A program made the translations under genes and the position numbers. From Candidatus Shapirobacteria bacterium (GTDB taxonomy: Bacteria; Patescibacteriota; Microgenomatia; UBA12405): DNA of 64,000 nucleotides. The notes beneath the pieces were generated by a model. The model saw nothing but the letters and a program-made list of their open reading frames with translations, had not been told where the DNA came from and searched no databases. The stretch spans positions 270,546 through 334,545 of the forward strand of contig JACPHO010000001.1 of the NCBI GenBank assembly GCA_016188545.1. Reading direction: 5' to 3'. Positions 1 to 64,000 of this stretch are shown here, one piece after another (position 1 is the stretch's first letter; each line of letters begins with the position of its first letter).

Positions 1-1360
1 CCTCAAAGCCGAACTAGCCGACTATGCTCCAGTCAAAGGTTGTATGGTTATCCGTCCTTATGGCTATGCCCTCTGGGAATCGATTCAGCAATTCATGGAC
101 AAGCTCATTAAAGAAAGGGGAGTCAAAAATGCTTACTTTCCTTTGTTTATCCCCATGCACTTTTTAGAAAAAGAAAAAGAACATGTGGCTGGGTTTGCTC
201 CTGAACTGGCTGTAGTTACTATTGGCGGTGGTGAAGAATTGACCGAAAAACTAGCAGTTCGTCCTACCTCAGAAACTATCATGTACGAAATGTATAAGAA
301 ATGGACCAGTTCTTGGCGCGACTTGCCTATTTTAGTCAATCAATGGTGCAACATCGTTCGTTGGGAAAAAAGAACCTATCTTTTTTTAAGAACCTCAGAA
401 TTTCTCTGGCAGGAAGGCCATTGTGCTCATGCTACCCACGAAGAAAATATGGATACTGTTATGTGGGCCCTAAATATGTACGAGCAAACCTACAATGAAC
501 ACTTAGCTATTTACGGTATCAAAGGTAAAAAAAGTAACAGCGAAAAATTCGCCGGTGCTGGTGATACCTACACCTTTGAAAGCCTAATGCCCAATGGTAA
601 ATCACTCCAATCTTGCACCAGTCATGACCTAGGTCAAAACTTTAGTAAGTCATTTGATTGGTCAGTTCAGGGTAAGAATAGTGAGAAGGTTTATCCCCAC
701 CAAAACTCTTGGGGATTTTCTACTAGAAGCATTGGTGGTCTCATCATGACTCACGGTGATGTTAACGGGTTGGTTCTTCCCCCTTCTGTAGCTCCAACTC
801 AAGTTGTAATTGTTCCAATTCCCGCGCATGAAAAAGCCTCAATTAAAGCAAAAGAAATTAGCCAAGAACTAAAAGCAAGCTTCCGCGTTGAGGTCGATGA
901 AAGAGAAGGTGAGAGTGCTGGTTTTAAGTTTAATAAGTGGGAGCTAAAAGGTGTTCCACTTCGGATTGAAATTGGCGATCGTGACGTTGACGGAGGGACA
1001 GTTATTATCTGTCGACGTGATACCAGTGAAAAAATCACGGTGCCTTTTGACAAAATTAGTTCAATTATTACGAAGCTCGCTAAAGAAATTCAAACCGGAC
1101 TTCTGGAAAAACACAAAAAGTTTACTCTCGATCATACTTTCAAGGTTGATACTTATGACGAATTTAAAAAAGTCATGGAAACTAGTCGTGGATTTATTTC
1201 CGCTCACTGGTGCGAAAACCCCGAATGTGAGGCGAAAATAAAAACTGAAACCCTCGCCACTACCCGATGCCTTCCCCTGGACGCTCCAGAAGAAGAAGGT
1301 AACTGTGTTGGCTGTGGAGGCGTTTCAACTCACCGCTGGCTCTTTGGACTATCCTACTAA
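1..1360 (+). CDS. proS: Prolyl-tRNA synthetase, archaeal/eukaryotic-type (5' end truncated by window edge)
   Basis: Frame is open from base 2 (…LADYAPVKGCMVIRPYGYA… matches the class II ProRS N-region). C-terminal Zn-binding extension ends in Tyr. Confidence 0.85.
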   Translation, partial: LKAELADYAPVKGCMVIRPYGYALWESIQQFMDKLIKERGVKNAYFPLFIPMHFLEKEKEHVAGFAPELAVVTIGGGEELTEKLAVRPTSETIMYEMYKKWTSSWRDLPILVNQWCNIVRWEKRTYLFLRTSEFLWQEGHCAHATHEENMDTVMWALNMYEQTYNEHLAIYGIKGKKSNSEKFAGAGDTYTFESLMPNGKSLQSCTSHDLGQNFSKSFDWSVQGKNSEKVYPHQNSWGFSTRSIGGLIMTHGDVNGLVLPPSVAPTQVVIVPIPAHEKASIKAKEISQELKASFRVEVDEREGESAGFKFNKWELKGVPLRIEIGDRDVDGGTVIICRRDTSEKITVPFDKISSIITKLAKEIQTGLLEKHKKFTLDHTFKVDTYDEFKKVMETSRGFISAHWCENPECEAKIKTETLATTRCLPLDAPEEEGNCVGCGGVSTHRWLFGLSY

Positions 1361-1407
1361 TTTTTTTGTTTTTACTTTCTAACTTTTTACTTTATACTGA
1401 TACATAT
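1361..1407 (+). repeat. AT-rich intergenic motif TTTTTACTTTCTAACTTTTTACTTTATACT (member of the ACTTT family)
   Basis: Similar TTTACTTTTAACTTTTT element recurs at 3532-3578 and upstream of r-protein genes. Confidence 0.4.
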
Positions 1408-3531
1408 ATGCCCAAACGTGGTCGAAAAAAGCGAGGACTATTTCCTCGCGTACAGCTTAAACCAGAGACGATTCAAACCATACTTTTTGTATTTTTTATT
1501 GTCTTATCTCTTATTTCTGTTGTCTCTTTTTTACAGATAGGTCCTATCCCCACCCAATACAACTATATATTGATGCAATATTTTGGATTCGGCTCTATTA
1601 TGGTGCCTTTTTTGCTATTACTTATTTCATTTTCTTTTTCAAAACTCAAATTTCCCCTCAAGGAAGCCAATGTCCCCCTAGGTTTTTCGGTCATGTTTGT
1701 CTCCATCATTAGCTTATTTAGACAGGGGACTATTGGAGATTTCTTCTGGCTCCAGGTATTAACCTTATTTGGTCAGGTACCTACATTTTTAATATTTACC
1801 TTTTCATTTATTGTCGGTTTTGTAGTTCTTTTTGATACTGATATCGGTTCGATTATCAAGTTTCTTGTCAAAGTCTTCCTCGTAGTTAAGAAATACACCG
1901 TTGGCGAAGCTCGAAAGTTTGTCAAAGAGAAAAAATCCAAACCATCTTCAGCTCCTGTCTATATTCAAGATGAGTTAACTTCGCCAAAATTAGGTAAAGA
2001 AAAAGATGAGATTGGGGTTGTCAATATTCCTCCAGTGTTCAAATCAAATCCAAATTCTAATCAGGCATCCTCTACATCTCTAAAATCAAAAGACACTCAG
2101 ATCTGGCAATATCCATCGCTTTCCATTTTTGATGACACTCCTGGCGCCAAAGCTGACCGTGGCGATGTTCGTAAAAATGCCCAAACTATCGAGAAAACCC
2201 TTGAATCATTTGGAATTACTGCTCGAGTTGCAGACGTCAACAATAGCCCTTCTGTGACTCAATATGCTTTAGAAGTGGCTCTGGGAACTAAACTTGCCAA
2301 GATTGTTAGTCTTAGTAATGACCTTGCAATGGCTCTTGCTGCCCCTGGTGGTCAAATTCGCGTTGAAGCTCCTATCCCAGGTAAGTCATTAGTTGGTATT
2401 GAAGTTCCAAATCGATCTTTAGAAGTTGTCCCAATTCGGGCCATTCTATCCTCTGACGCCATGAATGGCGCCAAGTCAAAGATATCGGTTCCACTTGGTC
2501 TTGATGTGGCTGGCCAACCTCGTATTGCTGACATTGCCAAAATGCCTCATGTCCTCATTGCTGGACAGACAGGATCAGGAAAATCTGTTTGTGTAAATTC
2601 TTGGATTTCTACCATGCTTTACCGGTCTTCACCATCAGAACTGAGAATGATCATGGTCGACCCCAAACGCGTCGAACTTACTCCATATAATGGTATTCCC
2701 CATCTATTAACACCAGTTATTGTCGAGCCTGAAAAAGTTATTTCTGCACTCAAGTGGGCAGTTAAAGAAATGGAAACCCGTTACAAAACGTTCACTGAAG
2801 TTGGTGCTAAAAATATCGAAAGCTACAATACGCTTGCTGGTTTCACCTCTATGCCTTACATCGTCATCGTTATCGATGAGTTGGCTGAAATAATGTTATT
2901 TTCACCATCTGAGGTAGAAGACAATATCTGTCGCATCGCTCAAATGGCTCGAGCCACGGGAATTCATCTGGTCTTGGCCACTCAACGACCTTCCGTTAAC
3001 GTAATTACTGGTCTTATCAAGGCCAACATTCCCACTAGAATCGCCTTCGCTGTATCGTCCATGACTGACTCCAGGGTCATTTTAGATACACCTGGCGCCG
3101 AAAAACTACTCGGAAGAGGAGACATGCTTTATATTCCACCAGAGCTTGCCAAACCGGTTCGTATCCAAGGATGTTTTATTTCCGACAAAGAGATTGGTAA
3201 GCTTATTGACCACCTAAAGTCTCAAAAAACTACCGAATATAACGATGAAATTACCTCACAGCCAGTTGCTATTCCCGGCTCCAAGACGGCCAACATCATG
3301 TCAGTTAACGGCTCTGACCACGATGTTATGTTCCAGGATGCAGTCAAATTTATAACTGAAACGGGCAAGGCTTCTGCTACCAACCTTCAGCGACATTTTA
3401 AAATTGGTTACGCTCGGGCTGCCAGATTGTTAGACGAACTAGAACAGGCCAAAATTGTCGGGCCAGTAAATGGAGCCAAGCCACGTGAAATTTTAGTACC
3501 CCATTCTCGCCCCTCCGACGACATATTATAA
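1408..3531 (+). CDS. ftsK: DNA translocase FtsK/SpoIIIE
   Basis: N-terminal polytopic membrane domain, linker, Walker A AGQTGSGKSV, LVLATQRPS motif, C-terminal gamma wHTH. ATG at 1408 (MPKRGRKK) preferred over TTG at 1366. Confidence 0.85.
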   Translation: MPKRGRKKRGLFPRVQLKPETIQTILFVFFIVLSLISVVSFLQIGPIPTQYNYILMQYFGFGSIMVPFLLLLISFSFSKLKFPLKEANVPLGFSVMFVSIISLFRQGTIGDFFWLQVLTLFGQVPTFLIFTFSFIVGFVVLFDTDIGSIIKFLVKVFLVVKKYTVGEARKFVKEKKSKPSSAPVYIQDELTSPKLGKEKDEIGVVNIPPVFKSNPNSNQASSTSLKSKDTQIWQYPSLSIFDDTPGAKADRGDVRKNAQTIEKTLESFGITARVADVNNSPSVTQYALEVALGTKLAKIVSLSNDLAMALAAPGGQIRVEAPIPGKSLVGIEVPNRSLEVVPIRAILSSDAMNGAKSKISVPLGLDVAGQPRIADIAKMPHVLIAGQTGSGKSVCVNSWISTMLYRSSPSELRMIMVDPKRVELTPYNGIPHLLTPVIVEPEKVISALKWAVKEMETRYKTFTEVGAKNIESYNTLAGFTSMPYIVIVIDELAEIMLFSPSEVEDNICRIAQMARATGIHLVLATQRPSVNVITGLIKANIPTRIAFAVSSMTDSRVILDTPGAEKLLGRGDMLYIPPELAKPVRIQGCFISDKEIGKLIDHLKSQKTTEYNDEITSQPVAIPGSKTANIMSVNGSDHDVMFQDAVKFITETGKASATNLQRHFKIGYARAARLLDELEQAKIVGPVNGAKPREILVPHSRPSDDIL

Positions 3532-3578
3532 ATATGTTTTTACTTTTAACTTTTTACTTTTAACTTTTTCTCGCTTCC
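3532..3578 (+). repeat. Tandem ACTTTTAACTTTTT intergenic repeats
   Basis: tttttacttttaactttttacttttaactttttc directly upstream of an ATG. Confidence 0.4.
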
Positions 3579-4190
3579 ATGTTTCGCACCTCAATTATCC
3601 TCAAAAACGCTCGTGAAGATAAAGATCTTTCAATTGCGGAAGTCAGTAAAAAATTAAAGATATCTCCGAAGTATCTCGAGGCTATCGAATCAGAAAATCG
3701 TAGTGCATTTCCATCCGAGCCGTATTGCTCCTTAATTATTAAAGATTATGCTAATTTTTTAGGTCTAAATGGTGATGACATCATCTCGCTTTTTCGCCGT
3801 GATTTTGCTGTCAAGCAAAACAGCAGCCCTGTTAACTCCCAGAAGTTTTCCCTGACTCCACAGACTTTTTTTATTATCGGCCTTTGTCTAACTCTGATAA
3901 TTTTTGTCAGTTATGTTGTCACTGAATATCTAAAATATAACCAAGCACCCTCTCTAAAAGTAAACTGGCCGGAGGACACTTCACTTACTCTTTCATCAAA
4001 AATAGAAATTAGTGGTACGACCGACGCTGAAGCGACTGTCAGAATAAACAGTGACCTTATAATCGTCGACCAGTTCGGTAGTTTTAAAAAAATTATTGCC
4101 CTATCATCGCCGGAACAAAAAATTGTCGTCGAGTCACTTTCTCACAGTGGCAAAACTTCGTCGCTCGAAAAAACCTATCACCCTAAGTGA
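3579..4190 (+). CDS. RodZ-like protein (N-terminal XRE-type HTH + single TM helix + extracytoplasmic domain)
   Basis: HTH ARE..LSIAEVSKKLKISPKYLEAIE, then IIKDYANFLGL, then TM helix FFIIGLCLTLIIFVSYVV. Architecture matches RodZ. Confidence 0.5.
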   Translation: MFRTSIILKNAREDKDLSIAEVSKKLKISPKYLEAIESENRSAFPSEPYCSLIIKDYANFLGLNGDDIISLFRRDFAVKQNSSPVNSQKFSLTPQTFFIIGLCLTLIIFVSYVVTEYLKYNQAPSLKVNWPEDTSLTLSSKIEISGTTDAEATVRINSDLIIVDQFGSFKKIIALSSPEQKIVVESLSHSGKTSSLEKTYHPK

Positions 4191-4220
4191 CTTTTTCCGT
4201 AATTAGTTTATACTTTTACT

Positions 4221-4478
4221 ATGGATATCACCCAAATATTTATCATCATTAGTCTGATTGTAATTTCACTAGCCATAATTGTTTCCACTATCTATTTAGT
4301 TTCCCTTATCAAGGAACTTCAAAAGGCAACTGAAAAAGTCACTGAAATTCTCAATGATACTCACCAGATAACCAGCTCCGTTGCTAAGCCTGTATCTTCG
4401 TTTTCAGAGTTTTTAATGGGATTCAAAAATGGTTTTAGTTTATTTAATTCTTTTTTTAATAAAGAAGACAAACAATAA
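4221..4478 (+). CDS. Small membrane protein (N-terminal TM, DUF948-like)
   Basis: 85 aa, single N-terminal TM, coiled-coil-like tail. ATG start. Confidence 0.35.
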   Translation: MDITQIFIIISLIVISLAIIVSTIYLVSLIKELQKATEKVTEILNDTHQITSSVAKPVSSFSEFLMGFKNGFSLFNSFFNKEDKQ

Positions 4479-4783
4479 TGTGCGAACATTGTGACTCACA
4501 ATCTGACACCGGTAGCAGTTTTATTTTTGGTATTTTCTTAGGTGCCATCATTGGAGCAGTGGTAGCTATTTATATATATAAAAATAATCGTAGCGATGTT
4601 TTTGGTGATCTCAAAGATAAGCTCCAAAAGTATTTTTCCAAGTTTATGGACAGCCCCCCAAAGACACCAAAGAAAAAATCACAATCCTCAAAAATCACCG
4701 TAACCATACCCAAATCGGTTGAGTCAATAGACTTAACTCCGCCACGCCGATCACCTCCCCAAAAAATGTTTGTTAAAAAGTAG
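4478..4783 (+). CDS. Small membrane protein (YtxH-like GxxxG TM + K/P-rich tail)
   Basis: FGIFLGAIIGAVVAIYIY helix. ATG overlaps the upstream stop (TAATG). Confidence 0.35.
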   Translation: MCEHCDSQSDTGSSFIFGIFLGAIIGAVVAIYIYKNNRSDVFGDLKDKLQKYFSKFMDSPPKTPKKKSQSSKITVTIPKSVESIDLTPPRRSPPQKMFVKK

Positions 4784-6053
4784 TTCTGCTTTGAGACAGG
4801 CCTCTGGTAACGGCTGTTAAATCTTCATCCACTACAACTTTTGCTTGGGGAAATTTCTCATCTAATATAACTGACACAAAGTTGCTTCTGGCTGCTCCAC
4901 CAACTCGGAATACTACATCTACTTCTTGTTCTGACACATCGGCTTTTTTCAAACATTCATCAATTGATTCCACTACTGCATTGCGTAGTTTGTGCTCAGC
5001 GGTTTTTAGTTCATGCCTTTCAACTTGAACATTCAGTTTTACTTTTTCTAAGTCAACGTTAATTGTTGCTGTCGATGTTGACTGGAGTGTTTTTTTTACC
5101 TTCTCAACCGCCTTTAGTATTACAGGAATAGCGCCTGTTTCAAGAGTGTCAATAAGTAATGCGACCCCGTTTTTATCTGTGCAGTCATGTTTTCGCGAGA
5201 TCTCATTCAAGGCACGAATATAACTTGGTTGTACAAAATCACTTAATCTATGAACATCGGGAAGTGAGTCTAATAAAATATTAGGTAACCTGGATCCTTT
5301 GTCATAAGTTGCCTTACCACCAAGTTGAGGCACCACTTTCCGTTCAAAAAGTGATTTGTCAACGTCAAGTCCACCTATCTCTCTACCAGCAGAACTTGTT
5401 ACTTGCATTACCCTTCCGGATTTTTTTGAAATCAACGCGACATCTGTTGTCCCTCCACCAATATCTAGTACAAGTCCATTATTGATTATATCACTATCAT
5501 CTACTAGTCCTCTTGCTGCTGCAACTGGTTCTTCTAGAAAATCAATTCGGTCTATTCCAGCAGTTTTAGCAGCACTTTTAAGACGTTCAAATGCTAATTC
5601 CTGCTCTGAGATATTTTGTCCAAACTTTACAGGTCTGCCTACAATTGCCTCTGTTATTGGCGTGCCAGTTTTGGCTATAACAGATTGATTTAGTTCTATA
5701 AATATTCTTGAAGCTATATCCACAGTTGATACATAAGCTTTTGGCCATGCACCATCAACTTGTGTCTCTGCCCACAATAAACTTCCATCACAAGTCTCGT
5801 GAGGTATACCTTTCTTTATATTTGGCACCAAAACCTGCATTTCTTTCTTTGGGTTTACTGGTAGGTGTGAAAGATAACTTTCAATTGCACCTCTACCAGC
5901 AGTAAACTCAACTTGTTTACCATCAAAATATGCATGGACATCAGATGGAGTTGTGTCTCCTCCTTGAACTAGTATTGTCTCAGTCTGTCCATCATGATTA
6001 ATAGCGACTGAAGAGTTTGAAGTTCCAAAGTCTATACCAACAATTCTTTTCAC
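4773..6053 (-). CDS. Hsp70-family ATPase, nucleotide-binding domain only (YegD-like), no substrate-binding domain
   Basis: GIDFGTSNSSVA (Hsp70 phosphate-1) and DIGGGTTDVALIS (phosphate-2) motifs. 426 aa, GTG start. Confidence 0.6.
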   Translation of the reverse strand: MKRIVGIDFGTSNSSVAINHDGQTETILVQGGDTTPSDVHAYFDGKQVEFTAGRGAIESYLSHLPVNPKKEMQVLVPNIKKGIPHETCDGSLLWAETQVDGAWPKAYVSTVDIASRIFIELNQSVIAKTGTPITEAIVGRPVKFGQNISEQELAFERLKSAAKTAGIDRIDFLEEPVAAARGLVDDSDIINNGLVLDIGGGTTDVALISKKSGRVMQVTSSAGREIGGLDVDKSLFERKVVPQLGGKATYDKGSRLPNILLDSLPDVHRLSDFVQPSYIRALNEISRKHDCTDKNGVALLIDTLETGAIPVILKAVEKVKKTLQSTSTATINVDLEKVKLNVQVERHELKTAEHKLRNAVVESIDECLKKADVSEQEVDVVFRVGGAARSNFVSVILDEKFPQAKVVVDEDLTAVTRGLSQSRTTF

Positions 6054-6110
6054 AATAATCGTATAATAAATATATATATAGTATATTCTAGCACTAAAAC
6101 TAAAAAAATA

Positions 6111-6128
6111 TATACGTTATAACGTATA
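6111..6128. promoter_or_regulatory. Perfect 18-bp palindrome TATACGTTATAACGTATA in divergent intergenic region
   Basis: Self-complementary sequence read directly. Lies between the Hsp70-like gene (minus) and the GT4 gene (plus). Confidence 0.4.
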
Positions 6129-6162
6129 TAATAATATATAAATAGACATATCAGATGTGTAG

Positions 6163-6171
6163 TGTTATAAT
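6163..6171 (+). promoter_or_regulatory. Extended -10 element TGTTATAAT
   Basis: Exact TGnTATAAT. The same 9-mer recurs at 9716 and 55303. Confidence 0.35.
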
Positions 6172-6319
6172 CTGCCAAATTGTCAAAAGATGATTGGAAA
6201 ACAAAACAATTGAAGAGTATATCAAAATGTAAAAAGAAAAAAATGCCAGCCAACAATAGAATTTCAAAGATTATTGGAAATAAACTGTTTGTTTACCTGT
6301 TTGATGAGCAACAAGTGAA

Positions 6320-7588
6320 ATGTTTCCACCAAAAGAAAAAAACAGTCAAAAAAACCTTATGAAAATAGGTATTCTGTTTGATGGACCAGAGATCCCTCCA
6401 AAAGGTGGCGTCGGTTATCGGTTTTATTATCTATCTCACTTTTTAGCCAAAAAGGGGATTGAGATTGTCGGTTTCATGTCCGATAGAAACACTTGTACAG
6501 TTAACCAGCTCAAGAAAGAACCGTTTAAGACACACCTATTCTCCCCACGCACATTTTACAAAGATACAGATTTTGTCTTAGATGTTATTAGGAAAGAAAA
6601 CGTGGATCTAATCCAGGTCAATAATTCACAAACAGCCCTGCTGTTGGGAGCAAAATATTCCCAAGCACTGGGCATTCCACTTGTTACAGAAATGCATGAC
6701 GTAGACTCAACCCTAAAAATGACCTTGAATGCCAAAAAAGAAAAGACAGACGAGCTAGAGTTTGTCCAGTATTGTGCTGGTAAATTATCTCAAGAAGTAG
6801 TGTGCATGACTGAACTTGACAAAGAAGAACTTATCAATCTTGGAATTAACAAAACAAAAATTAATCTAATTCCAAACGGTATCGATATTGAATATTTTCA
6901 TTACACAACGCCCAATCTTACAAGCGGTCAAGCTGTCTTCTTGGGAAACATGTTTTACAGACCAAACAGAAACGCTGCCAAAGTACTAATTACCAAAGTA
7001 ATCCCAAAAACAAAACTTAAACTGGTTTGTATTGGTATGGTAGAAGAAAAATTCAAAGAAAAATATGCTTGCGAGCGAGTAATGTTTACCGGGCCAGTTG
7101 ATGACATTCGCCCAATTTTAAAGAAGTCATCAATCGCCATCGCACCAATTTTCCAAGGATCTGGTATGAAGGTAAAAATATTAAATTTCGCTGCAGCCGG
7201 TCTGCCAACCATTACCACCAGTCTAGGAATCTCCGGCTACCCATCAGAAGTGGCCATAGTTGAAAATGACGTAAACAAGTACCCAAAGATTATTGAAGAA
7301 GTGATGTCAAGTGTAGACGCAACTATAAATAGGACAAAGAATTCTCGTGAAATTATTGAAAAATACTTTTCTTGGGAACCTATCTCAGATAAGGTTATTG
7401 AAATGTACAAAAAAATACTGAAAAACAATTTGTGTTTCACAGGACAAGGCTTTGACCACTCTGACACCATGGGCTGGAAACATTATTCTTTGGCATATCA
7501 GCGAAAAACACCACTCCCAATATGGCTTGAAGAAAGCCGTACAAAGTACGGGAAAGAAAGATTTAAATACATCGATATCATCAAATGA
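6320..7588 (+). CDS. Glycosyltransferase family 4 (GT-B, group 1)
   Basis: N-terminal MKIGILFDG…GGVGYRFYYL and C-terminal GT1 core. Alternative ATG at 6359. Confidence 0.7.
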   Translation: MFPPKEKNSQKNLMKIGILFDGPEIPPKGGVGYRFYYLSHFLAKKGIEIVGFMSDRNTCTVNQLKKEPFKTHLFSPRTFYKDTDFVLDVIRKENVDLIQVNNSQTALLLGAKYSQALGIPLVTEMHDVDSTLKMTLNAKKEKTDELEFVQYCAGKLSQEVVCMTELDKEELINLGINKTKINLIPNGIDIEYFHYTTPNLTSGQAVFLGNMFYRPNRNAAKVLITKVIPKTKLKLVCIGMVEEKFKEKYACERVMFTGPVDDIRPILKKSSIAIAPIFQGSGMKVKILNFAAAGLPTITTSLGISGYPSEVAIVENDVNKYPKIIEEVMSSVDATINRTKNSREIIEKYFSWEPISDKVIEMYKKILKNNLCFTGQGFDHSDTMGWKHYSLAYQRKTPLPIWLEESRTKYGKERFKYIDIIK

Positions 7589-8157
7589 GAATTTTCGTAG
7601 AAGGACTTTGGGGTCTAGGTAAGTCAACGGTTTGTGGCTTTTTATTAGATAAAGGATATAAATTCATTATCGAGCCGGATCACAAAGCGAGTGAGTTATT
7701 AAGACGTATCAATCTGGATGATTGGTATGTCAATCAGTTTGTTGAAAAGGTCAGGTCTACAACCCAAGAAGGTGACTATGTCATTGAAAGAAGTCTCGGT
7801 TCCACTCTGGCGTACATTGAAACATGGAGTCATTCATCTGGAGCGTTACAAAAGTACTCTGATCAGATAGAAACATATAAGACTCTTGCCAAAAACGCAT
7901 TTTGCATCATCCTTTGTTCTGATTTTGATAATTATCTAGCAGCCTTGGGTAATCAAAAAGACCTCAGAATTGTAAAATTCATCAACGAGAACCATCAGTT
8001 TATTAGAGAGTATCCAAGTAACTTGATTGGACAGTGCAAGTACCTGTTTGGTGCAGACAATGTGCATATTATTAAAACCCTAGTGGATAATAAATATATA
8101 AATAAAAAATTACTAATTTCAAAAATAGATGACATCGTCTCAAAGTACAAAGCATAA
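7585..8157 (+). CDS. Deoxynucleoside kinase-like P-loop kinase
   Basis: Walker A EGLWGLGKST and ERS motif VIERSLGSTLAY typical of the dNK/dGK family. ATGA overlap with the upstream gene. Confidence 0.5.
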   Translation: MRIFVEGLWGLGKSTVCGFLLDKGYKFIIEPDHKASELLRRINLDDWYVNQFVEKVRSTTQEGDYVIERSLGSTLAYIETWSHSSGALQKYSDQIETYKTLAKNAFCIILCSDFDNYLAALGNQKDLRIVKFINENHQFIREYPSNLIGQCKYLFGADNVHIIKTLVDNKYINKKLLISKIDDIVSKYKA

Positions 8158-9097
8158 TATCCTTGTTACTGGTGGTGCTGGGTTTTTAGGTAGCTGTCTC
8201 GTAGACAGGCTAAGCAACTGCTATCAAAAAGTGGTTGTTGTCGACAACCTATCCGTGGGTAAAAAGGAGAACTTGAGCCAGAAAAAAAACGTTATCTTCT
8301 ATAAAAAAAGCATTACTGACGTTAAGGCCCTCGACTTTATTTTCAGACAAGAAAACATTACCGATGTTATTCACCTTGCTGCAATCCACTATATTCCCTA
8401 CTGTAACGAGCACGTTGGTGAAGTTTTGGCGACAAACGTAATGGGGACTGGAAACATCCTTGCTCAAATGCAGAAACACCAAGTTAAAAGGTTCATCTTT
8501 GCATCGTCAGCGGCAGTCTATCAACCTAATAAAAGTGCGCATTCTGAAAGCGATCCACTCGAACCTGTAGACATCTATGGTGTTTCAAAGCTGGTGTGTG
8601 AAAACCTGATTGGGAACTTTTCAAAAACTTACCAACTTCAGTCAACCATTCTCCGTTTTTTCAATATCTATGGTGATGGTGATTTGGTCCCTCACTTAAT
8701 ACCGGAATTGATCAGGCAAGCCTATGACGGAAACACTATTAAACTTGGTCGTCTTGATAGCATGCGTGACTACATTCACAAAGAAGATGTAGCCCAAGCG
8801 GTGTTGGATTGCTTTAAAAACAGCAACTCAGTCGGGAAAACATACAATGTTGGTAGTCAAAATGCAATTTCGGTAAAACAAGTGTTTGATTACATCAATG
8901 ACAAATTTGGTAATTCGCTAAAGATCGAAATTGAACAGTCAAGAAAGAGAGGGGCTGACGCAAGTGTCTTGTTGTCAGATACTAGTAAAATTAGGCAAGA
9001 AATCGGATGGAGTCCAAAAAATGTGCTAAAATCTTACATTAATAACTTACCGATAGATAGTGGCAAGAAAAAAAATAATCCTACCAAGAAACATTAA
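8129..9097 (+). CDS. NAD-dependent nucleotide-sugar epimerase/dehydratase (extended SDR)
   Basis: ILVTGGAGFLGSCLVDRL Rossmann motif and YGVSKLV catalytic YxxxK. Confidence 0.8.
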   Translation: MTSSQSTKHNILVTGGAGFLGSCLVDRLSNCYQKVVVVDNLSVGKKENLSQKKNVIFYKKSITDVKALDFIFRQENITDVIHLAAIHYIPYCNEHVGEVLATNVMGTGNILAQMQKHQVKRFIFASSAAVYQPNKSAHSESDPLEPVDIYGVSKLVCENLIGNFSKTYQLQSTILRFFNIYGDGDLVPHLIPELIRQAYDGNTIKLGRLDSMRDYIHKEDVAQAVLDCFKNSNSVGKTYNVGSQNAISVKQVFDYINDKFGNSLKIEIEQSRKRGADASVLLSDTSKIRQEIGWSPKNVLKSYINNLPIDSGKKKNNPTKKH

Positions 9098-9698
9098 CTT
9101 TAAGAAGATAAGTTCGCTTTTTTGCGTCACAGGAATCGATGGTTGTGGAAAAGGCACCCAAATCTTTTTATTAAAAGACAGGCTTGAGAAGGATGGTCAT
9201 GACGTTGCAGTTGTCAAAGCTTATGGTGATGCTGAAAAAGAGTCACTGTCACATTTCATGAGAGTCTGGGACGATATGACAATAACCTTAATTTTTCAAG
9301 GATTACAGCATCAACAATATGCTAACACCTTAAGAGAGAGGCATCAGAAAAAAATAGTCTTGGCCGACCGTTGGGACGAGAGCTTTTATGCCTACCATTC
9401 AGTCTTCGGTCCGCTTTCTAAGTGCCCCGAGTTAAGGGATACCTTGAACCAAATAGCATTCAATAACTGTATTCCAAAACTGACTTTCTTATTAGATGTC
9501 CCTATTGCCGAGGCGGAAAAAAGATTGATTTCTCGAGGCATGGACTATTTTGATAAAAAGGGATTCAAATATCACTCAGTTATGCGTCAGCAATACTTAA
9601 ATATAGCTAAAGAACGGAAGTGGGTTATTATCGACGGTACTTTGAAACCAGATCAGATTCACGAAATTATCTACAGCGAAGTACGCAAGAGCATCTGA
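9060..9698 (+). CDS. tmk: Thymidylate kinase
   Basis: P-loop VTGIDGCGKGTQ and DRWDESFYAYHS (DRY-like) motif. Start codon uncertain (GTG at 9060 overlaps the upstream gene). Confidence 0.6.
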   Translation: MARKKIILPRNINFKKISSLFCVTGIDGCGKGTQIFLLKDRLEKDGHDVAVVKAYGDAEKESLSHFMRVWDDMTITLIFQGLQHQQYANTLRERHQKKIVLADRWDESFYAYHSVFGPLSKCPELRDTLNQIAFNNCIPKLTFLLDVPIAEAEKRLISRGMDYFDKKGFKYHSVMRQQYLNIAKERKWVIIDGTLKPDQIHEIIYSEVRKSI

Positions 9699-9715
9699 TT
9701 CCACTTTCCACTTTT

Positions 9716-9724
9716 TGTTATAAT
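9716..9724 (+). promoter_or_regulatory. Extended -10 TGTTATAAT, 5 nt upstream of alaS ATG (predicts leaderless mRNA)
   Basis: Exact 9-mer. The ATG lies 6 nt downstream of the -10. Confidence 0.35.
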
Positions 9725-9729
9725 TCCCT

Positions 9730-11532
9730 ATGAACGCCCGTGAATTAAAAAATAAATATATTGAATTTTTTGTCAGTAAGGGACATGTCGAAATTCCTTC
9801 GGCTTCTCTTGTCCCGGAAAACGATCCAACAACTCTTTTTATCTCGGCAGGCATGCATCCCCTAGTACCCTACCTTTTAGGACAACCACACCCTCTTGGG
9901 AAACGAATCACTGATGTCCAAAAATCAGTTAGAACCGGTGATATTGATGAAGTCGGCGACACCTATCATCACACATTTTTTGAGATGCTTGGCAACTGGT
10001 CATTAGGTGATTACTTTAAAAAAGAAGCAATCGAATTTAGTTACGAATTTCTAACCAAGGTCTTATCAATCAATCCAAACAACCTATTCGCGACTTATTT
10101 TGCTGGCAATGAAACAGCTCCAAAGGACGATCTTAGTGCCTCAGTTTGGAAATCGTTAAATATTCCCGACGATAGGGTTGTCCCTTTGACTGACAATTGG
10201 TGGGGCCCTGCTGGTGCCACCGGACCATGCGGTCCAGATTCGGAAATGTTCGTAGACACTCGACCTGAACTACCTCCTGTCGATTTTAAAACCGGAGATA
10301 AACAGGGTCGATATTTGGAAATATGGAACGATGTTTTTATGGAATATAACAAAAAAACGGACAATTCATATCAAAAACTATCACAGCAGAATGTCGATAC
10401 AGGTATGGGTGTCGAAAGGACAGTGGCTGTCTTAAACGGATTTGCTGATGACTACCTCACCAGTATTTGGCAGCCAATAATTAAGAAAATTGAAGAACTC
10501 TCAAAAATGGACTATGGTATTGAAAGTGACGATTTTTACATAAAAGACGACAAACAATGTTGGGTTGATGTCCGTAAATCTATGCGAATTATCGCCGATC
10601 ATATTCGCTCGGCAGTTTTCATTATTGCCGATGATGTTGAACCAGCCAACAAAGAAGCTGGCTATGTCCTCCGCCGCCTAATCCGTCGATCTATCCGCCA
10701 GGGCAAATTAATTGGCATCAATACTAATTTTTGTTCAACTATCGGCCAATCTGTGCTTGGTAACCAAGACAATTATGCTGGAATTTATCCTGAACTTGAT
10801 CAAAATAAGGAAAAAATACTTTCAATTCTCGATAACGAGGAAAATAAGTTTCGCAAAACCCTCGACAGGGGACTAACTGAAATCAACAAATTAATTACTC
10901 GTCAACACAATGTTAGTGGCAAAGAAGCATTTGACCTCTATCAGTCTTACGGCTTTCCTGTCGAGATGGTCGAAGAAGAGCTGTCCAAAAATAAATTGAC
11001 TTTAGATAAAGATGAATTTTTAAAATACAAAGATGAGCATCAGAAACTCTCTCAAACATTATCCTCTGGCAAATTTAAATCTGGTCTCGCCGATCAAAGT
11101 GAAATTATTACCAAGTATCACACCGCCACCCACTTACTCCACGCCTCACTTCGAAAAATTTTAGGAACCCATGTTCAACAATCCGGGTCCAATATAACTA
11201 GTGAACGTTTGCGCTTTGACTTTTCTCATCCTGAAAAATTAACAGACGACCAACTCAAGCAAGTTGAAACCATGGTAAACGAACAGATCAATCGTGATTT
11301 AAAAATCACTTGCGACACCCTACCTTTTATAGAGTCTCAAAAACAAGGAGCGCTGGCTTTTTTTGGATCAAAGTACCCTGAAACTGTCACTATGTACACC
11401 ATGGGAGATTTTTCCAAAGAAGTCTGTACCGGTCCTCATGTAGAACACACTAGTACACTTGGTAAGTTCAAAATCCAAAAAGAAGAATCAGCCTCTGCTG
11501 GTAAGCGTCGCATTTATGCCGTACTCGAATAA
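9730..11532 (+). CDS. alaS: Alanyl-tRNA synthetase, short form (catalytic + editing domains, no C-Ala domain)
   Basis: N-terminal FFVSKGHVEIPSASLVP…FEMLGNWSLGDYFK. Editing-domain HTATHLLH and CTGPHVEHT motifs. The protein ends about 10 aa after the editing core. Confidence 0.85.
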   Translation: MNARELKNKYIEFFVSKGHVEIPSASLVPENDPTTLFISAGMHPLVPYLLGQPHPLGKRITDVQKSVRTGDIDEVGDTYHHTFFEMLGNWSLGDYFKKEAIEFSYEFLTKVLSINPNNLFATYFAGNETAPKDDLSASVWKSLNIPDDRVVPLTDNWWGPAGATGPCGPDSEMFVDTRPELPPVDFKTGDKQGRYLEIWNDVFMEYNKKTDNSYQKLSQQNVDTGMGVERTVAVLNGFADDYLTSIWQPIIKKIEELSKMDYGIESDDFYIKDDKQCWVDVRKSMRIIADHIRSAVFIIADDVEPANKEAGYVLRRLIRRSIRQGKLIGINTNFCSTIGQSVLGNQDNYAGIYPELDQNKEKILSILDNEENKFRKTLDRGLTEINKLITRQHNVSGKEAFDLYQSYGFPVEMVEEELSKNKLTLDKDEFLKYKDEHQKLSQTLSSGKFKSGLADQSEIITKYHTATHLLHASLRKILGTHVQQSGSNITSERLRFDFSHPEKLTDDQLKQVETMVNEQINRDLKITCDTLPFIESQKQGALAFFGSKYPETVTMYTMGDFSKEVCTGPHVEHTSTLGKFKIQKEESASAGKRRIYAVLE

Positions 11533-11603
11533 AGAATCTTTATAATGACTGTCTATGCTCCAAAGTAGGCGACTACGAGTGATTTTGTAGTATTCTTATA
11601 TTG

Positions 11604-13775
11604 ATGAATAGTGGTCCTTTTTGGTTAGCCAATATTAGCTCCGAGTCACTTACTGTCTCCTTAATTACATTCGAGCAGAGTTACCGAGTATCTTCAACTG
11701 GTCCAGAAATACCATTTGAACTTAGCCCCAGACATTTTTCCGAAGCGGTTGATCAATCCCTCTCGGCAGCGGCCGAATCGGCCAATCTTGATCCGGATCA
11801 AGAGCCCGACACTATCGCTCTAGTGATTCCGCCGTCTTGGATTGGAATTGACGGTAAAATTTTATCCGATAAACTTAAGCTGTTTGAAGAATTGTTCCGG
11901 GAAATGAAACTTCGTCCCATGGGGTTCATAAGTTATGACGATGCTATTGCTGAAGCCAACAATCAGATAGAAGGCTATCTATCTAGCTTCGTGCTAGTCA
12001 ATTTCCAGCGCGAAGAAATGTATGTGTCACTTATCTATTTGGGTAAGGTGATTGAACGAATTGGAAAAACTATTGTCGGAGAATTCGGCTCAGTCCTTCT
12101 TGAAAACGCATTGCTTGAACTAAAAACAGAATCAACTCTACCTCCACAAATTATCATTACTGGGTCCTACAACGACAACATTCTCAGTAGCATCAAAGCA
12201 CATGCTTGGGTTGGTAGAAAAGATGTCGAAACCTTCCTCCATTTTCCCGATATTAAATCGCATAGCCCTGCGGAATTAACCAGTATTTTTCTTCAAGCTG
12301 TCAGCTCCCAGTTTGATAATTCTCCTTCTTCTACACCTCGTCCTAAAGTCGAACCAGAAGTTGAGGCTACTGTCCCTGTTGGTGAGACCGAAATTATTGA
12401 ACCTGAAGAAGTAATCGTTTCTGAAGAAGTTGCCAATTCTGAACCATATGGAGACGCCGATCTAGTTGAGGTAGACCCAGAAGATATTGGTTTTGCCCCG
12501 ATGGACGATAATTTTTCTCCGGTCGTAGACAGTCCCCAAGCTGTCATTCCCCCAGAACTGGAAGCAGTTCCTATGACTTCAAACATCCCCATAGCTACTA
12601 CCAAGCCAAAAATAAAAATAAATTTTCCCAAAATTAAATTCAGCGCTCCAGCACTGCCAAAACTTCAGTCGAAGACATTGTTGATTCTATTGATGTTCTC
12701 ACCACTTTTAGTTCTAATTCCATTTTTTTATTCAAAAGCGGAGATTACCTTATTCCTCACACCATATAACTTTCAAAAAACCATAACTGCCACTTTTGAC
12801 CCGACAGTCACCGAGGTTGATCTGGGTAAGGGAGTCTTTCCATCACTTAGTTCTGTCAAAGAATTGACTACTTCAGTAACTGTACCCACAACAGGTCAAA
12901 AAACCATCGGTGATCGATCAACTGGCGAAATAGTAATTTATAACAAGTCTGACAAGCCACTTAATCTAAGTAAGGGATCAATATTAAGTGACCAAGGAGC
13001 GCACAAGTTTGAACTCGAAACAGCGATCCAAGTTGCCTCTAGTAGTTCAAATTTTGCTCTAGGGGTGATCAATTTAGGTCAAACTAAAGCCATGATCAAA
13101 GCTGCTGATATCGGACCTGAATTTAACATCGAAAAAGATGTTATGTTGACCTTCAAAGATAACCCAGAAACAACAGTCATTGCCAAAGTTAACTCAACTT
13201 TAGGTGGTGGTAATCGTCGTCAAATAAGGGCTGTGAGTGGTGCTGACAAAACTTCTCTGGACTCAAGGCTTGCTTCAGCAATTGATGCTACTACAGACAA
13301 ATATCTCCAAAGCTCTATTTCCAAAATCCCCAACAGCATCCCTGAGCTGACTCAGACAAAAAAGGGAAGAGTCGAATACAATCGTGAAATCGGTGAAGAA
13401 GCAGACGAGCTTGTCGCTACAGTAACCACGACCATTACCACTTTCTCTCTTAACGACACTCATAAATCCAAGATAATTAATGCATTATTTGCAACAGATC
13501 CTGATTTTGGTAACGTCGTTTCCAACTACGACCAATTCTCCCTAACCATCCAGTCAAAAAACCAAGCCACTTTCGCGGTTCGTTACTTACCTAAAATTGA
13601 CAAAACATCCATCGCCAAGATGATTTCAGGCAAAAGTCAAAAGACAGCCACTTCTCTTATCAAAAAAAATGTCAGGAGAGTCTATAATTATCAGATTGCA
13701 ACAAATCTAAAAGCCATATCTTTTTTCAATCCTCTACCACTTCGGACAGAGAATATTATTATTAATATCAAGTAA
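11604..13775 (+). CDS. Large bitopic membrane protein. The cytoplasmic N-domain is possibly PilM/FtsA-like. It has an acidic P/E-rich linker, one TM helix, and a ~350-aa extracytoplasmic domain.
   Basis: TM LLILLMFSPLLVLIPFFY at about aa 355. The N-domain pattern (IPPSW…LKLRPMGFISYDDAIAEA) weakly resembles PilM. No LPXTG motif. Confidence 0.45.
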   Translation: MNSGPFWLANISSESLTVSLITFEQSYRVSSTGPEIPFELSPRHFSEAVDQSLSAAAESANLDPDQEPDTIALVIPPSWIGIDGKILSDKLKLFEELFREMKLRPMGFISYDDAIAEANNQIEGYLSSFVLVNFQREEMYVSLIYLGKVIERIGKTIVGEFGSVLLENALLELKTESTLPPQIIITGSYNDNILSSIKAHAWVGRKDVETFLHFPDIKSHSPAELTSIFLQAVSSQFDNSPSSTPRPKVEPEVEATVPVGETEIIEPEEVIVSEEVANSEPYGDADLVEVDPEDIGFAPMDDNFSPVVDSPQAVIPPELEAVPMTSNIPIATTKPKIKINFPKIKFSAPALPKLQSKTLLILLMFSPLLVLIPFFYSKAEITLFLTPYNFQKTITATFDPTVTEVDLGKGVFPSLSSVKELTTSVTVPTTGQKTIGDRSTGEIVIYNKSDKPLNLSKGSILSDQGAHKFELETAIQVASSSSNFALGVINLGQTKAMIKAADIGPEFNIEKDVMLTFKDNPETTVIAKVNSTLGGGNRRQIRAVSGADKTSLDSRLASAIDATTDKYLQSSISKIPNSIPELTQTKKGRVEYNREIGEEADELVATVTTTITTFSLNDTHKSKIINALFATDPDFGNVVSNYDQFSLTIQSKNQATFAVRYLPKIDKTSIAKMISGKSQKTATSLIKKNVRRVYNYQIATNLKAISFFNPLPLRTENIIINIK

Positions 13776-13777
13776 CT

Positions 13778-14536
13778 GTGGGTTATATCTATATAAAGAA
13801 AGACGAAAACCCACCACATCCCAAAAGGTCAGTCTCGCTATCATCGATGACTCATCGACAAAGGAAGGTTATTGCCGGTGTTTTCTTTGCACTAGGGCTA
13901 TTCCTCTTTTCATCTGCTGTACTCCCAATCGTTCAGTTTCAGTTCGAGTACTCCACAAAGTTCGGACAAATAATCAATCCACTTTCTTCGCGTTTTTACA
14001 ACAATTCCGGTGGCGTCCTTGGAGATGTCAGTTCAGCCGACTATACACAATTGAGCAATTGGTTTGTCGCTGACAATCATACAGATGTTAAACCAGTACT
14101 GGCTGCTGATAACTCCCGCACCCAGGGGTCGTATAAAATCTCAATTCCCAAGCTAAAAATCCAAGACGCAGTTGTCGAGATTGGTAGTATGGATCTCAAG
14201 AAAAGTCTGATCCAGTACCCCCAGACATCCCTTCCAGGTCAACTTGGAAATGGAGTAGTTTTTGGACATTCAGTTCTTCCTCAGTTTTTTAATCCAAAAT
14301 CTTACCTAACCATATTTTCTACTCTATATAGGCTTAAGCAGGGAGACGAGATATTTATAGATTATGACAATATCCGTTATCGGTATCTAATTGAAGAAAT
14401 GTACGAAGTTCAACCCACAGACCTGTCAGTCCTAGAACAAAGATTTGACGGTCGGTACTTTACCTTTATTACCTGTAGCCCACCAGGGACTTACCTTCGC
14501 CGCTTAGTTGTTCGTACTCGAATTGTTAACCTATGA
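13778..14536 (+). CDS. Sortase (class E/F-like transpeptidase)
   Basis: N-terminal TM anchor. Catalytic His (VVFGHS), TLXTC-type Cys motif FTFITCSPPGT, and conserved Arg (RRLVVRTR). The true start is probably the ATG at 13847. Confidence 0.7.
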   Translation: MGYIYIKKDENPPHPKRSVSLSSMTHRQRKVIAGVFFALGLFLFSSAVLPIVQFQFEYSTKFGQIINPLSSRFYNNSGGVLGDVSSADYTQLSNWFVADNHTDVKPVLAADNSRTQGSYKISIPKLKIQDAVVEIGSMDLKKSLIQYPQTSLPGQLGNGVVFGHSVLPQFFNPKSYLTIFSTLYRLKQGDEIFIDYDNIRYRYLIEEMYEVQPTDLSVLEQRFDGRYFTFITCSPPGTYLRRLVVRTRIVNL

Positions 14537-14910
14537 ACTTCCTTGGAATTGATTATGGTACCAAGCATATAGGCCTAGCGTTAGCCGTCTCCGAAATTAT
14601 CAACACTATTCCATCAATTGAAAATAACTCGGAATCTGTTGACAAAATTAATAAAATATTAATTGAAAACCGTGTGGATAAAATTTTTGTAGGGCTTAGT
14701 GTTGGCAGGGTAGCTCAAAAGACTTTGGAGTTTATTAAGAGCCTCCGTTCCGTGATAAAATTACCTATTGAGACTGTTGAAGAATCAGTTTCAACGATCG
14801 AGGCAGCAGAGATCTACAAACGCAATCTTCGTTCGAAGAAATTTTATAAGAAGCAGATCGATTCCATCGCTGCTGCAGTAATTTTAAATCGAGTTATTAG
14901 TTCAAATTAA
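14533..14910 (+). CDS. ruvX: Holliday junction resolvase-like YqgF/RuvX (pre-16S rRNA nuclease)
   Basis: MNFLGIDYGTKHIGLALA N-terminal RNase H-like motif, about 125 aa. ATGA overlap with the sortase gene. Confidence 0.65.
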   Translation: MNFLGIDYGTKHIGLALAVSEIINTIPSIENNSESVDKINKILIENRVDKIFVGLSVGRVAQKTLEFIKSLRSVIKLPIETVEESVSTIEAAEIYKRNLRSKKFYKKQIDSIAAAVILNRVISSN

Positions 14911-14916
14911 TTAAAG

Positions 14917-15117
14917 ATGTTCAAAAACCTAATCTCCCCCATCCAGGCGTGGTTACTTTCTCAGGGAAGATGTGTTGGTTGTGGTGAGTCACTCTCCACT
15001 GGAAAAACTACAGTTGTCAAACAAAAAGATATTGTATCTTGTCGTTGCGGACGTATGTTTGTCCATGATGTCAAACAAAATAGTTATCGACGGGCACTCT
15101 TCGATGAGATCGGATGA
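14917..15117 (+). CDS. Small zinc-ribbon protein
   Basis: CVGCG…CRCG four-Cys arrangement, 66 aa. ATGA-coupled to the downstream gene. Confidence 0.35.
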   Translation: MFKNLISPIQAWLLSQGRCVGCGESLSTGKTTVVKQKDIVSCRCGRMFVHDVKQNSYRRALFDEIG

Positions 15118-16031
15118 AAAAACTTGTTGTCTCCATTCTCTTTGCGTTTGTTTTAGTCTTAGTTTCGGCATATATTTACATAAGTAATGGTCTGAAGCCT
15201 GTATCTACCACGGCTGAAACTAAACAGTTTGTTATAAATCCAGGTGATAGTACCAGTATCATTGCCGCGCGCCTCCAAAAAAATCAGTTGGTCCGTAATA
15301 AAAACGTCTTCATGTTGATGGCCTACTATCTGAAACTAAATAACCAGCTCCAGTCAGGTCTTTTTAAACTATCTCCCTCAATGTCGGCCGAAGAAGTTGC
15401 TAAGACTCTAAGTAGCGGTGGAAGTCATGATTATTGGCTCAAGATAATCGATGGCCAAAGAATTGCTGAAATTGTCCCCACTTTCGACCCTACTTTGGAA
15501 GGTTATATCTTTCCCGACAGTTACCTAATTCCCCAAGATTATAGTGACGACCAAATTCTTTCTATAATTTCCTCAAACTTCCAAAAAAAATACCAGCAAG
15601 CTGCCCAGGGTTCTTCTGTAACACTCTCCGAAAAAGAAGCCGTTATTTTGGCTTCTCTTATCGAACGTGAAGCCAGAACTTTAGTCTCAAAACAAATGGT
15701 TTCTGGCATTTTACACAATCGATTGGAAGCCAATATGGCTCTCCAAATTGATGCCACGGCCCAATACATCCGCGATTCCCGTCAAAAACCGGAAAAATAT
15801 TGGCTTCCCGCTACCAAAAATGATCTGGATGCAGTTTCACCATATAATACTTATCTCCACCCAGGTTTGCCCCCCGGTCCCATCTGTAACCCAGGTTATG
15901 ATTCCCTTTATGCAGCTCTCCACCCAACAGCTTCTGATTATGTCTACTACATCACCGGTAACGACAACAAAATGCACTACGCCAAGACCCTCGACGAACA
16001 CAATCAAAATATTGATTTATATCTAAAGTAA
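15114..16031 (+). CDS. mltG: Endolytic murein transglycosylase MltG (YceG family)
   Basis: N-terminal TM, YceG-like domain architecture, about 300 aa. Confidence 0.6.
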   Translation: MKKLVVSILFAFVLVLVSAYIYISNGLKPVSTTAETKQFVINPGDSTSIIAARLQKNQLVRNKNVFMLMAYYLKLNNQLQSGLFKLSPSMSAEEVAKTLSSGGSHDYWLKIIDGQRIAEIVPTFDPTLEGYIFPDSYLIPQDYSDDQILSIISSNFQKKYQQAAQGSSVTLSEKEAVILASLIEREARTLVSKQMVSGILHNRLEANMALQIDATAQYIRDSRQKPEKYWLPATKNDLDAVSPYNTYLHPGLPPGPICNPGYDSLYAALHPTASDYVYYITGNDNKMHYAKTLDEHNQNIDLYLK

Positions 16032-16034
16032 GGG

Positions 16035-17105
16035 TTATTTTGACTTATTGTTAACCAGGTCGTTAAGTCTATTCCATCTCTCTTTCTTAACTTTCCAGGG
16101 CACATCATCAGCAAATAATTTGGCTGATACTGTTCCAGTTCTTGGTGAGTATTTATTTAGATAAGCGATATCAAAACCTACTTTTTTGCAAACATCTACC
16201 GTATCTTCAAACATTTCCTCAGTTTCACCTGAAAACCCAATAATCACATCTGTCGAAAACTTTACCTCTGGTACATTTTTCTTAATTTTTGCTACTAAAT
16301 CAAGATACTCTTGTTTTGTATAACTTCGATTCATTTTTTTTAGGATTTCATTGTTTCCTGACTGGAAGGGGAGATGGATCAATCGGTCGATATTTTCATA
16401 CTTAGCAATTACATCTATTAGCTCGTCAGAAAAGTCCCAAGGGTTGCTACTAATAAAAGATATTTTCTTTAAGTTTTTCTTGGCAACTAACTCAAGTAAG
16501 GTAGGGAACAAACTCTTAATTCTCTTTTTGCCCATATGCACCCAACTATCTCCTCCAAAATCACTGCCATAACTGTTTACATTCTGTCCAATTAGCACTA
16601 CCTCAGAAAATCCAGTCTCAATTGCCCTGTCAATTTCTGCCAATACATCAGCCATAGTTCTAGAGCGCTCCTTGCCTCTGGCTTTTGGCACAATGCAAAA
16701 TGAGCAGTGATTATCGCAGCCGGTACTAATCGACACCAAAGCCGCCCCTCTCTTTTCTCTGATTGGATCCCAAACCAAAAATTTGTCAATTTTTACCCAT
16801 TCATCAACTCCTTTGATATCTTTTTGCCCATAAGCACCAACCGCACAACCAGTAATCACTATTCGAGGTGTCTTTTTTTTATTTTTTACTTTTAACTTTT
16901 GAATTTTATTTACCAACCCCCAAGCTCGGTTCTCAGCACTTTCTCGGACTATGCACGTGTTAATTACCACCTCATCTGCTTCACTTAGAATGTCAGTATT
17001 TTTCCAGCCTTTTTCCCAATAAAATGCCTTGATCCGCTCAGAATCCGCCATGTTTTGGGAACACCCAAAAGTCTTGATATATACAGATTTATTCTTTGGA
17101 GACAT
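16035..17105 (-). CDS. Radical-SAM methylthiotransferase, MiaB/RimO family (no TRAM domain)
   Basis: MTTase N-domain KTFGCSQNMADSE. Radical-SAM CxxxCxxC (STGCDNHCSFCIVP). 356 aa. Confidence 0.7.
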   Translation of the reverse strand: MSPKNKSVYIKTFGCSQNMADSERIKAFYWEKGWKNTDILSEADEVVINTCIVRESAENRAWGLVNKIQKLKVKNKKKTPRIVITGCAVGAYGQKDIKGVDEWVKIDKFLVWDPIREKRGAALVSISTGCDNHCSFCIVPKARGKERSRTMADVLAEIDRAIETGFSEVVLIGQNVNSYGSDFGGDSWVHMGKKRIKSLFPTLLELVAKKNLKKISFISSNPWDFSDELIDVIAKYENIDRLIHLPFQSGNNEILKKMNRSYTKQEYLDLVAKIKKNVPEVKFSTDVIIGFSGETEEMFEDTVDVCKKVGFDIAYLNKYSPRTGTVSAKLFADDVPWKVKKERWNRLNDLVNNKSK

Positions 17106-17580
17106 TAAGGATCATTTTACCACCCCAACTCAAACCTGCCACACCTGTTATAAATAATAGAATTGTCGGTAAGCTTGTACCTACTGTCGGTAAAGTCTCA
17201 GAGCTACCGTTTTGTACCGAGTCCCAATTCACATTTCCATTTCCAATAGTAAGAGTAAATTTAATTGTTGACCCATCACTCGTGATAGTAATTTGATGAT
17301 CACCATCTGATAGTGGTTCTTGTGCAGCAAAATTCCAATTTCCTGAAGAATCTGCATTTATCTCAAGTGCACTTCCATCAATATCAAAAACTACTGCAGC
17401 TCCCGGCATTGCCTCGCCTGAAAAAACTGGTTTCGAGCTGCTGTACCACCAGTGTGAAATCTGTCTCCCGCCAGTGTCTGCATTACCAATTAATTTTAAA
17501 TGAAATCCTGAAGCAAAGGCTACACTAGTCGAAGTAAGAAGCATTACCAAAGTCAAAACGATCGTCCCAAATTTTGTCAT
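17089..17580 (-). CDS. Secreted/cell-surface protein with signal peptide and C-terminal hydrophobic anchor plus basic tail
   Basis: MTKFGTIVLTLVMLLTSTSVAFASG signal. C-terminus …ETLPTVGTSLPTILLFITGVAGLSWGGKMILNVSKE. ATG at 17580 preferred over TTG at 17598. Confidence 0.45.
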   Translation of the reverse strand: MTKFGTIVLTLVMLLTSTSVAFASGFHLKLIGNADTGGRQISHWWYSSSKPVFSGEAMPGAAVVFDIDGSALEINADSSGNWNFAAQEPLSDGDHQITITSDGSTIKFTLTIGNGNVNWDSVQNGSSETLPTVGTSLPTILLFITGVAGLSWGGKMILNVSKE

Positions 17581-17614
17581 TATAAAAATATAACACAAAT
17601 TTGACAGTCGCTGG

Positions 17615-18625
17615 ATGAAGTGCGATTATTTATCTATGGATCAAACGCAAAAACCACTCAACGACCAAGTTACAGAAAATACCGATCTCTCAAAACAATA
17701 TCAAGATATACTAAACCAGTATTCAAAGGAGCTCCAATCAAAGCAAACCGATACAGAAACCACTCCCACAGAAACCACCTCAGAGTCTATTCAAACTTCA
17801 CCAGTCCTCGATCCTCTTGCTCAAATATCAACTGCTGTCACCTCACCAGAACCAACACCAGTAGCTCCATTAGAACCAGCACCAGCCACTCCACCAGTTG
17901 AACCACCTGTGGTCACCTCGTTACCACCCATGCCCAGCTCCTTACCGCCAGTTATTACCGGTCTAGCACCGATCTCCAAACCATCGAAAAATATCTTCAA
18001 ATACTTCTTTTTTGTATCACTACTAGTATTTTTAGGAATTTTTGGAATGATTATCTACACTGTTCTTAATGCTGCCGCCAACCCCACCAGAATAGTAGTT
18101 GGAGATAACATTCCCACAGCTGAGCCAACCAACCCATCTGATACTGGTAAGTTCTGTGAAACTAATGACAAAAAAATTCCCTCTGGAGAGACATTTCCTT
18201 CAGCGGATGGTTGCAATACCTGTACCTGTGGCGATGACCTAACCATATCCTGTACTGAAAAAGACTGTTCTGGAAAAGAGTCAACTGATAGTGCCTCATC
18301 GTCAGTTGTACCAACAGAGAAAGACGAGGTAAATGTTAGTGATCCAATTAAAACCGTCACCGAATCAATTAATTCCCAGTTAAAAACTACCTACAAACCC
18401 ACTACTTTAGATAAGGGCAAGAGGTGGTCAGTCGATCTTAGTAAATCAAGTAGTAAAGAAAACATTACTCTTATTAAGAAAGCCGTCACTGATTATGGAC
18501 TTGGTTTTCAAGAAGATCTCTCAGGTGAAGCCGGAGCCGACTGGAAAGAGACTTATGTGAAATCTGCAGATACTTGCACTCTCGAAATGATGCAGGGAGT
18601 GTTGACACTTTCGTGTTTTAACTAA
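17615..18625 (+). CDS. Bitopic membrane protein with P/T-rich N-region and extracellular Cys-rich (TIL/EB-like) domain
   Basis: TM FKYFFFVSLLVFLGIFGMIIYTVL. Cys cluster CETND…CNTCTCGDDLTISCTEKDC. Confidence 0.45.
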   Translation: MKCDYLSMDQTQKPLNDQVTENTDLSKQYQDILNQYSKELQSKQTDTETTPTETTSESIQTSPVLDPLAQISTAVTSPEPTPVAPLEPAPATPPVEPPVVTSLPPMPSSLPPVITGLAPISKPSKNIFKYFFFVSLLVFLGIFGMIIYTVLNAAANPTRIVVGDNIPTAEPTNPSDTGKFCETNDKKIPSGETFPSADGCNTCTCGDDLTISCTEKDCSGKESTDSASSSVVPTEKDEVNVSDPIKTVTESINSQLKTTYKPTTLDKGKRWSVDLSKSSSKENITLIKKAVTDYGLGFQEDLSGEAGADWKETYVKSADTCTLEMMQGVLTLSCFN

Positions 18626-18650
18626 AATTATTGTATAGCAAATCATCTTA

Positions 18651-18679
18651 TTGCTTAGGTAAAAAAATACGTATATAAT
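18651..18679 (+). promoter_or_regulatory. Sigma70-like promoter (TTGCTT-17 bp-TATAAT) upstream of rpoB
   Basis: -35 at 18651-18656, 17-nt spacer, perfect -10 at 18674-18679. Confidence 0.45.
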
Positions 18680-18720
18680 GGGGATCATTCGGCGAGCGGT
18701 TGGAACATAACTCGTCCCTT

Positions 18721-18744
18721 GCCTGCCGGCAGGCAGGTTTTTTT
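18721..18744 (+). terminator. Terminator-like hairpin plus U-tract in rpoB leader (candidate attenuator)
   Basis: GCCTGCCGGCAGGC palindrome followed by TTTTTTT. Lies 20 nt upstream of the rpoB ATG and downstream of the promoter. Confidence 0.4.
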
Positions 18745-18764
18745 AGCAGTTAAAACATTTTCTG

Positions 18765-21700
18765 ATGCCTACCGCAAAAAGAATTACCTGGGGTAAAAAG
18801 CGCTCCAACCTCCCTAAACTTGATTTAATTAAAATTCAAACCCAATCCTGGCAAAACTTTCTCAACAACGAACTCTCTGACACCATCCAAACTATCTCCC
18901 CCATCAGTGACTACACTGGTAATAACTGGCAACTAGAACTCGGTCAAATGACCGTCGACCCAACTCCTGTTTCTCCTGATATTGCTAAGAAAAAAGGCCT
19001 CAACTACGTTGTACCTATCCACATCAACGCCAAGCTCACCAACAAAAGAACTGGTGATATCCGCGAAGAAAATGTGTTCTTTTTAAATCTTCCCACCATG
19101 ACCACCGAAGGAACCTTCATTGTCAATGGTATCGAAAGGGGAGTCATCAACCAATTAGTCCGTTCTCCAGGTGTCTACTTCACCGGTGAAACAGATCCTG
19201 GTACTGGTAAAACTCTTTACAATGCTGAAATCCGACCTGTCCGTGGTTCTTGGCTCGAATTCTTTATAGGTAAAAAAGATGTTGTCTTTGCACGTATCGA
19301 TCGTAAGAAAAAATTTCCAGCCACCATTATGCTCCGTGCTGCTTGCCAAATGGGCGACAAACAATTGACAGTCGAATTCTCAGATTTTATCAATGGTACA
19401 ATATCTGCCGATCCTACCAAAACAACTGAAGAAGCAATTCTCGAATTTTACCGAAAACTTCGCCCGGGTGAGCCTGTAGTACTAGAAAATGCCCAAAAAT
19501 TTTTCAACGAAAGATTTTTCGATCTTCGTACCTATGAAATCGGCAATGTCGGTCGTTACAAAATCAACAAAAAATTCGGATTCAAATTTGATGATGAAAA
19601 GAAAGAAAACTGGGTACTTCGCAAAGAAGACCTTGTCGCTACTATCAAATACCTTATTCAACTTCAAAAAGGTGAAGTTAGCCGTCTTGACGATATTGAC
19701 TCATTGGCCAACCGTCGTTTACGCCGAGCTGGTGAAATCGTTTCTCAAATTGCTATCCGACCTGCTTTAGCTCGTTTTGAAAGAATGGTTAAAGAGCGCA
19801 TGTCGCTTATTTCCACCAAGGAAAAACCACTTCCTTCCCAAATGATCAATCCCCAACCATTGATCTCCTCCCTCAACACATTCTTCCGAAGTAACCAACT
19901 CTCCGCCATTCTCGATCAAACTAATCCTCTTTCTGAAATTGATTTGCTTCGCCGCGTGACTGTTGTTGGTATCGGCGGTCTAACTCGTGAGCGTGCCGCC
20001 TTTTCTATCCGCGATGTCCATAGTAGCCAATACGGTCGTATTTGTACGGTCCGTTCTCCAGAAGGTCCAAACATTGGTTTGGTTACCTACTTGGCTCTCT
20101 ACGCACAGGTCAACAAATATGGTTTTATCGAAGCCCCTTTTAGAAAAGTCATTAAAAGTGGTAAGAAGTTCAATGTTTCTCAAGACATAGTCTTTTTAGA
20201 TGCTGATGATGAATATGGAGCCCACATTACCCACTTAGGTGTCCAGATCGACGACAACGACAACATTACCCAAGAGTGGCTACCCATTCGCTATCAAGGT
20301 GAATTTATCGAAGGTCCCCTTGAACTTATCGATTACATCGATTTAGTACCAAACGTAATTGTCGGAACTTCCGCATCCTTAATTCCTTTTGTTGATCATG
20401 ATGATGCCACTCGCGCCCTAATGGGTTCGCACATGCAAACACAGGCAGTCCCACTTGTTTCACCACAATCCCCAATTATTGGAACAGGCATGGAAGGAGC
20501 AATTGCTACCGCCATGAATCGTACAATTTTAGCCAATAATCCGGGTAAAGTTACCTATGTCGATGGTGAGAAGATCATCGTTACTTTAGATGACAAATTA
20601 CCAAAGGGCACTGAAGGTAACCACAGCCAAATCAGTGCTGATGGCAAGACTGAAACTTATTTTCCAGTGAAATTCACTCGTACATCTCCGTATGGTACTT
20701 GTTACAACCAAAAAGTAGTCGCAAATGTTGGCGACAAAATCAAAAAAGGTGATCTTCTTATCGATGGACCATCGACTGACGATGGAGAACTCTCCATAGG
20801 TCGCAATATTTTAGTTGCCTACGCTTCTATTGACGGACTCTCCTATGAAGACTCTTTCCTTATTTCCGATAGACTGGTCAAACAAGACATCTTAACCAAC
20901 ATTCAAATCTACGAAAACGTCGCTCAAGTTGTCGAAACTAAGCTTGGAAGTGAAGAGCTAACCAAGGATATTCCCAATGTTTCCGATGCAGAACTGGCCA
21001 AACTTACTGAAGACGGAATCGTTATGATTGGTGCTACAGTCGGACCAAACGACATTTTAGTCGGTAAAGTCGAACCTCGTGGAGAAAAAGAATTATCAGC
21101 CGAAGAAAGACTACTCCGGGCCATTTTTGGAGAAAAAGCTCGTGAAGTCAAAGATACATCTCTTCGAGTTGCCAATGGTGAAGGTGGAGTAGTTATCAAA
21201 GTCGAGGTTCTCGACAAAGATGGAGGTGATGAACTCGATCCAGGTGTCAACAAGGTCGTTAAGGTTTATGTTGCCCAAATCCGCCGCATTCAGGAAGGGG
21301 ATAAGATTGCTGGACGTCATGGAAACAAGGGTGTTATCTGTCGCATCATGCCAGAGTACGATATGCCTCACTTAGCCGATGGTACTCCCGTCGACTTGGT
21401 TATGTCTCCACTTTCAGTTATTGCTCGTATGAACTTAGGTCAGATTCTCGAAGTCACGCTTGGTTATGCCGGTTTTAAACTAGATAAGAAATTCGCGGTA
21501 CCAGTATTCGAAAAATACACCGAAGAACAAATTGCACAGGAACTAAAAACTGCCTGTCTTTCGGTCAATGGTAAGACTCAACTTTTTGATGGTCGCACCG
21601 GCGAAGCATATGATCAAACCTCAGTAGTTGGGGTTGGCTACATTGTCAAACTTGTTCACATGGTCGACGATAAGGTTCATGCTCGTTCCACCGGTCCATA

Positions 21701-22106
21701 TTCTCTCGTTACTCAACAGCCATTGGGTGGAAAAGCCCGTATGGGAGGACAACGACTTGGAGAAATGGAGGTTTGGGCACTAGAAGCACATCGTGCCGCT
21801 CATACACTTCAAGAAATGTTGACTATCAAGTCAGATGATATTGAAGGTCGTACCCACGCTTTCCAATCCATTATTAAGGGACTTCCAATTCCAGAACCTG
21901 CAATTCCTGAGTCATTTAAAGTTTTGACCAAAGAGTTGGCTGGACTTGCTATTGATATTTCTCCAGTTGGTGTTAAAGAGCTCATTGAAGAGCCTACTGA
22001 GAGCTCACCTGATACTCTTCCAGTCGAATCTGATCTGCCAGTTACCAACCAATCGTCAACTCCTACCTCTGACGATGATGATACCCAAAAGGAGGAGGAA
22101 AACTAA
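18765..22106 (+). CDS. rpoB: DNA-directed RNA polymerase subunit beta
   Basis: 1113 aa with conserved beta-subunit regions (…GDKIAGRHGNKGVI…, …PSRMNIGQ-like) and an acidic C-tail. Confidence 0.95.
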   Translation: MPTAKRITWGKKRSNLPKLDLIKIQTQSWQNFLNNELSDTIQTISPISDYTGNNWQLELGQMTVDPTPVSPDIAKKKGLNYVVPIHINAKLTNKRTGDIREENVFFLNLPTMTTEGTFIVNGIERGVINQLVRSPGVYFTGETDPGTGKTLYNAEIRPVRGSWLEFFIGKKDVVFARIDRKKKFPATIMLRAACQMGDKQLTVEFSDFINGTISADPTKTTEEAILEFYRKLRPGEPVVLENAQKFFNERFFDLRTYEIGNVGRYKINKKFGFKFDDEKKENWVLRKEDLVATIKYLIQLQKGEVSRLDDIDSLANRRLRRAGEIVSQIAIRPALARFERMVKERMSLISTKEKPLPSQMINPQPLISSLNTFFRSNQLSAILDQTNPLSEIDLLRRVTVVGIGGLTRERAAFSIRDVHSSQYGRICTVRSPEGPNIGLVTYLALYAQVNKYGFIEAPFRKVIKSGKKFNVSQDIVFLDADDEYGAHITHLGVQIDDNDNITQEWLPIRYQGEFIEGPLELIDYIDLVPNVIVGTSASLIPFVDHDDATRALMGSHMQTQAVPLVSPQSPIIGTGMEGAIATAMNRTILANNPGKVTYVDGEKIIVTLDDKLPKGTEGNHSQISADGKTETYFPVKFTRTSPYGTCYNQKVVANVGDKIKKGDLLIDGPSTDDGELSIGRNILVAYASIDGLSYEDSFLISDRLVKQDILTNIQIYENVAQVVETKLGSEELTKDIPNVSDAELAKLTEDGIVMIGATVGPNDILVGKVEPRGEKELSAEERLLRAIFGEKAREVKDTSLRVANGEGGVVIKVEVLDKDGGDELDPGVNKVVKVYVAQIRRIQEGDKIAGRHGNKGVICRIMPEYDMPHLADGTPVDLVMSPLSVIARMNLGQILEVTLGYAGFKLDKKFAVPVFEKYTEEQIAQELKTACLSVNGKTQLFDGRTGEAYDQTSVVGVGYIVKLVHMVDDKVHARSTGPYSLVTQQPLGGKARMGGQRLGEMEVWALEAHRAAHTLQEMLTIKSDDIEGRTHAFQSIIKGLPIPEPAIPESFKVLTKELAGLAIDISPVGVKELIEEPTESSPDTLPVESDLPVTNQSSTPTSDDDDTQKEEEN

Positions 22107-22108
22107 CT

Positions 22109-25100
22109 ATGTTTAAATTCAAAAGCATGACCGATTTTACTGGTCTTCAAATCAAACTCTCATCCCCAGCTGACATTTTGTCCTGGTCCTATGGTGAGGT
22201 TCTTAAGCCAGAAACTATTAACTATCGTAGTTGGCGTCCTGAGAAAGACGGTCTTTTCTGTGAGAAGATCTTCGGGCCAAGCCATGACTACGAATGTTAC
22301 TGTGGAAAGTACAAAAAGATCCGATTCAAGGGGATTATTTGCGACAAGTGTGGAGTCGAAGTTACTACCAGTAAAGTCCGACGCGAGCGTATGGGTCACA
22401 TCGCCCTCGCAGCTCCAGTCACTCATTTATGGTACCTTCGCAACACCCCATCACCTTTGAGCATCATCCTTGATGTTCCTCAAAAAGATTTGGAGTCAGT
22501 TGTCTATTTCACCAAGTACCTTATTACTTCTATCGACAACGATAAAAGAAAAGAAGCTCTCCAAAATCTTGGTGCCAATGCTAAGTCAAGAGTCCATCAA
22601 ATTGATGTTGATACTAAAAAACTAATTGCAGATAAAACAGAAATCACCAACCAAGAAAAGAAGAGTCTTAAAACTAAGATCAAAAACAAAGACCAGCTCT
22701 TAATTGCTACTGAAGAGCGTGATGTCCGTCTCAAGCAGGATGTCCAGAAATTAGAAAACAAGGCTACTACTGAGAAAAACCGTATTGAAAGTCTTATCAA
22801 ATTCCTCGAAGACAAAATTCGTGCAATCGAAGTCCTATCCACACTTAGCGATGAAGAAAGTTTCTATCTTTCCCAATTCAAGGCCGACATTTTCTATGTT
22901 GCTCGAATGGGTGCAGAGGCTATCATGGATGTCTTAGATCAACTCGATCTACCAAACACTGTCGTCAATCTCAAAAAAGAACTAGCCAAGACCAGTTCCA
23001 AGATCAAGAAGAAAAAAATCATGTACAAGATCCGTATCCTCAACGGTATGATCGAAAACTCGATCGAACCATCATGGATGGTCTTAAAGAATGTTCCTGT
23101 TGTACCACCAGATCTTCGACCTATGGTTCAACTTACCGGTGGTCGTTTTGCTACTTCAGATTTGAACGACTTATACCGTCGTCTAATTAATCGTAACAAT
23201 CGTCTCAAGAAACTACTCAAGCTCGGTGCTCCTGAAATCATTCTTAGAAATGAAAAGAGAATGCTTCAAGAGTCAGTCGATACTCTTATCGATGCCCAGA
23301 AGAGTTCCAAGAACAAAAGAAAATCTACCAAGAGAACTCCACGAGCCTTGTCCGACTTACTTCGCGGAAAGAAAGGACGTTTCCGACGTAACCTTTTGGG
23401 TAAGCGCGTCGATTACTCAGGTCGTTCCGTCATCGTAGTTGGGCCTGATCTTAAGCTAAACCAAGTCGGTTTACCCAAGGAAATAGCTCTTGAAATCTAT
23501 CGACCATTTGTTCTTCGTGAACTTATCGTCACTGGTTTAGCTGCCAACATCAAAAGTGCCAAAAATCTTATCGATCATCGTGTCTCCGAGGTTTACGACA
23601 TTCTCGAAAGAATTACCAAAAAGAGTTTTGTGTTACTAAATCGTGCACCTACTCTTCACAAACTGTCAATTCAGGCTTTCAAGCCAATTTTGACCGATGG
23701 TTTGGCAATTCGTTTGCATCCTTGTATGTGTGCTGGTTTCAATGCCGACTTTGATGGAGATCAGATGGGAGTTCATTTGCCACTGTCAGAAGCTTCCTTA
23801 AAAGAAGCCAAGACACTGATGTTACCTTCACACAACTTACTCAAGCCAAGTGATGGAAGTCCTATCTCAATTCCCGGTCAGGAAATGGCTGTGGGTTGTT
23901 ACTATGTTACTTCCGTCCAAGTAGTCGATCAAAAATTAGCCGATCAAGAAGGGTATGAGGGTCTAACCATTTTCTCCGATAAAGAAGAGGCTGTATTAGC
24001 CTATCAAGCCAAGAAGATTGGTTTACGTCAACTCATAGTTGTCCGTATTGATGGCAAACTGGTCAAAACCACATATGGAAGAATTTGGTTTAACACCATT
24101 GTTCCCAAAGAATTTGGCTACATGAACGAAGCTATGGCCGGTAAAAAGTCTGTCTCAGACTTGGTCATCCGCACCATGGAACAAGTAAGCCGTATGCGAG
24201 CTGTCAAATTAATCGACGATCTTAAAGATATTGGATTTGCTGGATTTACACTTTCAGGCATTTCCTTGTCTATGGCTGACTGTGGATTTCTTCCTGAAAA
24301 GGCAGGCATTATTACTGCTGCAAATGCTCGAGTGGCTGAGATTGAAGACAACTTTAAAATGGGTCTTATCAGCAATGAAGAGAAAAAGCGTCTATCCCAG
24401 TCTATCTGGATGGAAATCACTGAAAGCATTGCCGAAAAAACTTGGGCTACTCTTGATTCTGATTCTCCAATCAAAATCGTCGCAGCCGCAGGTATCAAGC
24501 GCGCTTCCAAAGATCAGATCAAGCAGCTTTCAGGAATGAGAGGTCTTATGGTCGATCCTGTGGGTCATATCGTACCGCTTCCCACAAAATCAAACTTCCG
24601 AGAAGGTCTATCAGTCTTCGAGTACATTACTGGAGCCAGAGGTACCCGTAAGGGACTTGCTGACACCGCTCTTCGTACAGCCGATGCTGGTTACTTAACC
24701 CGTCGACTAGTCGATGCGGCTCACACCTGTATTACTCGTGAAGATGACTGTGGCACCGCTAAATTCATTACTATTAGTAAAACTGATAAAAACCGTGAGC
24801 GTTACTTTGGTCGCCGAATTCTCGGCAGAGTTTTGGGTGCTGACGTACTCGATCCCAAGACATCTAAAGTTATCGTCAAAAAAGGACAACTACTCGATAA
24901 TGATGTGGTTACCTTAATTGAAAATAGTTCGGCAGTTTCCGTCGACATTCGTTCACCTCTAACTTGTAAAGCTACTGTAGGTATCTGCAACCAATGTTAT
25001 GGTTGGGATCTTAGTAACCGCAAGATGGTTAGAATCGGTGTCCCTGTCGGTGTTGTCGCTGCTCAATCTATCGGAGAACCTGGTACTCAGCTCACACTTC

Positions 25101-25864
25101 GAACCAAGCATACTGGAGGTGTTGTCGGTGTCGACGTTACTCAAGGTCTTCCACGTATTCAGGAGTTATTCGAAGTCCGTACACCAAAAGTACCCTCACC
25201 TTTGGCAGAAATTAGTGGAAAACTCAGGGTCAAAGAGAGTATCGATGGCTATGAGATCAAACTAACCGGTAAGGACGAGAACAAAGTCACCAAAAATATT
25301 ACTTACCTCCTACCTAGTAATGTCACTCTATTGGTAGCCGATGGCGATCTAGTTGCTCAAGGTACTCAAATCTGTTCTGGTTCATTAGATGTCCGTGAGA
25401 TCATGGAAATCAAAGGAATCGAAGCAGCTCAAAAATACCTCATTGATTCTATTCAGTCAGTTTATGAATCACAGGGAATTTCCGTTCATGACAAGCATGT
25501 CGAAGTCATGGTTAAAGAAATGAGTGATAAGATCAAGATTGAAGATCCAGGTGACACCAATTTCCTTTACGGCCAGATAGTTACTAAGGCTGTCTACAAC
25601 GCTGAAAACGACAAAGCTAAGGCCAAATCAAAAGATGACAAACCAAGTCGTGGTAAGAAAATTCTACTTGGACTTATCCAAGCGGCCCTTTCCACCGGAT
25701 CCTGGTTATCTGCCTCTTCATTCCAGCAAACCACATCGGTTTTGACCGAAGCCTCACTTTTAGCTGAAGTCGACAACTTGATCGGTCTTAAGGAAAATGT
25801 TATTATCGGACGTCTTATCCCTGTAAACAGGAGACAAATTAAAATCCAAAATGCCAACCTCTAA
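22109..25864 (+). CDS. rpoC: DNA-directed RNA polymerase subunit beta'
   Basis: Zn-finger [30 protein letters not shown] catalytic motif. GGAGGAGG SD upstream. Confidence 0.95.
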
Positions 25865-26273
25865 TCAACTAATCAGAAAAGGTCGCCCTGTTCGCACCAT
25901 CAAGTTAAAAGCTGGTGCACTTCGCAACAACTTTAACAGTATCAAAAATCGTACCATTAAAAGTTACAATCCATTCAAAAAGGGTGTAGTTACTGTTGTT
26001 AAGACTATGACTCCCAAGAAGCCTCATTCAGCTCTTCGTAAGGTCGCCAGAATCAAGCTCAGTAACCATACCAGTGTTACTGCCTATATTCCTGGAATCG
26101 GACACAATTTAGCTGAACACGGTATCGTCTCTATCCGTGGTGGTCGTGTCCGGGATCTTCCTGGTATTCGTTATCATGTTATTCGCGGCAAATATGACGC
26201 TTCGGGTGTGGCTGGTCGACTCCAATCACGTTCCAAATACGGCGCCAAACGCCCCGCCAAGACTGCTGCTTAA
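25851..26273 (+). CDS. rpsL: 30S ribosomal protein S12
   Basis: [12 protein letters not shown]…PKKPNSALRK. Overlaps the rpoC end. Confidence 0.95.
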
Positions 26274-26314
26274 TCTTTAAAACTTTATAACTTTCAACTT
26301 TATAAACTCATCAT
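26274..26314 (+). repeat. Intergenic ACTTTATAAC/ACTTTATAAACT motif upstream of rpsG
   Basis: ctttaaaactttataactttcaactttataaactcatcatATG. Confidence 0.45.
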
Positions 26315-26797
26315 ATGTCCAGAAAAGGTCAAAGCAAACCAAGAATCGTCACTCCTGACACTCTATACAACAGCGTCACTGTCAGTAAGATAATCAATTA
26401 CTGTATGCGTGGAGGTAAAAAATCTGCCGCTACCACCGAAATCTATCGGGCCATGGAGATTCTCCAAAAGGAAACCAAATCAGAAGATGTAGTAACCACA
26501 TTAGAGCAAGCTCTTGACAACATCAAACCAAAAGTCGAGGTTCGTCCTCGTCGTATTGGTGGTGCTGTTTACCAAGTGCCCACCGTTGTTCGTGGTAATC
26601 GTCAAAGCTCTTTGGCTATCCGTTGGTTGATTACTGCTTCTCGTGCTCTTCCCAACAAGCAATATCATTTCTTCGGCCAAAAAGTAGCCACCGAGCTTTT
26701 AGCTGCCCTCAAGAATGAAGGTTCTTCAGTTAGTAAACGTGCTGAAGTCGAACGTATGGCCGAGGCCAACAAAGCTTTTGCTCATATGCGTTGGTAA
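26315..26797 (+). CDS. rpsG: 30S ribosomal protein S7
   Basis: 160 aa, conserved S7 core (…KPKVEVRPRRIGGAVYQVP…). Confidence 0.95.
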   Translation: MSRKGQSKPRIVTPDTLYNSVTVSKIINYCMRGGKKSAATTEIYRAMEILQKETKSEDVVTTLEQALDNIKPKVEVRPRRIGGAVYQVPTVVRGNRQSSLAIRWLITASRALPNKQYHFFGQKVATELLAALKNEGSSVSKRAEVERMAEANKAFAHMRW

Positions 26798-26820
26798 ATA
26801 ATTTGTTGTGATTTTTTAAA

Positions 26821-26856
26821 GGAGTGTTGTCCCTCAAAAGACAGCACTCCTTTTGC
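26821..26856 (+). terminator. Rho-independent terminator after rpsG
   Basis: GGAGTGTTGTC-CCTCAAAA-GACAGCACTCC hairpin (one G·U pair) followed by TTTTG. Confidence 0.55.
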
Positions 26857-26876
26857 GTATGTGTTACCATTAATTA

Positions 26877-28319
26877 ATGGCACTGTTTAGCAAACCTCGG
26901 GTTGTAATTTGGCCCAAAGATAATTCTGTAAACATTTATTTAGATCGCACCGAAAATAACATCTTTTCGCTTGACATAAATCTTTGGAAGAGTTGTTCCG
27001 AATCAGATCTCCAGGCATTAAGTACATTGTTTACCGAGCAGGGGATTGATACTGCCACTATTCTCATTCCCGACGATGTTGTTTTTACCAAATCATTTAT
27101 TTATGACTCCGAGATTACCGAAATCGATAAAAACGAAGTTATCGGTCTCGCCAAAAGTTTTATTAGCTTTAAGATCTCACCAGAATACATAAACTACGAT
27201 CTAGTTCAAAGCTCAGGCAAGACAATTATCCAGGCTCGTATTTTTGAAAAATCAAAAATCACCGCTCTTGAGGACAATCTCCGCTCTTTAAATCTAAAAA
27301 CATTTTCATTCGAATCTGTGTCCCAGTCTATTGCCAATATAATTTCCCAAAAATATACCGACCAGTATTTTCTAATTTTTCCTCTTGAGAACAGTGAATA
27401 TCTTTTAATGTTGGCCGCCAAGGATACAATTTACCTTACTTCGATTATCAAAGGTAAAGAGCTTGAGATCCAAAAACTAATAAACTACTCAAAACTATAT
27501 TTTCCGAATATTATCACTAAGATATTTGTTCCCACTGATTTGGCTGCAGACTTAATTGCTACAACCAAACTCGATAAGTCACCCTACAGTCAATCTTCTT
27601 TCGCCACTGAATATAAAAAAACCTCTAATTTACCTGTTCCTGTACTGGGTGTAATGGTTTCAAAATCGTTCCCACCTGGTATAATGAATACATCAGATAC
27701 TAATTCAAGTCAACCAAAAATGGAAAATAAAAAAAACATCCTCCCATTTATAGCTGTTTTTGTAGTTACCGCAGCGCTCGCCTCAATCATTATTTGGTTT
27801 GTATTGAATAAAAACTCCGAAAATACCCCAGAAACTCCTATTGTTGACACTACTCCGACTGTAGTTCAAGAAACGCCTACAGAGGCTCCTACTCCGACAA
27901 TCGCCCCTGTCAGTAAAACTCTCAAGCTCCAAGTCCTCAACGCTACCGATATTAATGGTCAGGCTGCCGTCCTTAAAGAAAAATTAACCAAACTAGGTTT
28001 CACCAGTATTGCCGTAGGTAACTCAAAAGACAAACTTACCGAGAACAAACTCCAGATAAAAGTTTCACAAGCTTCTGCATCTGCTTACTTTGTTCAAGAG
28101 TTAGCGGGATTCTTCGACGTAGTCCCCACTACCGATCTTCCTGAGACTTCCACCTACGACGCCGTATTTTCAATTGGTATTAAGCTTGAGGTTACTGGCG
28201 ATACTTCTATTGCTCCTTCTCTGAAGACTACCGTCACCCCAAGTGCCACTGCTACCAAATCAGCCTCAACTGCCACGCCGACAGCTAAAGCTAATCCTAC
28301 AGTAACCTCCACAGAGTAA
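26877..28319 (+). CDS. Bitopic membrane protein with a C-terminal LytR_C-like domain. The N-domain is possibly PilM-like. It also has a TM helix and a P/T-rich linker.
   Basis: TM ILPFIAVFVVTAALASIIIWFVL. C-terminus LKLQVLNATDINGQAAVLKEKLTKLGF…LQIKVSQAS resembles LytR_C. Confidence 0.45.
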   Translation: MALFSKPRVVIWPKDNSVNIYLDRTENNIFSLDINLWKSCSESDLQALSTLFTEQGIDTATILIPDDVVFTKSFIYDSEITEIDKNEVIGLAKSFISFKISPEYINYDLVQSSGKTIIQARIFEKSKITALEDNLRSLNLKTFSFESVSQSIANIISQKYTDQYFLIFPLENSEYLLMLAAKDTIYLTSIIKGKELEIQKLINYSKLYFPNIITKIFVPTDLAADLIATTKLDKSPYSQSSFATEYKKTSNLPVPVLGVMVSKSFPPGIMNTSDTNSSQPKMENKKNILPFIAVFVVTAALASIIIWFVLNKNSENTPETPIVDTTPTVVQETPTEAPTPTIAPVSKTLKLQVLNATDINGQAAVLKEKLTKLGFTSIAVGNSKDKLTENKLQIKVSQASASAYFVQELAGFFDVVPTTDLPETSTYDAVFSIGIKLEVTGDTSIAPSLKTTVTPSATATKSASTATPTAKANPTVTSTE

Positions 28320-28320
28320 A

Positions 28321-28890
28321 ATGCCTTATACCAGTATCACTGAGACAAAAATCAAAGGTGTCTTTACAATCCAACCCATGGTATTTGGCGACACTCGGGG
28401 TTGGTACCTTCCCGAGCTTGAAGTCTCCGAGCTCGAGGCAGCCATCGGCATCAAACTGGGAATTGCCCAAATTGCCTCATCTTTCAATACCAAGGCTGGT
28501 ATCTTGCGTGGTTTGCATTACCAGAACCCCAACACTCAAGGCAAGTTAGTTCAGGCAGTATCCGGTTCGGTACTTGATGTTGCCGTCGACGTTCGCAAAG
28601 ACTCACCAACGTTTGGGCAACACGTCGCAGTCAAGCTTACTTCACAAGAGCACAACCAGCTTTGGGTTCCCCCGGGCATGGCGCACGGCTATCTTGCGCT
28701 CGAAGAAAACACCCGTTTTTCTTATGTCGTTACTGATAGTGTCTACGACCCAAGTTCTGAAAAAGGAATCAACGCCTTCGATGTTTCCCTTGGAATAAAT
28801 TGGGGAATGACCCGAGAACTAATCGATCTCAAGGAACGCGATCTTCAGTTACCAAATCTCAAAGATATTTCCTTGGAAAATTTACTATGA
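28321..28890 (+). CDS. rmlC: dTDP-4-dehydrorhamnose 3,5-epimerase (cupin)
   Basis: GVFTIQPMVFGDTRGWY…LRGLHYQ…QGKLVQAVSGSVLDVAVDVR RmlC signature. Confidence 0.85.
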   Translation: MPYTSITETKIKGVFTIQPMVFGDTRGWYLPELEVSELEAAIGIKLGIAQIASSFNTKAGILRGLHYQNPNTQGKLVQAVSGSVLDVAVDVRKDSPTFGQHVAVKLTSQEHNQLWVPPGMAHGYLALEENTRFSYVVTDSVYDPSSEKGINAFDVSLGINWGMTRELIDLKERDLQLPNLKDISLENLL

Positions 28891-29753
28891 CCGAAGTTAT
28901 CACTACCGGTCTTAGTGGGTTGGTTGGTTCTCGTCTACTAGAGATCTTTCCTGATTACCGTCTCCAAGACCTCTCTCTCGATTCTGGTCATGACGTTTTA
29001 AAACCAAATACACTTGTCGATACATTTAGCCGGAGTCCTGCCAAAACAGTTCTTCACTTTGCGGCCTTTACGGACACCAATGCCGCGTGGGAACAAAGAG
29101 GCGACAAAAATGGTCTTTGTTATCAGTTAAACGTTATTGGGACTAAAAACATTGCCGACCTTTGTCGCCAGTACCACAAACATCTAATTCACATTTCAAC
29201 CGATTATGTCTTTGATGGTTCAAAAACAACCTCATATACCGAAACTGACACTCTCAACCCTCTCGATTGGTACGCTCAAACAAAATATGATGCCGAAAAA
29301 GTCGTCTCCCCAGAGTTCACTGTTATCCGTATAGCCTCGCCATATCGCGCCATATTTAACGCCAAAATTGATCTAGTCCGAAAAATAATTGGCAAATTAA
29401 AAAACAACGAAGTCTGCAAATTATTTGCAGATCAATATACCACCCCAACCTTCATCGACGACATTGCCATTGGTCTGGGAAAAGTTATTAACAACCCATT
29501 GCTGGGTATTTACCATCTGGTTGGTTCGTCATCACAATCTGTTTATGACATGGGGCAACAGATTGCCAATATTTTTGGTTTTGATCAAAAGTTAATTCAA
29601 CCCTCATCTCTCGCTGACTATCTCAAAACCGACAATGCCCGCCCCTATGCCCCAAACCTGTCACTTTCCAACCAAAAATTTATCGACAACTACAGCTTTA
29701 CCCCCAAAACTCTATCCGAAGGTTTGGCCGAAATGAAAAAACAGCTTACTTAG
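28887..29753 (+). CDS. rmlD: dTDP-4-dehydrorhamnose reductase
   Basis: MTEVITTGLSGLVGSRL N-terminal Rossmann motif. ATGA overlap with rmlC. The ORF-track start at 28800 is rejected. Confidence 0.8.
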   Translation: MTEVITTGLSGLVGSRLLEIFPDYRLQDLSLDSGHDVLKPNTLVDTFSRSPAKTVLHFAAFTDTNAAWEQRGDKNGLCYQLNVIGTKNIADLCRQYHKHLIHISTDYVFDGSKTTSYTETDTLNPLDWYAQTKYDAEKVVSPEFTVIRIASPYRAIFNAKIDLVRKIIGKLKNNEVCKLFADQYTTPTFIDDIAIGLGKVINNPLLGIYHLVGSSSQSVYDMGQQIANIFGFDQKLIQPSSLADYLKTDNARPYAPNLSLSNQKFIDNYSFTPKTLSEGLAEMKKQLT

Positions 29754-30279
29754 TTTTACACAAATCTACTAACGCTAGCCTATGATCCTCATTTCCAATT
29801 TCATCAAGCGGAATTTTGTCAAAATCAAAAAATGCAAAATCTCTAGATTCTTCTGATAATACAATATTTTGATTTTCAGGAAATATTGTTTTATACACTA
29901 TATGTAAAGTTGGATAATCAATATTTTGGAATTTATATAGACCTGGATAAGTTCCAAAATATTCAAACGATAGTACTTTCAGTCCTAGTTCTTCACAAAT
30001 TTCCCTTGAAAGTGCATCAGTTGCAGTTTCTCCTTTCTCCAAAAATCCAGCCGGAATACCCCACTTACCAATTCCTGGATCGTGATTTCTTTTGTCCAAC
30101 AAAACTTGGTTCTTTTTATTCAAAATGATTGCCCCAACGCTTGTTGAAACTGTTATATAAAATTTAAAATCGCATTTTAGACAAAGGTAATAGTTATCTC
30201 CTTTTTTGCTCAGCACTTCTCCGCAACTTGGGCAATATTTGTATTGATAATTGTTTGTCATCTGTCTTCTAGTCTCCAA
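29746..30279 (-). CDS. NUDIX hydrolase with N-terminal C4 zinc ribbon (NudC-like architecture)
   Basis: CPSCGE…CLKCDF, then Nudix box GFLEKGETATDALSREICEELGL. Confidence 0.7.
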   Translation of the reverse strand: METRRQMTNNYQYKYCPSCGEVLSKKGDNYYLCLKCDFKFYITVSTSVGAIILNKKNQVLLDKRNHDPGIGKWGIPAGFLEKGETATDALSREICEELGLKVLSFEYFGTYPGLYKFQNIDYPTLHIVYKTIFPENQNIVLSEESRDFAFFDFDKIPLDEIGNEDHRLALVDLCKTK

Positions 30280-30293
30280 CTATTAATTCTGTT

Positions 30294-31490
30294 TTATTCA
30301 TGACCAGATAATATCATTTTAGCCACTTTTTCTCCCTCTCTCACCGCAAAGTTTGTTCCCCTATCTTCTGGATAAATCATCGCAAAATTCGCCTGAAACA
30401 CATTTGTTTTTATTTTTGAATTTTGAATTTTGAATTTTCGTGTAACGACATGTTGGGCGTTCTTAAATTTCCATAGCCATTTGTCTACTACCATTTTTTT
30501 ATCAAAGTTCGGGAAAACTTTCTTCAGATAGTCAAACCATTCGTTAATAATCACACTATCCTTTTCAACAAAGTTCTTGTGCTCATGGGGAACATACACC
30601 CCCATGTAATAAACATTTTTATTTCCATATTGCTTTTTATCAACCAAGTTTGTGTGTTGAATAAAGGCCAGAAAAGGGGATCTATTGTCATTTATATTAT
30701 GCCAATAATACTTACTTAAGCTTTGTTTGGAGGTAAAAACCAAACACACCGCCCCCAAATAATCAACCTCTTTACTCGGCCCAGTCAGAAGTAATTTGTC
30801 AAATTTTTCCTGTCCTATTCTTAAATCATATTTCTTAAATCTTATTTCAGAATTCAAAGAAATCCGTCCACCATTTTCTCGAATTCGTCTTGCTAGTTCA
30901 TCAGCAATAATCCTAAAACCACCGTTAAAATATCCCAGTTTTCCCGAATTTCCTCGGGTATGAATCCTTGCCCATAGCCATGCCATCGACACATCTTTAT
31001 ATCTTTCATGAAATTTACCTTTCAAAAGTGGTTCCCAGATCACCTTGTAGGCTCTCTCCCCACACCACTTCTTCATCCATTGGTATGCCAATTGGTCGGC
31101 ATATTTTTCCCAGTTATTGTCTTTCTCCAAAAGAATTTTTACTACCCCTAGTCGTATTTTTGAAATAAGCGACAGTGGTTTGAACTTAAGAAGATCGACC
31201 GCGCCCATGAATGGATAGACAGTTCCATCATAATACAAACTTGTTTTTTCCGGATACCATTCCAATTTATCCATTAATCCTAGCTCTTTAGTTAGATCAA
31301 TAATGTGGCTATCAGTTGTAAATATATGATGGTAAGCCTTTTCCAAACTCGTTTTACCAATAGTGAATCCGCCCATTAGTCCACCAATATCACCACCCTT
31401 CTCGAATATTGTAACCAAATGTCCTTTTTGACTTAATCTGTACCCAGCTACTAATCCGGTCAACCCGGCTCCGATTATCGCAATTTTCAT
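30294..31490 (-). CDS. FAD-dependent oxidoreductase (amine-oxidase/UDP-galactopyranose-mutase-like fold)
   Basis: MKIAIIGAGLTGLVAGYRL…IFEKGGDIGGL dinucleotide-binding motif. Confidence 0.6.
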   Translation of the reverse strand: MKIAIIGAGLTGLVAGYRLSQKGHLVTIFEKGGDIGGLMGGFTIGKTSLEKAYHHIFTTDSHIIDLTKELGLMDKLEWYPEKTSLYYDGTVYPFMGAVDLLKFKPLSLISKIRLGVVKILLEKDNNWEKYADQLAYQWMKKWCGERAYKVIWEPLLKGKFHERYKDVSMAWLWARIHTRGNSGKLGYFNGGFRIIADELARRIRENGGRISLNSEIRFKKYDLRIGQEKFDKLLLTGPSKEVDYLGAVCLVFTSKQSLSKYYWHNINDNRSPFLAFIQHTNLVDKKQYGNKNVYYMGVYVPHEHKNFVEKDSVIINEWFDYLKKVFPNFDKKMVVDKWLWKFKNAQHVVTRKFKIQNSKIKTNVFQANFAMIYPEDRGTNFAVREGEKVAKMILSGHE

Positions 31491-31570
31491 GAATTAGTTT
31501 AGCAGACAAAATGTAATATCCAGTTTAAACTACTACTATGAGGAGAGGTAATAGACACATTATATTGCCT

Positions 31571-31584
31571 ATAATATTATAGTC
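31571..31584. promoter_or_regulatory. Perfect 14-bp palindrome CTATAATATTATAG in divergent promoter region
   Basis: Self-complementary. The TGCTATAAT extended -10 follows at 31585-31593. Confidence 0.35.
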
Positions 31585-31619
31585 TGCTATAATTAATACA
31601 TACTAGATAAGTATATTTT

Positions 31620-31976
31620 ATGTCCAATCGTCTCCAAACAAAACTCGAGATAAACTGTGTTCGGCTTTTAGTTGGTCGAGAGAACGAAACTCTGGGTATG
31701 AAAATATCTGATCTGCCCACCGGACACCGGGTTGATTTGCCTCAACTTGAAGCGGCTCACATCCTAGCACTTATCGGTCACAAAAGGGGGGAAATAGTCC
31801 TGTTACTTAATTCAAATGTGGGTTCTGTTACTGTAAGTGACTTACCCGACTCGAGAGTTGAGAAGATGGACACATTCCCATTTTTGGTCAAGGTAAGCAA
31901 AGTTAAACCAGGGGAAAATTTTAATGTTACGTTTGGAGCTCAAGTAGTAAACTTCGTCACTCAGGATGTTATCTGA
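31620..31976 (+). CDS. Hypothetical protein (118 aa)
   Basis: ORF only, followed by a terminator. No recognisable motif. Confidence 0.3.
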   Translation: MSNRLQTKLEINCVRLLVGRENETLGMKISDLPTGHRVDLPQLEAAHILALIGHKRGEIVLLLNSNVGSVTVSDLPDSRVEKMDTFPFLVKVSKVKPGENFNVTFGAQVVNFVTQDVI

Positions 31977-32004
31977 GTTTTGTGATATCATATTTCACCT
32001 TATT

Positions 32005-32027
32005 ACGGGTTTCGACCCGTTTTTTAA
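32005..32027 (+). terminator. Rho-independent terminator
   Basis: ACGGGT-TTCG-ACCCGT followed by TTTTTT. Confidence 0.55.
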
Positions 32028-32044
32028 TGTTATTATTTACTAAT

Positions 32045-32079
32045 TAATTCTTAATTCCTAATTCTTAATTCCTAATTTC
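32045..32079 (+). repeat. Tandem heptamer tract (AATTCYT)n immediately upstream of fusA
   Basis: aattcttaattcctaattcttaattcctaatttct. Same element family at 42884-42921, 43587-43624 and 58250-58275. Confidence 0.55.
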
Positions 32080-32083
32080 TACT

Positions 32084-34189
32084 ATGGCCGACGCTATTAA
32101 GCTCTCCAAAAACCGCGATGTCAGCATGGATCATGTCCGTAACATCGGTATTATTGCCCATATTGACGGAGGTAAGACCACCACTACCGAACGTCTACTT
32201 TTCTATACAGGAAAAATTCACAAAATTGGTTCTGTTGATGCCGGTACTACTACTACCGACACCATGGTGCAGGAACGGGAGAGGGGAATTACTATCCAGT
32301 CAGCTTGCGTCACCACTTTTTGGCATGACTACCGCATCAACATTATCGATACTCCCGGCCATGTCGATTTTACTGCCGAGGTAGAACGTTCCCTACGTGT
32401 CCTCGACGGTGCTATCATGATTTTCGATGGCAATGCTGGGGTTCAAGCTCAATCCGAAACTGTTTGGCGTCAGGCCGACAAATACGGGGTGCCCCGTTTG
32501 GCTTTTGTCAACAAAATGGACAAAGTTGGTGCATCTTTCCAAGGTACTCTCGACTCCATCACTCAAAAACTTCACGCCCCAATTGTCGCCATGGTCTTAC
32601 CTCTTGGTGAAGAACATGCCCATGTTGGTGTCATCGACCTGATGGAAATGAAGATGATTGTCTACGATAAAGATCCTGAAGGTATGGAGTTCACCGTCAA
32701 AGATGTCACTCCCGATTATCTCGATGCTGCCAAAGCTGCTCGGGCCAAGATGGTTGAAAAAATCGCCGGAGAGGACGAACACCTTATGGAGAAATACCTT
32801 AGTGATGAGGAAATATCCATTCCAGAGCTTAAAAAAGCCCTTCGTAAAGCCACTATCGATCGTAAATTATTCCCAGTATTCTGTGGTGCTGCTTGGAGAA
32901 ACAAAGGAATCCATCCAATTTTGGATGCAATTGTTGACTATCTGCCTTCCCCCACTGACCTTCCCCCGATAGAAGGGTTTGATATCAATACTCAAGAAAA
33001 AATTACCAGAAAACCGATCAAGTCAGAACCACTATCAGCCATGCTTTTTAAAGTCCAGTCCGATGCTCATGTCGGAACACTTTCCTACGTCCGTGTCTAT
33101 TCCGGTACTATCAGATCAGGTTCTGATGTCTACAATGCTACCAAGCAAAAGACCGAAAGAATCGGTCGTTTGTTGCTAATGCATGCTGACAAAAGAGAGG
33201 GGATCGAAGAGGGTTTTGCTGGAGAAATAATTGCCTGTATCGGTCTAAAAGAGTCCACCACCGGTGATACACTTTGTGACAAAAGTGCCCCAATTTCTCT
33301 ATCTCCAATTCAATTCTCCGAACCAGTTATCTCCCTTTCAATCGAACCTGAAACTGCCGATGATCAGGAGAAAATGGGTGCAGCCCTCAACCGTCTTGCT
33401 ATCGAGGATCCCACCTTCAAAGTTTCCTACAACCACGAAACCGGTCAGACCATTATCGCCGGTATGGGCGAACTTTACCTCGATATTATCGTCGATCGTC
33501 TTCGCCGAGAATTCAACGTCGGCGTCAAGACCGGTGCCCCCCAAGTTGCTTATCGCGAAACTATTTCCGAAAATGCCGAAGGTGAGGGTAAATACATTCA
33601 TCAGTCCGGTGGTCATGGTCAGTATGGTCATTGTAAAGTTAAGGTCGAACCAAAAAACCGTGGCGAAGGTATCGAGTTCGTCAACGGTATCAAGGGTGGG
33701 GTCATTCCTGCCAACTTCGTCCCCGCCATCGAAAAGGGTGTTCGCGAAGCCCTTGCCAAGGGTATCATCGCTGGCTATCCCTGTACCGATATCAAAGTCA
33801 CTGTCTATGATGGTTCCTACCACGATGTTGACTCATCAGAAGCCGCTTTCAAACTAGCTGGTTCTTATGCCATCAAAGACGCCTTCCAAAAAGCTCGACC
33901 ACTTGTACTAGAACCCATCATGAAGATGGAGGTCGCCACCCCATCCGAATTCCAAGGAACAGTTATTGGAGATCTTGCCGCCCGACGTGGTCAGGTTAGT
34001 GGAACCACCGATTCTATGGGTTTTACTACCATTATTGCCTTAATACCATTGGAAATGGTGCGAGGTTACGCTACTGTCATCCGTTCCCTCACTCAAGGAC
34101 GTGGTTCATTCTATATGGAACCGGCACAATACGATCCAGTACCCCGTGACGTTCAGGAGAAGTTGACCATCAAACCTGGAAAAGAATAG
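32084..34189 (+). CDS. fusA: Elongation factor G
   Basis: AHIDGGKTTTTE G1 and DTPGHVDF G3 motifs. 701 aa. Confidence 0.95.
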   Translation: MADAIKLSKNRDVSMDHVRNIGIIAHIDGGKTTTTERLLFYTGKIHKIGSVDAGTTTTDTMVQERERGITIQSACVTTFWHDYRINIIDTPGHVDFTAEVERSLRVLDGAIMIFDGNAGVQAQSETVWRQADKYGVPRLAFVNKMDKVGASFQGTLDSITQKLHAPIVAMVLPLGEEHAHVGVIDLMEMKMIVYDKDPEGMEFTVKDVTPDYLDAAKAARAKMVEKIAGEDEHLMEKYLSDEEISIPELKKALRKATIDRKLFPVFCGAAWRNKGIHPILDAIVDYLPSPTDLPPIEGFDINTQEKITRKPIKSEPLSAMLFKVQSDAHVGTLSYVRVYSGTIRSGSDVYNATKQKTERIGRLLLMHADKREGIEEGFAGEIIACIGLKESTTGDTLCDKSAPISLSPIQFSEPVISLSIEPETADDQEKMGAALNRLAIEDPTFKVSYNHETGQTIIAGMGELYLDIIVDRLRREFNVGVKTGAPQVAYRETISENAEGEGKYIHQSGGHGQYGHCKVKVEPKNRGEGIEFVNGIKGGVIPANFVPAIEKGVREALAKGIIAGYPCTDIKVTVYDGSYHDVDSSEAAFKLAGSYAIKDAFQKARPLVLEPIMKMEVATPSEFQGTVIGDLAARRGQVSGTTDSMGFTTIIALIPLEMVRGYATVIRSLTQGRGSFYMEPAQYDPVPRDVQEKLTIKPGKE

Positions 34190-34289
34190 GAATTTACCTA
34201 GAGCTTTCCGATGAAGACATGGTCATCTCTCACTGAATCTTTGGGCAGTTTGTGTTACAATTAATACTATTAATTAAGCGTTTAAAAAT

Positions 34290-34817
34290 ATGGCAAACAA
34301 CAGCGACAGAAGGATAGATAGACCAACTGATGTTTTGTATGTAATTAATGAAATAAACAGTGAACATGACGTGCCACCATCATATGTCTTAGCCCAAGAG
34401 TTAATAAATAAATATCCCAATTCACTCACGGTTATTGATCGGGATATAATTCCCCTTATCCTAAGTCGATCAGGTGACCCCAAATCACGAACTATATACA
34501 TCAATGATGTTGGCATTTTTATTTTAACCAGCAACCCTACTTTAGATGCCTCTGAGCAAGCGTGGAAAATGTTTAATGAAAACAATGCTATTGACCACAA
34601 ACTAGTATTAGTATCCAACAATAATGATGAATATATTCCTACAGGTGAATTTACCCAACAAACTGGGATTATTTCCATTACTCACTTAAATCTAGATCAA
34701 ATAAAAAATAAGCCAAGATCAAAAGACGCTAAGCTAATCAACGACATTCTTTCACAGGCTGATCGAAGAGGTAGGATGGCATTGCCTCCGTCGAGTAATT
34801 ACCTATCTCAAACATAG
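34290..34817 (+). CDS. Hypothetical protein (175 aa)
   Basis: ORF only. First gene of the fusA-tuf insertion. Confidence 0.35.
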   Translation: MANNSDRRIDRPTDVLYVINEINSEHDVPPSYVLAQELINKYPNSLTVIDRDIIPLILSRSGDPKSRTIYINDVGIFILTSNPTLDASEQAWKMFNENNAIDHKLVLVSNNNDEYIPTGEFTQQTGIISITHLNLDQIKNKPRSKDAKLINDILSQADRRGRMALPPSSNYLSQT

Positions 34818-34869
34818 CTCAGAATCCAATTTTGATGTAATATGTGTTATTAATCACAAAAAAAATAAA

Positions 34870-35382
34870 ATGATGGTTCTGGACATCGAGACAATATCCG
34901 CCACCTTAGGAAAATCAGTTGAAAAAGATAGGACTACCCTTGAAGGTCTGGTTATGTCTACAATGCTTGAATTATCAACACAATATCCAAAAGGCCTAGG
35001 TTTGGCTGCCGATGGTGACAATTTCTTGCTAGTGTCTCCACACGTTGATTCTCATGGTGAAGTTGTTTTAGCTACTGAAACTGGTGTCTATATTCTCGAA
35101 CAAGATAAATTAGATGCAAAAGCCCACAATCTCGACAGGATTGTTGGTGCCATCAGTGGTGCTATTACCACCGCCAAACAACTTGTCGCCAAAATTCCTC
35201 AAGACGACTACGAATCCCACCAAGATTTAAAAGATAATGGTTTATTTATCAACGCAGTAACACAAGTAAACATTGCTGATAAAGAATCACCAAATTTCCA
35301 AAAAATGGTTGAACTTGTTAAAGACATGTCAAAATTCAGAGCCTCAATTGACTCTGCCAGGCTCGCCACTACTGAGAAATAA
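34870..35382 (+). CDS. Hypothetical protein, paralog of N-half of 36905-37864
   Basis: About 50% identity with the 36905 product over about 150 aa. Example: LELSTQYPKGLGLAADGDNFLLVSPHV versus LELSTEYPKGLGLSGTEENFLLVSPHV. Confidence 0.45.
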   Translation: MMVLDIETISATLGKSVEKDRTTLEGLVMSTMLELSTQYPKGLGLAADGDNFLLVSPHVDSHGEVVLATETGVYILEQDKLDAKAHNLDRIVGAISGAITTAKQLVAKIPQDDYESHQDLKDNGLFINAVTQVNIADKESPNFQKMVELVKDMSKFRASIDSARLATTEK

Positions 35383-35419
35383 TTAAAAAATAAATCCTCT
35401 AATGGTCCGGTAGTTTTTA

Positions 35420-35851
35420 TTGACAATCACTTCACAAAGTCCTATAATACATCAAATGAAAACAAATCAAACTGAAAAAATCAGTGCACTTTTGGAACAT
35501 CAGAAATCTCTTGTCGAACAGTCCACAATTGTCGACTTTAAGTTAGCTTTGGAAAAATGGAAAATACTGATTGAAGTTGCTCGTGAATCAGAAGCTATTC
35601 ACAATAGCGGTGTCTGGATGACAAAAAAAGACGGTACTTTTGTCCATTTTGAATCAAACCATGGTTGCTTTATAAATGTAACTCAACATCCAGAACTTAA
35701 ACACCAATCATACAACTTCGCTCAAGGTGCCACAGGTGAACACTTTGTATTTGAATTCAACCTAGAACATACAGAAGTTGTCAGAGTTGAGTCCCATAAC
35801 ACAAAAAAAATGCAAAAAAAAATATCAGCTGGGAGGCTATACTGGTGGTGA
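35420..35851 (+). CDS. Hypothetical protein (143 aa). A8/A9 homopolymer runs near the 3' end.
   Basis: ORF only. Poly-A tracts at 35803-35822. Confidence 0.3.
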   Translation: MTITSQSPIIHQMKTNQTEKISALLEHQKSLVEQSTIVDFKLALEKWKILIEVARESEAIHNSGVWMTKKDGTFVHFESNHGCFINVTQHPELKHQSYNFAQGATGEHFVFEFNLEHTEVVRVESHNTKKMQKKISAGRLYWW

Positions 35852-35999
35852 CCATTTTAGGTTCATAACTTTAAAATCAACACAGACTATTGTTGAGGGT
35901 TTTAAAAGGGGATTTCCTGTGGAGGAATTTAAATCTTTGGTTGATAACATTGGGTCTCCAGAAAGTAATTAGGTAGCAAATCATATTCAGAAAAACTGT

Positions 36000-36013
36000 C
36001 CATCAAACCAGGT
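36000..36013 (+). repeat. 14-bp direct repeat CCATCAAACCAGGT (left copy)
   Basis: Exact copy also at 36715-36728. The pair brackets the RelB/RelE-like cassette. Confidence 0.5.
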
Positions 36014-36130
36014 GGTAAAAATAAATGTCATTTCCGCAATTCTTTTTGTCATTCCCATGAAGGCGGGAATCCAGATCTAAATCATCATCATTTTCCCCAG
36101 TTTTGAGCCTGTCGAAGTGGCGATAGTGTC

Positions 36131-36158
36131 TTGACAAATAATATCAAAATAGTATAAT
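36131..36158 (+). promoter_or_regulatory. Consensus sigma70 promoter TTGACA-16 bp-TATAAT. The antitoxin ATG lies 6 nt downstream, so the transcript is probably leaderless.
   Basis: -35 at 36131-36136, -10 at 36153-36158, ATG at 36165. Confidence 0.5.
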
Positions 36159-36164
36159 CATATT

Positions 36165-36434
36165 ATGAAAACGACTATCCAAGTCCCCGTCGACAAAAAT
36201 TTAAAAACAATTTACGAAAATAACGCTGATAAGTTAGGCTATTCTTCACTGCAAGAATATATTCGTGTGTTTCTGAAACAAAACTTAGGCCAGGACAATG
36301 TTGAATACTTAACTCCACAAGAAGAAAAAAAGCTTCTTCAAATGTCTCGCGCCTCCGATCGGGAAATTAAAAAAGGTAATTTCATCAAAAGTAGTAATAT
36401 TGACGAATTAATGGCATACTTAAACAGTGCCTGA
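36165..36434 (+). CDS. RelB/DinJ-family (ribbon-helix-helix) antitoxin
   Basis: N-terminal beta strand TIQVPVD followed by helices. 89 aa. 8-nt overlap with the downstream toxin. Confidence 0.55.
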   Translation: MKTTIQVPVDKNLKTIYENNADKLGYSSLQEYIRVFLKQNLGQDNVEYLTPQEEKKLLQMSRASDREIKKGNFIKSSNIDELMAYLNSA

Positions 36435-36699
36435 AATTATTTTTGATCGTTTATTTCGTCGTCATTTTGATTCACGTCAATTTTCCAAAAAAATTACAGC
36501 AAAATTTAATGAAAGAGTAAAAGTTTTCTCCCGTAATCCAGAATCAATCCTGCTTAATGACCATCCACTTAGAGGTAACCTAAGTGGTTATAGAGCATTT
36601 TCTATTACCAAAGATATCCGCGTGGTATATCAAATAATTGATGACAATCTTGTTCGTTTTCTAAATATCGGCACCCACAACCAGGTTTATGGAAAATAG
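36427..36699 (+). CDS. RelE/ParE-family type II toxin
   Basis: …LNDHPLRGNLSGYRAFSITKDIRVVYQIIDDNLVRFLNIGTHNQVYGK matches the RelE/ParE C-terminal pattern. GTG start. Confidence 0.65.
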   Translation: MPEIIFDRLFRRHFDSRQFSKKITAKFNERVKVFSRNPESILLNDHPLRGNLSGYRAFSITKDIRVVYQIIDDNLVRFLNIGTHNQVYGK

Positions 36700-36714
36700 A
36701 CCGAGAAAAGTCGC

Positions 36715-36728
36715 CCATCAAACCAGGT
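36715..36728 (+). repeat. 14-bp direct repeat CCATCAAACCAGGT (right copy)
   Basis: Exact match to 36000-36013. Lies 15 nt after the toxin stop. Confidence 0.5.
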
Positions 36729-36790
36729 AAGGAATAACCGCCAAAAACGTCATCGCGAGAAACGAAGTGACGAAGCAATCAGTGTATTAA

Positions 36791-36815
36791 GCCCCGGCTC
36801 CGGCCGGGGTTTTTG
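36791..36815 (+). terminator. Rho-independent terminator
   Basis: CCCCGGC-TCCG-GCCGGGG followed by TTTTT. Confidence 0.7.
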
Positions 36816-36904
36816 TGATATATTCTACTTATTACGGTTAAAGTATAAAATTTCAAACCGATAAATTGCTAGAAATATATTTTATATAAATTAATTATTC
36901 CAAT

Positions 36905-37864
36905 ATGCTAAATCTAGTCCCCGAAGAAGTGTCAGCTGTTATAAGTAGTTCAATAGAAAAAAATGTATCACCACAAGAAACAAAGGTGATGTCAAGGGTT
37001 CTTGAACTTTCGACTGAGTACCCAAAAGGATTGGGCTTGTCTGGAACTGAAGAAAATTTTTTACTCGTATCACCTCATGTGGGCGTAGACGGGAAATCTG
37101 TCCTGGCTACAGAAACAGGTATTTATATTATTAAACAGCAGAAATTAGAAGCAGGAGCAGGTAACAATGATCGAATGGTAAATGTGATTAGTGGTGCTGT
37201 CGAAGCGACTAAGAAACTCGTTTCTGCTATTCCTACTGATGATTTTGAGACAAAATTTCCACCCAAAGTAAATGGGCTTTTTGTCGAGTCAATAACCCAA
37301 GTCAATTTAGACGATCCAGATTCTGATACACATCAAGAGATGGTCGGGCTAATTAAAGAGATGTCACGATTTAGAGCGTCTGCTGATGCCAGGAGAAATG
37401 ATAATCAAACTGAAGAATCTGTGCGAACCACGAGTCCAGTGGAAGCTCTTGCAAAGGTTTTTATAGATACCTATGAAGATAGAGATGATGTTGCTGTCAA
37501 TAATTACTCTTGGGTTGCTAGTACTGACAGGTGGCATCCTGGACTATTTGAAATATTCGGAGATCACAATAAGCAACTAACTAATGCGATAAAAACCATT
37601 GACGCTGATCAAGATGGAAATCGTTTGTGGATTGTTGGCGGTGTCATGGCGGTTGTTAATTATCCAGATGAAATTTCTAAGTCTGGTGATGCTGGACTTA
37701 ATTTATATCAGGCTTTAAACGAAGCACGGCGCTCTAGCGATAAACGCTATGAAGGTGATATGAATGGGAGAAAGTTGGTGATCAACATTTGCCAAGTGGA
37801 ACAACCAGATCGAGTTCCAGAAAAACTAATCGAATCATTGTTGAGCAGTAGAAGCGAGTCATAG
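36905..37864 (+). CDS. Hypothetical protein (319 aa). The N-half is paralogous to 34870-35382. It also has a unique C-terminal ~160-aa domain.
   Basis: See paralog alignment. No recognisable motif. Confidence 0.45.
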   Translation: MLNLVPEEVSAVISSSIEKNVSPQETKVMSRVLELSTEYPKGLGLSGTEENFLLVSPHVGVDGKSVLATETGIYIIKQQKLEAGAGNNDRMVNVISGAVEATKKLVSAIPTDDFETKFPPKVNGLFVESITQVNLDDPDSDTHQEMVGLIKEMSRFRASADARRNDNQTEESVRTTSPVEALAKVFIDTYEDRDDVAVNNYSWVASTDRWHPGLFEIFGDHNKQLTNAIKTIDADQDGNRLWIVGGVMAVVNYPDEISKSGDAGLNLYQALNEARRSSDKRYEGDMNGRKLVINICQVEQPDRVPEKLIESLLSSRSES

Positions 37865-37955
37865 TGACATCTTTGCAATGAATGTGAATTTGTATCATTA
37901 AATAATTAAGAAATTAAGTGAAGCTCTAACTTAGAATTTTGAACATATTTCATTC

Positions 37956-37984
37956 TTGCAAACCCAAAACCTTACTGCTACAAT
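37956..37984 (+). promoter_or_regulatory. Sigma70-like promoter TTGCAA-17 bp-TACAAT upstream of tuf
   Basis: Read directly. Lies 80 nt upstream of the tuf ATG. Confidence 0.4.
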
Positions 37985-38064
37985 CTTAAAGCGTTTTTCG
38001 CTATACTTAATAGTTATAAATTCTTCCGACTTTGTCGTCGGATAATAAAATCAAATCAAAATAT

Positions 38065-39237
38065 ATGGCTGATGCATATAAAAGAACCAAACCCCATGTC
38101 AACGTCGGTACTATTGGTCACGTCGATCATGGTAAAACTACTTTAACCGCCGCAATTTCCAAAGTTCAAGGAAGTGCCAAATCTTACGCAGATATTGCTA
38201 AGGGTGGTACCGTCCGCGATGCTTCCAAGATTGTTACTATCGCTATCTCCCACATCGAATACGAAACCGATGCCCGTCATTATGCTCATATCGACTGTCC
38301 GGGACATGCCGACTATGTCAAGAACATGATTACCGGTGCTGCCCAAATGGATGGCGCTATTCTCGTTGTTTCTGCACCAGACGGTCCAATGCCTCAAACC
38401 AGAGAGCACGTTCTACTTGCCAAGCAAGTCAACGTTCCCTCTCTGGTCGTTTTCTTAAACAAAGTTGATTTGGTCACCGACCCAGAGTTCCTCGACCTAG
38501 TCGAAATGGAAATCCGTGATCTTCTTACCAAATACGGCTACCCAGGTGATACCACTCCAATCGTTCGTGGATCTGCTCTAAAGGCACTCAATGGCGAGGC
38601 TGAAGGTGTCGAATCTATCAAGAAATTGATGGAGGCACTTGATTCCTACATTCCCGAGCCCAAGCGCGAACTTGATCAGCCTTTCCTCATGCCTATTGAG
38701 GATGTCTTCTCCATCAAGGGTCGCGGTACTGTTGCTACCGGAAGAATCGAAAGGGGAGTTATCAAAGTCAACGAAGAAATCGAAATCGTCGGTCTTCGTG
38801 ATACCAAAAAAGCTGTTGTTACTGGTGTCGAAATGTTCCACAAATCACTTGACCAAGGTCAAGCTGGTGACAATGTCGGTATCCTGCTCCGCGGAGTTGA
38901 AAAAGACGATATCGAAAGGGGACAAGTGTTAGCCAAAATTGGCTCTATCACCCCTCACACCGAGTTCAAGGCTGAAGTTCTACTTCTCAAAAAAGAAGAA
39001 GGTGGTCGTCATACTCCAATCTTCAATGGTTATCGTCCCCAAGTCTTTTTGAAGACTACTGACGTTACCGGAGATCTTACTCTTCCAGAAGGTATGGAAA
39101 TGGTCATGCCAGGTGATAATGCAAATGTCGTCATCAAGCTGATTAAAGCTGTAGCCATGGAAAAGGGTCAACGCTTCGCTATCCGCGAAGGTGGATTGAC
39201 AGTTGGTGCCGGTGCTATCACCGAGATCATCAAATAA
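38065..39237 (+). CDS. tuf: Elongation factor Tu
   Basis: [31 protein letters not shown] motifs. ATG at 38065 preferred over the ORF-track TTG at 38032. Confidence 0.95.
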
Positions 39238-39249
39238 ATCGCTTTTTAA

Positions 39250-39280
39250 CCCCTCCCGTAGATTTCGGAGGGGTTTATAA
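39250..39280 (+). terminator. Terminator-like hairpin after tuf
   Basis: CCCCTCC-loop-GGAGGGG followed by a TTTAT weak U-tract. Confidence 0.45.
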
Positions 39281-39418
39281 AACAATTTATTTAAAGAGAT
39301 CGTTCTTTAAAAATATAGATTCTATATTTTATAAGTTGTTTTACAAAATTAAATTAAAAATTAAATAAATTACAAAATTCATTTTAAATTGAAAATTGTA
39401 AATTGAAAATTAAACTGT

Positions 39419-39730
39419 ATGGCCAAAGGCAATCGCATTAGGATCAAACTAAAATCCTTTGATCACCGTATTATCGATCAGGCAGCCAACAAGATTGTCG
39501 AAGCTGCCGTTACTGCCGGTGCTACCGTCCAAGGGCCAATTCCACTTCCCACCACCAAAAAAATTATCACTGTCCTCACCAGTCCTCATGGTGATAAAAA
39601 TGGTCGAGATCATTTTCAAGTTCTCTCCCACAAAAGACTTATTGATATTTACAATACCAGTTTACGCACTGTTGACAGCCTCCAACATTTGGATCTTCCC
39701 TCAGGTGTGGAAATAGAAATTAAAATGTAA
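39419..39730 (+). CDS. rpsJ: 30S ribosomal protein S10
   Basis: RIRIKLKSFDHRIIDQ…PLPT S10 signature. Confidence 0.92.
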   Translation: MAKGNRIRIKLKSFDHRIIDQAANKIVEAAVTAGATVQGPIPLPTTKKIITVLTSPHGDKNGRDHFQVLSHKRLIDIYNTSLRTVDSLQHLDLPSGVEIEIKM

Positions 39731-39732
39731 CA

Positions 39733-40353
39733 ATGATTTCCGGATTTATTGTCAAAAAATCAACCATGACCAATATCTATACCCCCGAGGGTAGAAGAGT
39801 TGGTGTCACCAAATGTGTAGTTTCACCATTAACTGTCACCCAGGTCAAGACCAAAGAAAAAGATGGCTACCAAGCTATCCAAGTCGCCTACGGTACTAAA
39901 AAACATCTTGATAAACCAGTCTCTGCCAAACTTGCCAAGCTTAAGTTAAAAATCAATCCTCAACACTTTACTGAATTTGACCTAACTACTGAAACAGTTC
40001 CCGAAGTTGGATCAAACATTGCTATCGATTCTGTTTTTACAGCTGGCGACAATGTTTCTGTATTTGGAGTTACCAAGGGTCGTGGCTTTGCTGGTGTTAT
40101 CAAAAGATACGGTTTCCGTCGTCAACCAGTTTCTGGTGGACAATCAGACCGGGTTCGTGCTCCAGGTTCTATTGGTGCTCAGACTCCGGGTAAGGTCATT
40201 AAAGGTAAAAAGATGCCAGGTCATTACGGAAATGTCACTAAACAAGTTAAGGGTCTAAAGATTGTCTCGGTTGATGTTGCTAAAAATGAAATAATTATTG
40301 ACGGGCCAATTCCAGGTCATATTAATTCTTGGGTAACCATTCTTAAAAAATAA
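39733..40353 (+). CDS. rplC: 50S ribosomal protein L3
   Basis: MISGFIVKKSTMTNIYT… matches MIGLVGKKVGMTRIF. Confidence 0.92.
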   Translation: MISGFIVKKSTMTNIYTPEGRRVGVTKCVVSPLTVTQVKTKEKDGYQAIQVAYGTKKHLDKPVSAKLAKLKLKINPQHFTEFDLTTETVPEVGSNIAIDSVFTAGDNVSVFGVTKGRGFAGVIKRYGFRRQPVSGGQSDRVRAPGSIGAQTPGKVIKGKKMPGHYGNVTKQVKGLKIVSVDVAKNEIIIDGPIPGHINSWVTILKK

Positions 40354-40355
40354 CT

Positions 40356-40988
40356 ATGAAAGCTCCTGTTTACAACCTTAAAGCTGAAAAAATCGAAGAA
40401 ATTACTCTCGATAAAGCAGTCTTTGGCACAGAAGTTAATGACAATACTATTGCTTTAGCTGTCCGTTCATATCTAGCCAACAAACGTTCCGCCAAAGCTA
40501 CTGTAAAAGAGCGAGGAGATGTTGCTGGTACGACCAAAAAAATGTATGCCCAAAAAGGTACAGGTCGAGCTCGTCATAGTACAGCCAAAGCAGGTATCTT
40601 TGTTGGAGGTGGTAGTGTTCATGGTCCTCAAGGAAATCAAAACTTTTCCGTTCCCCTCAATAAAAAATTCAAACAAAACGTTGTTAGATCGCTACTTTCT
40701 AAGTTTGCTTCCAATGATCGAGTTGTCGTTATTGACGACTTTTCATCCCTACCAGCCAAGACCAAATCAGCTTTTGAATTCATGGATCTTATGGAAAAAG
40801 CTTTACCTACCTTGGCTAAATCCAAAAAAATTGGTATTATCGTTGCCTCAGGCTCAACATCAGTCACCCGAGCATTCCGCAACATTCCAGGCTTCTCAGT
40901 GCTGACCAGTAGCTCACTTAATACCTATCAGTTATCACTCCAGAATATTCTAATATTTTCAAAGGAAGCCATAACTTCACTAAAATAA
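40356..40988 (+). CDS. rplD: 50S ribosomal protein L4
   Basis: Position and L4 core (…AQKGTGRARHS…). Confidence 0.9.
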   Translation: MKAPVYNLKAEKIEEITLDKAVFGTEVNDNTIALAVRSYLANKRSAKATVKERGDVAGTTKKMYAQKGTGRARHSTAKAGIFVGGGSVHGPQGNQNFSVPLNKKFKQNVVRSLLSKFASNDRVVVIDDFSSLPAKTKSAFEFMDLMEKALPTLAKSKKIGIIVASGSTSVTRAFRNIPGFSVLTSSSLNTYQLSLQNILIFSKEAITSLK

Positions 40989-40989
40989 C

Positions 40990-41295
40990 ATGGCCAAAAA
41001 TACAATCCAAAACACTATTCTTGCTCCCATCATTACCGAAAAATCTCTCACAGCACAAGCCCGCGGTGTCTATTCGTTTTGGGTAGGTGTCAAATCCAGT
41101 AAACCTCAAATCGTTTCCGCCTTCATTAAATTATTTTCTATTCCTGTTCTGTCAGTTAGAACCCAGAAACTTGTTGGTAAAGTAAAAGCTGATCCAAAAA
41201 GCCGAAAGGTTATTCACCGCTCAGATCGCAAAAGAGCTCTGATCACTATTGACAAAAAACAAAAGATCGAACTATTAAATCTCAATAGTAAATAA
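40990..41295 (+). CDS. rplW: 50S ribosomal protein L23
   Basis: Position and L23 motifs (ILAPIITEKS…). Confidence 0.9.
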   Translation: MAKNTIQNTILAPIITEKSLTAQARGVYSFWVGVKSSKPQIVSAFIKLFSIPVLSVRTQKLVGKVKADPKSRKVIHRSDRKRALITIDKKQKIELLNLNSK

Positions 41296-41296
41296 C

Positions 41297-42043
41297 ATGA
41301 AAATAAAATCTCTTTTTAAAATCAAAAAGAAAACCTCTGGTCGTGATGCACAAGGTCATGTTTCAGTCCGTCACCGCGGTGGAGAAGAGAAACGCTACAT
41401 TCGTCTCGTTGACTGGAAGAGATCAAATCACGATATTACTGGAAAGGTAGTTGCCATTGAGTACGATCCTAACCGTACTGCCAACCTCGCCCTAGTTGTC
41501 TACCAAAATGGTGCCAAGGCATACATCCTCGCATCTTCAAATCTCAAAGTAGATGACATCGTCGTCGCCTCTGAAAGCGCCGCGATTAAAGATGGTAATC
41601 GTCTTCCCCTTCGTAATATTCCTGTTGGTGTTGCTATTCACGGACTTGAATTCCAACCCGGTAGTGGTGCCCAACTCGTCAAGAGTGCTGGCTCTGCCGC
41701 CTTTATTCAAAGTATTGATGGTCAAAAAGTCACCATCAAGCTTCCCTCCGGTGAACTTCGTCTCTTCAATGCTGAGACCTGGGCAACCATCGGACAGCTC
41801 AGCAATGCTGACCATTCAAATCAAAAACTGTCCTTAGCCGGTGACTCCCGACATCGCGGAATCCGTCCATCAGTTCGAGGTGTGGCTATGAATCCTCACG
41901 CCCATCCGCACGGAGGAGGCGAGGGTAAGTCAAGTATCGGTATGAATCCCAAGACTCCCTGGGGTAAGCCAGCCCTTGGTTATCGTACTCGCAAGCGCAA
42001 AAATGCCTCCAACAAATTTATTGTTCAACGTCGAAAAAAATAA
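41297..42043 (+). CDS. rplB: 50S ribosomal protein L2
   Basis: …RHRGGEEKRYIRLVDWKR… and …HPHGGGEGK… L2 motifs. Confidence 0.92.
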   Translation: MKIKSLFKIKKKTSGRDAQGHVSVRHRGGEEKRYIRLVDWKRSNHDITGKVVAIEYDPNRTANLALVVYQNGAKAYILASSNLKVDDIVVASESAAIKDGNRLPLRNIPVGVAIHGLEFQPGSGAQLVKSAGSAAFIQSIDGQKVTIKLPSGELRLFNAETWATIGQLSNADHSNQKLSLAGDSRHRGIRPSVRGVAMNPHAHPHGGGEGKSSIGMNPKTPWGKPALGYRTRKRKNASNKFIVQRRKK

Positions 42044-42089
42044 TATAACTTTTCAAACTTTTAACTTTATAAACTTTACAAACTAACAT
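42044..42089 (+). repeat. Intergenic motif AACTTTTAACTTTATAAACTTTACAAACTAACAT upstream of rpsS
   Basis: Consensus AACTTTAYAAACTTTACAAACTAACNTATG shared with 47272, 47774, 51345, 52947 and 46872. Confidence 0.5.
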
Positions 42090-42365
42090 ATGTCAAGAAG
42101 CTCTAAAAAAGGACCATATATCGACGCCAAGCTGCTTGTAAAAGCTGCCAAAATTCCCGCGTCCGAGGCTATCAAAACTTGGGCCCGCAAAAGCCAAATT
42201 GCTCCAGAATTTGTGGGACACAATTTTGCAGTCCACAACGGTAAAAAATTCATCAATGTTTTTGTCACTGAAGACATGGTCGGACACTATTTTGGTGAAT
42301 TCGCCGCCACTCGAACCTTCAAAGGTCATGGTCGTATTGTTAAGAGAGTTATTGAAAAAACCTAA
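42090..42365 (+). CDS. rpsS: 30S ribosomal protein S19
   Basis: …[14 protein letters not shown]… S19 signature. Confidence 0.92.
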
Positions 42366-42368
42366 TCT

Positions 42369-42860
42369 ATGGCTACAACTACCCAAAAAACTACTACTGT
42401 TAAGAAAACAACTGCTGTCAAAAAGACTGTAGCAAAAGTCGCTAAAGCCTCAACTTCCAAATTATCTACACCTAAAGTCGTTGAAGCGACAAGTGTCGCG
42501 CAAACCAGGCTCGGCCTGGCTAAGTATCTCAACAAGAACCTCAAAGTATCACCACGAAAACTTCGTTTGGTAGTTACCGCCGTCAAGGCACTTAACCCCC
42601 AAGATGCTCAGACTCGACTCAAGTTCACCAACACTAACGCTGCTCGTCTTCTCCACAAAACTATCCAAGATGCTATTGCTTCCGCTAAGAACAATCACCA
42701 CCTTGACTCTTCTACTCTTAAATTCACCGAAATGCGTGTTGATGAGGGTATGAAGATCAAGCGAATGGACAAATCTCATGGTTCCCGTTTTGCCAGAGGA
42801 ATCATTCAGAAACGACATAGTCGATTAGTTATCGTTTTATCTGGTACAATACAAAGCTAA
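42369..42860 (+). CDS. rplV: 50S ribosomal protein L22 (with K/T-rich N-terminal extension)
   Basis: L22 core after an approximately 45-aa low-complexity extension. Confidence 0.88.
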   Translation: MATTTQKTTTVKKTTAVKKTVAKVAKASTSKLSTPKVVEATSVAQTRLGLAKYLNKNLKVSPRKLRLVVTAVKALNPQDAQTRLKFTNTNAARLLHKTIQDAIASAKNNHHLDSSTLKFTEMRVDEGMKIKRMDKSHGSRFARGIIQKRHSRLVIVLSGTIQS

Positions 42861-42883
42861 CTTTGCAAATTATTTTATTAAAA

Positions 42884-42921
42884 ATTCCTAATTCCTAATT
42901 CCTAATTCTTAATTCCTAATT
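42884..42921 (+). repeat. Tandem heptamer tract (AATTCCT)n upstream of rpsC
   Basis: attcctaattcctaattcctaattcttaattcctaatt. The whole 42867-42929 element is about 90% identical to 43578-43628. Confidence 0.6.
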
Positions 42922-42929
42922 AATTAAAT

Positions 42930-43571
42930 ATGGGTAACAAAATCAATCCTATCGGTTTTAGACTAGAAACTGTCAAAAACAGTCCGCAGTGGCAGTCCTC
43001 TTGGTACGCAGACAAAAAGAAATATCCAATTCTTTTGCTTGAGGACAAGAAAATCCGTGATTTCATTCAGAAGAAACTAGGTTCAGCCGGTATTGTCACA
43101 ATCAGAATCGAACGTTCCGTTAAAAAACTCAAATTAATTTTGGTTGTTTCCCGCCCAGGTCTCGTTATCGGTCGTGGTGGTAAAGAGCTCGAAGCCCTTA
43201 AAAAAGATATCATTAAGATTATTCCCAAGACTCCAGGCAAACAAAACATCGACATTCAAGTCGAAGAGTTCAAATACGTCGATCTTTCTGCCAAGCTAAT
43301 TGCCGAGAAAATCGCTTTCCAACTCACCAAGAGAATGCCTTATCGCCGAGTCGTCCTTTCATCTATTGAAAAGACAATGGCTGCCGGAGCCAAAGGAATT
43401 AAAATCATTCTTGGTGGACGTATCAATGGAGCCGAGATTAGCCGAAGAGAAAAATTCTCACAAGGTAAAGTTCCCCTCTCTACCATCAGATCAAAAATTG
43501 ATTATGCCGAGTGTCCATCTTTGACTAGGTCGGGTTATATCGGTGTTAAAGTTTATCTCTGTCTAAGTTAG
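42930..43571 (+). CDS. rpsC: 30S ribosomal protein S3
   Basis: MGNKINPIGFRL… KH and S3-C domains. Confidence 0.92.
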   Translation: MGNKINPIGFRLETVKNSPQWQSSWYADKKKYPILLLEDKKIRDFIQKKLGSAGIVTIRIERSVKKLKLILVVSRPGLVIGRGGKELEALKKDIIKIIPKTPGKQNIDIQVEEFKYVDLSAKLIAEKIAFQLTKRMPYRRVVLSSIEKTMAAGAKGIKIILGGRINGAEISRREKFSQGKVPLSTIRSKIDYAECPSLTRSGYIGVKVYLCLS

Positions 43572-43586
43572 TTCTTTAAATTATTT

Positions 43587-43624
43587 TATTAAAAATTCCT
43601 AATTCCTAATTCTTAATTCCTAAT
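43587..43624 (+). repeat. Tandem heptamer tract (AATTCCT)n upstream of rplP
   Basis: aaattattttattaaaaattcctaattcctaattcttaattcctaattaat. Confidence 0.6.
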
Positions 43625-43628
43625 TAAT

Positions 43629-44033
43629 ATGTTACAGCCATCACGAACCAAATATCGCAAACAATTCCGCGGTCGTATGCGCGGTCTCTCCCAAGGTCAC
43701 CTCGTCGAATTTGGTGATTATGGCCTCAAGGCCACGGAGTGTGGTTGGCTTACCGCCAATCAAATTGAAGCAGCTCGTAAAGCTATCTCTCATTCAACCA
43801 AAAGAAACGGTCGCATGTGGCTTCGTGTTTTCCCCGACAAGCCTTTCACCGAAAAAGGTGCTGGCGCCCCCTTGGGTGCTGGTAAAGGAGATGTCAAAGG
43901 TTATGTCTGTGTAGTTCGTCCCGGTAGAATTATGTTTGAAGTTGCCGGTATCCCCGAAGCTGAAGCCAAAAAAGCCCTTGCTCTTGCTTCCGCCAAGTTA
44001 CCTGTAGTTACTAAAGTTGTCAAAAGAATCTAA
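43629..44033 (+). CDS. rplP: 50S ribosomal protein L16
   Basis: MLQPSRTKYRKQFRGRMRG… L16 signature. Confidence 0.92.
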   Translation: MLQPSRTKYRKQFRGRMRGLSQGHLVEFGDYGLKATECGWLTANQIEAARKAISHSTKRNGRMWLRVFPDKPFTEKGAGAPLGAGKGDVKGYVCVVRPGRIMFEVAGIPEAEAKKALALASAKLPVVTKVVKRI

Positions 44034-44051
44034 AAATAAACAATCGCTATT

Positions 44052-44249
44052 ATGAAAAAAACTGATAAAATGTCCTACCGGCAAAAATCATCCCAAGAGC
44101 TCTCTGTGGCTCTGGCTGATCTTCAAAAGAAACTAGTAGAAACTCGTCTTAAGCATCTTACTGGTAACCAAAAAGATACCTCGGTGATTCGCAAAATTAA
44201 ATACGAGATAGCTTATGTCTCAACATTAATTACTGAAAATGGAAAATAA
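44052..44249 (+). CDS. rpmC: 50S ribosomal protein L29
   Basis: 65 aa, position and helical L29 pattern. Confidence 0.85.
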   Translation: MKKTDKMSYRQKSSQELSVALADLQKKLVETRLKHLTGNQKDTSVIRKIKYEIAYVSTLITENGK

Positions 44250-44493
44250 AAAAGGTAAAACATTTACTGGCATCGTAGTTTCCGACAAGATGACCAATAC
44301 CATCGTCGTCGAACTAAGCTACACATTCCGCCACCCAATGTACAAAAAAATTGTCAAAAAGAGTAAAAAAATCTATTCTGAAAACAATCTTACCGCCAAG
44401 AGTGGTGACACTGTTCTCGTCAAAGAAACTCGACCGCTAAGTAAACTCAAGAGGTTTACCACTGTCGAAATATTAAAAGTCAGTAAACAATAA
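44239..44493 (+). CDS. rpsQ: 30S ribosomal protein S17
   Basis: …KTFTGIVVSDKMTNTIVV… S17 signature. Confidence 0.9.
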   Translation: MENKKGKTFTGIVVSDKMTNTIVVELSYTFRHPMYKKIVKKSKKIYSENNLTAKSGDTVLVKETRPLSKLKRFTTVEILKVSKQ

Positions 44494-44508
44494 ACTTTAA
44501 ATCTTATT

Positions 44509-44877
44509 ATGGTCCAACTTAGAAGCATTCTCCGTCCGGCCGACAACTGTGGCGCTCGCCGAGTTATGGTAATGCACATATATAAAGGAAGTGTTCACAA
44601 AAGTGCTGGAATTGGTGATATTGTCCTAGCTGTCGTCAAAGATGCCATCCCCAATGGCATGGTCAAGAAAAAAGAAAAGGTCAAAATGGTCATCGTCCGG
44701 ACTCGAAAAGAAATTGGACGCAAGGATGGTTCTTATATTCGCTTTTCCGACAATGCCGCTGTTATCATTGATGCCCAGAAGAACCCTCGAGGTACTCGTA
44801 TTTTTGGGCCGATTGCTCGTGAGATCAAAGATCTCGGGTTTAATAAAATTGCTTCCATGGCCAAGGAGGTCTACTAA
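44509..44877 (+). CDS. rplN: 50S ribosomal protein L14
   Basis: [19 protein letters not shown]… matches MIQ..T.L.VADNSGAR. Confidence 0.92.
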
Positions 44878-44878
44878 T

Positions 44879-45202
44879 ATGAAAATTCAAAAAGGCGATA
44901 ACGTCAAAGTATTAATTGGTAAGGACAAGGGTCGTGAAGGTGAAGTCTTAGCTGTCTTTCCAAAGAAAGAGAGAATGGTCGTCAAGGGACTAAATCTTTT
45001 CAAAAAGCACGTCAAACCATCACAAAATTCCAAAGGTGGAATTATCGAAAAGGAAAGACCTCTTCACTCTTCAAAACTCATGTTAATTTGTCCTTCCTGC
45101 AAAAAAGCAGCTCGTGTTAGCTATCAACTAGACAAAACTGGTACTAAATACCGCATCTGCCAAAAGTGTAAAGCCATCCTTACTAACAAATTAACCAAAT
45201 AA
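44879..45202 (+). CDS. rplX: 50S ribosomal protein L24 carrying a C-terminal CxxC…CxxC zinc-ribbon-like insertion
   Basis: MKIQKGDNVKVLIGKDKGREGEVL KOW motif. GGAGG SD upstream. Cys motifs CPSCKK and CQKCKA. The ORF-track start at 44642 (other frame) is rejected. Confidence 0.85.
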   Translation: MKIQKGDNVKVLIGKDKGREGEVLAVFPKKERMVVKGLNLFKKHVKPSQNSKGGIIEKERPLHSSKLMLICPSCKKAARVSYQLDKTGTKYRICQKCKAILTNKLTK

Positions 45203-45203
45203 A

Positions 45204-45746
45204 ATGACCACCTCAACCTCTTCACTAACTTCTACTCTTCTTGACTCCCTACATGAGCAGTTTCCCAAAAGAAATCTTCACTCTTTTCCGTCATTGAAGA
45301 AAGTTGTCCTAAACTACCGTGTTTCTGAAGGTCGAGATAGTCAAGAGACCTTGGCTGTTGCCGAGTCTGAGTTAGTCTCTATTGCCGGCCAAAAGCCACG
45401 TCTTTGCAAATCAAAAAAATCAATTTCTACATTTAAACTGCGTGAAGGTGAACCTCTTGCTTACAAAGTCACTCTCCGTGGACTTCGAATGCATCAATTT
45501 ATTGAAAAATTATTCAACATCGTTTTACCACGTTTGCGCGACTTCAAAGGCATGCCTCTCAAAGCTTTTGATGAATCAGGAAACTACAACCTAACTATCA
45601 AAGATCAAACATACTTTCCCGAGATAAACCTCGACAAAGTCAACAAGATCCGACCCATCCAGATAACTCTCTGCATATCTTCCTCTTCAAAAGAAGACTC
45701 AAAAATGTTATTATCCGCCCTAGGCTTTCCATTCGAAAAGCAATAA
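45204..45746 (+). CDS. rplE: 50S ribosomal protein L5
   Basis: Position and L5 core (…FPEINLDKVNKIRPIQITL…). Confidence 0.9.
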   Translation: MTTSTSSLTSTLLDSLHEQFPKRNLHSFPSLKKVVLNYRVSEGRDSQETLAVAESELVSIAGQKPRLCKSKKSISTFKLREGEPLAYKVTLRGLRMHQFIEKLFNIVLPRLRDFKGMPLKAFDESGNYNLTIKDQTYFPEINLDKVNKIRPIQITLCISSSSKEDSKMLLSALGFPFEKQ

Positions 45747-45749
45747 TAT

Positions 45750-45935
45750 ATGGCCACCACTGCAAAAATAGTTCGTGAAACTAAAAAACTAAAATATTCT
45801 GTCCGACATCACAATCGTTGCCACCTTTGTGGTCGTCCACATGCCTTTATTCGTTTGTTCGGTATTTGCCGACTCTGTTTCCGCAAACTGGCTAACGCTG
45901 GTATGCTTCCCGGAGTTAAAAAAGCCAGTTGGTAA
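45750..45935 (+). CDS. rpsZ: 30S ribosomal protein S14 type Z (zinc-binding, 61 aa)
   Basis: [10 protein letters not shown]…CRLCFR four-Cys motif. Confidence 0.92.
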
Positions 45936-45941
45936 ACTAAT

Positions 45942-46328
45942 ATGATCACATCTCTTTCCACCGACTTTCTTATCCGTCTCAAAAACGGTTCAAGAGCCGA
46001 GCGTAAAACCATTACTGCCCCACTTTCAAAATTCAGCCTCTCAATGACTGCTCTTATCAAAAAGTACGGCTATATCGAAGACTTCTCAGTTTCCGAAGCA
46101 GACCGCCTTATTACTATCAAGCTGATTAACAACAGCGGTTCTCCTGCTATTTCCGACGTCAAATTATTCAGCCGTCCCGGTCGACGTGTTTACGAGAAAT
46201 CGTTTTCTCTTCCCTGGGGTCAATCAAAACAATCATTAATTATTATTTCAACTTCATCCGGCGTTATGTCTCAAAAAGAGGCCAAGAAAAAAGGCGTCGG
46301 TGGAGAAGTTATTGCCGAAATCTACTAA
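45942..46328 (+). CDS. rpsH: 30S ribosomal protein S8
   Basis: Position and S8 pattern. Confidence 0.9.
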   Translation: MITSLSTDFLIRLKNGSRAERKTITAPLSKFSLSMTALIKKYGYIEDFSVSEADRLITIKLINNSGSPAISDVKLFSRPGRRVYEKSFSLPWGQSKQSLIIISTSSGVMSQKEAKKKGVGGEVIAEIY

Positions 46329-46331
46329 CCC

Positions 46332-46871
46332 ATGTCACGCATTGGTAACCTGCCTATCACTATTCCCTCCTTAGTCACCCTCGTCCAAGATGGACAAGTA
46401 GTTACTGTCACTGGACCTAAGGGATCCTTAGTTTTAAATGTTGCTCACAAAATCAAAGTTGATGTTGCTGACAGTCAAGTAGTCGTCAGTCGTCTCTCTG
46501 AAGATAAGAAAACCAAAGCTAACCATGGTACCACTCGTGCTCACTTAGCCAACATGATTTCCGGAGTCGTTACACCTTGGACTAAAGACATGGAAATTAG
46601 AGGAACTGGTTACAAGTTCCAAGTCGCCGGCAACAAACTTACAGTTCATGCTGGTTACATTAAACCTGTCATTATTACTGCTCTTGAAGGAATCACTTTT
46701 GTTTCCACAGACGAATCAAAACTAACTATTTCCGGAATCGACAAAGTAATAGTCGGTCAGACTGCTTCAAATATTCGCAAAATTAGAAAACCAGAACCAT
46801 ACAAAGGTAAAGGTATCCGTTATCTTAATGAATTTATCAAGCTCAAAGCCGGCAAGACGGCCAAAGCATAA
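46332..46871 (+). CDS. rplF: 50S ribosomal protein L6
   Basis: MSRIGNLPITIPSLV… L6 N-terminus. Confidence 0.9.
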   Translation: MSRIGNLPITIPSLVTLVQDGQVVTVTGPKGSLVLNVAHKIKVDVADSQVVVSRLSEDKKTKANHGTTRAHLANMISGVVTPWTKDMEIRGTGYKFQVAGNKLTVHAGYIKPVIITALEGITFVSTDESKLTISGIDKVIVGQTASNIRKIRKPEPYKGKGIRYLNEFIKLKAGKTAKA

Positions 46872-46929
46872 CGTTAAAATATTCCAACTTTTTAACTTTA
46901 AAAACTTTATAAACTTTACGAACTGACCT
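46872..46929 (+). repeat. Intergenic ACTTT-family motif upstream of rplR
   Basis: ccaactttttaactttaaaaactttataaactttacgaactgacctATG. Confidence 0.5.
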
Positions 46930-47271
46930 ATGATTACCAAAAATAGAACCCAAAGAAGACAAAATAGAGTCCGTGCCAAAATCGCCAAAAATATTGGTAT
47001 TCCTCGTCTTTCAATTTTTCGTACCAATGCTCATATTTGGGCTCAAATAATTGACGACAAGCACGGTAAAACTTTGGTTAGCAGCTCTAGTAAAGTACTG
47101 AAGACTAAGGGTACCAAGACCGAAGCCGCCATCAAAGTGGGTGAAGATATTGCCCTCAAAGCTTTAGACAAAAAAGTCCTCAATATCCGTTTTGATCGTG
47201 GTGCTTACAAATACCACGGTCGTGTTAAGGCACTTGCCGATGCCGCCAGGGACGGAGGTTTAAAATTCTAA
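46930..47271 (+). CDS. rplR: 50S ribosomal protein L18
   Basis: …RLSIFRTNAHIWAQIIDD… L18 signature. Confidence 0.9.
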   Translation: MITKNRTQRRQNRVRAKIAKNIGIPRLSIFRTNAHIWAQIIDDKHGKTLVSSSSKVLKTKGTKTEAAIKVGEDIALKALDKKVLNIRFDRGAYKYHGRVKALADAARDGGLKF

Positions 47272-47296
47272 CTTTATGAACTTTACAAACTAACCT
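47272..47296 (+). repeat. Intergenic motif CTTTATGAACTTTACAAACTAACCT upstream of rpsE
   Basis: Matches the consensus directly abutting the ATG. Confidence 0.5.
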
Positions 47297-47773
47297 ATGA
47301 CCAATACATTTGAAAACCAACAATTCAGAAAAATGGATCGACCTGAGTCAGAGTTTACTGACAAGGTAGTCGAAATCAAAAGAGTCAGTAAAAAAACTAA
47401 GGGTGGTAACCAGATCTCATTCACAGCCTTAGTTGTAAGTGGAGACAAAAAAGCCCGTGTGGGGGTAGGTCATTCACGTGCCAAGAGTGTTGCTGATGCT
47501 ATTCAAAAAGCAATTCAGAAAGCTCGCAAATCCATGATCAGTATCAACATCATCGACGGTACTATTGCTAAAACAATCAAATTAAAATTCAAAGGCGCCA
47601 TTATCCTCATGCGTCCCGGTAAACAGGGTAGTGGTCTTATCGCTGGAGGGCCAGTTCGATCAGTTGTCGAGCTAGCTGGTATCAAAGATATTGCCTCAAA
47701 AGTTATCGGCTCCAAGACCAAATCAGTCAATGTTTGGACTACCTTTAAAGCTCTAGAAATGTTAAAAAAATAA
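47297..47773 (+). CDS. rpsE: 30S ribosomal protein S5
   Basis: …VVEIKRVSKKTKGGNQISFTALVV… S5 dsRBD. Confidence 0.92.
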   Translation: MTNTFENQQFRKMDRPESEFTDKVVEIKRVSKKTKGGNQISFTALVVSGDKKARVGVGHSRAKSVADAIQKAIQKARKSMISINIIDGTIAKTIKLKFKGAIILMRPGKQGSGLIAGGPVRSVVELAGIKDIASKVIGSKTKSVNVWTTFKALEMLKK

Positions 47774-47808
47774 TTATTCCACCAACTTTTAACTTTACAA
47801 ACTAACTT
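47774..47808 (+). repeat. Intergenic motif CCAACTTTTAACTTTACAAACTAACTT upstream of rplO. No rpmD (L30) gene is present here.
   Basis: Only 35 nt separate rpsE from rplO. This is too short for rpmD. Confidence 0.5.
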
Positions 47809-48228
47809 ATGAATATTCAATCAAATCTACCTAAAACAACCGCCAAGTCTCAAAAAAGAGTCGGTCGTGGCTATGGTTCCGGTGTCGGCGGGCATACTAC
47901 CGGTCGAGGTTCCAAAGGGGACAAAGTCCGTGGCACCACCAAAATTACTTTTGATGGTACCAAAATCAAAAAAGGTTGGATTAAGAGAACTCCATTTCTT
48001 CGGGGAAAACACCGCACTCTAAAACTTAGCACTATTCCGGTATTCAATCTAACTCGTATTGATGCCATGTTTAAAGTCGGTGCTACTGTAGATCCTAAAG
48101 CATTAAATTGCCAATACGCCAAAATATTATCCGGAGGTTCCCTCACCAAAGCCCTTAACTTCAAAGGTTTGCTATATTCAGAATCTGCCAAGAAAGCAAT
48201 ATTAGCTGCGGGTGGTAAGATAGATTAA
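47809..48228 (+). CDS. rplO: 50S ribosomal protein L15
   Basis: …KRVGRGYGSGVGGHTTGRGSKG… L15 signature. Confidence 0.92.
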   Translation: MNIQSNLPKTTAKSQKRVGRGYGSGVGGHTTGRGSKGDKVRGTTKITFDGTKIKKGWIKRTPFLRGKHRTLKLSTIPVFNLTRIDAMFKVGATVDPKALNCQYAKILSGGSLTKALNFKGLLYSESAKKAILAAGGKID

Positions 48229-49508
48229 TGAACCAAATTCTACACTCTCTTTCCTTATACATAGAAGGGTTAAAAACACCTCTACTTCGTAAAAAAATCG
48301 GCTTTACTATTGGAATTCTCATTCTTTTTCGGCTCATTGCCCACATTCCGGTTCCTGGTGTCGATCTAGCTCTTCTTCGTCAATTCTTTGCCCAAAACCA
48401 AGTCTTATCACTTCTAAATATTTTTTCAGGAGGTACCTTAGCCAACTTTTCCATTGCCGCTTTAGGTCTAAATCCTTACATTAATGCTTCTGTCATGATG
48501 CAGTTATTGGCTATTGTCGTCCCTCAGCTAGATGAGCTCAGTAAAGAAGGGGAGTATGGCCGAGCCAAAATCAACCAATATACCCGCATTATTACCATCC
48601 CCTTAGCTATTTTCCTGGCACTAGGAATGTATGGTATTCTCCGCTCCCAAAACATTATTGGTACTCTTAGTCCTCTGACTTTAGTGGCTTTAGTTGCTAG
48701 CATGTTGGCTGGTACCATGATCATGATTTTCTTGGGGCAACTCATCAATCAGTTTGGGGTTGGCAATGGTATCTCTATGATAATCTTTGCTGGAATTATC
48801 GCCCAGCTCCCGGTTACCGCTCTTCAGACTTTATCTGTCAGTGATTTTAGCAATCCTCAAACCATGATCAATCTTCTCGTCTTTGCCGCCATGGCTATTG
48901 GTCTAATTTTGGCCATCGTCTTTGTCGAAGAAGCTGTGCTTCGGATTCCCATTCACTATGCCAAACGTGCCCAAGTCACTTATCTACCCATCAAAGTTGA
49001 TACTGCCGGAGTTATGCCTATCATCTTCGCCGTCTCCTTGGCGACGATACCCTCACTGATTGGCCAATCCTTAGGCAAGCTAAGCAATCCGGCAATAGCT
49101 GATCCTGCCTTAGCCCTCGCCCGTCTTTTTAGAACAGATGGTTATCTTTACATCCTCTTTTACTTTATCTTAGTTATCGGATTCACTTTTTTCTACACCA
49201 GTGTCGTCTTCAAACCTAAGGACATCGCCGAAGAACTTCGTAAATCAGGTGGCTTTATCCCCGGAATCCGACCAGGACAATCAACTGAGAAGCGTCTTCA
49301 GTACTTAATTAATCGGGTGATCGCCATTGGTGCTGTGTTCTTAGGTTTCATCGCCGTTTCCCCCTCAATAGTTCAAAATCTAACCGGAATCACTACCCTT
49401 ACAATCGGTGGTACTTCTATACTTATCGTTGTTTCTGTTGTTATAGAGTTGACCCGTAAAATCGAAAACGTAGTTCAAACCTACAATTACGATAAATTAA
49501 CCTATTGA
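48228..49508 (+). CDS. secY: Preprotein translocase subunit SecY
   Basis: 10-TM profile, GGTLANFSIAALGLNPYINASVMMQLL motif. Confidence 0.95.
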   Translation: MNQILHSLSLYIEGLKTPLLRKKIGFTIGILILFRLIAHIPVPGVDLALLRQFFAQNQVLSLLNIFSGGTLANFSIAALGLNPYINASVMMQLLAIVVPQLDELSKEGEYGRAKINQYTRIITIPLAIFLALGMYGILRSQNIIGTLSPLTLVALVASMLAGTMIMIFLGQLINQFGVGNGISMIIFAGIIAQLPVTALQTLSVSDFSNPQTMINLLVFAAMAIGLILAIVFVEEAVLRIPIHYAKRAQVTYLPIKVDTAGVMPIIFAVSLATIPSLIGQSLGKLSNPAIADPALALARLFRTDGYLYILFYFILVIGFTFFYTSVVFKPKDIAEELRKSGGFIPGIRPGQSTEKRLQYLINRVIAIGAVFLGFIAVSPSIVQNLTGITTLTIGGTSILIVVSVVIELTRKIENVVQTYNYDKLTY

Positions 49509-50104
49509 TGTCACTAAATATTTTTATAATTGGTCCGTCAGGTTGTGGTAAAACCACCCAAGCCGAGCTAGTAGCAAAAAAGTATAATCTAGTCCATCTG
49601 TCTATGGGTCAGCTTCTTCGAGACGAGATTAGCAATGGTACCAATTTTGGTCTCGAAGCCAAACCATACATCGACCAAGGAATTTGGGTTCCCGACGATC
49701 TTGTCTTCGATGTTCTCATTATTAAGCTCAAAGCTTTAAATTATCAGAATTTTATTATCGACGGCTTTCCCCGGGTCCTAAATCAAGGCAGGATAATTGA
49801 ATATTATCTTCGAAAACAATCCCAGCCTGTTTCTATGCTCATCCACCTCGACGTAACCTTCCAAGAAATTATGGACCGTCGTGCCAAAATGGGTGCTGAA
49901 TTCCAAGACAAATCTCGTACTGACAACACCCCCGAAGATGTCGCTCGACGCCAAAAGTCCTATGAAGAGACGATCGATCCCATCAAAAACTACTTTAGTT
50001 CCAAGAAAATCCTTATTGAAATCGATGGTAATCGACCAGTTGATCCAATTTTTAATGATATAGTTAGTGCCATCGACAAAGTTAACCATCAAATTATCAA
50101 TTAA
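49505..50104 (+). CDS. adk: Adenylate kinase
   Basis: IIGPSGCGKTTQ P-loop, LSMGQLLRDE. No Zn-lid cysteines. Confidence 0.9.
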   Translation: MMSLNIFIIGPSGCGKTTQAELVAKKYNLVHLSMGQLLRDEISNGTNFGLEAKPYIDQGIWVPDDLVFDVLIIKLKALNYQNFIIDGFPRVLNQGRIIEYYLRKQSQPVSMLIHLDVTFQEIMDRRAKMGAEFQDKSRTDNTPEDVARRQKSYEETIDPIKNYFSSKKILIEIDGNRPVDPIFNDIVSAIDKVNHQIIN

Positions 50105-50110
50105 ACATAA

Positions 50111-50314
50111 ATGAAAGAACCAACTGTCCGGGCAATTGTTACTGAGGTCTTGCCAAACCAGCTGTTTCGAGCTAAACTCGAAAACGGTAAAGAAATAATT
50201 TGCCATTTAGCCGGTAAATTAAGAATGAACCACATCCGGTGTTTAGCTGGTGACAATGTTTCACTTGTCCTTTCACCCGAGGGAGAGAAGGGGAGAATCG
50301 TTTACCGTGGTTAA
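50111..50314 (+). CDS. infA: Translation initiation factor IF-1
   Basis: S1-like OB fold, 67 aa, …GKLRMNHIRCLAGDNV…. Confidence 0.9.
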   Translation: MKEPTVRAIVTEVLPNQLFRAKLENGKEIICHLAGKLRMNHIRCLAGDNVSLVLSPEGEKGRIVYRG

Positions 50315-50380
50315 CAAATTTACTCTTTGATATTAGAAGCTAATTAGGTTACAATATCCAAGTCTTAAATACCAAACAAT

Positions 50381-50494
50381 ATGAAAGTTCAGTCAAGTAT
50401 TCGCCGTCGCTGTAAAAATTGCAAGGTGGTCATCAGGTCTGGTGTCAGACGGATTATTTGTTCTACCAAGAAACACACCCAAAAACAGGGATAA
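50381..50494 (+). CDS. rpmJ: 50S ribosomal protein L36 (not in ORF track)
   Basis: Manual translation MKVQSSIRRRCKNCKVVIRSGVRRIICSTKKHTQKQG. C…C…C…H zinc-ribbon pattern. Confidence 0.88.
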   Translation: MKVQSSIRRRCKNCKVVIRSGVRRIICSTKKHTQKQG

Positions 50495-50502
50495 ACTAAA
50501 CT

Positions 50503-50922
50503 ATGAGAATATCAGGTATTGAAATCCCCGATCACGAGAGAGCCCAAGTCGGTCTTACTCGTTTTTACGGTATCGGTCCGGTAAATGTCATTCAATTAGC
50601 CAAAAAAGCTAAAATTGATCTCAATACCAGAATCAAGGACTTGTCCCGTGACGATGTCGGTAACCTTATGAAAGCCCTGGAAAGTTTTACAGTTGAGGGA
50701 GATCTTAAGAAAGAAGTTCGTGAAAGCATCGATCGACTTAGTGCTATCAAATGCTACCGAGGTATCCGACACATTGTTTCACTTCCTGCTCGAGGTCAAA
50801 GAACAAAATCTAATGCTCGCACTCGTAAGGGTAAGAAGAAGACAGTCGGTTCACTTACTAAAGAAGCCTGGGCAAAAATCGAGACCCAGCAAAAAGCAGC
50901 TACTGTTGGTAGTAACAAATAA
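50503..50922 (+). CDS. rpsM: 30S ribosomal protein S13
   Basis: MRISGIEIPDHERAQVGLTRFYGIG…. Confidence 0.92.
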   Translation: MRISGIEIPDHERAQVGLTRFYGIGPVNVIQLAKKAKIDLNTRIKDLSRDDVGNLMKALESFTVEGDLKKEVRESIDRLSAIKCYRGIRHIVSLPARGQRTKSNARTRKGKKKTVGSLTKEAWAKIETQQKAATVGSNK

Positions 50923-50927
50923 TCACT

Positions 50928-51344
50928 ATGGCAGAAACAATTCAAAAGACCAGCGCGTCTCCAGCTACTCCCAGCAAAAAGAAAACCTATCGTAATATTG
51001 CCAATGGACGACTAAATATCAAATCTTCTTTTAATAATACTATTGTTACAGTATCCGACTCCAAAGGTAACACTTTAGCCTGGTCCTCCGCCGGACATTG
51101 TGGTTTCAAAGGTGCCCGTAAATCTACTCCTTATGCAGCTACCACTGCCATCGAGCGTACTCTCGAAGAGGCCAAAAAGTATGGTATCAAAAAGTTAGAA
51201 GTTTACCTCAATGGACCAGGAGTCGGCCGCGATGCCGCACTTCGTTTCCTTAGAAGCAAACGTGATTTTGATATCGATCTTATTTCCGATGTTACTCCAA
51301 TCGCCCACAATGGACCACGTCCACCCAAGGCACGTCGCGCTTAA
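50928..51344 (+). CDS. rpsK: 30S ribosomal protein S11
   Basis: …NTIVTVSDSKGNTLAWSSAG…. Confidence 0.92.
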   Translation: MAETIQKTSASPATPSKKKTYRNIANGRLNIKSSFNNTIVTVSDSKGNTLAWSSAGHCGFKGARKSTPYAATTAIERTLEEAKKYGIKKLEVYLNGPGVGRDAALRFLRSKRDFDIDLISDVTPIAHNGPRPPKARRA

Positions 51345-51384
51345 TCAATAACTTTACAAACTTTTTAACTTTATAAACTAATCT
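51345..51384 (+). repeat. Intergenic motif AACTTTACAAACTTTTTAACTTTATAAACTAATCT upstream of rpsD
   Basis: Matches the consensus. Confidence 0.5.
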
Positions 51385-52014
51385 ATGTCACGAATCACAT
51401 TAGACACAAAATGCCGTCTCTGTAGAGCAGCTGGTACCAAACTTTATCTTAAAGGTAGTCGTTGTTTATCAGCTAAATGTCCTATTGAAAAAGGTGCCAC
51501 TCCTCCAGGTATGCATGGAGCCAAAAGAGCTAAAAAACCAACAGATTACGGAATTCAGCTTCGTGCTAAGCAAAAAGCCAAGAGAATATTCGGTGTCCAA
51601 GAAGCTCAATTCAAAAACTATTTCCTTACTGCCAAGACCAAAAAAGGTTTGGTTGGAGATGTCTTTCTTGATATGTTAGCTCGTCGTCTTGACAATGTCG
51701 TCTACGAAGCTGGACTTTCACTTTCACGTTCCCATGCCAAACAATTGATTTCTCATGGTCATGTTTTTGTTAATGATAAACCTCTAAATATTCCTTCATA
51801 TCCGGTCAAGAGAACTGACACTGTCTCCCTTGATACTAAGGCAGCCGCCAAAACAATTGAAACCATCCGTCTTGCTGACAAGGACTTCAAAGCCCCGTCA
51901 TGGCTTGACCTAAATAAATCAAAATATGCAGTCACCTTGTCATCAGGAACTCCTGAATACGGTTATCCAAAGGAGATTGACCTAAATTTAATAATTGAAT
52001 ATTATTCTAGATAA
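51385..52014 (+). CDS. rpsD: 30S ribosomal protein S4 (zinc-finger form)
   Basis: CRLCRAAG…CLSAKC and S4 domain. Confidence 0.92.
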   Translation: MSRITLDTKCRLCRAAGTKLYLKGSRCLSAKCPIEKGATPPGMHGAKRAKKPTDYGIQLRAKQKAKRIFGVQEAQFKNYFLTAKTKKGLVGDVFLDMLARRLDNVVYEAGLSLSRSHAKQLISHGHVFVNDKPLNIPSYPVKRTDTVSLDTKAAAKTIETIRLADKDFKAPSWLDLNKSKYAVTLSSGTPEYGYPKEIDLNLIIEYYSR

Positions 52015-52028
52015 AAAGGAGAAACATT

Positions 52029-52946
52029 ATGGTAGATACCAGCAAATTTCATATTAAAACCCTCAAAGCCAACGAAACTTATGGTAAGTTCGAGATGGCA
52101 CCCTTAATTGGTGGATTCGGACACACCATTGGTAACTGTCTTCGTCGCATTCTCCTGATTACTATCCCAGGTGCTGCTATTACCAAGATTAAAATCGATG
52201 GTGCCAATCACTTGTTCACCACACTTCCCGGAGTAAAAGAAGACTTGGTCGATGTTTCCCTGAATCTTAAAAAAGTAAAATTTGCTTATCACCAAGATGA
52301 GCCGATTACTATTGAGATCAACAAAAAAGGCGTCGGACCTGTTACTGCCGGTGATATTATCGGTAACGATCTGATTTCCGTTTCCAACCCTGACCAGCAT
52401 ATCTGTACAATTACTGACAGCAAAACTACATTCAAGGTCGAAATCATTGTCGAAAGGGGAGTTGGTTATACCTTAGCTAAAGAGCAAAAGACCGACATTA
52501 TCGGTCAAATCATTCTTGATGCTACTTTTACTCCTGTTCTTCGTGCCAACTATCAAGTTGAGCCTACTCGTCTTGGTAAAAAATCCAACTATGACATGTT
52601 GACTCTCGAAGTTTGGACCGATGGTTCTATTGAACCGCTTACTGCTATTAAAATGGCAGCCAAGGACATGATCAAAACCCTTTCTCAAATTGTCGATCCC
52701 AAGGAGTTTGATGATGAAGTTGTTACCTTAGCTAGTAATCCTTCAATTTCCGGTCTTGATATTTCTATTGAAGAAATTGAGCTACCACTCCGGGTTACCA
52801 ATGCTCTCAAGAAATCCGGCTATTCTACAATTGATCACCTAATTAAAGCTGGTCGCGCTGATGTCAGCAAAGCCAAAAACGTTGGTGAAAAGTCTTTAAA
52901 AATTATTGATGCCTGGCTCAAAGAGAAAAACTTCTCCTGGAAATAA
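52029..52946 (+). CDS. rpoA: DNA-directed RNA polymerase subunit alpha
   Basis: NTD (…GHTIGNCLRRILL…) and CTD (…LPLRVTNALKKSGYSTI…). SD AAAGGAG upstream. Confidence 0.92.
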   Translation: MVDTSKFHIKTLKANETYGKFEMAPLIGGFGHTIGNCLRRILLITIPGAAITKIKIDGANHLFTTLPGVKEDLVDVSLNLKKVKFAYHQDEPITIEINKKGVGPVTAGDIIGNDLISVSNPDQHICTITDSKTTFKVEIIVERGVGYTLAKEQKTDIIGQIILDATFTPVLRANYQVEPTRLGKKSNYDMLTLEVWTDGSIEPLTAIKMAAKDMIKTLSQIVDPKEFDDEVVTLASNPSISGLDISIEEIELPLRVTNALKKSGYSTIDHLIKAGRADVSKAKNVGEKSLKIIDAWLKEKNFSWK

Positions 52947-53000
52947 TTACATCCAACTTTATAAACCTTACAAACTTTCAAACTTCATAAACTATTTCTC
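52947..53000 (+). repeat. Intergenic ACTTT-family motif upstream of rplQ
   Basis: atccaactttataaaccttacaaactttcaaacttcataaactatttctcATG. Confidence 0.5.
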
Positions 53001-53498
53001 ATGAATCATCGTAAATTTGGTATAAAACTAGGTCGAAACCGACGCGAAAGAGAAGCTCTTTTCAAATCTCTAGTCCGTTCTGTTTTTACTCATGGCTCAA
53101 TTCAAACTACCGAAGCTAAGGCCCGATCAGTTGTTTCAATTATCGAAAAACTAGCAAATCATATTGCTACTAAAGATAAACTAATCACTCTTCGTGAGCT
53201 TTCTACCTACATTCAGGACAAAAATTTAGTTAGCCAAATTTATAATTCCTTCAAAACCGCTTTCCCAACCGAAACTTCAAACTTTACCTCTTTTACTAGA
53301 GTTAAGATTAGACAAGGTGACGACGCTCTTATCGTCAAGTTTGGTTTTGTCAAACCATACAAACTTGAAGAGAAGAAAGTTTCCGAAAAAGCTTCCAAGC
53401 CAAAAGTCAAAGCAAAAGCCGAAGCAATCAAAGAAGTAAAAGAAACTAAAGTTAATTCTGCAACTAAGGCCAAAAAAGCCGCAGGAGTAAAAAAATAA
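53001..53498 (+). CDS. rplQ: 50S ribosomal protein L17 (K/A-rich C-terminal extension)
   Basis: …RREREALFKSLVRSVFTHGSIQTTEAKAR…. Confidence 0.9.
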   Translation: MNHRKFGIKLGRNRREREALFKSLVRSVFTHGSIQTTEAKARSVVSIIEKLANHIATKDKLITLRELSTYIQDKNLVSQIYNSFKTAFPTETSNFTSFTRVKIRQGDDALIVKFGFVKPYKLEEKKVSEKASKPKVKAKAEAIKEVKETKVNSATKAKKAAGVKK

Positions 53499-53499
53499 T

Positions 53500-53919
53500 A
53501 TGAAACCGAAAACAACAGTTACCAAAGGTAACATCATCAAAAGGGATTGGCACCTCATCGATCTAAATGATCAGATTCTTGGTCGTGTTTGTGTCAAGCT
53601 AGCTATCCTTCTTCAAGGTAAAAACAAAACTGACTATTCCCCAAATCGTGATGCTGGTGATTATGTTGTCGCCATTAACGCCAAAAAAATCCGTGTCACA
53701 GGTAAAAAGCTTAAGGAAAAGATTTACTATCATCACACTGGTTACGCTGGACACCTAAAAGAATTAACTCTAGAACAACTTCTCAAGTCAGATCCAGCCA
53801 AAGCAATCTATCATGGAGTTATGGGAATGCTTCCCAAAAACAAACTCAGAGCTCGACGCATGACTCGACTTAAAATATTTGTTGATAGTGAACACACCTA
53901 CAATGACAAAATCAAATAG
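53500..53919 (+). CDS. rplM: 50S ribosomal protein L13
   Basis: …DWHLIDLNDQILGRVCVKLAILLQGK…. Confidence 0.92.
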   Translation: MKPKTTVTKGNIIKRDWHLIDLNDQILGRVCVKLAILLQGKNKTDYSPNRDAGDYVVAINAKKIRVTGKKLKEKIYYHHTGYAGHLKELTLEQLLKSDPAKAIYHGVMGMLPKNKLRARRMTRLKIFVDSEHTYNDKIK

Positions 53920-54316
53920 TAAGACCACTTATACTTATGCTCTCGGTCGTCGTAAGTCTGCCGTCGCTACCATCAAACTTTTCGCTGGTAAAACTAGTGA
54001 AAGTCAGGTCAACGGTCAAAAATCTAGCCTCTACTTCTCAGGTGCCCATAACCAAATCCTCATTAGCAAACCATTCTTGGTTACTTCCATGGAAGATAAG
54101 TACTACTACGTAGCCAAAATCGTTGGCGGTGGTAAAAACGGTCAGCTTGATGCTCTGGTTTTAGCCATCTCTCGTGCCCTTAAGAAAATAGACGTAACCC
54201 ATAGCAGCGCTCTTCGTGCCGCCGGATTACTTACTGTTGACTCTCGTGTTCGTGAGCGTCGTATGGTTGGTACTGGTGGTAAGGCTCGACGCCAGAAGCA
54301 ATCTCCAAAGCGTTAG
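53903..54316 (+). CDS. rpsI: 30S ribosomal protein S9
   Basis: …YALGRRKSAVATIKLFAGK…RRQKQSPKR. ATG at 53903 preferred over TTG at 53879. Confidence 0.9.
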   Translation: MTKSNSKTTYTYALGRRKSAVATIKLFAGKTSESQVNGQKSSLYFSGAHNQILISKPFLVTSMEDKYYYVAKIVGGGKNGQLDALVLAISRALKKIDVTHSSALRAAGLLTVDSRVRERRMVGTGGKARRQKQSPKR

Positions 54317-54337
54317 TTTCAACTGTTTTATATTAAA

Positions 54338-54364
54338 GGGCAGACACATGTCTGCCCTTTTTGT
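54338..54364 (+). terminator. Rho-independent terminator after rpsI
   Basis: GGGCAGACA-CATG-TCTGCCC followed by TTTTTG. Confidence 0.65.
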
Positions 54365-54386
54365 TTAGATTTGATTAAAATACAAT

Positions 54387-55115
54387 ATGAACTTCTTTCA
54401 AGCTATTATTCTATCCATCGTCCAAGGTGTTACGGAATTCTTACCAATTTCTTCGACAGGTCACATAAATCTACTGCAAAAACTATTTGGACTCACCCCT
54501 TCTTTGAGTTTTGATATTTTCCTCAATACGGCTAGTCTGGTCGCTGTAATTTTCTTTTTTAGGAAAAAAGTTCCGTATTTTATTACCAATCTCAGGTATA
54601 TCGTCGTTGGCACTGTTCCTGCAATCATTGCCGGAGTCTTGTTCAAGGATCAGATAGAAGCCCTTTTTTCTTCCACCAGAACCTTGCCCTATGAATTTAT
54701 TTTTACCGCAATCACTTTATTCTTAACCAAATTATTTGTCAGCAAAGATGCCAAGCTAACCTACAAAAGTGCCCTAATCATTGGAATATTTCAAACATTG
54801 GCTATTATTCCCGCCATATCTCGCTCCGGCTCCACCATTTTTGCCGGTTTGATGTTGGGACTCAGTCCTCTTGAAGCCTTTAGTTTTTCATTCGGTTTGT
54901 TTATCCCCGCTTCTTTTGGCGCTCTTGCTCTTGATCTTAAAGATATTAGTTCTCTAGATTTATTTTCCCTGACAAGCATTTCCGCATTTATCGTCACTGC
55001 CTTAGTAAGTTACATCTCCCTTTTGTATCTGCAAAAAGTATTGACCAATCATTATCTATGGAAATTCGGTTTTTACTGTCTAGCTTTAGGTTTAGGTCTA
55101 TTTTTCCTTATCTAG
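54387..55115 (+). CDS. uppP: Undecaprenyl-diphosphatase (BacA/UppP)
   Basis: …GVTEFLPISSTGH… and …SRSGSTI… UppP motifs. 8-TM profile. Confidence 0.88.
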   Translation: MNFFQAIILSIVQGVTEFLPISSTGHINLLQKLFGLTPSLSFDIFLNTASLVAVIFFFRKKVPYFITNLRYIVVGTVPAIIAGVLFKDQIEALFSSTRTLPYEFIFTAITLFLTKLFVSKDAKLTYKSALIIGIFQTLAIIPAISRSGSTIFAGLMLGLSPLEAFSFSFGLFIPASFGALALDLKDISSLDLFSLTSISAFIVTALVSYISLLYLQKVLTNHYLWKFGFYCLALGLGLFFLI

Positions 55116-55284
55116 CATTCACCCATCTTACCAAAGATTCTATCTTCAGCACACTTTCTCAAGTTCTCTCTTACTTTCTGCATCGATTTACGACGTATCT
55201 TCTGTTTTTCTTTGTAACTTTCCCTTTCTCCAATCAGCACCAGTTCATTGTCAAATGAAAAATCTATATCCATAGACAGCATTA

Positions 55285-55311
55285 TATAACAAATAGATCG
55301 TTTGTTATAAT
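55285..55311 (+). promoter_or_regulatory. Inverted repeat TATAACAAA-7 nt-TTTGTTATA overlapping extended -10 TGTTATAAT, 10 nt upstream of ppa ATG
   Basis: Read directly. The -10 lies at 55303-55311. Confidence 0.4.
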
Positions 55312-55320
55312 ATTTAACTT

Positions 55321-55857
55321 ATGTTCAAACATATCACTATCGGCTCCAATAGCCCCAAAGTCGTCAACACCATTGTTGAGATCACCAGCGAAACTCGTAA
55401 CAAGTACGAATACGACGAAGAGTTGGGGATAATTAAGTTAGATCGTGTCCTCCATTCCCCAGTCCATTACCCCTTCGATTATGGTTTTATCCCCGAGACT
55501 CTGTGCGAAGATGGCGATCATCTTGATGTCATGGTCATTACCAATTCACCCACCTTTCCTGGATGCTTTGTTGAGGTCCGACCAATCGGCGCCCTATTAA
55601 TGGAAGACGAGCATGGCGGTGATGAAAAAATCATTGCCGTCCCTCTTCACAACCCACACTTCAAACATGTCAAAAAACTCAAGGACTTGGCACCTCACTT
55701 GCTCGACGAAATCGAACATTTTTGGTGCAGCTACAAGTTTTTAGAAAAGAAAAACAAACCGGTCAAGCTCAGTGGTTGGGTCAACCGACTCCAGGCTTAT
55801 CAACTTATCAAAAAATCTCAAAAAACTTACCAAGTTAACCCAGCAAGTCGTCTTTAA
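55321..55857 (+). CDS. ppa: Inorganic pyrophosphatase (family I)
   Basis: …EYDEELG…LDRVLHSPVHYPFDYGFIPETL.EDGD.LDV.V… PPase signature. Confidence 0.88.
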   Translation: MFKHITIGSNSPKVVNTIVEITSETRNKYEYDEELGIIKLDRVLHSPVHYPFDYGFIPETLCEDGDHLDVMVITNSPTFPGCFVEVRPIGALLMEDEHGGDEKIIAVPLHNPHFKHVKKLKDLAPHLLDEIEHFWCSYKFLEKKNKPVKLSGWVNRLQAYQLIKKSQKTYQVNPASRL

Positions 55858-55859
55858 TC

Positions 55860-56120
55860 TTATTGGCACTGTCTGTCATTTTGATGCCAACAAGAGCTCT
55901 TACCACGATCTTCATATTGCCAGTCTTTTGGAGTTCCTGGTTTTTTTTGACCAATACTGCCAAAATACCACCCTCTAAACATCTCCTGATCTGAAATTGT
56001 TGGAATTACTACAGGCATTGGTGGGAACACCACCTGACTTTTAGTCCGAACGCATCCCCCTAAAACATAGGCTACTCCCACAACCCAAACCATTGATCTT
56101 ATATGTTTCACGATCGACAT
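55860..56120 (-). CDS. Putative small lipoprotein
   Basis: Internal start MSIVKHIRSMVWVVGVAYVLGGC has a signal peptide and an LGGC lipobox. The longer 55860-56207 ORF-track call is less likely. Confidence 0.3.
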   Translation of the reverse strand: MSIVKHIRSMVWVVGVAYVLGGCVRTKSQVVFPPMPVVIPTISDQEMFRGWYFGSIGQKKPGTPKDWQYEDRGKSSCWHQNDRQCQ

Positions 56121-56207
56121 TGTACTGAATTTATATCCGCGTTTGAAGGACCAACTCAATTTAAATATTATACATTGCCACCACTCACACACCAATTGAT
56201 AAGCCAA

Positions 56208-57191
56208 TTATAAAAAATAATTACTTTTCATTTCCCTATTTGTTTCTAAAATAAATCTTCCAAATCTAGATATCTCCTTATCAGGGAATTTTGAAATATA
56301 TTCAATTATTTGTTTTGAATTTGTCGGTATATTATTCAAAAATACCAGATACAATCCACCATCAATTATTGATACGCCGCCAAAAATAAGTCTTCTACTT
56401 ATCAGGCAGGATACAATCTTATTATATCTTTTGTCAGCAGGTATACATATCTTTAATTTTCTTCCTGACTTTTTACCCATAGTATCCATGAACTTATTTA
56501 CCGCATCAGCCTTTGTGTTTTTAACAATATATAAGTCCAGTAGTATCGGCAAACTAATTAAAATATTTTCTGTATCGACGAACACAAAATCCACATATTC
56601 AATTTTCCCCATGTAAGTTCCAATACTTGGCCACAATTTCAAGTCACCGAAAAGCATTTTCGGCAGTGTCGAGATTTGAATTGTCGAATTTAGGTTAAAA
56701 CCACCTTTCTCAGGAACGAGGACTTCTTTTGCAATATTCATTTCTGCCTTTTTTTGTGAAACCGGAACTATACCCAAGCCAACATTTAGAGGCAGACATT
56801 TAGCTCCTTTAATATTTTCCATCGTCTTGACAATTGAATACAAAACAGACGATCCTATAGTTGCGTATGTAGTTAATGAAAATCCGTCATAGTTTTTCTG
56901 AACGCTCTCGCGCATCCAGTCAAATAACAGCTTAGAAAGACCAATGCCCCTGTACTTTGGAAGAACAACTAGTGACCCAAGTTCCAACTCTTTGCCAGGA
57001 TTTATCATATAGGCAACGCAACCAATTGGAATACATCTATCGACAATTGTCACAGCTTTTACGAGGCCTCTATTTGTATCATGCAATTGACCTATGAATG
57101 ACTTTCCCCCCCAAACTTCCGCCAAAACAATGTTAACTTCTTTGTCGGTTGGTTTTGAATTGAGCCAAATATTATTTAAGTCAGGTGACAT
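56208..57191 (-). CDS. GNAT-family N-acetyltransferase, probably a tandem double-GNAT fold
   Basis: Motif A VVLPKYRGIGLSKLLF in the N-half. 327 aa. Confidence 0.55.
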   Translation of the reverse strand: MSPDLNNIWLNSKPTDKEVNIVLAEVWGGKSFIGQLHDTNRGLVKAVTIVDRCIPIGCVAYMINPGKELELGSLVVLPKYRGIGLSKLLFDWMRESVQKNYDGFSLTTYATIGSSVLYSIVKTMENIKGAKCLPLNVGLGIVPVSQKKAEMNIAKEVLVPEKGGFNLNSTIQISTLPKMLFGDLKLWPSIGTYMGKIEYVDFVFVDTENILISLPILLDLYIVKNTKADAVNKFMDTMGKKSGRKLKICIPADKRYNKIVSCLISRRLIFGGVSIIDGGLYLVFLNNIPTNSKQIIEYISKFPDKEISRFGRFILETNREMKSNYFL

Positions 57192-57216
57192 TGTAAATTA
57201 AAAATCATGACATTCA

Positions 57217-57358
57217 CGAATTGTCGGGCTTGCCTCGACGTAGCTTGAAGAGCGAAGTCGGGTTGTACCTCGACGTAGTTTTAACGAAGTCGGGTTGTAC
57301 CTCGACGTAGTTTTAACGAAGTCGGGTTGTACCTCGACGTAGTTTTAACGAAGTCGGG
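57217..57358 (+). repeat. Tandem direct repeat array with a 32-bp unit TTGTACCTCGACGTAGTTTTAACGAAGTCGGG. There are three exact copies, one degenerate 35-bp copy and a 12-bp partial copy. The array abuts the 3' end of tRNA-Pro and overlaps it by 5 nt.
   Basis: Copies at 57264-57295, 57296-57327, 57328-57359. Degenerate copy at 57229-57263. Partial copy at 57217-57228. No spacers. Confidence 0.8.
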
Positions 57359-57427
57359 AATACAGGATTCGAACCTGCAACCTCGCGCACCCCATGCGCG
57401 CGCGCTAGCCAATTGCGCCAATCCCCG
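57354..57427 (-). tRNA. tRNA-Pro (anticodon GGG)
   Basis: 74-nt cloverleaf folded by hand. C1:G72 pair and A73 discriminator (bacterial tRNA-Pro identity). U8, A14, G18G19. GTTCGAATC T-loop. Anticodon loop AU-GGG-GU with G37. No encoded CCA. Confidence 0.85.
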
Positions 57428-57476
57428 ATGGTCTCAAGTATTATACTATAATAAACTAGAATCTACTTTCTAATCT

Positions 57477-58184
57477 ATGTTAAAAAACAAAAAAACCATT
57501 GGTGTTATTGGTGGCATGGGCCCAGAAGCCACCGTCGACTTTTTTCGTTGGGTAGTTCATTTGACCACAGCCAGATCCGACATTGACCACCCCCATCTAT
57601 TAATTGATAATAATCCCCAAATTCCTTCCCGAATCAAAGCCATCCTAGATCATGGCCCCAGTCCTTTACCAGTAATGTTACGTATGGCCCAAAAGCTAGT
57701 CTTATCAGGTGCCAAAATTATTGTTATTCCCTGTAATACGGCTTCATATTTCATCCCCTCACTTCAAAAAAAAATAAATGTACCCATTCTCAATATCATC
57801 GAAGAAACTGTTTTTTGGATCAATAATCATTATCCAAATATAAAAAAAGTTGGCATTATGGCAACCATACCCACCCTAAAAACTGGACTTTATCAGCAAG
57901 AGTTAATAAAATTCAAGATCGAACCTATTGTCCCAACACTCAATATTGTCCGCAAACTAATTATGTCTGCTACCCATGGTCGTCGGGGTATCAAGTCAGG
58001 TTACCACTCAACTCCCAGAAGAAAACTTATCAAATCACTCAAGTATTATCGCCAACTTGGTGCTGAGGCGATTATTCTTGGTTGTACTGAAATACCCCTT
58101 GTTTTGCGACCAAAAGATTCCTCATTGATATTAATCAATCCCACTAAAATACTTGCTCAAGCAGTAATTTCTCGGGCTATATAA
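57477..58184 (+). CDS. Aspartate/glutamate racemase family protein
   Basis: TIGVIGGMGPEAT N-terminal motif and second catalytic Cys region GCTE. Confidence 0.75.
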   Translation: MLKNKKTIGVIGGMGPEATVDFFRWVVHLTTARSDIDHPHLLIDNNPQIPSRIKAILDHGPSPLPVMLRMAQKLVLSGAKIIVIPCNTASYFIPSLQKKINVPILNIIEETVFWINNHYPNIKKVGIMATIPTLKTGLYQQELIKFKIEPIVPTLNIVRKLIMSATHGRRGIKSGYHSTPRRKLIKSLKYYRQLGAEAIILGCTEIPLVLRPKDSSLILINPTKILAQAVISRAI

Positions 58185-58249
58185 CCATAGCTTCGCCTTT
58201 TCTTCGGTTCTCCTCCTTGACTTGATATAGTCCATATTGTTATTACTAT

Positions 58250-58275
58250 ATTAGAAATTAAATTCTTAATTGTTA
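58250..58275 (+). repeat. AATTCTTAATT-type element upstream of recA
   Basis: aaattaaattcttaattgttaattaac, related to the heptamer tracts. Confidence 0.35.
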
Positions 58276-58284
58276 ATTAACAAA

Positions 58285-59373
58285 GTGGCCAAAAAAGCAA
58301 AGTCCGGAAAGACTCCTATAACAATCAATACCAAAACCAACGACTCTCTTCATACCAAGAAACTAGAAGCAGTTCGATTGGCGATGGACCAGATCACCAA
58401 GTCATATGGTGAAGGTGCCATTATGAAAATGGGTGACAAGCAAGCAGACATGAAGGTAGAAGTTATCCCAACCGGCTGTCTTCCACTTGATGTCGCCCTG
58501 GGAGTTGGTGGACTACCTCGTGGACGTATCGCCGAAATCTTTGGGCCCGAGGCCTCTGGTAAGACCACGATTGCCCTTCATCTAATTAAGGAAGCCCAGC
58601 GTCTGGGTGGTACTGCCGCCTTCATCGATGCTGAGCATGCCCTTGATCCACTTCGTGCCCAAACAATTGGAGTCGATCTTGACAATCTTTTACTTTCCCA
58701 ACCAGACAATGGTGAGCAAGCCCTGGAGATTGTCGATACCTTGGTTCGCAGTAATGCCGTCGATATTATCGTCGTCGATTCTGTTGCCGCCCTAGTTCCT
58801 AAGGCTGAAATTGAAGGCGAAATGGGGGATTCGATGATGGGTGTCCAGGCTAGACTTATGTCTCAAGCACTTCGCAAGTTGACTGGTGCTATTAGCAAGT
58901 CAAAGTCAGTGGTCTTGTTTACAAACCAAATGCGCCAAAAGATAGGCATAATGTTTGGTAACCCTGAGACCACTCCCGGTGGTTTGGCTCTAAAATTCTA
59001 CTCTTCAGTCCGTATCGACGTTCGTAAGATTGCCAATATTAAGACTCCTGGTGGTGAAGCTGTCGGTTCACAGCACCGTGCCCGAATAGTCAAGAATAAA
59101 GTCGCTCCACCATTCAAAGAGGCCGAGTTCGATATTATGAACACTGAAGGTATTTCTGTCTACGGAAGTCTAGTAGATCTGGCGGTTACTCATGGTTTGA
59201 TCACCAAAGCCGGTGCATTCTTCAAGATCAATGATCAAAACATCCAAGGTCGTGAAGGCGCCAAGAAATACCTAAAGGAAAACCAAGTCACCACAGATGA
59301 GTTAACTACCAAGATTTGGGAAGTCATCAAGAATCCCGTCACCAAAGATGCAGATCATAACGATCAGTCCTAG
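58285..59373 (+). CDS. recA: Recombinase RecA
   Basis: …[12 protein letters not shown]… Walker A and L1/L2 loops. GTG at 58285 gives a K-rich N-extension. The alternative ATG is at 58384. Confidence 0.9.
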
Positions 59374-59971
59374 TCGCCAGAGTCAGCAGCAAGTTTGGCT
59401 AAAGTTTGACGAGGGAACGCTATTACCATTTAAGGTAGATGATGTAATCCGCCTTAAGCTTTCCAAGTTCACCAACATCACCTCAGAACTTTATCAAAGT
59501 ATTCTTTTAGCCTCTGCTAACTACCTTCTACTCGAGTATTCACTCCGTCAAATCGCTATCTCGCCCAAGACTGAAAAGTCGCTTAACCAAAAATTAAAAA
59601 TCTACTGCCAAAAGTTAAAGTACAAATATAATTTTGAGTTAGATTTTCTCTACTCTCTAATTGATCCAGTCGTAAAAAGAATTGTCGATGATGGACTAAT
59701 TGATAACCAGGCATATATTGACCATGTCTTACGCAAATATCCGCGCAAGTCTATGATGGAGATATCTTTTATTTTGCGTCAACAGGGTATTAATTTTTCT
59801 CCAAAACCAAATCAAGAGCAGGAAATCGAAAAGATAAAAAATATTATTCTAAAAAAGTACCATTCATACAATTTGGCGGATTATAATGCTAAAAATAAGC
59901 TAATTGGCAATCTCGCTCGTAAAGGTTTTCCCATAGAATTCATAAAAACTGCAATTGACGAAACAATGTAA
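59348..59971 (+). CDS. recX: Probable RecX-like regulatory protein
   Basis: Follows recA with a 26-nt overlap. Helical-repeat-like sequence. Weak similarity only. Confidence 0.4.
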
Positions 59972-60123
59972 GTCAGGTAGAATAGGTAGCTTACGAGCAT
60001 TTTTATTTATATATTTTTACTTTTATTAAATTGATCACTATTTCTCTAGATTATTCCCGCCGCACGCTCTTTGTACCGCAAGGATAGGATTCATTGATCA
60101 AATAAAAGTAACTGGAGGATTTC

Positions 60124-61731
60124 ATGTTTAACTCGTTTTTATCCAAGTTTAAGGATATTTTTTCGAGCTCGACTAAGTCGAGCGAGAACCCGGCAACTGC
60201 CGGGTCGACGCCAGTAATTCCTGTAGTTACATCAGACCAAACTGATAATAATCGAGTAGTTTTCTCTCCCAAGAAAACCACTAAGGGAACCAAAGGTAGT
60301 AAGGTCACCACCCCAGCACCCGCCCCAGTACCTACTGCCCAGATTAACCAAGCTCTGGCCGAGGCCCAGTCCACTCTTCAAAACGCCAAGCGTTTAGAAA
60401 CAGAAGCCAAGACCAAAGAAGCTGAAATTTTCCAGAGACTAAAATCCCTTGATGACAAGGAACAGTACCTTATCCAAAAAGAGAAGACATTGGATGCCCA
60501 AACGGTTAGCGTCAAGACCAAGACCGACCAATTAGACGAAATCTATCGAAAACAGCTCGAAAAGTTAGAAACTATTTCCGGTCTCGATGTTGCCAAGGCC
60601 AAACAGCTCATTATCAGTAGTACTGAGAAAAAAATGAGTGATTGGATCGCCAAAAAAATCGAAGAGACCAAAGAAGATCTACACCAGCGAGAAGAAGAGC
60701 TAGCCAAAGAAATATTGGCCGAAAGCATTCAGCATGGAATTACCGATACTGTCGCCGAATATACCGTCTCCACAATTTCTCTTCCCGATGACAAAATTAA
60801 AGGAAAAATCATTGGCCGAGAAGGTCGCAACATTCGCGCTTTTGAAAAAGCCACTGGTGTTGAACTTGAACTCGATGAGACCAACGATATCCGTATCTCT
60901 AGCTTCGACTCCACTCGTCGCGAAATTGCCAAACAAAGTTTAGAAAAACTTATTCGTGATGGTCGTATTCAGCCAGTTAAAATTGAACAAGTTGTTGCTC
61001 AAACCAAGACCGAAATGGACAAAATTCTTCTTAGTGAAGGTAAGCGTATCTGTCAGGAAGTCGGTGTCTTCAACCTTCCTGTTGAAATCATTAAGACTAT
61101 TGGAAAATTCAAATTCCGTTTCTCTTATGGTCAAAATTTAGCCAAACATACTGTTGAAGCTACCAAAATCGCTGTTAATATTGCCAATGAACTCCACGCC
61201 GACGTTAATACTGTTCGTCTCGGTACCCTGCTTCATGACATTGGAAAAGTTATTACCGACCAGGAGGGAACTCATGTTGAACTAGGTGTCGATCTTCTCC
61301 GTCAACACAAGTTACCACAAGCAGTTATAAACGCCGTCGCCGAGCACCACGAAGAAAAAGCCTTTTCTTCAGTTGAGTCAGCTATCGTTTATGTCGGTGA
61401 CGCGGCCTCTGGTGCCCGCCCTGGAGCTCGTTACGAAGTTCACGAAGAATACCTCAAGCGAATGAAAAACATCGAAGAAGTGGCCCGAGGCTTTCCTGGT
61501 GTCCTTAGTGTGGCTGCTTATCAGGCTGGTCGTGAGGTTATGGTTATTGTCGAACCCAACCAAGTTTCCGACTCAGAAGCAACAGTCCTAAGTCAAAATA
61601 TTGCCGATAAACTCGACGAAGAAGCAAAGTGGGCTGGTCAGATCAAAGTGACCTGTATTCGCGAAACCCGCACCAGTTCCATCATAGTTGGAAGTAAGAT
61701 CAATAAAAGTGCGGTGAAAAATAATGAATAA
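60124..61731 (+). CDS. rny: Ribonuclease Y
   Basis: KH domain GKIIGREGRNIRAFEKATGV. HD domain LLHDIGK…HH. Long disordered N-region. SD GGAGGA upstream. Confidence 0.85.
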   Translation: MFNSFLSKFKDIFSSSTKSSENPATAGSTPVIPVVTSDQTDNNRVVFSPKKTTKGTKGSKVTTPAPAPVPTAQINQALAEAQSTLQNAKRLETEAKTKEAEIFQRLKSLDDKEQYLIQKEKTLDAQTVSVKTKTDQLDEIYRKQLEKLETISGLDVAKAKQLIISSTEKKMSDWIAKKIEETKEDLHQREEELAKEILAESIQHGITDTVAEYTVSTISLPDDKIKGKIIGREGRNIRAFEKATGVELELDETNDIRISSFDSTRREIAKQSLEKLIRDGRIQPVKIEQVVAQTKTEMDKILLSEGKRICQEVGVFNLPVEIIKTIGKFKFRFSYGQNLAKHTVEATKIAVNIANELHADVNTVRLGTLLHDIGKVITDQEGTHVELGVDLLRQHKLPQAVINAVAEHHEEKAFSSVESAIVYVGDAASGARPGARYEVHEEYLKRMKNIEEVARGFPGVLSVAAYQAGREVMVIVEPNQVSDSEATVLSQNIADKLDEEAKWAGQIKVTCIRETRTSSIIVGSKINKSAVKNNE

Positions 61732-61789
61732 AGCTTGCAATTGCCGTAATTTTGGCTAGAATGATAGATGAATTATAAATTAACAAATT

Positions 61790-62062
61790 ATGACCAAAAA
61801 AGATCTAATCGAAGTCGTCTCCCAAAAAGCCAAGCTCTCTAAGAAGGCAGCCAAAGTAGCTGTTGAAACTTTTCTTAATGAAATTATGAAAGCTCTTGGT
61901 AATGGTGAAGTTGTAAAACTCTCCGGTTTCGGAACCTTCAAAACCAAAATGTTCAAGGCCAAGACCATCAAAGCCATCGGAAGCAAAGAATCCAAAAAGA
62001 TTGTTGCTCGACGCATGCCCAGATACATTCCTGGTACCAAGATCAAGAAAATGGTCAAATAA
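61790..62062 (+). CDS. hup: DNA-binding protein HU
   Basis: MTKKDLIEVVS…GFGTF…R.P HU/IHF signature. 90 aa. Confidence 0.9.
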   Translation: MTKKDLIEVVSQKAKLSKKAAKVAVETFLNEIMKALGNGEVVKLSGFGTFKTKMFKAKTIKAIGSKESKKIVARRMPRYIPGTKIKKMVK

Positions 62063-62086
62063 ACCATTTCTTTTAGAAAATAAAAA

Positions 62087-62112
62087 CTCCCTCATTCGTG
62101 AGGGAGTTTTTG
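62087..62112 (+). terminator. Rho-independent terminator after hup
   Basis: CTCCCTCA-TTCG-TGAGGGAG followed by TTTTT. Confidence 0.7.
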
Positions 62113-62157
62113 GTTTACCGCTTGACCCGTGTCGATAAAACCAATAGCATTTGTTAT

Positions 62158-63138
62158 ATGAAAACAGCCTTAGTTTGTGGCGCGGGTGGATTTATTGGTA
62201 CTCATCTAGTCAACCAGTTAAAAAAAGAAGGGTATTGGGTTAGGGGTGTGGACATCCAAAAATCAGATTTTTTTCCGTCATCAGCCGATGAATTTTTATT
62301 ACTCGACTTATCGGTTCGTCAAAATTGTCAGACAGCTCTCTCCTATAAAGATGGTTTTGACGAGGTATACCAGCTAGCCGCCGACCGTGGCGGTGTAGGT
62401 TACATGATACCCAAAGAGTGTGAAATGATGTCCAATAATGTTCTCATTAATACCTATATGGTTGATGAGTCAGTAAAAGCCCACGTCAAAAAGTACTTTT
62501 ATTCATCTTCTGTCTGTGTTTATCGTGACATGGAAATTGGCGATCCGATGATAAAAGAAGAAGATGTCTACCCCGCCTTACCCGACAATGAATATGGTTG
62601 GGAAAAGCTCTATTCAGAAAGAGTTGCTCTCGCCTACGCCCGGCGTTATGGGTTGAATGTGCGCATTGCTCGTTTTCACACCACCTACGGACCTTACGCC
62701 AACTGGGAAGGTCTAAAGCCAAAAGCTGCCGATGACCTTTGTCGTAAAGCCGCCCTAGCCCCAGAAGGTGGTAGTCTCCCTGTTTGGGGTGATGGTCAGG
62801 CGGTCAGAGTTTTCACCTATATTGAGGACTTAATTTCAGCAATTAGGGAGTTAGTGAAATCCGACATAACTGAACCCACCAATCTGGGGAGTGATGAATA
62901 TGTTACCGTTAACGAGTTGGCCCAAGCTGTAATTTTGGCATCGGGGAAGACACTCACAATCGAACATGTTGATGGTCCAGTTGGGGTAAAGTCACGTGGG
63001 TTCAGCAACGCCAGAATCTACACAACTGGATGGAGACCAAAGTGGAAATTAATTGATGGAATCAAGGTTCATTATGATTGGATAAAATCTCAAGTCGATC
63101 AAAAATATCCCCCTAAGACAACCGATAAGAAGCAATAA
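62158..63138 (+). CDS. NAD-dependent nucleotide-sugar epimerase/dehydratase (extended SDR)
   Basis: ALVCGAGGFIGTHLV Rossmann motif. The ORF-track start at 62098 lies inside the upstream terminator, so the ATG at 62158 is preferred. Confidence 0.8.
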   Translation: MKTALVCGAGGFIGTHLVNQLKKEGYWVRGVDIQKSDFFPSSADEFLLLDLSVRQNCQTALSYKDGFDEVYQLAADRGGVGYMIPKECEMMSNNVLINTYMVDESVKAHVKKYFYSSSVCVYRDMEIGDPMIKEEDVYPALPDNEYGWEKLYSERVALAYARRYGLNVRIARFHTTYGPYANWEGLKPKAADDLCRKAALAPEGGSLPVWGDGQAVRVFTYIEDLISAIRELVKSDITEPTNLGSDEYVTVNELAQAVILASGKTLTIEHVDGPVGVKSRGFSNARIYTTGWRPKWKLIDGIKVHYDWIKSQVDQKYPPKTTDKKQ

Positions 63139-63145
63139 GATTCAA

Positions 63146-64000
63146 TCAGTTCCTCCCATCAGCCAACTTTCTCAAAACAGTCTCCCTTATCCTGGTCCTT
63201 ACAATTCCCGAAGTGAAATGTCCGTATGGATATTTCAAGACATCAAACCCCCTCTCTTCCCAAAACTCTAATGCCTTATTAGAAGGAACAACCTTATCCT
63301 TTGTTCCGATGATGGGGAATACTTTTGCAGTCAGTTTTTTATCAAATTTTTCGACAGCAAAACTCGAAAAGTAAAGTCCGTTCTTTCGTTTCTGATCAAT
63401 GTCTTCAACGGCATATTTATAAGTCTCACCCAAAAATATCTCACCTACATTCGGATAGGCAACTATTGGAAAATAATAGTCCGCAGTTCCAAAATAAAAA
63501 GCATGAAGACTACTAACTATCCCCCCCATCGAACTCCCAGCTGCAATGACTGGCTTTTCAGACTGCTTTTTGTGAAATTTCACTATTTCCTCGTAAGCCA
63601 ACACCGAGCCTGCAAAAGTCTCTTGGTGGTGCAAAAAAGAGTCAACTGATTTAGTCAGATACTCCGCTTTGCTGGTATGGTACTGCGCCCACACCACAAA
63701 CACATTAAACTTTTCTTTAAATTCGCTCCCAAATATAAAATCAAAATCTCGCAGGGGACGTGTACTTCCCGCCCCATGGTGGTAGATAACCGACGGCCTG
63801 TCTGGGTTATATTTTGTCACCAGCAGTACTGTTGTCGGCCTTTTTTCACCCTCATATTCCGTATTAATTATCCAAGCAGAATCGTTCTCCTCAGTAGACG
63901 AGCTCATATTTTTTAGTACGGATTCAAATGGGAGGGGTTTATAGTCTCTCGGATCATTATGAAAATACTTGGGGTATGTCAGTGCCAATCCGATGTCTCT
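63146..64000 (-). CDS. Alpha/beta-hydrolase (esterase/peptidase-like). The N-terminus may lie beyond the window edge.
   Basis: GSSMGG nucleophile elbow. The frame is open to the window end. TTG start at 63988 is possible. Confidence 0.6.
   Translation of the reverse strand, partial: RDIGLALTYPKYFHNDPRDYKPLPFESVLKNMSSSTEENDSAWIINTEYEGEKRPTTVLLVTKYNPDRPSVIYHHGAGSTRPLRDFDFIFGSEFKEKFNVFVVWAQYHTSKAEYLTKSVDSFLHHQETFAGSVLAYEEIVKFHKKQSEKPVIAAGSSMGGIVSSLHAFYFGTADYYFPIVAYPNVGEIFLGETYKYAVEDIDQKRKNGLYFSSFAVEKFDKKLTAKVFPIIGTKDKVVPSNKALEFWEERGFDVLKYPYGHFTSGIVRTRIRETVLRKLADGRN

Follow-up and report, generated by a model that had tools for sequence, protein, structure and literature searches.

Start-proximal heptamer-repeat elements before fusA, rpsC and rplP in a Candidatus Shapirobacteria genome

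What are the short tandem repeats that stand directly in front of translation genes in this genome, how did they get there, and do they serve the genes that follow? In the window, i.e. the whole stretch of 64,000 nt analysed here, tracts of (AATTCYT)n have their 3' ends 3-9 nt from the ATGs of fusA, rpsC and rplP, as read directly from the sequence, and Pfam profiles confirm EF-G, S3, L16, L22 and RecA as gene products.

The AATTCYT elements and other arrays of the window

All features described here lie on the + strand. The fusA element (32030-32083) consists of the head TTATTATTTACTAATT, five heptamers (32046-32080, in the order AATTCTT AATTCCT AATTCTT AATTCCT AATTTCT; 4.9 copies according to TRF) and the tail ACT, followed by the ATG at 32084; the number of heptamers agrees with the five units counted in the sequence-only reading. 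The rpsC element occupies the 69-nt spacer (42861-42929) between the rplV stop codon (42858-42860) and the ATG at 42930; the head spans 42867-42882 and the 5.6 heptamers, arranged as (AATTCCT)3 AATTCTT AATTCCT AATT, span 42883-42921, with AATTAAAT as the 8-nt tail. In the 57-nt spacer (43572-43628) that separates the rpsC stop codon (43569-43571) from the rplP ATG at 43629, an identical head (43578-43593) is followed by 4.6 heptamers (43594-43625), i.e. (AATTCCT)2 AATTCTT AATTCCT AATT, and the tail AAT. The sequence-only reading had described the elements before rpsC and rplP as near-identical, and indeed they have in common the exact 22-nt head-array junction AAATTATTTTATTAAAAATTCC (two matches vs 0.00 expected) and differ by exactly one heptamer, with TRF copy numbers of 5.6 and 4.6. 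The head of the fusA copy, ATTATTTACTAATTAATTC, is related to the other two heads, so that the three-way alignment describes one element family. With up to one mismatch, the 14-mer AATTCCTAATTCCT has 11 matches in the 64-kb window vs 0.05 expected from shuffles, all on the + strand and confined to the three tracts, which together with the read-out confirms their placement next to start codons. From this we conclude that a single small dispersed element, about 50-65 nt long, underlies all three AATTCYT tracts; a short head of A/T comes first, then 4-6 heptamers, and a tail of 3-8 nt reaches up to the start codon.

A relative had also been proposed upstream of recA. A repeat-like tract is present there (58261-58281, downstream of a promoter-like site at 58222-58249), but it is weak, with about three degenerate units only (AATTCTT AATTGTT AATTAAC); we infer that recA probably starts with the GTG at 58285, or else with the TTG at 58270.

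The AATTCYT heptamers are one family in a larger class of start-proximal short tandem repeats, which the sequence-only reading missed. Nonamers of the AACTTTAYA type precede seven genes of the window. Such arrays lie before rpsS (42047-42084, 4.4 copies, ATG 42090), where the gap to rplB is 46 nt vs 1 nt in L081-L083, before rplR (46894-46924, ATG 46930; gap 58 nt vs 6 nt in L082), before rpsE (47270-47291, ATG 47297; 25 nt vs 8 nt in L082), before rpsD (51350-51379, ATG 51385; 40 nt vs 11 nt in L082) and before rplQ (52955-52993, 4.4 copies, ATG 53001), while AACTTTTAACTTTACAAACT precedes rplO (47785-47803, ATG 47809; 35 nt vs 9 nt in L082). A sister family, the (A)ACTTTATAA array of 8/9-mers, stands before rpsG (26275-26305, ATG 26315). 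Further heptamer arrays are found 9 nt before the probable start of ftsK (TTTTTAC, 1369-1398, ATG 1408) and 9 nt before an HTH-domain gene (TTTTAAC, 4.6 copies, 3537-3569, ATG 3579), and AAATTAA/AAATTGA repeats of 7-8 nt make up the last 70 nt before rpsJ (39345-39414, ATG 39419), downstream of the tuf terminator.

Gain, loss and copy number of the arrays

The closest relatives have 95-98% identical RpsC and 83-92% DNA identity. The spacers inside the S10 operon had been called unusual, and the comparison bears this out, since the rplV-rpsC gap of 69 nt stands against 3 nt in L082, L083 and L086, and the rpsC-rplP gap of 57 nt against 2-4 nt in L081-L088. With gaps this short in the closest relatives, where the cistrons on either side are tightly coupled, the comparison shows that the rpsC and rplP copies were inserted recently. 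At fusA, the spacer of L082 is similar in length and unrelated in sequence; by this alignment, the fusA copy is shown to have overwritten a pre-existing spacer of like length. The nonamer-array junctions of the window likewise have gaps of only 1-11 nt in relatives, and 18 nt before rplQ. The rpsQ-rplN junction native to L082 is a single AACTTTAYA-type copy (aactttataactaaatt).

For a wider view we surveyed arrays of period 6-12 in 50 Shapirobacteria loci (810 kb), in which 41 of the 76 arrays were intergenic, though intergenic DNA makes up 7.8% of the total. The distance from the array end to the next start has a median of 7 nt and is mostly 13 nt or less, with starts outside the ribosomal-protein set taken from a crude ORF caller, while the distance to the upstream stop codon is variable. 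Where spacers were long enough to tell, 8 of 9 arrays were start-proximal, and the lone exception, in L003, forms the 5' arm of a palindromic element; nearly all scored arrays share one orientation within ribosomal-protein operons, so that strand and transcription direction are confounded. Repeat units vary by species (AATTCCT, AACTTTAYA, TAATCTN, AAATTAA, AATGGTT). The AATTCYT element thus belongs to a clade-wide class in Candidatus Shapirobacteria (CPR), with units of 7-9 nt that are mostly G-free on the mRNA strand. This G-freeness is not general, as other species and the rpsJ leader of the window use G-containing, C-free units and the L003 arrays even contain ATG; the excess of C over G may be mere composition, the + strand being C-rich overall with a negative GC skew. 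Array-bearing genomes are scattered over the ribosomal-protein tree next to sister taxa without arrays, and one element sequence is shown to recur at several junctions of one genome, with sister species lacking it.

Such a distribution brings in a rival explanation, possible though somewhat doubtful, by which the arrays would be microsatellite-type junk, either neutral or selfish, i.e. slippage-prone repeats or tiny mobile elements at stop-start junctions, which persist through low constraint in an A/T-rich genome with Shine-Dalgarno (SD)-independent initiation and whose proximity to starts reflects the seed or target (TAA-N3-8-ATG) and not function. Sister species without arrays and with gaps of 2-4 nt, units that differ among species, and a palindromic MITE- or REP-like version at eight junctions in L003 all fit this explanation. 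The same holds for the occurrence of AATTCYT arrays in at least 120 unrelated metagenome contigs (GC 0.25-0.68) without consistent context and for the viral contigs, in which a control heptamer of permuted sequence is found about equally often (6 loci vs 3 independent loci). In other phyla, AATTCYT arrays resemble heptamer microsatellites of a generic kind. Long simple sequence repeats (LSSR) of 5-11-nt units in prokaryotes, as far as they are summarised in PMC4679880 from Mrazek et al. 2007, are predominantly heptameric, mostly intergenic, sporadic across phyla and attributed to polymerase slippage. Our arrays resemble this class in their short head-to-tail units, and those of the unrelated contigs fit it; the LSSR of that summary generally have no fixed distance to starts, unlike the arrays here with their median of 7 nt. 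Against junk speak, besides the eight of nine arrays in roomy spacers that abut the start codon, the junctions before rpsS, rplP, rplN, rplR and rpsD, which have been struck repeatedly in independent lineages, the recurrence of the AACTTTAYA unit in separate, distant lineages, and the rplR spacer of L007 and L008, whose 5' part is about 97% identical over 40 nt vs 75-80% in flanking coding DNA. The closest relatives manage the translation of these genes with gaps of 2-4 nt, so that the arrays are dispensable, and for their rapid gain and loss neutrality is an equally good fit.

The sequence-only reading had suggested slippage-prone, possibly phase-variable spacing. Sequence comparison shows that changes in repeat number involve entire units: between rpsC and rplP the difference is exactly one, and the orthologous nonamer/octamer array before rplR has four units in L007 and three in L008. 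This makes slippage-type dynamics plausible, but phase variation finds no support. A phase-variable or rheostat repeat would be modelled on the 5' UTR of the surface-adhesin genes hmw1A/hmw2A of H. influenzae, a proven heptamer rheostat, in which (ATCTTTC)n needs 11 or more repeats that fold, together with a G-rich arm, into a long hairpin cut by RNase III (PMC12721329). As in hmw, heptamers are placed in a 5' leader, where copy number may alter expression; unlike hmw, the tracts have 4-6 repeats, no predicted hairpin and housekeeping genes downstream. The targets are essential translation genes needing fixed stoichiometry, and in L004 and L222-L227 (99.7-100% identical), samples of the only array-bearing species sampled several times, array length is constant. 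We therefore consider phase variation highly improbable.

Initiation context, promoters and RNA pairing

The host genome almost never uses SD sequences: an SD-like 4-mer precedes 5 of the 78 window genes, G makes up 3-12% at positions -10 to -2, and 11% of 1222 starts in the clade are SD-like. Before starts, AGGAGG nonetheless shows a 20-fold enrichment, so that the clade probably has a canonical anti-SD which it rarely uses. The leaders are predicted to be unstructured, with minimum free energies of -0.7 to -5.8 kcal/mol over 76-105 nt spanning leader and start (z-scores -0.4 to +1.4). Compared with dinucleotide shuffles they are not significantly less structured (z ≤ 1.4), and any A/T-rich insert would be unstructured. 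No Rfam family matches them.

Taken together, we favour, with a probability of about one half, the reading that the tracts are slippage-born, copy-pasted leader elements which the cell uses, or at any rate tolerates, as translation initiation regions independent of SD, a translational role that we infer from their placement, their base composition and the context of the host. Two further tracts fit a place in leaders, namely that of recA, which follows a promoter-like site, and the AATTCYT array before rplL in contig L181. As part of a polycistronic transcript, the tract would be a single-stranded, A/U/C-rich initiation region without G and therefore without a start codon, and with stop codons in all frames. 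Either a terminating ribosome or a 30S subunit, the latter probably through S1 or the platform, would load at the tract and select the first AUG, and translation of the downstream cistron would then depend less on stop-start coupling. Replication slippage within short junction sequences would give rise to the arrays, and recombination, or some unknown copy-paste process, would carry them from one junction to another.

Alternatively, the elements might be operon-internal promoters or UP-like elements, with the A/T head as -10 and the tract as 5' UTR of a new rpsC, rplP or fusA transcript. The fusA element indeed lies directly downstream of a terminator-like hairpin with a T-run (32005-32026, ACGGGTTTCGACCCGT plus TTTTTT), which is conserved in L082 and which, if efficient, means that a promoter must lie within 57 nt including the element. 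Moreover, the heads contain TATTTT/TATTAA-like strings, and in the Bacteroidetes-like contig L181, whose rplJ-rplL spacer is taken up by an AATTCYT array immediately ahead of the rplL ATG, TATAAT precedes the array. However, our promoter scan found no sigma-70-like hexamer pair overlapping any heptamer tract, the -10 hexamer of two weak matches in nonamer arrays straddles the ATG, the rpsC and rplP elements have no preceding terminator, and the 34 promoter-like sites of the region compare with 35.0 expected from shuffles. Since 12/12 consensus promoters (TTGACA/TATAAT) occur elsewhere in the window, at 35420 and 36131, the canonical consensus is in use in this genome. A promoter role, which the sequence-only reading had proposed to check, is thus unlikely.

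The tracts might also act on the RNA level, either as decoys, in which UCCU mimics the anti-SD and pairs with SD-like or other RNA, or as AU-rich endonuclease sites at which the polycistronic mRNA is cut into separately stable pieces. RNase E/Y-type enzymes usually prefer single-stranded, A/U-rich RNA, and the tracts are A/U-rich, predicted to be single-stranded and do contain UCCU. The proposed resemblance to the 16S 3' tail, however, comes down to 3-4 nt, as the heptamer has just CCU/UCCU in common with the canonical tail CACCUCCUUUCU, which we saw in the unrelated contig L187. The complementary AGGAATT is absent throughout the 64-kb window, SD-like motifs are nearly absent from the genome, the predicted mRNA folds contain no pairing partner for the tracts, and the tracts are indistinguishable from any other AU-rich spacer. 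We regard decoys or processing sites as very unlikely.

Known systems that resemble the elements

The closest precedent is the TAACTGA heptamer direct repeats of marine Beggiatoaceae, some Cyanobacteria and Bacteroidetes, which in Beggiatoaceae lie a few nucleotides from start codons, including those of fusA, L3, S4 and S1, inside ribosomal-protein operons and mostly without SD (MacGregor 2015, PMC4679880). Both kinds of repeats are operon-internal, precede fusA and ribosomal-protein genes where SD sequences are mostly absent, have a patchy phylogenetic distribution with close relatives lacking them, and have a putative role. They differ in the unit (AATTCYT in the window, plus AACTTTAYA nonamers and others), in the CPR host, in the non-repeat head shared by the copies and in the insertion between previously coupled cistrons that the window comparison shows. 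The AATTCYT leaders are thus a repeat of a kind already described and poorly understood.

Small dispersed repeats in operon-internal spacers, with copy number varying by lineage, are also a feature of MIRU and REP/BIME elements. The MIRU units of Mycobacterium reportedly measure 46-101 bp and carry small ORFs that overlap the stop and start codons on either side, and the REPs of enterobacteria are said to be palindromic and located 3' of genes. Unlike these, the elements of the window are arrays of 7-mers tied to the downstream start and are not palindromic, whereas their relatives in L003 are palindromic.

With regard to the favoured role in initiation, comparable known systems are the A/U-rich translational enhancers and ribosome standby sites that protein S1 binds, e.g. 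the epsilon element UUAACUUUA in the leader of phage T7 gene 10, and the SD-independent initiation of Bacteroidetes. Similar to S1-bound enhancers, the tracts would be unstructured, G-poor and A/U-rich and lie directly upstream of the start without SD pairing; known enhancers are single sequences combined with an SD, whereas the window has tandem arrays without SD, for which S1 binding and enhancement are putative. The exact 9-mer TTAACTTTA, which is also found in the pET/T7 gene 10 leader, occurs seven times in the window vs 1.4 expected, and four of these seven occurrences lie inside the nonamer arrays before rpsS, rplR, rplO and rpsD.

Heptamer tracts before fusA, rpsC and rplP

Three tracts of AATTCYT-type heptamers, all on the + strand, are located a few nucleotides upstream of start codons in the window. 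The tract before fusA comprises five heptamers (32046-32080) and is separated by ACT from the ATG at 32084, the tract before rpsC comprises 5.6 units (42883-42921) with a tail of 8 nt before the ATG at 42930, and the one before rplP comprises 4.6 units (43594-43625) with an AAT tail in front of the ATG at 43629, i.e. the arrays end 3, 8 and 3 nt from the respective ATG. Pfam identifies the products of the flanking genes as EF-G, L22, S3 and L16. Reading out the sequence, we found the tracts exactly where the sequence-only reading had placed them, and the difference of one heptamer that it had described between the rpsC and rplP copies was confirmed. The "relative" that it had noted before recA indeed contains repeat-like units (58261-58281, downstream of a promoter-like site), but merely about three degenerate ones.

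A two-unit 14-mer with at most one mismatch matched 11 times in the window compared to 0.05 matches expected from shuffled sequences, and all matches are on the + strand and inside the three tracts. TRF independently scored the tracts with 4.6-5.6 copies and 88-93% matches, as is characteristic of heptanucleotide LSSRs (units of 5-11 nt, arrays longer than chance). Copy number also changes by whole units, as it does between the rpsC and rplP tracts and between the rplR arrays of two other Shapirobacteria loci (four units in L007, three in L008). The junction between the array and the short head preceding it is identical over 22 nt in the rpsC and rplP copies and absent elsewhere in the window, and an alignment revealed that the fusA head is recognisably related. 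Given their shared heads, the three tracts represent one element of about 50-65 nt that is present three times, and not three independent microsatellites.

Changes in the number of heptamers could point to phase variation, as the sequence-only reading had suggested, and a heptamer array in the 5'-UTR is an anatomy that the tracts have in common with the (ATCTTTC)n rheostat of the Haemophilus influenzae hmw genes (PMC12721329). However, that rheostat works via a long RNase III hairpin, which the window tracts do not have, and the arrays are short. Moreover, the downstream genes encode EF-G, S3 and L16, which are essential, and do not belong to the surface, virulence or restriction genes, and array length did not change among the samples of the one multiply sampled species, that of locus L004 (P0087; L222-L227), the DNA of which is 99.7-100% identical. 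We therefore regard phase variation as improbable.

RpsC relatives place the window in Candidatus Shapirobacteria (Patescibacteria, Candidate Phyla Radiation). Next to the tracts, the spacers were compared with those of the nearest Shapirobacteria relatives (L081-L088), whose RpsC is 95-98% and whose DNA is 83-92% identical to that of the window. The rplV-rpsC gap is 69 nt in the window versus 3 nt in all of these relatives, and the rpsC-rplP gap is 57 nt versus 2-4 nt, which bears out the earlier remark that these S10-operon spacers are unusual. The tracts are real, and their spacers are both atypical and of recent origin. Since all relatives keep gaps of 2-4 nt at both junctions, the rpsC and rplP elements represent recent lineage-specific insertions between otherwise tightly coupled cistrons. 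The fusA element has overwritten a pre-existing leader, because the spacer of the array-free sister species (L082) is of similar length, yet unrelated in sequence beyond a terminator hairpin that is conserved. A second contig of the window species was not on record in exact-protein look-ups with the window RpsC (the cluster has one member, MBI2464869.1).

An insertion between cistrons could also supply a promoter. However, no sigma-70-like hexamer pair (-35/-10, spacer of 16-18 nt) overlaps 32030-32083, 42861-42929 or 43572-43628, the number of promoter-like sites in the region equals the expectation from shuffles, and the perfect 12/12 TTGACA/TATAAT promoters of the window (35420 and 36131) are located outside the heptamer tracts. 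It is therefore quite unlikely that the elements act as promoters.

Start-proximal arrays in Shapirobacteria and in other phyla

TRF and a listing of upstream regions revealed that G-free short tandem repeats precede many genes of the window. AACTTTAYA nonamers are located before rpsG, rpsS, rplR, rpsE, rplO, rpsD and rplQ, i.e. at 7 junctions, and this motif has 15 matches in the window, all on the + strand, versus 0.57 expected. TTTTTAC and TTTTAAC heptamers precede ftsK and a gene encoding an HTH domain, and AAATTRA repeats precede rpsJ. None of the junctions bearing nonamers is expanded in L081-L083.

In a matrix of junctions across 56 Shapirobacteria loci, gaps of 1-10 nt are the rule. 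Many junctions are expanded at once in the window and in L003, L006 and L007, and one or two in L004, L005, L008, L017, L020, L026, L030, L036 and L045; rpsS, rplP, rplN, rplR and rpsD are affected repeatedly. The array units are species-specific (AATTCCT, AACTTTAYA, TAATCTN, AAATTAAAA, AATGGTT). Because the array-bearing genomes are scattered over a neighbour-joining (NJ) tree of concatenated ribosomal proteins (r-proteins) while their sisters are free of arrays, the distribution implies that arrays were gained or lost repeatedly.

Of 76 arrays with a period of 6-12 in 810 kb of Shapirobacteria DNA, 41 are intergenic, intergenic sequence making up 7.8% of this DNA. All 40 intergenic arrays that are flanked by called genes are closely followed by a gene start, which lies a median of 7 nt and mostly ≤13 nt beyond the array end, and their spacing from the stop before them varies. 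Among the arrays whose spacers allow discrimination, 8 of 9 are placed proximal to the start, the exception being the 5' arm of a palindrome in L003. Within the clade, the arrays are therefore biased towards gene starts, and the random scatter through intergenic DNA that the sequence-only reading had named as evidence against its proposal was not observed. Arrays with more C than G outnumber those with more G than C (23 versus 8), a count that carries no claim of selection on G-freeness, since a genome contributes several non-independent arrays and the strand as a whole is rich in C.

In the rplF-rplR spacer of L007 and L008, the rplR arrays of which differ by one unit, the first ~40 nt (unique head and first units) are about 97% identical compared to 75-80% for the flanking coding DNA, which would indicate either constraint or recent transfer. 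A different architecture was observed in L003 (JAGORQ010000002.1), where a palindromic element of ~60-115 nt precedes rpsS, rplP, rplN, rplF, rplR, rpsE, rplO and rpsD. The arms of the palindrome are heptamer arrays (AACCATT... / ...AATGGTT), the 3' arm has several ATGs of its own shortly before the real start, and the predicted hairpins reach -14 to -17 kcal/mol at seven of these eight junctions and -8.6 at rplN, shuffled sequences ranging from -5 to -11. The L003 elements are hence REP/MITE-like inverted repeats and differ from the window elements, which lack both a partner on the minus strand and a stable fold and are not of this type.

The AATTCYT unit itself is found far outside the clade. 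A 20-mer shared by the three tracts occurs in at least 120 metagenome contigs with a GC content of 0.25-0.68, in which the arrays comprise 3 to 34 units. All of these arrays are located outside ORFs, which is enforced by the stop codons within the repeats, and their contexts are mixed, with arrays of either orientation found upstream as well as downstream of genes, and in part as inverted pairs. In viral contigs, a different collection in which two control patterns were run, the 20-mer occurred at 6 loci and a permuted-unit control likewise at 6 loci, 3 of them independent. AATTCYT arrays are often fused to other heptamer or octamer arrays (contigs L203, L116, L124, L130, L151 and L190/L200), with partners such as (ATAACTGA)n in L203, (TCTCGGT)n in a contig of 65% GC, (AATTTAC)n and (TTTCCAC)n, and such compound arrays appear to be common across phyla. 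Given the mixed contexts, the compound arrays and the similarly frequent permuted control, we rejected one specific cross-phylum AATTCYT family, and we provisionally regard the cross-phylum arrays as generic heptanucleotide SSRs, in agreement with Mrazek 2007 as far as that work is summarised in PMC4679880.

A further array is located in a Bacteroidetes-like contig (L181, ~4788-4840), where it lies in the rplJ-rplL spacer directly after TATAAT and ends 30 nt before the rplL ATG. Bacteroidetes are an SD-poor phylum (SD, Shine-Dalgarno), and this contig is an independent example, from another such phylum, of an r-protein operon that carries the AATTCYT heptamer.

Leader RNA and translation initiation

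An SD-like 4-mer is located 4-13 nt upstream of the start in 5 of 78 window genes, and in the window genes G drops to 3-12% between positions -10 and -2. In the clade as a whole, an SD-like motif precedes 11% of 1222 starts. Since AGGAGG nevertheless retains a 20-fold enrichment upstream of starts in the clade (several species have it in front of rpoA), there is probably a canonical anti-SD, which is rarely used. A native pre-start motif (CCTAATCT) was not separable, because k-mer enrichment was dominated by upstream TAA stops (AAATAA and similar) and the rare AGGAGG.

The heptamer tracts contain no G at all and therefore no AUG, GUG or UUG, and, since the unit length of 7 is not a multiple of 3, UAA is found in all three frames. 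The predicted folds of leader and start range from -0.7 to -5.8 kcal/mol over 76-105 nt, with z-scores of -0.4 to +1.4 and no significant difference from shuffles. Within reach of the 30S subunit (about -4 to -60), the RNA is A/U-rich and predicted to be single-stranded, as it is in an S1-type enhancer or standby site. We consider it about an even chance (roughly 0.5) that the tracts arise by slippage followed by copy-paste, and that the resulting leaders, being unstructured and free of start codons, act as regions for SD-independent initiation at the downstream gene and thereby loosen the translational coupling between cistrons. The main rival, according to which neutral or selfish repeats are merely tolerated at the junctions of an SD-independent genome, is possible, although clearly less probable. 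Near-identical r-protein operons with coupled junctions of 2-4 nt versus repeat leaders of 25-70 nt represent a natural experiment in this respect, and their comparison could tell translation signals from tolerated junk.

The arrays might alternatively serve as a decoy or in processing. The sequence-only reading had pointed to a resemblance of the repeats to the 16S 3' tail, a mimicry of the anti-SD that found no support, as just CCU/UCCU is common to the repeats and a canonical tail, the window has no complementary tract, and no pairing was predicted. We give a decoy or processing role little credence. Nor do the arrays match the known leader RNAs of ribosomal proteins or any other Rfam family, a tRNA-Pro being the sole match in the whole window at gathering score.

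The closest precedent for initiation leaders of this kind are the TAACTGA heptamer direct repeats described by MacGregor 2015 (PMC4679880), which are located within a few nucleotides of start codons in marine Beggiatoaceae. They precede fusA and the genes of L3, S4 and S1, they also occur internally in r-protein operons, the SD is mostly absent, and close relatives lack the repeats; S1, Csp or CsrA are put forward as readers, which is at the stage of a proposal in that paper (PMC4679880). The window case agrees with them in every positional feature and differs in its unit, AATTCYT, and in its host, a bacterium of the Candidate Phyla Radiation (CPR). As in Beggiatoaceae, the arrays are forward-oriented, end a few nucleotides before the start and overlap the position of the RBS, their spacers are without SD, here in an SD-poor genome, and they are internal to an r-protein operon (rplV-rpsC and rpsC-rplP, with nonamers at 7 more junctions). 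TAACTGA(A) repeats themselves were seen only in the unrelated contig L203, as part of ATAACTGA. Literature searches found nothing relevant on the AATTCYT heptamer string and nothing on the topic of Shine-Dalgarno in Patescibacteria. The CPR host and the units are new here, whereas leaders made of short tandem repeats close to the start are a known class, if a mechanistically unexplained one.

In a broader and rather doubtful version, such leaders would be a modular, portable substitute for the SD where the latter is scarce, as in CPR Shapirobacteria, Bacteroidetes, Beggiatoaceae and some Cyanobacteria. A repeat reader would bind the short G-free units, and arrays copied between junctions would set cistron-specific translation rates in formerly coupled operons, acting as a mobile ribosome-landing cassette that co-evolves with its reader. 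This reader might be S1, a protein of the cold-shock type, or a stretch of 16S rRNA that is complementary to AACUUUA or CCUAAUU.

Finding the start codon without a Shine-Dalgarno sequence is poorly understood outside Bacteroidetes and essentially unstudied in the CPR. If functional, the leaders might lend themselves to synthetic biology as compact initiation modules that need no SD. For annotators, the warning is that abnormal S10/spc spacers in CPR MAGs are not artefacts of assembly but real insertions specific to a lineage.

The 9-mer TTAACTTTA has 7 exact matches in the window versus 1.4 expected, 4 of which are inside nonamer arrays, at 42061 (rpsS), 46892 (rplR), 47789 (rplO) and 51365 (rpsD). 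The same nine nucleotides occur in the T7 gene 10 / pET leader, where they are known as the epsilon translational enhancer, and this match may be regarded as a lead, not a test.

Further observations in the window

Within 31500-53200, an Rfam search with E up to 1 gave a single match, which is located away from the arrays. This sub-threshold match to RsmY (36717-36812; 22.6 bits versus a gathering score of 57, E = 0.079) lies just upstream of a terminator-like hairpin (36796-36811) and is probably due to chance. The gene rpmD, encoding L30, is absent between rpsE and rplO (47297-48228) and likewise in L081-L083, which is consistent with L30 having been reported as absent in CPR bacteria.

The two perfect promoters (TTGACA-N16/17-TATAAT) are located at 35420-35448 and 36131-36158. 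Because the latter ends only 6 nt before the ATG at 36165, its position suggests a putative leaderless or nearly leaderless mRNA for the small two-gene unit 36165-36434 and 36427-36699. Finally, a perfect 32-nt tandem repeat (CGAAGTCGGGTTGTACCTCGACGTAGTTTTAA; 3.3 copies, 100% identity) at 57253-57358 abuts the 3' end of tRNA-Pro(GGG), which is encoded on the minus strand (57353-57427). Each unit starts with 10 nt of the 3' acceptor strand of this tRNA, a diverged extra unit is located at ~57229-57252, and the repeat could represent reiterated attachment-site-like or terminator-like units.

Follow-up and report, generated by a model that had tools for sequence, protein, structure and literature searches.

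A probable variable cassette slot between fusA and tuf in Candidatus Shapirobacteria

In the Candidatus Shapirobacteria genome studied here, the elongation factor genes fusA and tuf are held apart by 3,875 nt (~3.9 kb) with six plus-strand ORFs (O1 to O6), as a preliminary description of this DNA had stated; the window, i.e. the whole stretch analysed, comprises 64,000 nucleotides. The gap is probably a lineage-specific variable cassette slot of Candidatus Shapirobacteria that extends from the fusA stop codon to a pre-existing tuf promoter. It is not the single 3.9-kb insertion first proposed: copies of the fusA 3' end delimit three units, namely cassette A, cassette B and an ancestral part (Table 1), and the latter, i.e. 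the distal third with terminator, O6 and tuf promoter, belongs to the ancestral state of the sub-clade and is syntenic in the related loci L004, L005 and L087. Independent assemblies from two sequencing runs gave the sequence of the gap with 100% identity. The fusA product shares 94-96% of its amino acids with those of L004 and L005, and the tuf ORF has an alternative upstream start at 38032.

Table 1. Features of the fusA-tuf region (positions in the window).
Feature	Position	Strand	Remarks
fusA (EF-G, 701 aa)	32084..34189	+	Pfam EF-G domains; intact C-terminus ...EKLTIKPGKE-stop
fusA 3' end copy 1, in use	34151..34189	+	CCT GGA ... TAG vs CCA GGT ... TAA in relatives
Cassette A			O1, O2, O3; 1.8 kb
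O1 (175 aa)	34290..34817	+	Distant slot-family member, cassette A; own 50% cluster (P0008)
O2 (170 aa)	34870..35382	+	N-domain only, cassette A; 54% identity to O6 residues 1-164
Perfect sigma-70 consensus promoter of O3	35420..35448	+	O3 ATG 7 nt past -10 box
O3 + overlapping O3b	35456..35972	+	ORFan; O3 35456-35851 (131 aa), O3b 35778-35972 (64 aa)
Relic 2, displaced fusA 3' end	35983..36025	+	EKLSIKPGGK...; 84% over 44 nt to L005 fusA end, E 9e-7; core 13-mer
Element X, short hairpin	36030..36078	+	GTCATTCCCATGAAGGCGGGAATCCAG type; immediately 3' of relic 2
Cassette B			Putative RHH antitoxin O4 + RelE/YafQ toxin O5; 0.7 kb
Perfect sigma-70 consensus promoter of TA cassette	36131..36158	+	O4 ATG 6 nt past -10 box
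O4 (89 aa), putative RHH (RelB/DinJ-like) antitoxin	36165..36434	+	TIGR02384 and NikR RHH, weak matches
O5 (90 aa), RelE/YafQ-family mRNA interferase toxin	36427..36699	+	TIGR02385, PF15738 and PDB matches
Relic 3, ancestral fusA 3' end	36702..36737	+	EKSPIKPGKE-stop; 22/23 identity to L005 fusA end
Element Y, short hairpin	36738..36786	+	GTCATCGCGAG...GACGAAGCAATCAG type; in place of ~18 nt in relatives
Ancestral part			fusA terminator, O6, tuf promoter; common to L004, L005, L087
Ancestral fusA intrinsic terminator + conserved trailer	36787..36848	+	92% to L005 12123-12184; 86% to L004 2771-2814
O6 (319 aa)	36905..37864	+	Resident slot member, N-domain + C-domain; leave-one-out E 4e-8
Ancestral tuf promoter + conserved 5' UTR with hairpin	37933..38064	+	TTGCAA-17-TACAAT at 37956-37984; 96.6% to L005
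tuf (EF-Tu, 390 aa)	38065..39237	+	ATG 38065 chosen by gene callers and relatives

Copies of the fusA 3' end and the entry of cassettes

The last ~35-40 nt of fusA are present three times in the region. The window contains 3 occurrences of the core of these copies, CCATCAAACCWGG, where 0.19 would be expected, none of 100 shuffles yielded three, and the same 13-mer is found once each in L004, L005 and L085. The copy in use retains the amino acids of the relatives with changed codons and stop, and relic 3 runs on into the ancestral terminator, interrupted by element Y alone. The relics are short (35-44 nt). Together with cassettes A and B they are missing from L004, L005, L085 and L087; the pattern was seen in one genome only, and no intermediate strain without A or without B was detected among the relatives searched. 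An element resembling Y was found after rpsG in L028.

This anatomy suggests that the ancestral order in the sub-clade would have been fusA, terminator, one fast-evolving gene of an acidic orphan family (O6 here), tuf promoter and tuf, and that two cassettes joined in front of the ancestral part in this genome. Recombination within the terminal ~35-40 nt of fusA would have let them in, each time remaking the C-terminus of EF-G and leaving the prior 3' end as a relic further downstream. The older of the two would probably be cassette B; cassette A contains two members of the slot family (O1 and O2) together with the ORFan O3. A perfect consensus promoter set for leaderless translation is present both in cassette B and, for O3, in cassette A. 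Not every addition uses the fusA 3' end, since the extra genes of L004 follow the terminator.

These events could have been brought about by RecA, through Campbell-type recombination on the short fusA homology, or by a site-specific recombinase that acts in trans or has been lost. The second, in which the cassettes are remnants of integrase-driven elements with the fusA 3' end as attachment site and an integrase either lost or provided in trans, competes with RecA recombination for the enzymology only, and we regard it as possible but rather unlikely. With 35-44 nt of a gene 3' end repeated directly and the reading frame restored, the fusA repeats bear the classic hallmark of such elements; in relic 3 the left arm is more diverged (6/10) than the core and right arm (22/23), as expected of an attR hybrid, and the cassettes have strong promoters of their own. 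As for an integrative element, flanking fusA 3'-end repeats are present (three copies) and absence at the site in close relatives is observed; a recombinase gene was not found, since neither O1-O6 nor 16 further window ORFs, 10 candidates among them, showed a recombinase domain. The very small size of the cassettes also speaks against integrase-driven elements; recA is present in the window, and ~40 nt of homology could suffice for rare homologous events.

Genomic islands at gene 3' ends are one close likeness, as in the islands and tycheposons of Prochlorococcus, with repeated tRNA 3' ends, or the streptococcal ICE/IME that integrate at the 3' ends of rpsI, rplL and guaA. They share with the slot the serial direct repeats of the last ~40 nt of the target, the restored frame and a stacked cargo variable between relatives; they differ in that the slot yielded neither an integrase nor another mobility gene, the cassettes measure 0.7-1.8 kb and the target is fusA. 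To our knowledge fusA is not a reported attachment site, and a literature search for it as such retrieved nothing relevant. Chromosomal integron arrays likewise hold small, mostly ORFan cassettes on one strand and RelE-type TA modules with their own promoter that could stabilise the array, whereas in the slot no IntI, attI or attC was recognised, only two cassettes were added and a piece of fusA forms the boundary. An integron was rejected: no integrase was found, and the cassettes are bounded by fragments of fusA rather than by imperfect palindromes. In the arrays of orphan toxin tips and immunity genes that follow cdiA and rhs genes, a conserved gene likewise receives new modules at its 3' end by recombination, older ends are displaced downstream and divergent small acidic paralogs accumulate. 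Here, however, the upstream gene encodes EF-G and no toxin, the displaced pieces span only ~12 codons, and an immunity role of O1, O2 and O6 would be conjectural.

The orphan family O1, O2 and O6

The duplicated gene family noticed at first sight was confirmed and enlarged upon: O2 aligns with residues 1-164 of O6 with E 6e-59, and O1 is a third, distant member (BLASTP against O6, E 0.003; leave-one-out HMM, E 1.6e-7). Leave-one-out profiles support O1, the O6 group, L005_318 and L087_367, four lineages being recognised. The family is very small, with 7 clusters in 1.84 billion (1.84e9) representatives and 7 proteins in 5.8e9; a local HMM found members in the slot only (88 sources), and all those with readable context lie between fusA and tuf. 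An ortholog of O6 (64%) adjoins tuf in L003/L004 and a homolog (27%) occurs in L005. With a dN/dS of 0.17 between O6 and its ortholog, compared with 0.025 for fusA, the family evolves rapidly under purifying selection. Validated members have a pI of 4.7-5.3 and no transmembrane segment, and are predicted to be acidic, soluble/cytoplasmic orphan proteins. O1, O2 and O6, as well as O3, gave no significant match in Pfam, NCBIfam, PHROGs, PDB sequences or known folds, and the AF2 model of O2 (pLDDT 70.8, pTM 0.71) had no fold match in a structure search. O1 retrieved no orthologs in our searches, its coding status deriving from family membership. L085 seemingly retains a degraded family remnant alone. 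We infer that O1, O2 and O6 would be conflict-type proteins (immunity or anti-toxin-like binders) rather than housekeeping ones.

Three paralogs and three fusA-end copies in the same order could also have arisen by local tandem duplication of the fusA 3' end, terminator and family gene, followed by divergence into O1, O2 and O6 with a later arrival of the TA pair; indeed, a duplication starting ~40 nt before the stop codon would yield this topology. We consider such an origin unlikely. Synonymous sites between O2 and O6 are saturated (pS 0.82; 54% amino acid identity), yet the unconstrained, non-coding relics are still 84-96% identical to the fusA ends of relatives. The relics would therefore be much younger than the split of the paralogs, and O1 and O2 imported, not duplicated in place. 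Furthermore, the terminator is in the last unit only, the second unit consists of the TA pair with no family gene, and relatives have a single fusA end.

The toxin-antitoxin pair and O3

The proposed TA cassette stood up to scrutiny, and the accompanying statement that none of the six proteins shows a recognisable motif does not hold for O5 and probably not for O4 either. O5 scores above the curated cut-offs of both RelE/StbE TIGR02385 (42.7 bits; cut-off 27.9) and YafQ PF15738 (37.3 bits; cut-off 30), and matches the E. coli structures of YoeB (E 3e-6) and YafQ (E 6e-6) in the PDB. In alignment with 4ml2 (YafQ), the residues conserved in O5 are DH in DHPL, D in the (P/K)D pair and GTH in GTH...F, where Y replaces F, with Ser at the position of H63; H50, H63, D67, H87 and F91 are what we take to be the catalytic residues of YafQ. 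O4 has no match in Pfam and resembles TIGR02384 RelB_DinJ (E 0.06; positions 1-83 of 85) and the NikR RHH domain (E 0.02) weakly. The two reading frames share 8 nt and a single promoter, which appears to be leaderless. Judging from these features, O4-O5 is rather likely to be a self-contained type II module formed by a putative RHH antitoxin and a predicted ribosome-dependent mRNA interferase. It has in common with RelBE and DinJ-YafQ the toxin family scores, the DHPL and GTH..(F/Y) motifs, a small overlapping, putatively RHH-like antitoxin 5' of the toxin and a promoter of its own; it departs from them in the weak RelB/DinJ similarity of O4, the Ser for His63 of YafQ, the apparently leaderless promoter and the site within the str operon of a CPR bacterium. 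The pair may act as an addiction or stress module that also stabilises the array.

O3 has no orthologs and owes its putative coding status to an open reading frame and a promoter; among 5.8e9 proteins it found only itself. The earlier start at 35420 is the TTG of the TTGACA -35 box, ATG 35456 is the likely start, and a 1-nt loss in the A9 run at 35814-35822 would join O3 and O3b into a 171-aa ORF. This break at a poly-A run, the missing homologs of O3 and orthologs of O1, and the apparent remnant in L085 could suggest that most ORFs of the gap are spurious or decaying, the gap being junk left by old insertions. That is quite improbable in view of the purifying selection on O6, the recognition of the family in four lineages, the scores of O5 and its DHPL and GTH..Y motifs aligned to YafQ, the consensus promoters placed exactly at start codons, and a plus strand packed with ORFs and short spacers.

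Promoters, terminator and the slot in relatives

The consensus promoter first ascribed to the insertion proved to be two: the only perfect TTGACA-N16-18-TATAAT sites in 64 kb, against 0.05 expected, belong to O3 and to the TA cassette. The O3 mRNA is probably leaderless because its ATG lies so close to the -10 box. A strong terminator does exist, with a 10-bp G+C stem (36788-36807) and U run at 36788-36812 and a fold z of -2.6; by its match to L005 and L004 it is not the insertion's own but that of fusA, pushed 2.6 kb downstream. Cassettes A and B, both upstream of this displaced terminator, would now be inside the fusA transcription unit. The tuf promoter is likewise where it had been placed, at 37956, its supposed acquisition being at odds with the relatives: it is exact in L003-L005, L086 and L087, and TTGCAAA-N17-TACAAT...AAAGC precedes tuf in all relatives examined as a class-wide motif. 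It was not gained here, since it is conserved in all Shapirobacteria examined even with fusA and tuf adjacent.

Comparison of the fusA-tuf spacing upheld the view of an accessory, variable gap. In 12 of 25 Shapirobacteria/Microgenomates loci the genes are ~100-270 bp apart, and the rest carry unrelated inserts of 1-2.6 kb, with contents such as a Wzx-like flippase, DUF1861 or ORFans. L004, L005/L086 and L087 all have terminator, family gene and tuf promoter in synteny with this genome. Relatives have members of the same family at the locus, so that the circumstance named as refuting an accessory module holds in part, these members being hypothetical and unannotated, with no housekeeping annotation. 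Composition, suggested as a further check, is not clearly foreign (GC3 0.22-0.36 in the island vs 0.29-0.40 in other genes; window GC 0.405) and does not flag the cassettes. No sign of a known defence system was found where an uncharacterised defence module had been suspected, PADLOC giving 0 matches for all six proteins at E <= 1. A foreign genomic or defence island that arrived in one piece between neighbouring fusA and tuf, with its own promoter and terminator and forcing a new tuf promoter, would suit the lack of the gap in about half of the relatives, the TA module and uncharacterised genes inside and a GC below that of fusA and tuf, and is nonetheless highly improbable given the shared, syntenic O6, terminator and tuf promoter, the relics dividing the region into three units, a tuf promoter older than any insertion, the negative PADLOC search, and GC and GC3 within the range of ordinary window genes, fusA and tuf being the outliers.

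With the gap read as a cassette slot, it is tempting to speculate, at long odds, that these CPR bacteria might have in the 3' end of fusA a dedicated capture site, where small promoter-bearing cassettes would join the transcription unit of fusA with no integrase linked to them, and that O1, O2 and O6 might represent a new class of rapidly evolving proteins acting on EF-G or EF-Tu, e.g. as immunity proteins or decoys that counter toxins or phage proteins directed at elongation factors. If the family does act on these factors, this would account for its confinement between fusA and tuf.

The fusA-tuf gap and its counterparts in relatives

In this Candidatus Shapirobacteria bacterium (CPR/Patescibacteria) six ORFs of the + strand, O1 to O6, fill a 3,875-nt interval between fusA and tuf (see the table; contig of 563,806 bp). 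The tuf ORF is open from a TTG at 38032, ATG 38065 being the start used by gene callers and relatives. The locus is 100% identical in two independent assemblies derived from different sequencing runs, and the long gene-bearing gap noticed in the preliminary description is real. Scans of all ORFs with Pfam, NCBIfam, PHROGs and PADLOC returned a toxin-antitoxin (TA) pair, O4/O5, as the sole assignments, Rfam placed no RNA family in the gap, and the literature search yielded nothing on a fusA-tuf hot spot nor on TA systems of Shapirobacteria.

Coordinates of the fusA-tuf region and its flanks
Feature	Position	Content
rpsG-fusA interval	26877-32083	LytR_C-domain protein, rmlC, rmlD, NUDIX hydrolase (-), amine-oxidase-like flavoprotein (-), 118-aa ORF
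118-aa ORF	31620-31976	
fusA	32084-34189	
fusA 3' end, copy 1, in use	34151-34189	...EKLTIKPGKE*
Cassette A	34190-35982	O1, O2, O3
O1	34290-34817	
O2	34870-35382	HYV64_01820
Perfect promoter, O3	35420-35458 region	
O3	35456-35851	HYV64_01825
Relic 2	35983-36025	EKLSIKPGGK...
Cassette B	36026-36701	O4, O5
Hairpin element after relic 2	36030-36078	GTCATTCCC..GGGAATCCAG
Perfect promoter, O4	36131-36167 region	
O4	36165-36434	
O5	36427-36699	
Ancestral unit	36702-38064	relic 3, terminator, O6, tuf promoter
Relic 3	36702-36737	EKSPIKPGKE*
Hairpin element after relic 3	36738-36786	GTCATCGCGAG..GACGAAGCAATCAG
Terminator	36788-36812	
O6	36905-37864	HYV64_01840
tuf 5' UTR	37985-38064	

An EF-G genome scan provided about 25 Shapirobacteria/Microgenomates loci for comparison. 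In 12 of them fusA and tuf lie about 100-270 bp apart; the remaining spacers measure 1.0-2.6 kb and hold unrelated contents (ORFans, an opposite-strand Wzx-like flippase, a DUF1861 protein), the window having the longest spacer of all. In the closest sub-clade (loci L003/L004, L005/L086 and L087) EF-G is 94-98% identical, the tuf promoter is identical and the order is always fusA, terminator, gene(s), tuf promoter, tuf. The motif TTGCAAA-N17-TACAAT followed by AAAGC(N)TTTT precedes tuf in every Shapirobacteria spacer printed, short ones included; the tuf promoter is older than the insertions and did not arise as a consequence of them, contrary to the earlier reading. The tuf 5' UTR (about 80 nt), near-identical in L004, L005 and L087, contains a conserved hairpin, CCGACTTTGTCGTCGG, and synonymous divergence between the window and L005 is much lower in tuf (pS 0.32) than in fusA (pS 0.57).

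The upstream part of the str operon is also interrupted, rpsG and fusA being 5.3 kb apart in the window. Every Shapirobacteria locus in which rpsG was seen shows a gap of several kb, which other Microgenomates (L030-L032) do not have. The small gene directly 5' of fusA has been replaced as well: L004 (202-546) and L005 (9518-9862) have in common a 114-aa protein, 71% identical, and in the window its place is taken by an unrelated 118-aa ORF without a Pfam match. The flanks of this ORF are conserved, with the amine-oxidase gene on one side and a conserved TGTGATATCAT...hairpin, located upstream of fusA, on the other.

Displaced fusA ends and assembly of the region

According to the repeat search, the terminal ~35-40 nt of fusA are present in three direct copies, one in the functional gene and two as downstream relics. 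Their 13-nt core, CCATCAAACCWGG, has three copies in 64 kb against 0.19 expected, a number reached in 0 of 100 shuffles, and is single-copy in the relatives L004, L005 and L085. Relic 2 matches the fusA end of L005 at 84% over 44 nt (E 9e-7) and relic 3 does so at 22 of 23 nt. Relic 3 is followed by a 49-nt inserted hairpin element and then by a G+C-rich terminator and trailer with 92% identity to the sequence directly 3' of fusA in L005 (86% in L004). Therefore, the strong terminator formerly attributed to the insertion is fusA's own, displaced 2.6 kb from its gene. Taken together, the three fusA ends and the displaced terminator divide the region into three units, cassettes A and B and an ancestral unit that leads into tuf; what had been described as a single 3.9-kb insertion is rather a variable cassette slot, partly ancestral.

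The elements that follow relics 2 and 3 are both of a short hairpin type, each single-copy in the window and absent from L004, L005 and L087; a comparable element lies in L028 (1691-1722) between the rpsG stop and the rpsG terminator. We take this sequence type to be widespread and a source of spurious small ORFs, e.g. 36003-36137 on the minus strand (...LDSRLHGNDK...). The last ~10 codons of EF-G vary in length and sequence among Shapirobacteria (L006-L031), with endings such as ...TIKTSTK*, ...TIKTDGKKE* and ...TTKLNGGKN*; little constraint acts on the very C-terminal tail in which recombination is placed here.

Two independent junctions fall within the same ~40 nt and the same C-terminal peptide was restored, which points to entry of the cassettes by Campbell-type recombination, directed by homology or by a specific site, and not by random insertion. 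In-place tandem duplication of the slot genes is argued against by the relative ages of the repeats: synonymous sites are saturated between O2 and O6 (pS 0.82) and the non-coding relics still share 84-96% identity with the fusA ends found in relatives, so the relics are much younger than the O2/O6 split. The same disparity favours import, whereby the fusA 3' end would have received cassette A, slot-family genes included, from a different lineage. On the premise that every event made use of the functional fusA end, cassette B with the TA pair would have entered first and cassette A second. No recombinase domain turned up when the island ORFs and 16 further ORFs of the window were searched for an integrase; recA is present in the window. 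A recombination tract within fusA was also considered and discarded, identity towards the 3' end being flat at about 83-85% with no gradient. Composition does not mark the cassettes as foreign either, and neither exact look-ups of fusA and tuf nor a metagenome scan with the tuf promoter retrieved strains lacking a cassette. Since L004 has extra genes 3' of its terminator, the fusA-end route is not the sole route of addition. The array of fusA-end relics is a new variant of the known integration at gene 3' ends, without a visible integrase.

Promoters and predicted products of the cassettes

The window contains only two perfect sigma-70 promoters (TTGACA-N16-18-TATAAT; 0.05 expected), located directly upstream of O3 and O4. 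The ATG codons lie 7 nt (O3) and 6 nt (O4) past the -10 box, which suggests that the mRNAs of O3 and of the TA operon are leaderless or nearly so. For O3, the start previously given (35420) coincides with the TTG that opens a perfect TTGACA hexamer of the -35 box, and ATG 35456 is the likelier start. O3 (131 aa) is an ORFan whose merged form matched only O3 itself among 5.8 billion proteins. It overlaps O3b (64 aa, +1 frame) and ends just past runs of eight (35803-35810) and nine (35814-35822) adenines; loss of 1 nt from the latter would yield a continuous 171-aa ORF. The poly-A region (35798-35851) is identical in both assemblies, and the frame break could represent a pseudogene, phase variation or transcriptional slippage.

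O5 exceeds the thresholds of TIGR02385 (42.7 bits; cut-off 27.9) and PF15738 (37.3 bits; cut-off 30), matches the structures of YoeB (E 3e-6) and YafQ (E 6e-6) and carries DHPL and GTH..Y motifs that align to YafQ, being by homology a predicted toxin of the RelE/YafQ family. O4, which overlaps it by 8 nt, looks like an antitoxin of the RHH type, with weak matches. The module of cassette B would be an ordinary RelE/YafQ TA system. Toxins of this family cleave mRNA in a ribosome-dependent manner and are restrained by a labile RHH antitoxin, which also represses its own promoter; by analogy, the same mechanism can be assigned to O4/O5 with reasonable confidence, and in an array of this kind the pair would also act as a stabiliser.

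An orphan protein family confined to the slot

O1, O2 and O6 belong to one family. O2 and residues 1-164 of O6 share 54% identity, and O1 is more remotely related (BLASTP E 0.003; leave-one-out profile E 1.6e-7). The O6 ortholog of L003/L004 (64% identity) adjoins tuf, L005 has a homolog at 27%, and L087 a more divergent 367-aa member (leave-one-out E 6e-7). Slot proteins of 166 aa (P0004, P0006, P0007) and 167 aa (P0005, P0009, P0011), first counted as family, were rejected at leave-one-out E values of 0.15-21; they have nothing in common beyond the slot and a (Y/F)P motif. In L085, about 740 nt between the 166-aa gene and tuf (680-1420) contain only a short ORF, 959-1111 (...DESGVFIVTQ...), which may be a decayed slot-family gene, as it is weakly similar (HMM E 0.038) to the strand conserved in the family.

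The family is very rare: 5.8 billion proteins yielded 7 members, and 1.84 billion representatives yielded 7 clusters; beyond it, neither O6 nor the family alignment in the former set, nor the family profile in the latter, found any match. A local profile search of all ORFs from 88 sources located members only in the fusA-tuf slot. The O6 genome scan gave no relatives, tblastn of O6 against phages and the family profile against PDB sequences gave nothing, and no match to Pfam, NCBIfam, PHROG, PADLOC or PDB was obtained for the family. The dN/dS ratio is 0.17 for O6 and its ortholog and 0.025 for fusA: these genes are real and under purifying selection, with a rate of protein evolution roughly tenfold that of EF-G. 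All validated members are acidic, with pI 4.7-5.3 and net charges from -4 to -25, and lack hydrophobic segments. From slot exclusivity, fast evolution, acidity and the stacking of paralogs we infer that conflict-type proteins, such as immunity, antitoxin-like or anti-phage binders, are a better fit for the family than housekeeping factors would be. The family might also be linked specifically to EF-G or EF-Tu, but this idea is unsupported. The slot lies between two genes that rank among the most conserved of the genome and that are ideally suited to anchor recombination between lineages.

We regard the finding as real and moderately interesting. Even within the core str/S10 translation operon of a reduced CPR genome there is a hot spot of gene turnover, in which the fusA-end relics keep a sequence-level record of cassette stacking, and a very small orphan family is defined whose members lie between two elongation-factor genes wherever the context is readable. 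If this family binds EF-G/EF-Tu or takes part in conflict systems, the locus would offer a compact entry point to the accessory biology of uncultivated Patescibacteria; otherwise, it is a tidy variable islet with a TA module.

Follow-up and report, generated by a model that had tools for sequence, protein, structure and literature searches.

In a Candidatus Shapirobacteria bacterium, the fusA-tuf spacer holds three alternative fusA-downstream arrangements in tandem, each of them keeping a fusA 3′ end, and a toxin-antitoxin (TA) pair lies in the middle one. The short repeats at the junctions are very probably displaced fusA ends (the last ~11 codons of the gene) that mark an insertion/deletion polymorphism. 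The complete reading, which combines fusA-end relics, their stacking by recombination with DNA of relatives and an ordinary TA module, is put forward more tentatively, as plausible and a little short of probable.

Repeats and arrangements in the fusA-tuf spacer

The window, i.e. the whole stretch of 64,000 nt that was analysed, corresponds to positions 270,546-334,545 (forward strand) of contig JACPHO010000001.1 in assembly GCA_016188545.1. It was compared with related loci and genomes, designated by L-numbers (L003, L095, L107, etc.), and ~1.4 Mb of related loci were searched. Two independent assemblies, L001 and L002, showed 100% identity to the window over the whole region, which excluded an assembly artefact. 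The following features were identified:

32084-34189 (+), fusA (elongation factor G, 701 aa), full length, with all EF-G Pfam domains
34157-34189 (+), R1, the live fusA 3′ end (…EKLTIKPGKE*), reference repeat copy, containing CCATCAAACCTGGA
34190-35982 (+), segment 1 cargo: orf175, a 170-aa paralogue, a consensus promoter and orf131
34290-34817 (+), orf175, in segment 1
34870-35382 (+), 170-aa paralogue of the resident 319-aa gene, in segment 1
35420-35448 (+), second consensus promoter of leaderless type, in segment 1, upstream of orf131
35456-35851 (+), orf131, leaderless-type, in segment 1
35983-36025 (+), R2, relic fusA 3′ end (EKLSIKPGGKN…) with its stop codon lost, holding the first 14-mer
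36048-36072 (+), mot1, motif GTCATTCCCATGAAGGCGGGAATCC between R2 and the TA promoter, which folds as a hairpin and is unique in the window
36131-36158 (+), TA promoter, TTGACA-16 nt-TATAAT
36165-36434 (+), antitoxin, 89 aa, predicted ribbon-helix-helix (RHH) protein, DinJ/RelB-like
36427-36699 (+), toxin, 90 aa, YafQ/RelE family, GTG start
36705-36737 (+), R3, relic fusA 3′ end (EKSPIKPGKE, TAA stop), holding the second 14-mer
36749-36780 (+), mot2, GTCATCGCGAG…GACGAAGCAATC, between R3 and the terminator
36787-36848 (+), ancestral fusA terminator block, 92% identical to L003 12123-12184, the first 48 nt being identical
36905-37864 (+), resident 319-aa protein, function not assigned, of a family that sits upstream of tuf in the clade
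37933-39237 (+), tuf (EF-Tu) with conserved promoter and leader, the right border of the variable spacer

The original prediction had described a TA cassette bracketed by exact copies of a 14-mer, CCATCAAACCAGGT, and exactly two copies were indeed found in the 64 kb, at 36000-36013 and 36715-36728, the second beginning 15 nt past the toxin stop codon (36697-36699). Within the ~1.4 Mb of related loci, the exact 14-mer appeared only at the fusA 3′ ends of L003, L097 and L099 and at the two sites in the bacterium's own contigs, and it is not a common genomic word. A longer repeat present in three copies (family D1) has this 14-mer as its core, and its reference copy is the fusA 3′ end (34157-34188). 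The similarity spans 33-53 nt and is imperfect, with mismatches and an indel, and an identical core of 10-14 nt lies between divergent arms. The relics matched the fusA tail at 26/33 (R3) and 21/33 positions, the best of 200 shuffles reaching 22/33; taken together, the two-copy count, the shuffles and the ~1.4 Mb search exclude a repeat by chance, as had been expected.

All three copies are in frame (R1 and R3 also with the stop codon), and they differ from the reference fusA end partly through synonymous changes. R1 departs from the clade consensus GAAAAACTGACCATCAAACCAGGTAAAGAATAA at 6 of 33 positions, with five synonymous differences and one altering the stop codon, and the window's live fusA end carries two substitutions within the 14-mer core. 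R2 was 84% identical to the L003 fusA end over 44 columns, agreed with the consensus at 23 of the 24 positions of GAAAAACTGTCCATCAAACCAGGT and was collinear with the fusA end of L107. The 3′ part of R3 matched the L003 fusA end at 22/23 positions, and R3 lies relative to the terminator as the fusA stop does in L003, L097, L099 and L095; it is the ancestral fusA end, displaced downstream. Each copy reads as a coherent allele, R1 following the consensus save at synonymous sites and the stop codon. Since the EF-G tail IKPGKE is clade-specific, all copies come from within the clade, where the fusA protein is 96% identical to those of L003 and L107 and 94% to that of L095. Moreover, the last 11-21 fusA codons rank in the top 5-7% of windows for synonymous-site conservation (L003, L095 and L107).

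A search for an empty site in related genomes had been proposed, and four of them (L003, L097, L099 and L095) presented one: the fusA stop is followed by 16-19 nt and then by the terminator found after R3 here. This terminator, placed at 36791 by the original prediction, was confirmed at 36791-36815 as a hairpin (36792-36798 paired with 36803-36809) with a T-run (36810-36814); it also stands right after fusA in L097, L099 and L095, and its stem in L095 has a compensatory G>A / C>T change. In L107 the order is fusA end, GTCATTCCC…GGGAATCC hairpin and TA pair, with 8 nt separating the fusA stop from mot1, an order collinear with that of R2, hairpin and TA pair in the window. In L026, the order fusA end, mot2-type motif and terminator resembles that of R3, mot2 and terminator; a motif of this type also appears 8 nt past the toxin stop in L108, and mot2 was absent from L003, L095 and L099. 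Because R2, its motif and the TA pair are collinear with L107, and R3 and the terminator with the empty sites, the spacer resolves into three stacked arrangements:

Block 1: R1 (live end), orf175, 170-aa gene, orf131
Block 2: R2, hairpin, TA cassette
Block 3: R3, motif, ancestral terminator, 319-aa gene, tuf

The idea of an inserted cassette was therefore borne out as a real insertion/deletion polymorphism with repeats at its junctions, although the repeats first described bracket only one of the two segments. The original prediction had overlooked the fusA origin of the repeat, the second segment, the promoter at 35420-35448 and the missing family match of the antitoxin.

Segment 1 was absent from L003, L095, L097, L099 and L107. 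The resident 319-aa protein showed 64% identity to its L095/L094 orthologue, 28% to a 318-aa protein of L003 and 54% to the segment 1 paralogue, and the presence of this paralogue suggests that segment 1 originated from the corresponding locus in a relative. A simple tandem duplication of the unit from repeat to cargo was considered and rejected, as R2 and R3 are preceded by unrelated sequences and the paralogues share only 54% identity. None of the proteins encoded by orf175, the 170-aa gene, the 319-aa gene, orf131 and orf64 belonged to a Pfam, NCBIfam, PADLOC or PHROGs family. Among viral contigs, orf175 and orf131 had no relatives and the toxin had one distant match only. Both segments have self-sufficient consensus promoters.

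Across the family, the fusA-tuf spacer ranged from 87 nt to 3.8 kb with unrelated cargo, and it is a hot spot of gene gain and recombination in Candidatus Shapirobacteria. The base composition of the island was indistinguishable from that of other non-ribosomal DNA. No fusA-tail relics were detected in ten other GTDB-representative Shapirobacteria/Woesebacteria lineages with long or open-ended spacers, nor beside the TA pair in L083, L086 and L089, nor upstream of it in L107 and L108. A literature word search with the motif GTCATTGCGAG returned only unrelated primer matches.

The toxin-antitoxin pair and its promoter

The antitoxin gene comes first and overlaps the toxin gene, in the same direction, by 8 nt, in agreement with the overlapping frames first described. 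The RelE-type assignment of the toxin also held, with scores of 37.3 bits for PF15738 (cut-off 30) and 42.7 for TIGR02385 (cut-off 27.9), and with YoeB, YafQ and HP0894 as PDB matches; the YafQ-specific subfamily model TIGR00053 gave 45.6 bits, below its cut-off of 87.25. The YafQ residues H50, D67 and H87 are invariant in the toxin subfamily, H63 is replaced by a conserved Ser and F91 by Tyr. Catalytic residue sets vary across the RelE superfamily, so this pattern neither proves nor excludes activity.

For the antitoxin, the predicted secondary structure is compatible with the proposed RHH fold, but no sequence family supports it: there was no Pfam match for it or for any of its 19 homologues, TIGR02384 scored 13.5 bits against a cut-off of 45.65, and the profile found no PDB sequence match. 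In the AlphaFold2 model (pLDDT 74.6, pTM 0.36), an extended stretch at the N-terminus is followed by two helices and by a helical arm at the C-terminus. The best Foldseek matches of the model, all weak, were DinJ of the Vibrio cholerae DinJ-YafQ complex (E 0.05), followed by NikR, Arc and omega.

The pair is conserved in L083, L086, L089, L084, L107 and L108, with protein identities among lineages of 63-76% and saturated dS; an identical antitoxin is encoded on two more contigs of the L107 lineage. In all measurable comparisons but one (toxin vs. L108: 0.37), the dN/dS of the TA genes was 0.08-0.14, which argues for purifying selection on the pair. This subfamily is located between fusA and tuf in at least seven Shapirobacteria lineages, and the closest relatives, which were all found there in other Shapirobacteria, had no repeats. 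The conservation of the orthologous unit in six other lineages runs from the −35 box to the toxin stop codon and no further, and the flanks beyond are unrelated and free of repeats. Conservation ending at these two points indicates that the TA unit has no recombination site of its own, and the earlier suggestion of recombination sites borne by the cassette, for which no integrase was found either, did not survive. A plasmid search retrieved only toxins at ≤35% identity and no antitoxin homologue, and exact-protein look-ups (toxin, orf175, 319-aa protein) revealed no population variants, every match having the arrangement of the window.

As originally reported, the promoter agrees with the consensus at 12/12 positions, and the antitoxin ATG (36165) lies 6 nt past the −10 hexamer. 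It is kept in L083, L086, L089, L084, L107 and L108 despite the saturated synonymous sites of the genes. Its placement suggests that the TA mRNA would be leaderless and transcribed from its own consensus promoter. Furthermore, an inverted repeat, TAATAT-N15-ATATTA, covers the −10 box and the start codon, and the pair is probably autorepressed there. The TA transcript would end at the re-used fusA terminator. The module is thus best described as a presumably ordinary and functional type II module, with a DinJ-like antitoxin and a YafQ/RelE toxin whose predicted activity would be that of a ribosome-dependent mRNA endonuclease.

Origin of the stacked arrangements

We infer the recombination mechanism as well as the order and direction of the events, the latter two because neither a donor genome nor an intermediate with only one relic was found. 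Incoming DNA would derive from related Shapirobacteria and be acquired by homology-anchored additive recombination. One end would cross over in a highly conserved gene at the border of the spacer, fusA in the case of segment 1 and probably tuf in that of the R3-terminator block, and the other would be joined illegitimately, no more than ~50 nt upstream of a fusA stop, that of the resident for segment 1 and that of the donor for the R3 block. Because one end is joined illegitimately, the DNA would be added instead of swapped, leaving a short fusA-tail relic. Only short relics would survive because RecA, present among the window ORFs, quickly deletes long direct repeats.

The unusual likeness to L003 of the R3 core, the terminator and the first ~270 nt of tuf would be consistent with these steps, as would the variation of fusA-downstream cargo across the family, with no repeats elsewhere. 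In particular, the first ~270 nt of tuf were closer to L003 than the remainder (9/270 vs. 87/936 mismatches, Fisher p = 0.0008), a signal that is moderate (p ~ 1e−3) and in this respect speaks against the proposal. A mosaic analysis of fusA in four lineages detected no mosaic tract and was uninformative, as all four are ~85% identical to each other throughout. Also against the proposal, two independent illegitimate joins within ~50 nt of a fusA stop would be a coincidence, which selection against long repeats explains only partly. Moreover, R2 and R3 remain near the consensus despite the saturated synonymous sites of the TA genes, so that the events must have been very recent or the sites themselves be under selection. 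Selection on the repeat sites is a prediction of a site-specific system, and the high synonymous-site conservation of the last 11-21 fusA codons likewise counts against the proposal.

Such a system is the main rival, possible although on the whole unlikely. The fusA 3′ end would be an attB at which two integrase-less, CIME-like elements integrated one after the other, with an attP mimicking the fusA 3′ end and an integrase provided in trans or lost, so that R1 would be attL, R2 an internal att and R3 attR. The layout is the textbook signature of 3′-end integration and tandem accretion with decayed elements (PMC5704250). The identical core of 10-14 nt between divergent arms agrees with it, as do the near-consensus relics, the synonymously conserved live fusA ends of L003, L095 and L107, and the self-sufficient promoters of both segments. 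However, no integrase, transposase, excisionase or other mobility gene was found in the island, in the rpsG-fusA insert or among integrase-sized ORFs in the scan of the 64-kb window, part of a contig of ~564 kb, and no element bearing the fusA-tail site appeared in 2.9 million viral contigs. The repeats are likewise missing from the ten other lineages and from beside the TA pair in L083, L086 and L089, the orthologous TA units share no flanking site, and the cargo resembles alternative alleles of the locus, not that of mobile elements. The L003-like tuf tract is left unexplained by site-specific integration, and recombination with relatives' DNA is preferred here.

The opposite direction of change was judged improbable. 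According to it, the array, or at least the part from fusA through the TA pair to R3, would be ancestral, and the empty relatives would have lost it through recombination between repeats. A deletion between R1 and R3 would recreate the fusA-terminator junction of L003, L095 and L099; at least seven lineages have the TA pair in the fusA-tuf spacer, and its divergence fits a long residence; and no more than one or two losses need be assumed, because the distances among the window, L003, L095 and L107 are all roughly the same. If the relics dated back to the origin of the clade, however, they would be expected to have become unrecognisable (third-codon identity between lineages is only ~0.55-0.66), and yet R2 and R3 retain 23/24 and 22/23 consensus positions. 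An original event creating the repeats would still be needed, and the other TA-bearing lineages examined had no fusA-tail repeat beside the TA pair.

The repeat could also be a selected functional cis-element, such as an RNA processing or regulatory site at operon 3′ ends, or else a product of pure chance, a pair of options to which we give very little credence. The core is near the consensus in the relics and in the live fusA ends of three lineages, and a weak RsmY-like Rfam match covers 36717-36812 (22.6 bits vs. a gathering score of 57). Against a cis-element, Rfam returned only a distant tRNA at the gathering threshold and nothing but sub-threshold matches when E-values were used; two core substitutions are present in the window's own live fusA end, and the copies keep the EF-G frame and stop, which makes sense only for former gene ends. 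Least credible of all is a transposable TA cassette with a 14-bp target-site duplication, as first proposed on the basis of two exact same-direction 14-mers around a self-contained two-gene unit: the similarity extends over 33-53 nt with mismatches and an indel, the repeats are three non-identical in-frame fusA ends, one of them live, the conserved TA unit starts 105 nt after R2 and ends only 5 nt before R3, and neither a transposase family match nor an inverted repeat bracketing the TA unit was found.

Known systems and biological meaning

The TA pair resembles DinJ-YafQ of Escherichia coli and V. cholerae in having the antitoxin gene upstream of an overlapping gene for a toxin of ~90 aa, in the H50, D67, H87 and C-terminal aromatic residues of the toxin, and, according to the structural model, in a putative RHH antitoxin with a C-terminal arm. 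It differs from it in that the catalytic His63 of YafQ is Ser across the subfamily, the antitoxin sequence shows no detectable resemblance to the DinJ/RelB families, and the pair is chromosomal, between the elongation-factor genes of a Patescibacterium, with a promoter placed for a leaderless transcript. It is also like the TA cassettes of chromosomal integrons, i.e. a small promoter-bearing TA unit among unrelated small cargo at a fixed point, but its ends show no conserved attC-like site, and neither IntI nor attI was detected in the window.

Integrative elements and CIMEs at the 3′ ends of housekeeping genes, with tandem accretion, are exemplified by ICESt1/CIME at fda in Streptococcus thermophilus (PMC5704250). 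As in CIMEs, the repeats here hold the 3′ end of the target, the gene is intact, relatives have empty sites, the two blocks are in tandem with an internal repeat and carry no integrase. Unlike integrative elements, no cognate recombinase or attP-bearing free form was found in the window or the viral contigs, no oriT or other mobility gene was seen in the window, the cargo resembles alleles of the locus, and the repeats were seen in one lineage only. To our knowledge, fusA has not been reported as an integration target, and a literature search on the Candidate Phyla Radiation turned up no paper that places TA pairs or integrative elements at this gene. Homology-facilitated illegitimate recombination during natural transformation has been described in Acinetobacter and Streptococcus pneumoniae. 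By analogy, the proposed events would share with it one homologous anchor and one illegitimate join, which may leave a short duplication of the recipient; unlike those cases, they are deduced here from sequence, and neither a donor nor microhomology at the joins could be made out.

A far more speculative possibility is that the last ~25 nt of fusA are the attachment site of an undescribed Patescibacteria system that stacks integrase-less cassettes in the str operon, in which the DinJ/YafQ-like module would stabilise or regulate the platform. If true, an essential gene of translation would serve as the anchor of a platform comparable to an integron. Near-consensus relics and above-average synonymous conservation of live fusA ends are what such a system predicts. 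Each of its cassettes would have its own leaderless consensus promoter.

Overall, the locus does not overturn current understanding and is a tidy, unexceptional case of gene gain. It illustrates gene gain in a very small, streamlined Patescibacteria genome, with the spacer between two highly conserved genes (fusA and tuf) serving as a landing pad in which displaced gene ends record two gains. It also reveals a TA subfamily, tied to one locus across Candidatus Shapirobacteria, whose antitoxin is missed by sequence searches. Finally, owing to its conserved promoter placed for leaderless translation, the TA pair offers a convenient test case for leaderless expression in uncultured bacteria.

The fusA-tuf spacer within the str operon

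The segment was chromosomal and belonged to Candidatus Shapirobacteria (Patescibacteria), with the gene order rpoB-rpoC-rpsL-rpsG … fusA … tuf, followed by the S10 ribosomal-protein operon. In most bacteria tuf lies directly after fusA; in the window, the distance between both genes was 3,842 nt. Among the Shapirobacteria and Woesebacteria relatives (loci L003-L026 and L083-L108), this spacer measured either 87-230 nt or 1.1-3.8 kb, the long spacers harbouring unrelated cargo of mostly unannotatable genes; examples are a membrane protein of 412 aa encoded on the opposite strand (L014) and proteins of 271 and 552 aa (L089). Within the str operon, the fusA-tuf spacer is hypervariable and is an insertion hot spot throughout the family. 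A further ~5 kb of non-ribosomal genes (window 26877-31976) separated rpsG from fusA in this operon and encoded a LytR_C-domain protein, a dTDP-4-dehydrorhamnose epimerase and reductase, a 118-aa ORF and, on the minus strand, a NUDIX hydrolase and an amine oxidase-like flavoprotein. Upstream of fusA in L086 and L089, genes for the oxidase and the NUDIX hydrolase were likewise present. Furthermore, the ORF finder placed the tuf start at TTG 38032, and the gene calls on identical contigs used an ATG 33 nt further (390 aa); as the 33 nt upstream of the tuf ATG were out of frame in L094, the true start is probably ATG 38065.

Features of the window at the fusA-tuf spacer
32084-34189: fusA
34157-34189: R1, live fusA end, read in the fusA frame as EKLTIKPGKE-stop
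34190-35982: segment 1, inserted DNA between R1 and R2
34870-35382: 170-aa paralogue of the 318-319-aa family, N-terminal domain only
35456-35851: orf131, no known family
35990-36022: R2, fusA relic, read in the fusA frame as EKLSIKPGGKN
36048-36072: GTCAT…AATC motif after R2
36131-36158: promoter of the toxin-antitoxin pair, TTGACA-16 nt-TATAAT
36165-36434: antitoxin
36427-36699: toxin
36705-36737: R3, fusA relic, read in the fusA frame as EKSPIKPGKE-stop
36749-36780: GTCAT…AATC motif after R3
36791-36815: terminator
36905-37864: member of the 318-319-aa family
38032-39237: tuf (ORF finder)

Copies of the fusA tail and alternative arrangements

The 14-mer CCATCAAACCAGGT, which the original prediction had described on either side of the toxin-antitoxin pair, did occur exactly twice in the window (36000-36013 and 36715-36728), and a variant with two mismatches was found at 34167-34180. 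Over 6-10 kb, the window was identical to L001 and L002, two assemblies obtained independently from other sequencing runs, and both 14-mers were present in them, so the structure is not an assembly artefact. The repeat finder identified the 14-mer as the core of a 32-nt, three-copy family whose reference copy was the 3′ end of fusA (34157-34188). R2 and R3 matched the fusA tail in 21/33 and 26/33 positions, respectively, the best of 200 spacer shuffles reaching 22/33. Moreover, the exact 14-mer was fusA's own sequence in L003, L097 and L099, and appeared at no other place in 1.4 Mb of fetched related loci. The EF-G tail 'IKPGKE' was confined to a small clade (the window, L003/L097/L099, L095 and L107), with different tails in other Shapirobacteria, and therefore all the repeat copies derive from within this clade. 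Relative to the clade consensus, R1 presented five synonymous differences and the stop codon, R2 matched in 23/24 positions and the 3′ part of R3 in 22/23. Each of the three copies resembles a coherent allele, and the closeness of the relics to the consensus argues for young junctions.

In keeping with the insertion originally proposed, empty sites exist in relatives, as L003, L097, L099 and L095 had the fusA stop followed by the terminator. In L003, whose fusA product shared 96% identity with that of the window, TTAAGCCCCGGCTCCGGCCGGGGTTTTTGTGATATATTCTACTTATTA came 16 nt after the fusA stop and was identical (48/48) to window 36787-36834, the block directly 3′ of R3. The same layout was found in L097 and L099, and in L095, where the hairpin stem carried a compensatory change. 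Therefore, R3 and the terminator are the ancestral fusA end, and the window carried 2,548 nt extra relative to these four loci. L107 represents a fourth lineage within the clade (fusA identity of 96.6% in protein and 86% in nucleotides); in it, the fusA stop was followed by 8 nt, GTCATTCCCGCGCAGGCGGGAATCC, a terminator, the toxin-antitoxin promoter and the pair itself. The window series of R2, GTCATTCCCATGAAGGCGGGAATCC and this promoter was collinear with it, so R2 is the fusA end that formerly preceded the pair. The order in L026 (fusA stop, GTCATTGCGAG…GAAGCAATC motif, terminator) matched R3, its motif and the terminator. Finally, the 170-aa paralogue encoded in segment 1 (54% identity to the clade's resident 319-aa spacer gene) points to the same locus of a relative as its origin. 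Thus, the window holds three alternative fusA-downstream arrangements in tandem, with a fusA tail at the start of each.

Toxin-antitoxin module and other spacer elements

The two reading frames overlapped by 8 nt, as first read. The toxin scored above the curated cut-offs of YafQ_toxin (PF15738) and RelE_StbE (TIGR02385), aligned with the structures of YoeB, YafQ and HP0894 and, in the catalytic-residue check, kept H50, D67 and H87 of YafQ, H63 being a conserved Ser and F91 a Tyr in the whole subfamily. The antitoxin matched no sequence family in the family-model searches. Its structure model, built from 19 homologues (pLDDT 74.6), presented an extended N-terminal stretch followed by two helices and, at the C-terminus, a helical arm, and its best structural matches, all of them weak, were the ribbon-helix-helix proteins DinJ (DinJ-YafQ complex), NikR, Arc and omega. 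The module is of the ordinary YafQ/RelE plus probable ribbon-helix-helix kind. Both genes are under purifying selection, with dN/dS of 0.08-0.14 in every measurable comparison except toxin versus L108 (0.37), dS being saturated. The closest homologues (57-79% identity for the toxin, 64-82% for the antitoxin) were all located between fusA and tuf, at variable positions relative to other cargo, and those at ~50% identity sat elsewhere. Conservation of the unit began at the −35 box and went no further than the toxin stop codon, the sequences on either side being unrelated among lineages.

The promoter, the antitoxin ATG 6 nt downstream of it (36165) and the terminator were recovered where they had been predicted. 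The promoter and its spacer, together with the inverted repeat TAATAT-N15-ATATTA, were nearly invariant across lineages with saturated synonymous sites, and the distance from the −10 box to the ATG was 6 nt in five of them and 12 nt in one. The antitoxin N-terminus MKTTIQVP was invariant, which supports ATG 36165 as the start. From the promoter/ATG geometry, we infer leaderless transcription, as previously suggested, and autorepression of the pair. Another perfect promoter, TTGACA-17 nt-TATAAT at 35420-35448, was found 7 nt ahead of the orf131 ATG. In a scan of the whole 64 kb for TTGAYA-N16-18-TANAAT with a start codon 3-12 nt further on, counting ORFs of 40 aa or more, only the orf131 and antitoxin sites appeared, both within inserted DNA.

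Directly upstream of tuf, a clade-specific family of 318-319 aa, of unassigned function and without Pfam domain, was encoded in the window, L003 (12192-13148) and L095 (4186-5145), and matched two database proteins and no others. The 319-aa protein shared 64% identity with L095 and 28% with L003, versus 94-96% for EF-G, and the family evolves very fast. Short GTCAT…AATC motifs of two types, either GTCATTCCC-loop-GGGAATCC or GTCATTGCGAG-variable-GAAGCAATC, were found after R2 and R3, as well as in L107 (5898-5922), L108 (1713-1754) and L026 (1691, 8866 and 12158), lying just past gene ends and ahead of terminators in several Shapirobacteria. In L107, the first type folded clearly into a hairpin (z = −3.9). 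These motifs, for which no Rfam family matched and the literature search retrieved no paper, could represent dispersed REP-like or MITE-like elements. Below threshold, Rfam gave a match to the RsmY sRNA (36717-36812; 22.6 bits vs. a gathering score of 57, E = 0.014) that covered R3, the GTCAT motif and the terminator; the hairpin of the terminator and stretches containing GGA are its most likely cause.

Origin of the island

No integrase, transposase or other mobility gene was found in the island, the rpsG-fusA insert or the integrase-sized ORFs of the window, and none of the viral contigs searched presented the fusA-tail site or the cargo. RecA was encoded at 58270-59373. Similarity to L003 was above the genome average in the R3 core, in the terminator and in the first ~270 nt of tuf (Fisher p = 0.0008 for tuf). 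In particular, the tuf leader and these ~270 nt (window 37933-38330 vs. L003 13199-13600) were 96-98% identical, compared to ~90% for the remainder of tuf and 85% for fusA, which suggests a recombination tract common to the L003 clade beside the variable spacer. Given the mobility genes and viral carriers not found, the coherent alleles and the L003-like tract, one-sided homology-anchored recombination with relatives' DNA is therefore favoured. One crossover would take place within fusA or tuf and the other end would be attached through an illegitimate join shortly before a fusA stop, so that DNA would be added and a short fusA relic left behind.

The main rival, site-specific accretion at a fusA attB as with integrase-less CIMEs (PMC5704250), agrees with how the repeats are laid out and with how well the relics are preserved; however, neither a recombinase, nor an attP-bearing element, nor recurrence in other lineages was found. 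The inserted cassette of the original prediction is partly right, but its repeats are displaced fusA ends instead of a target-site duplication or cassette recombination sites. The direction could be a gain in the window lineage or a loss in the relatives by recombination between repeats. The island is best read as the scar of recombination at a hot spot.
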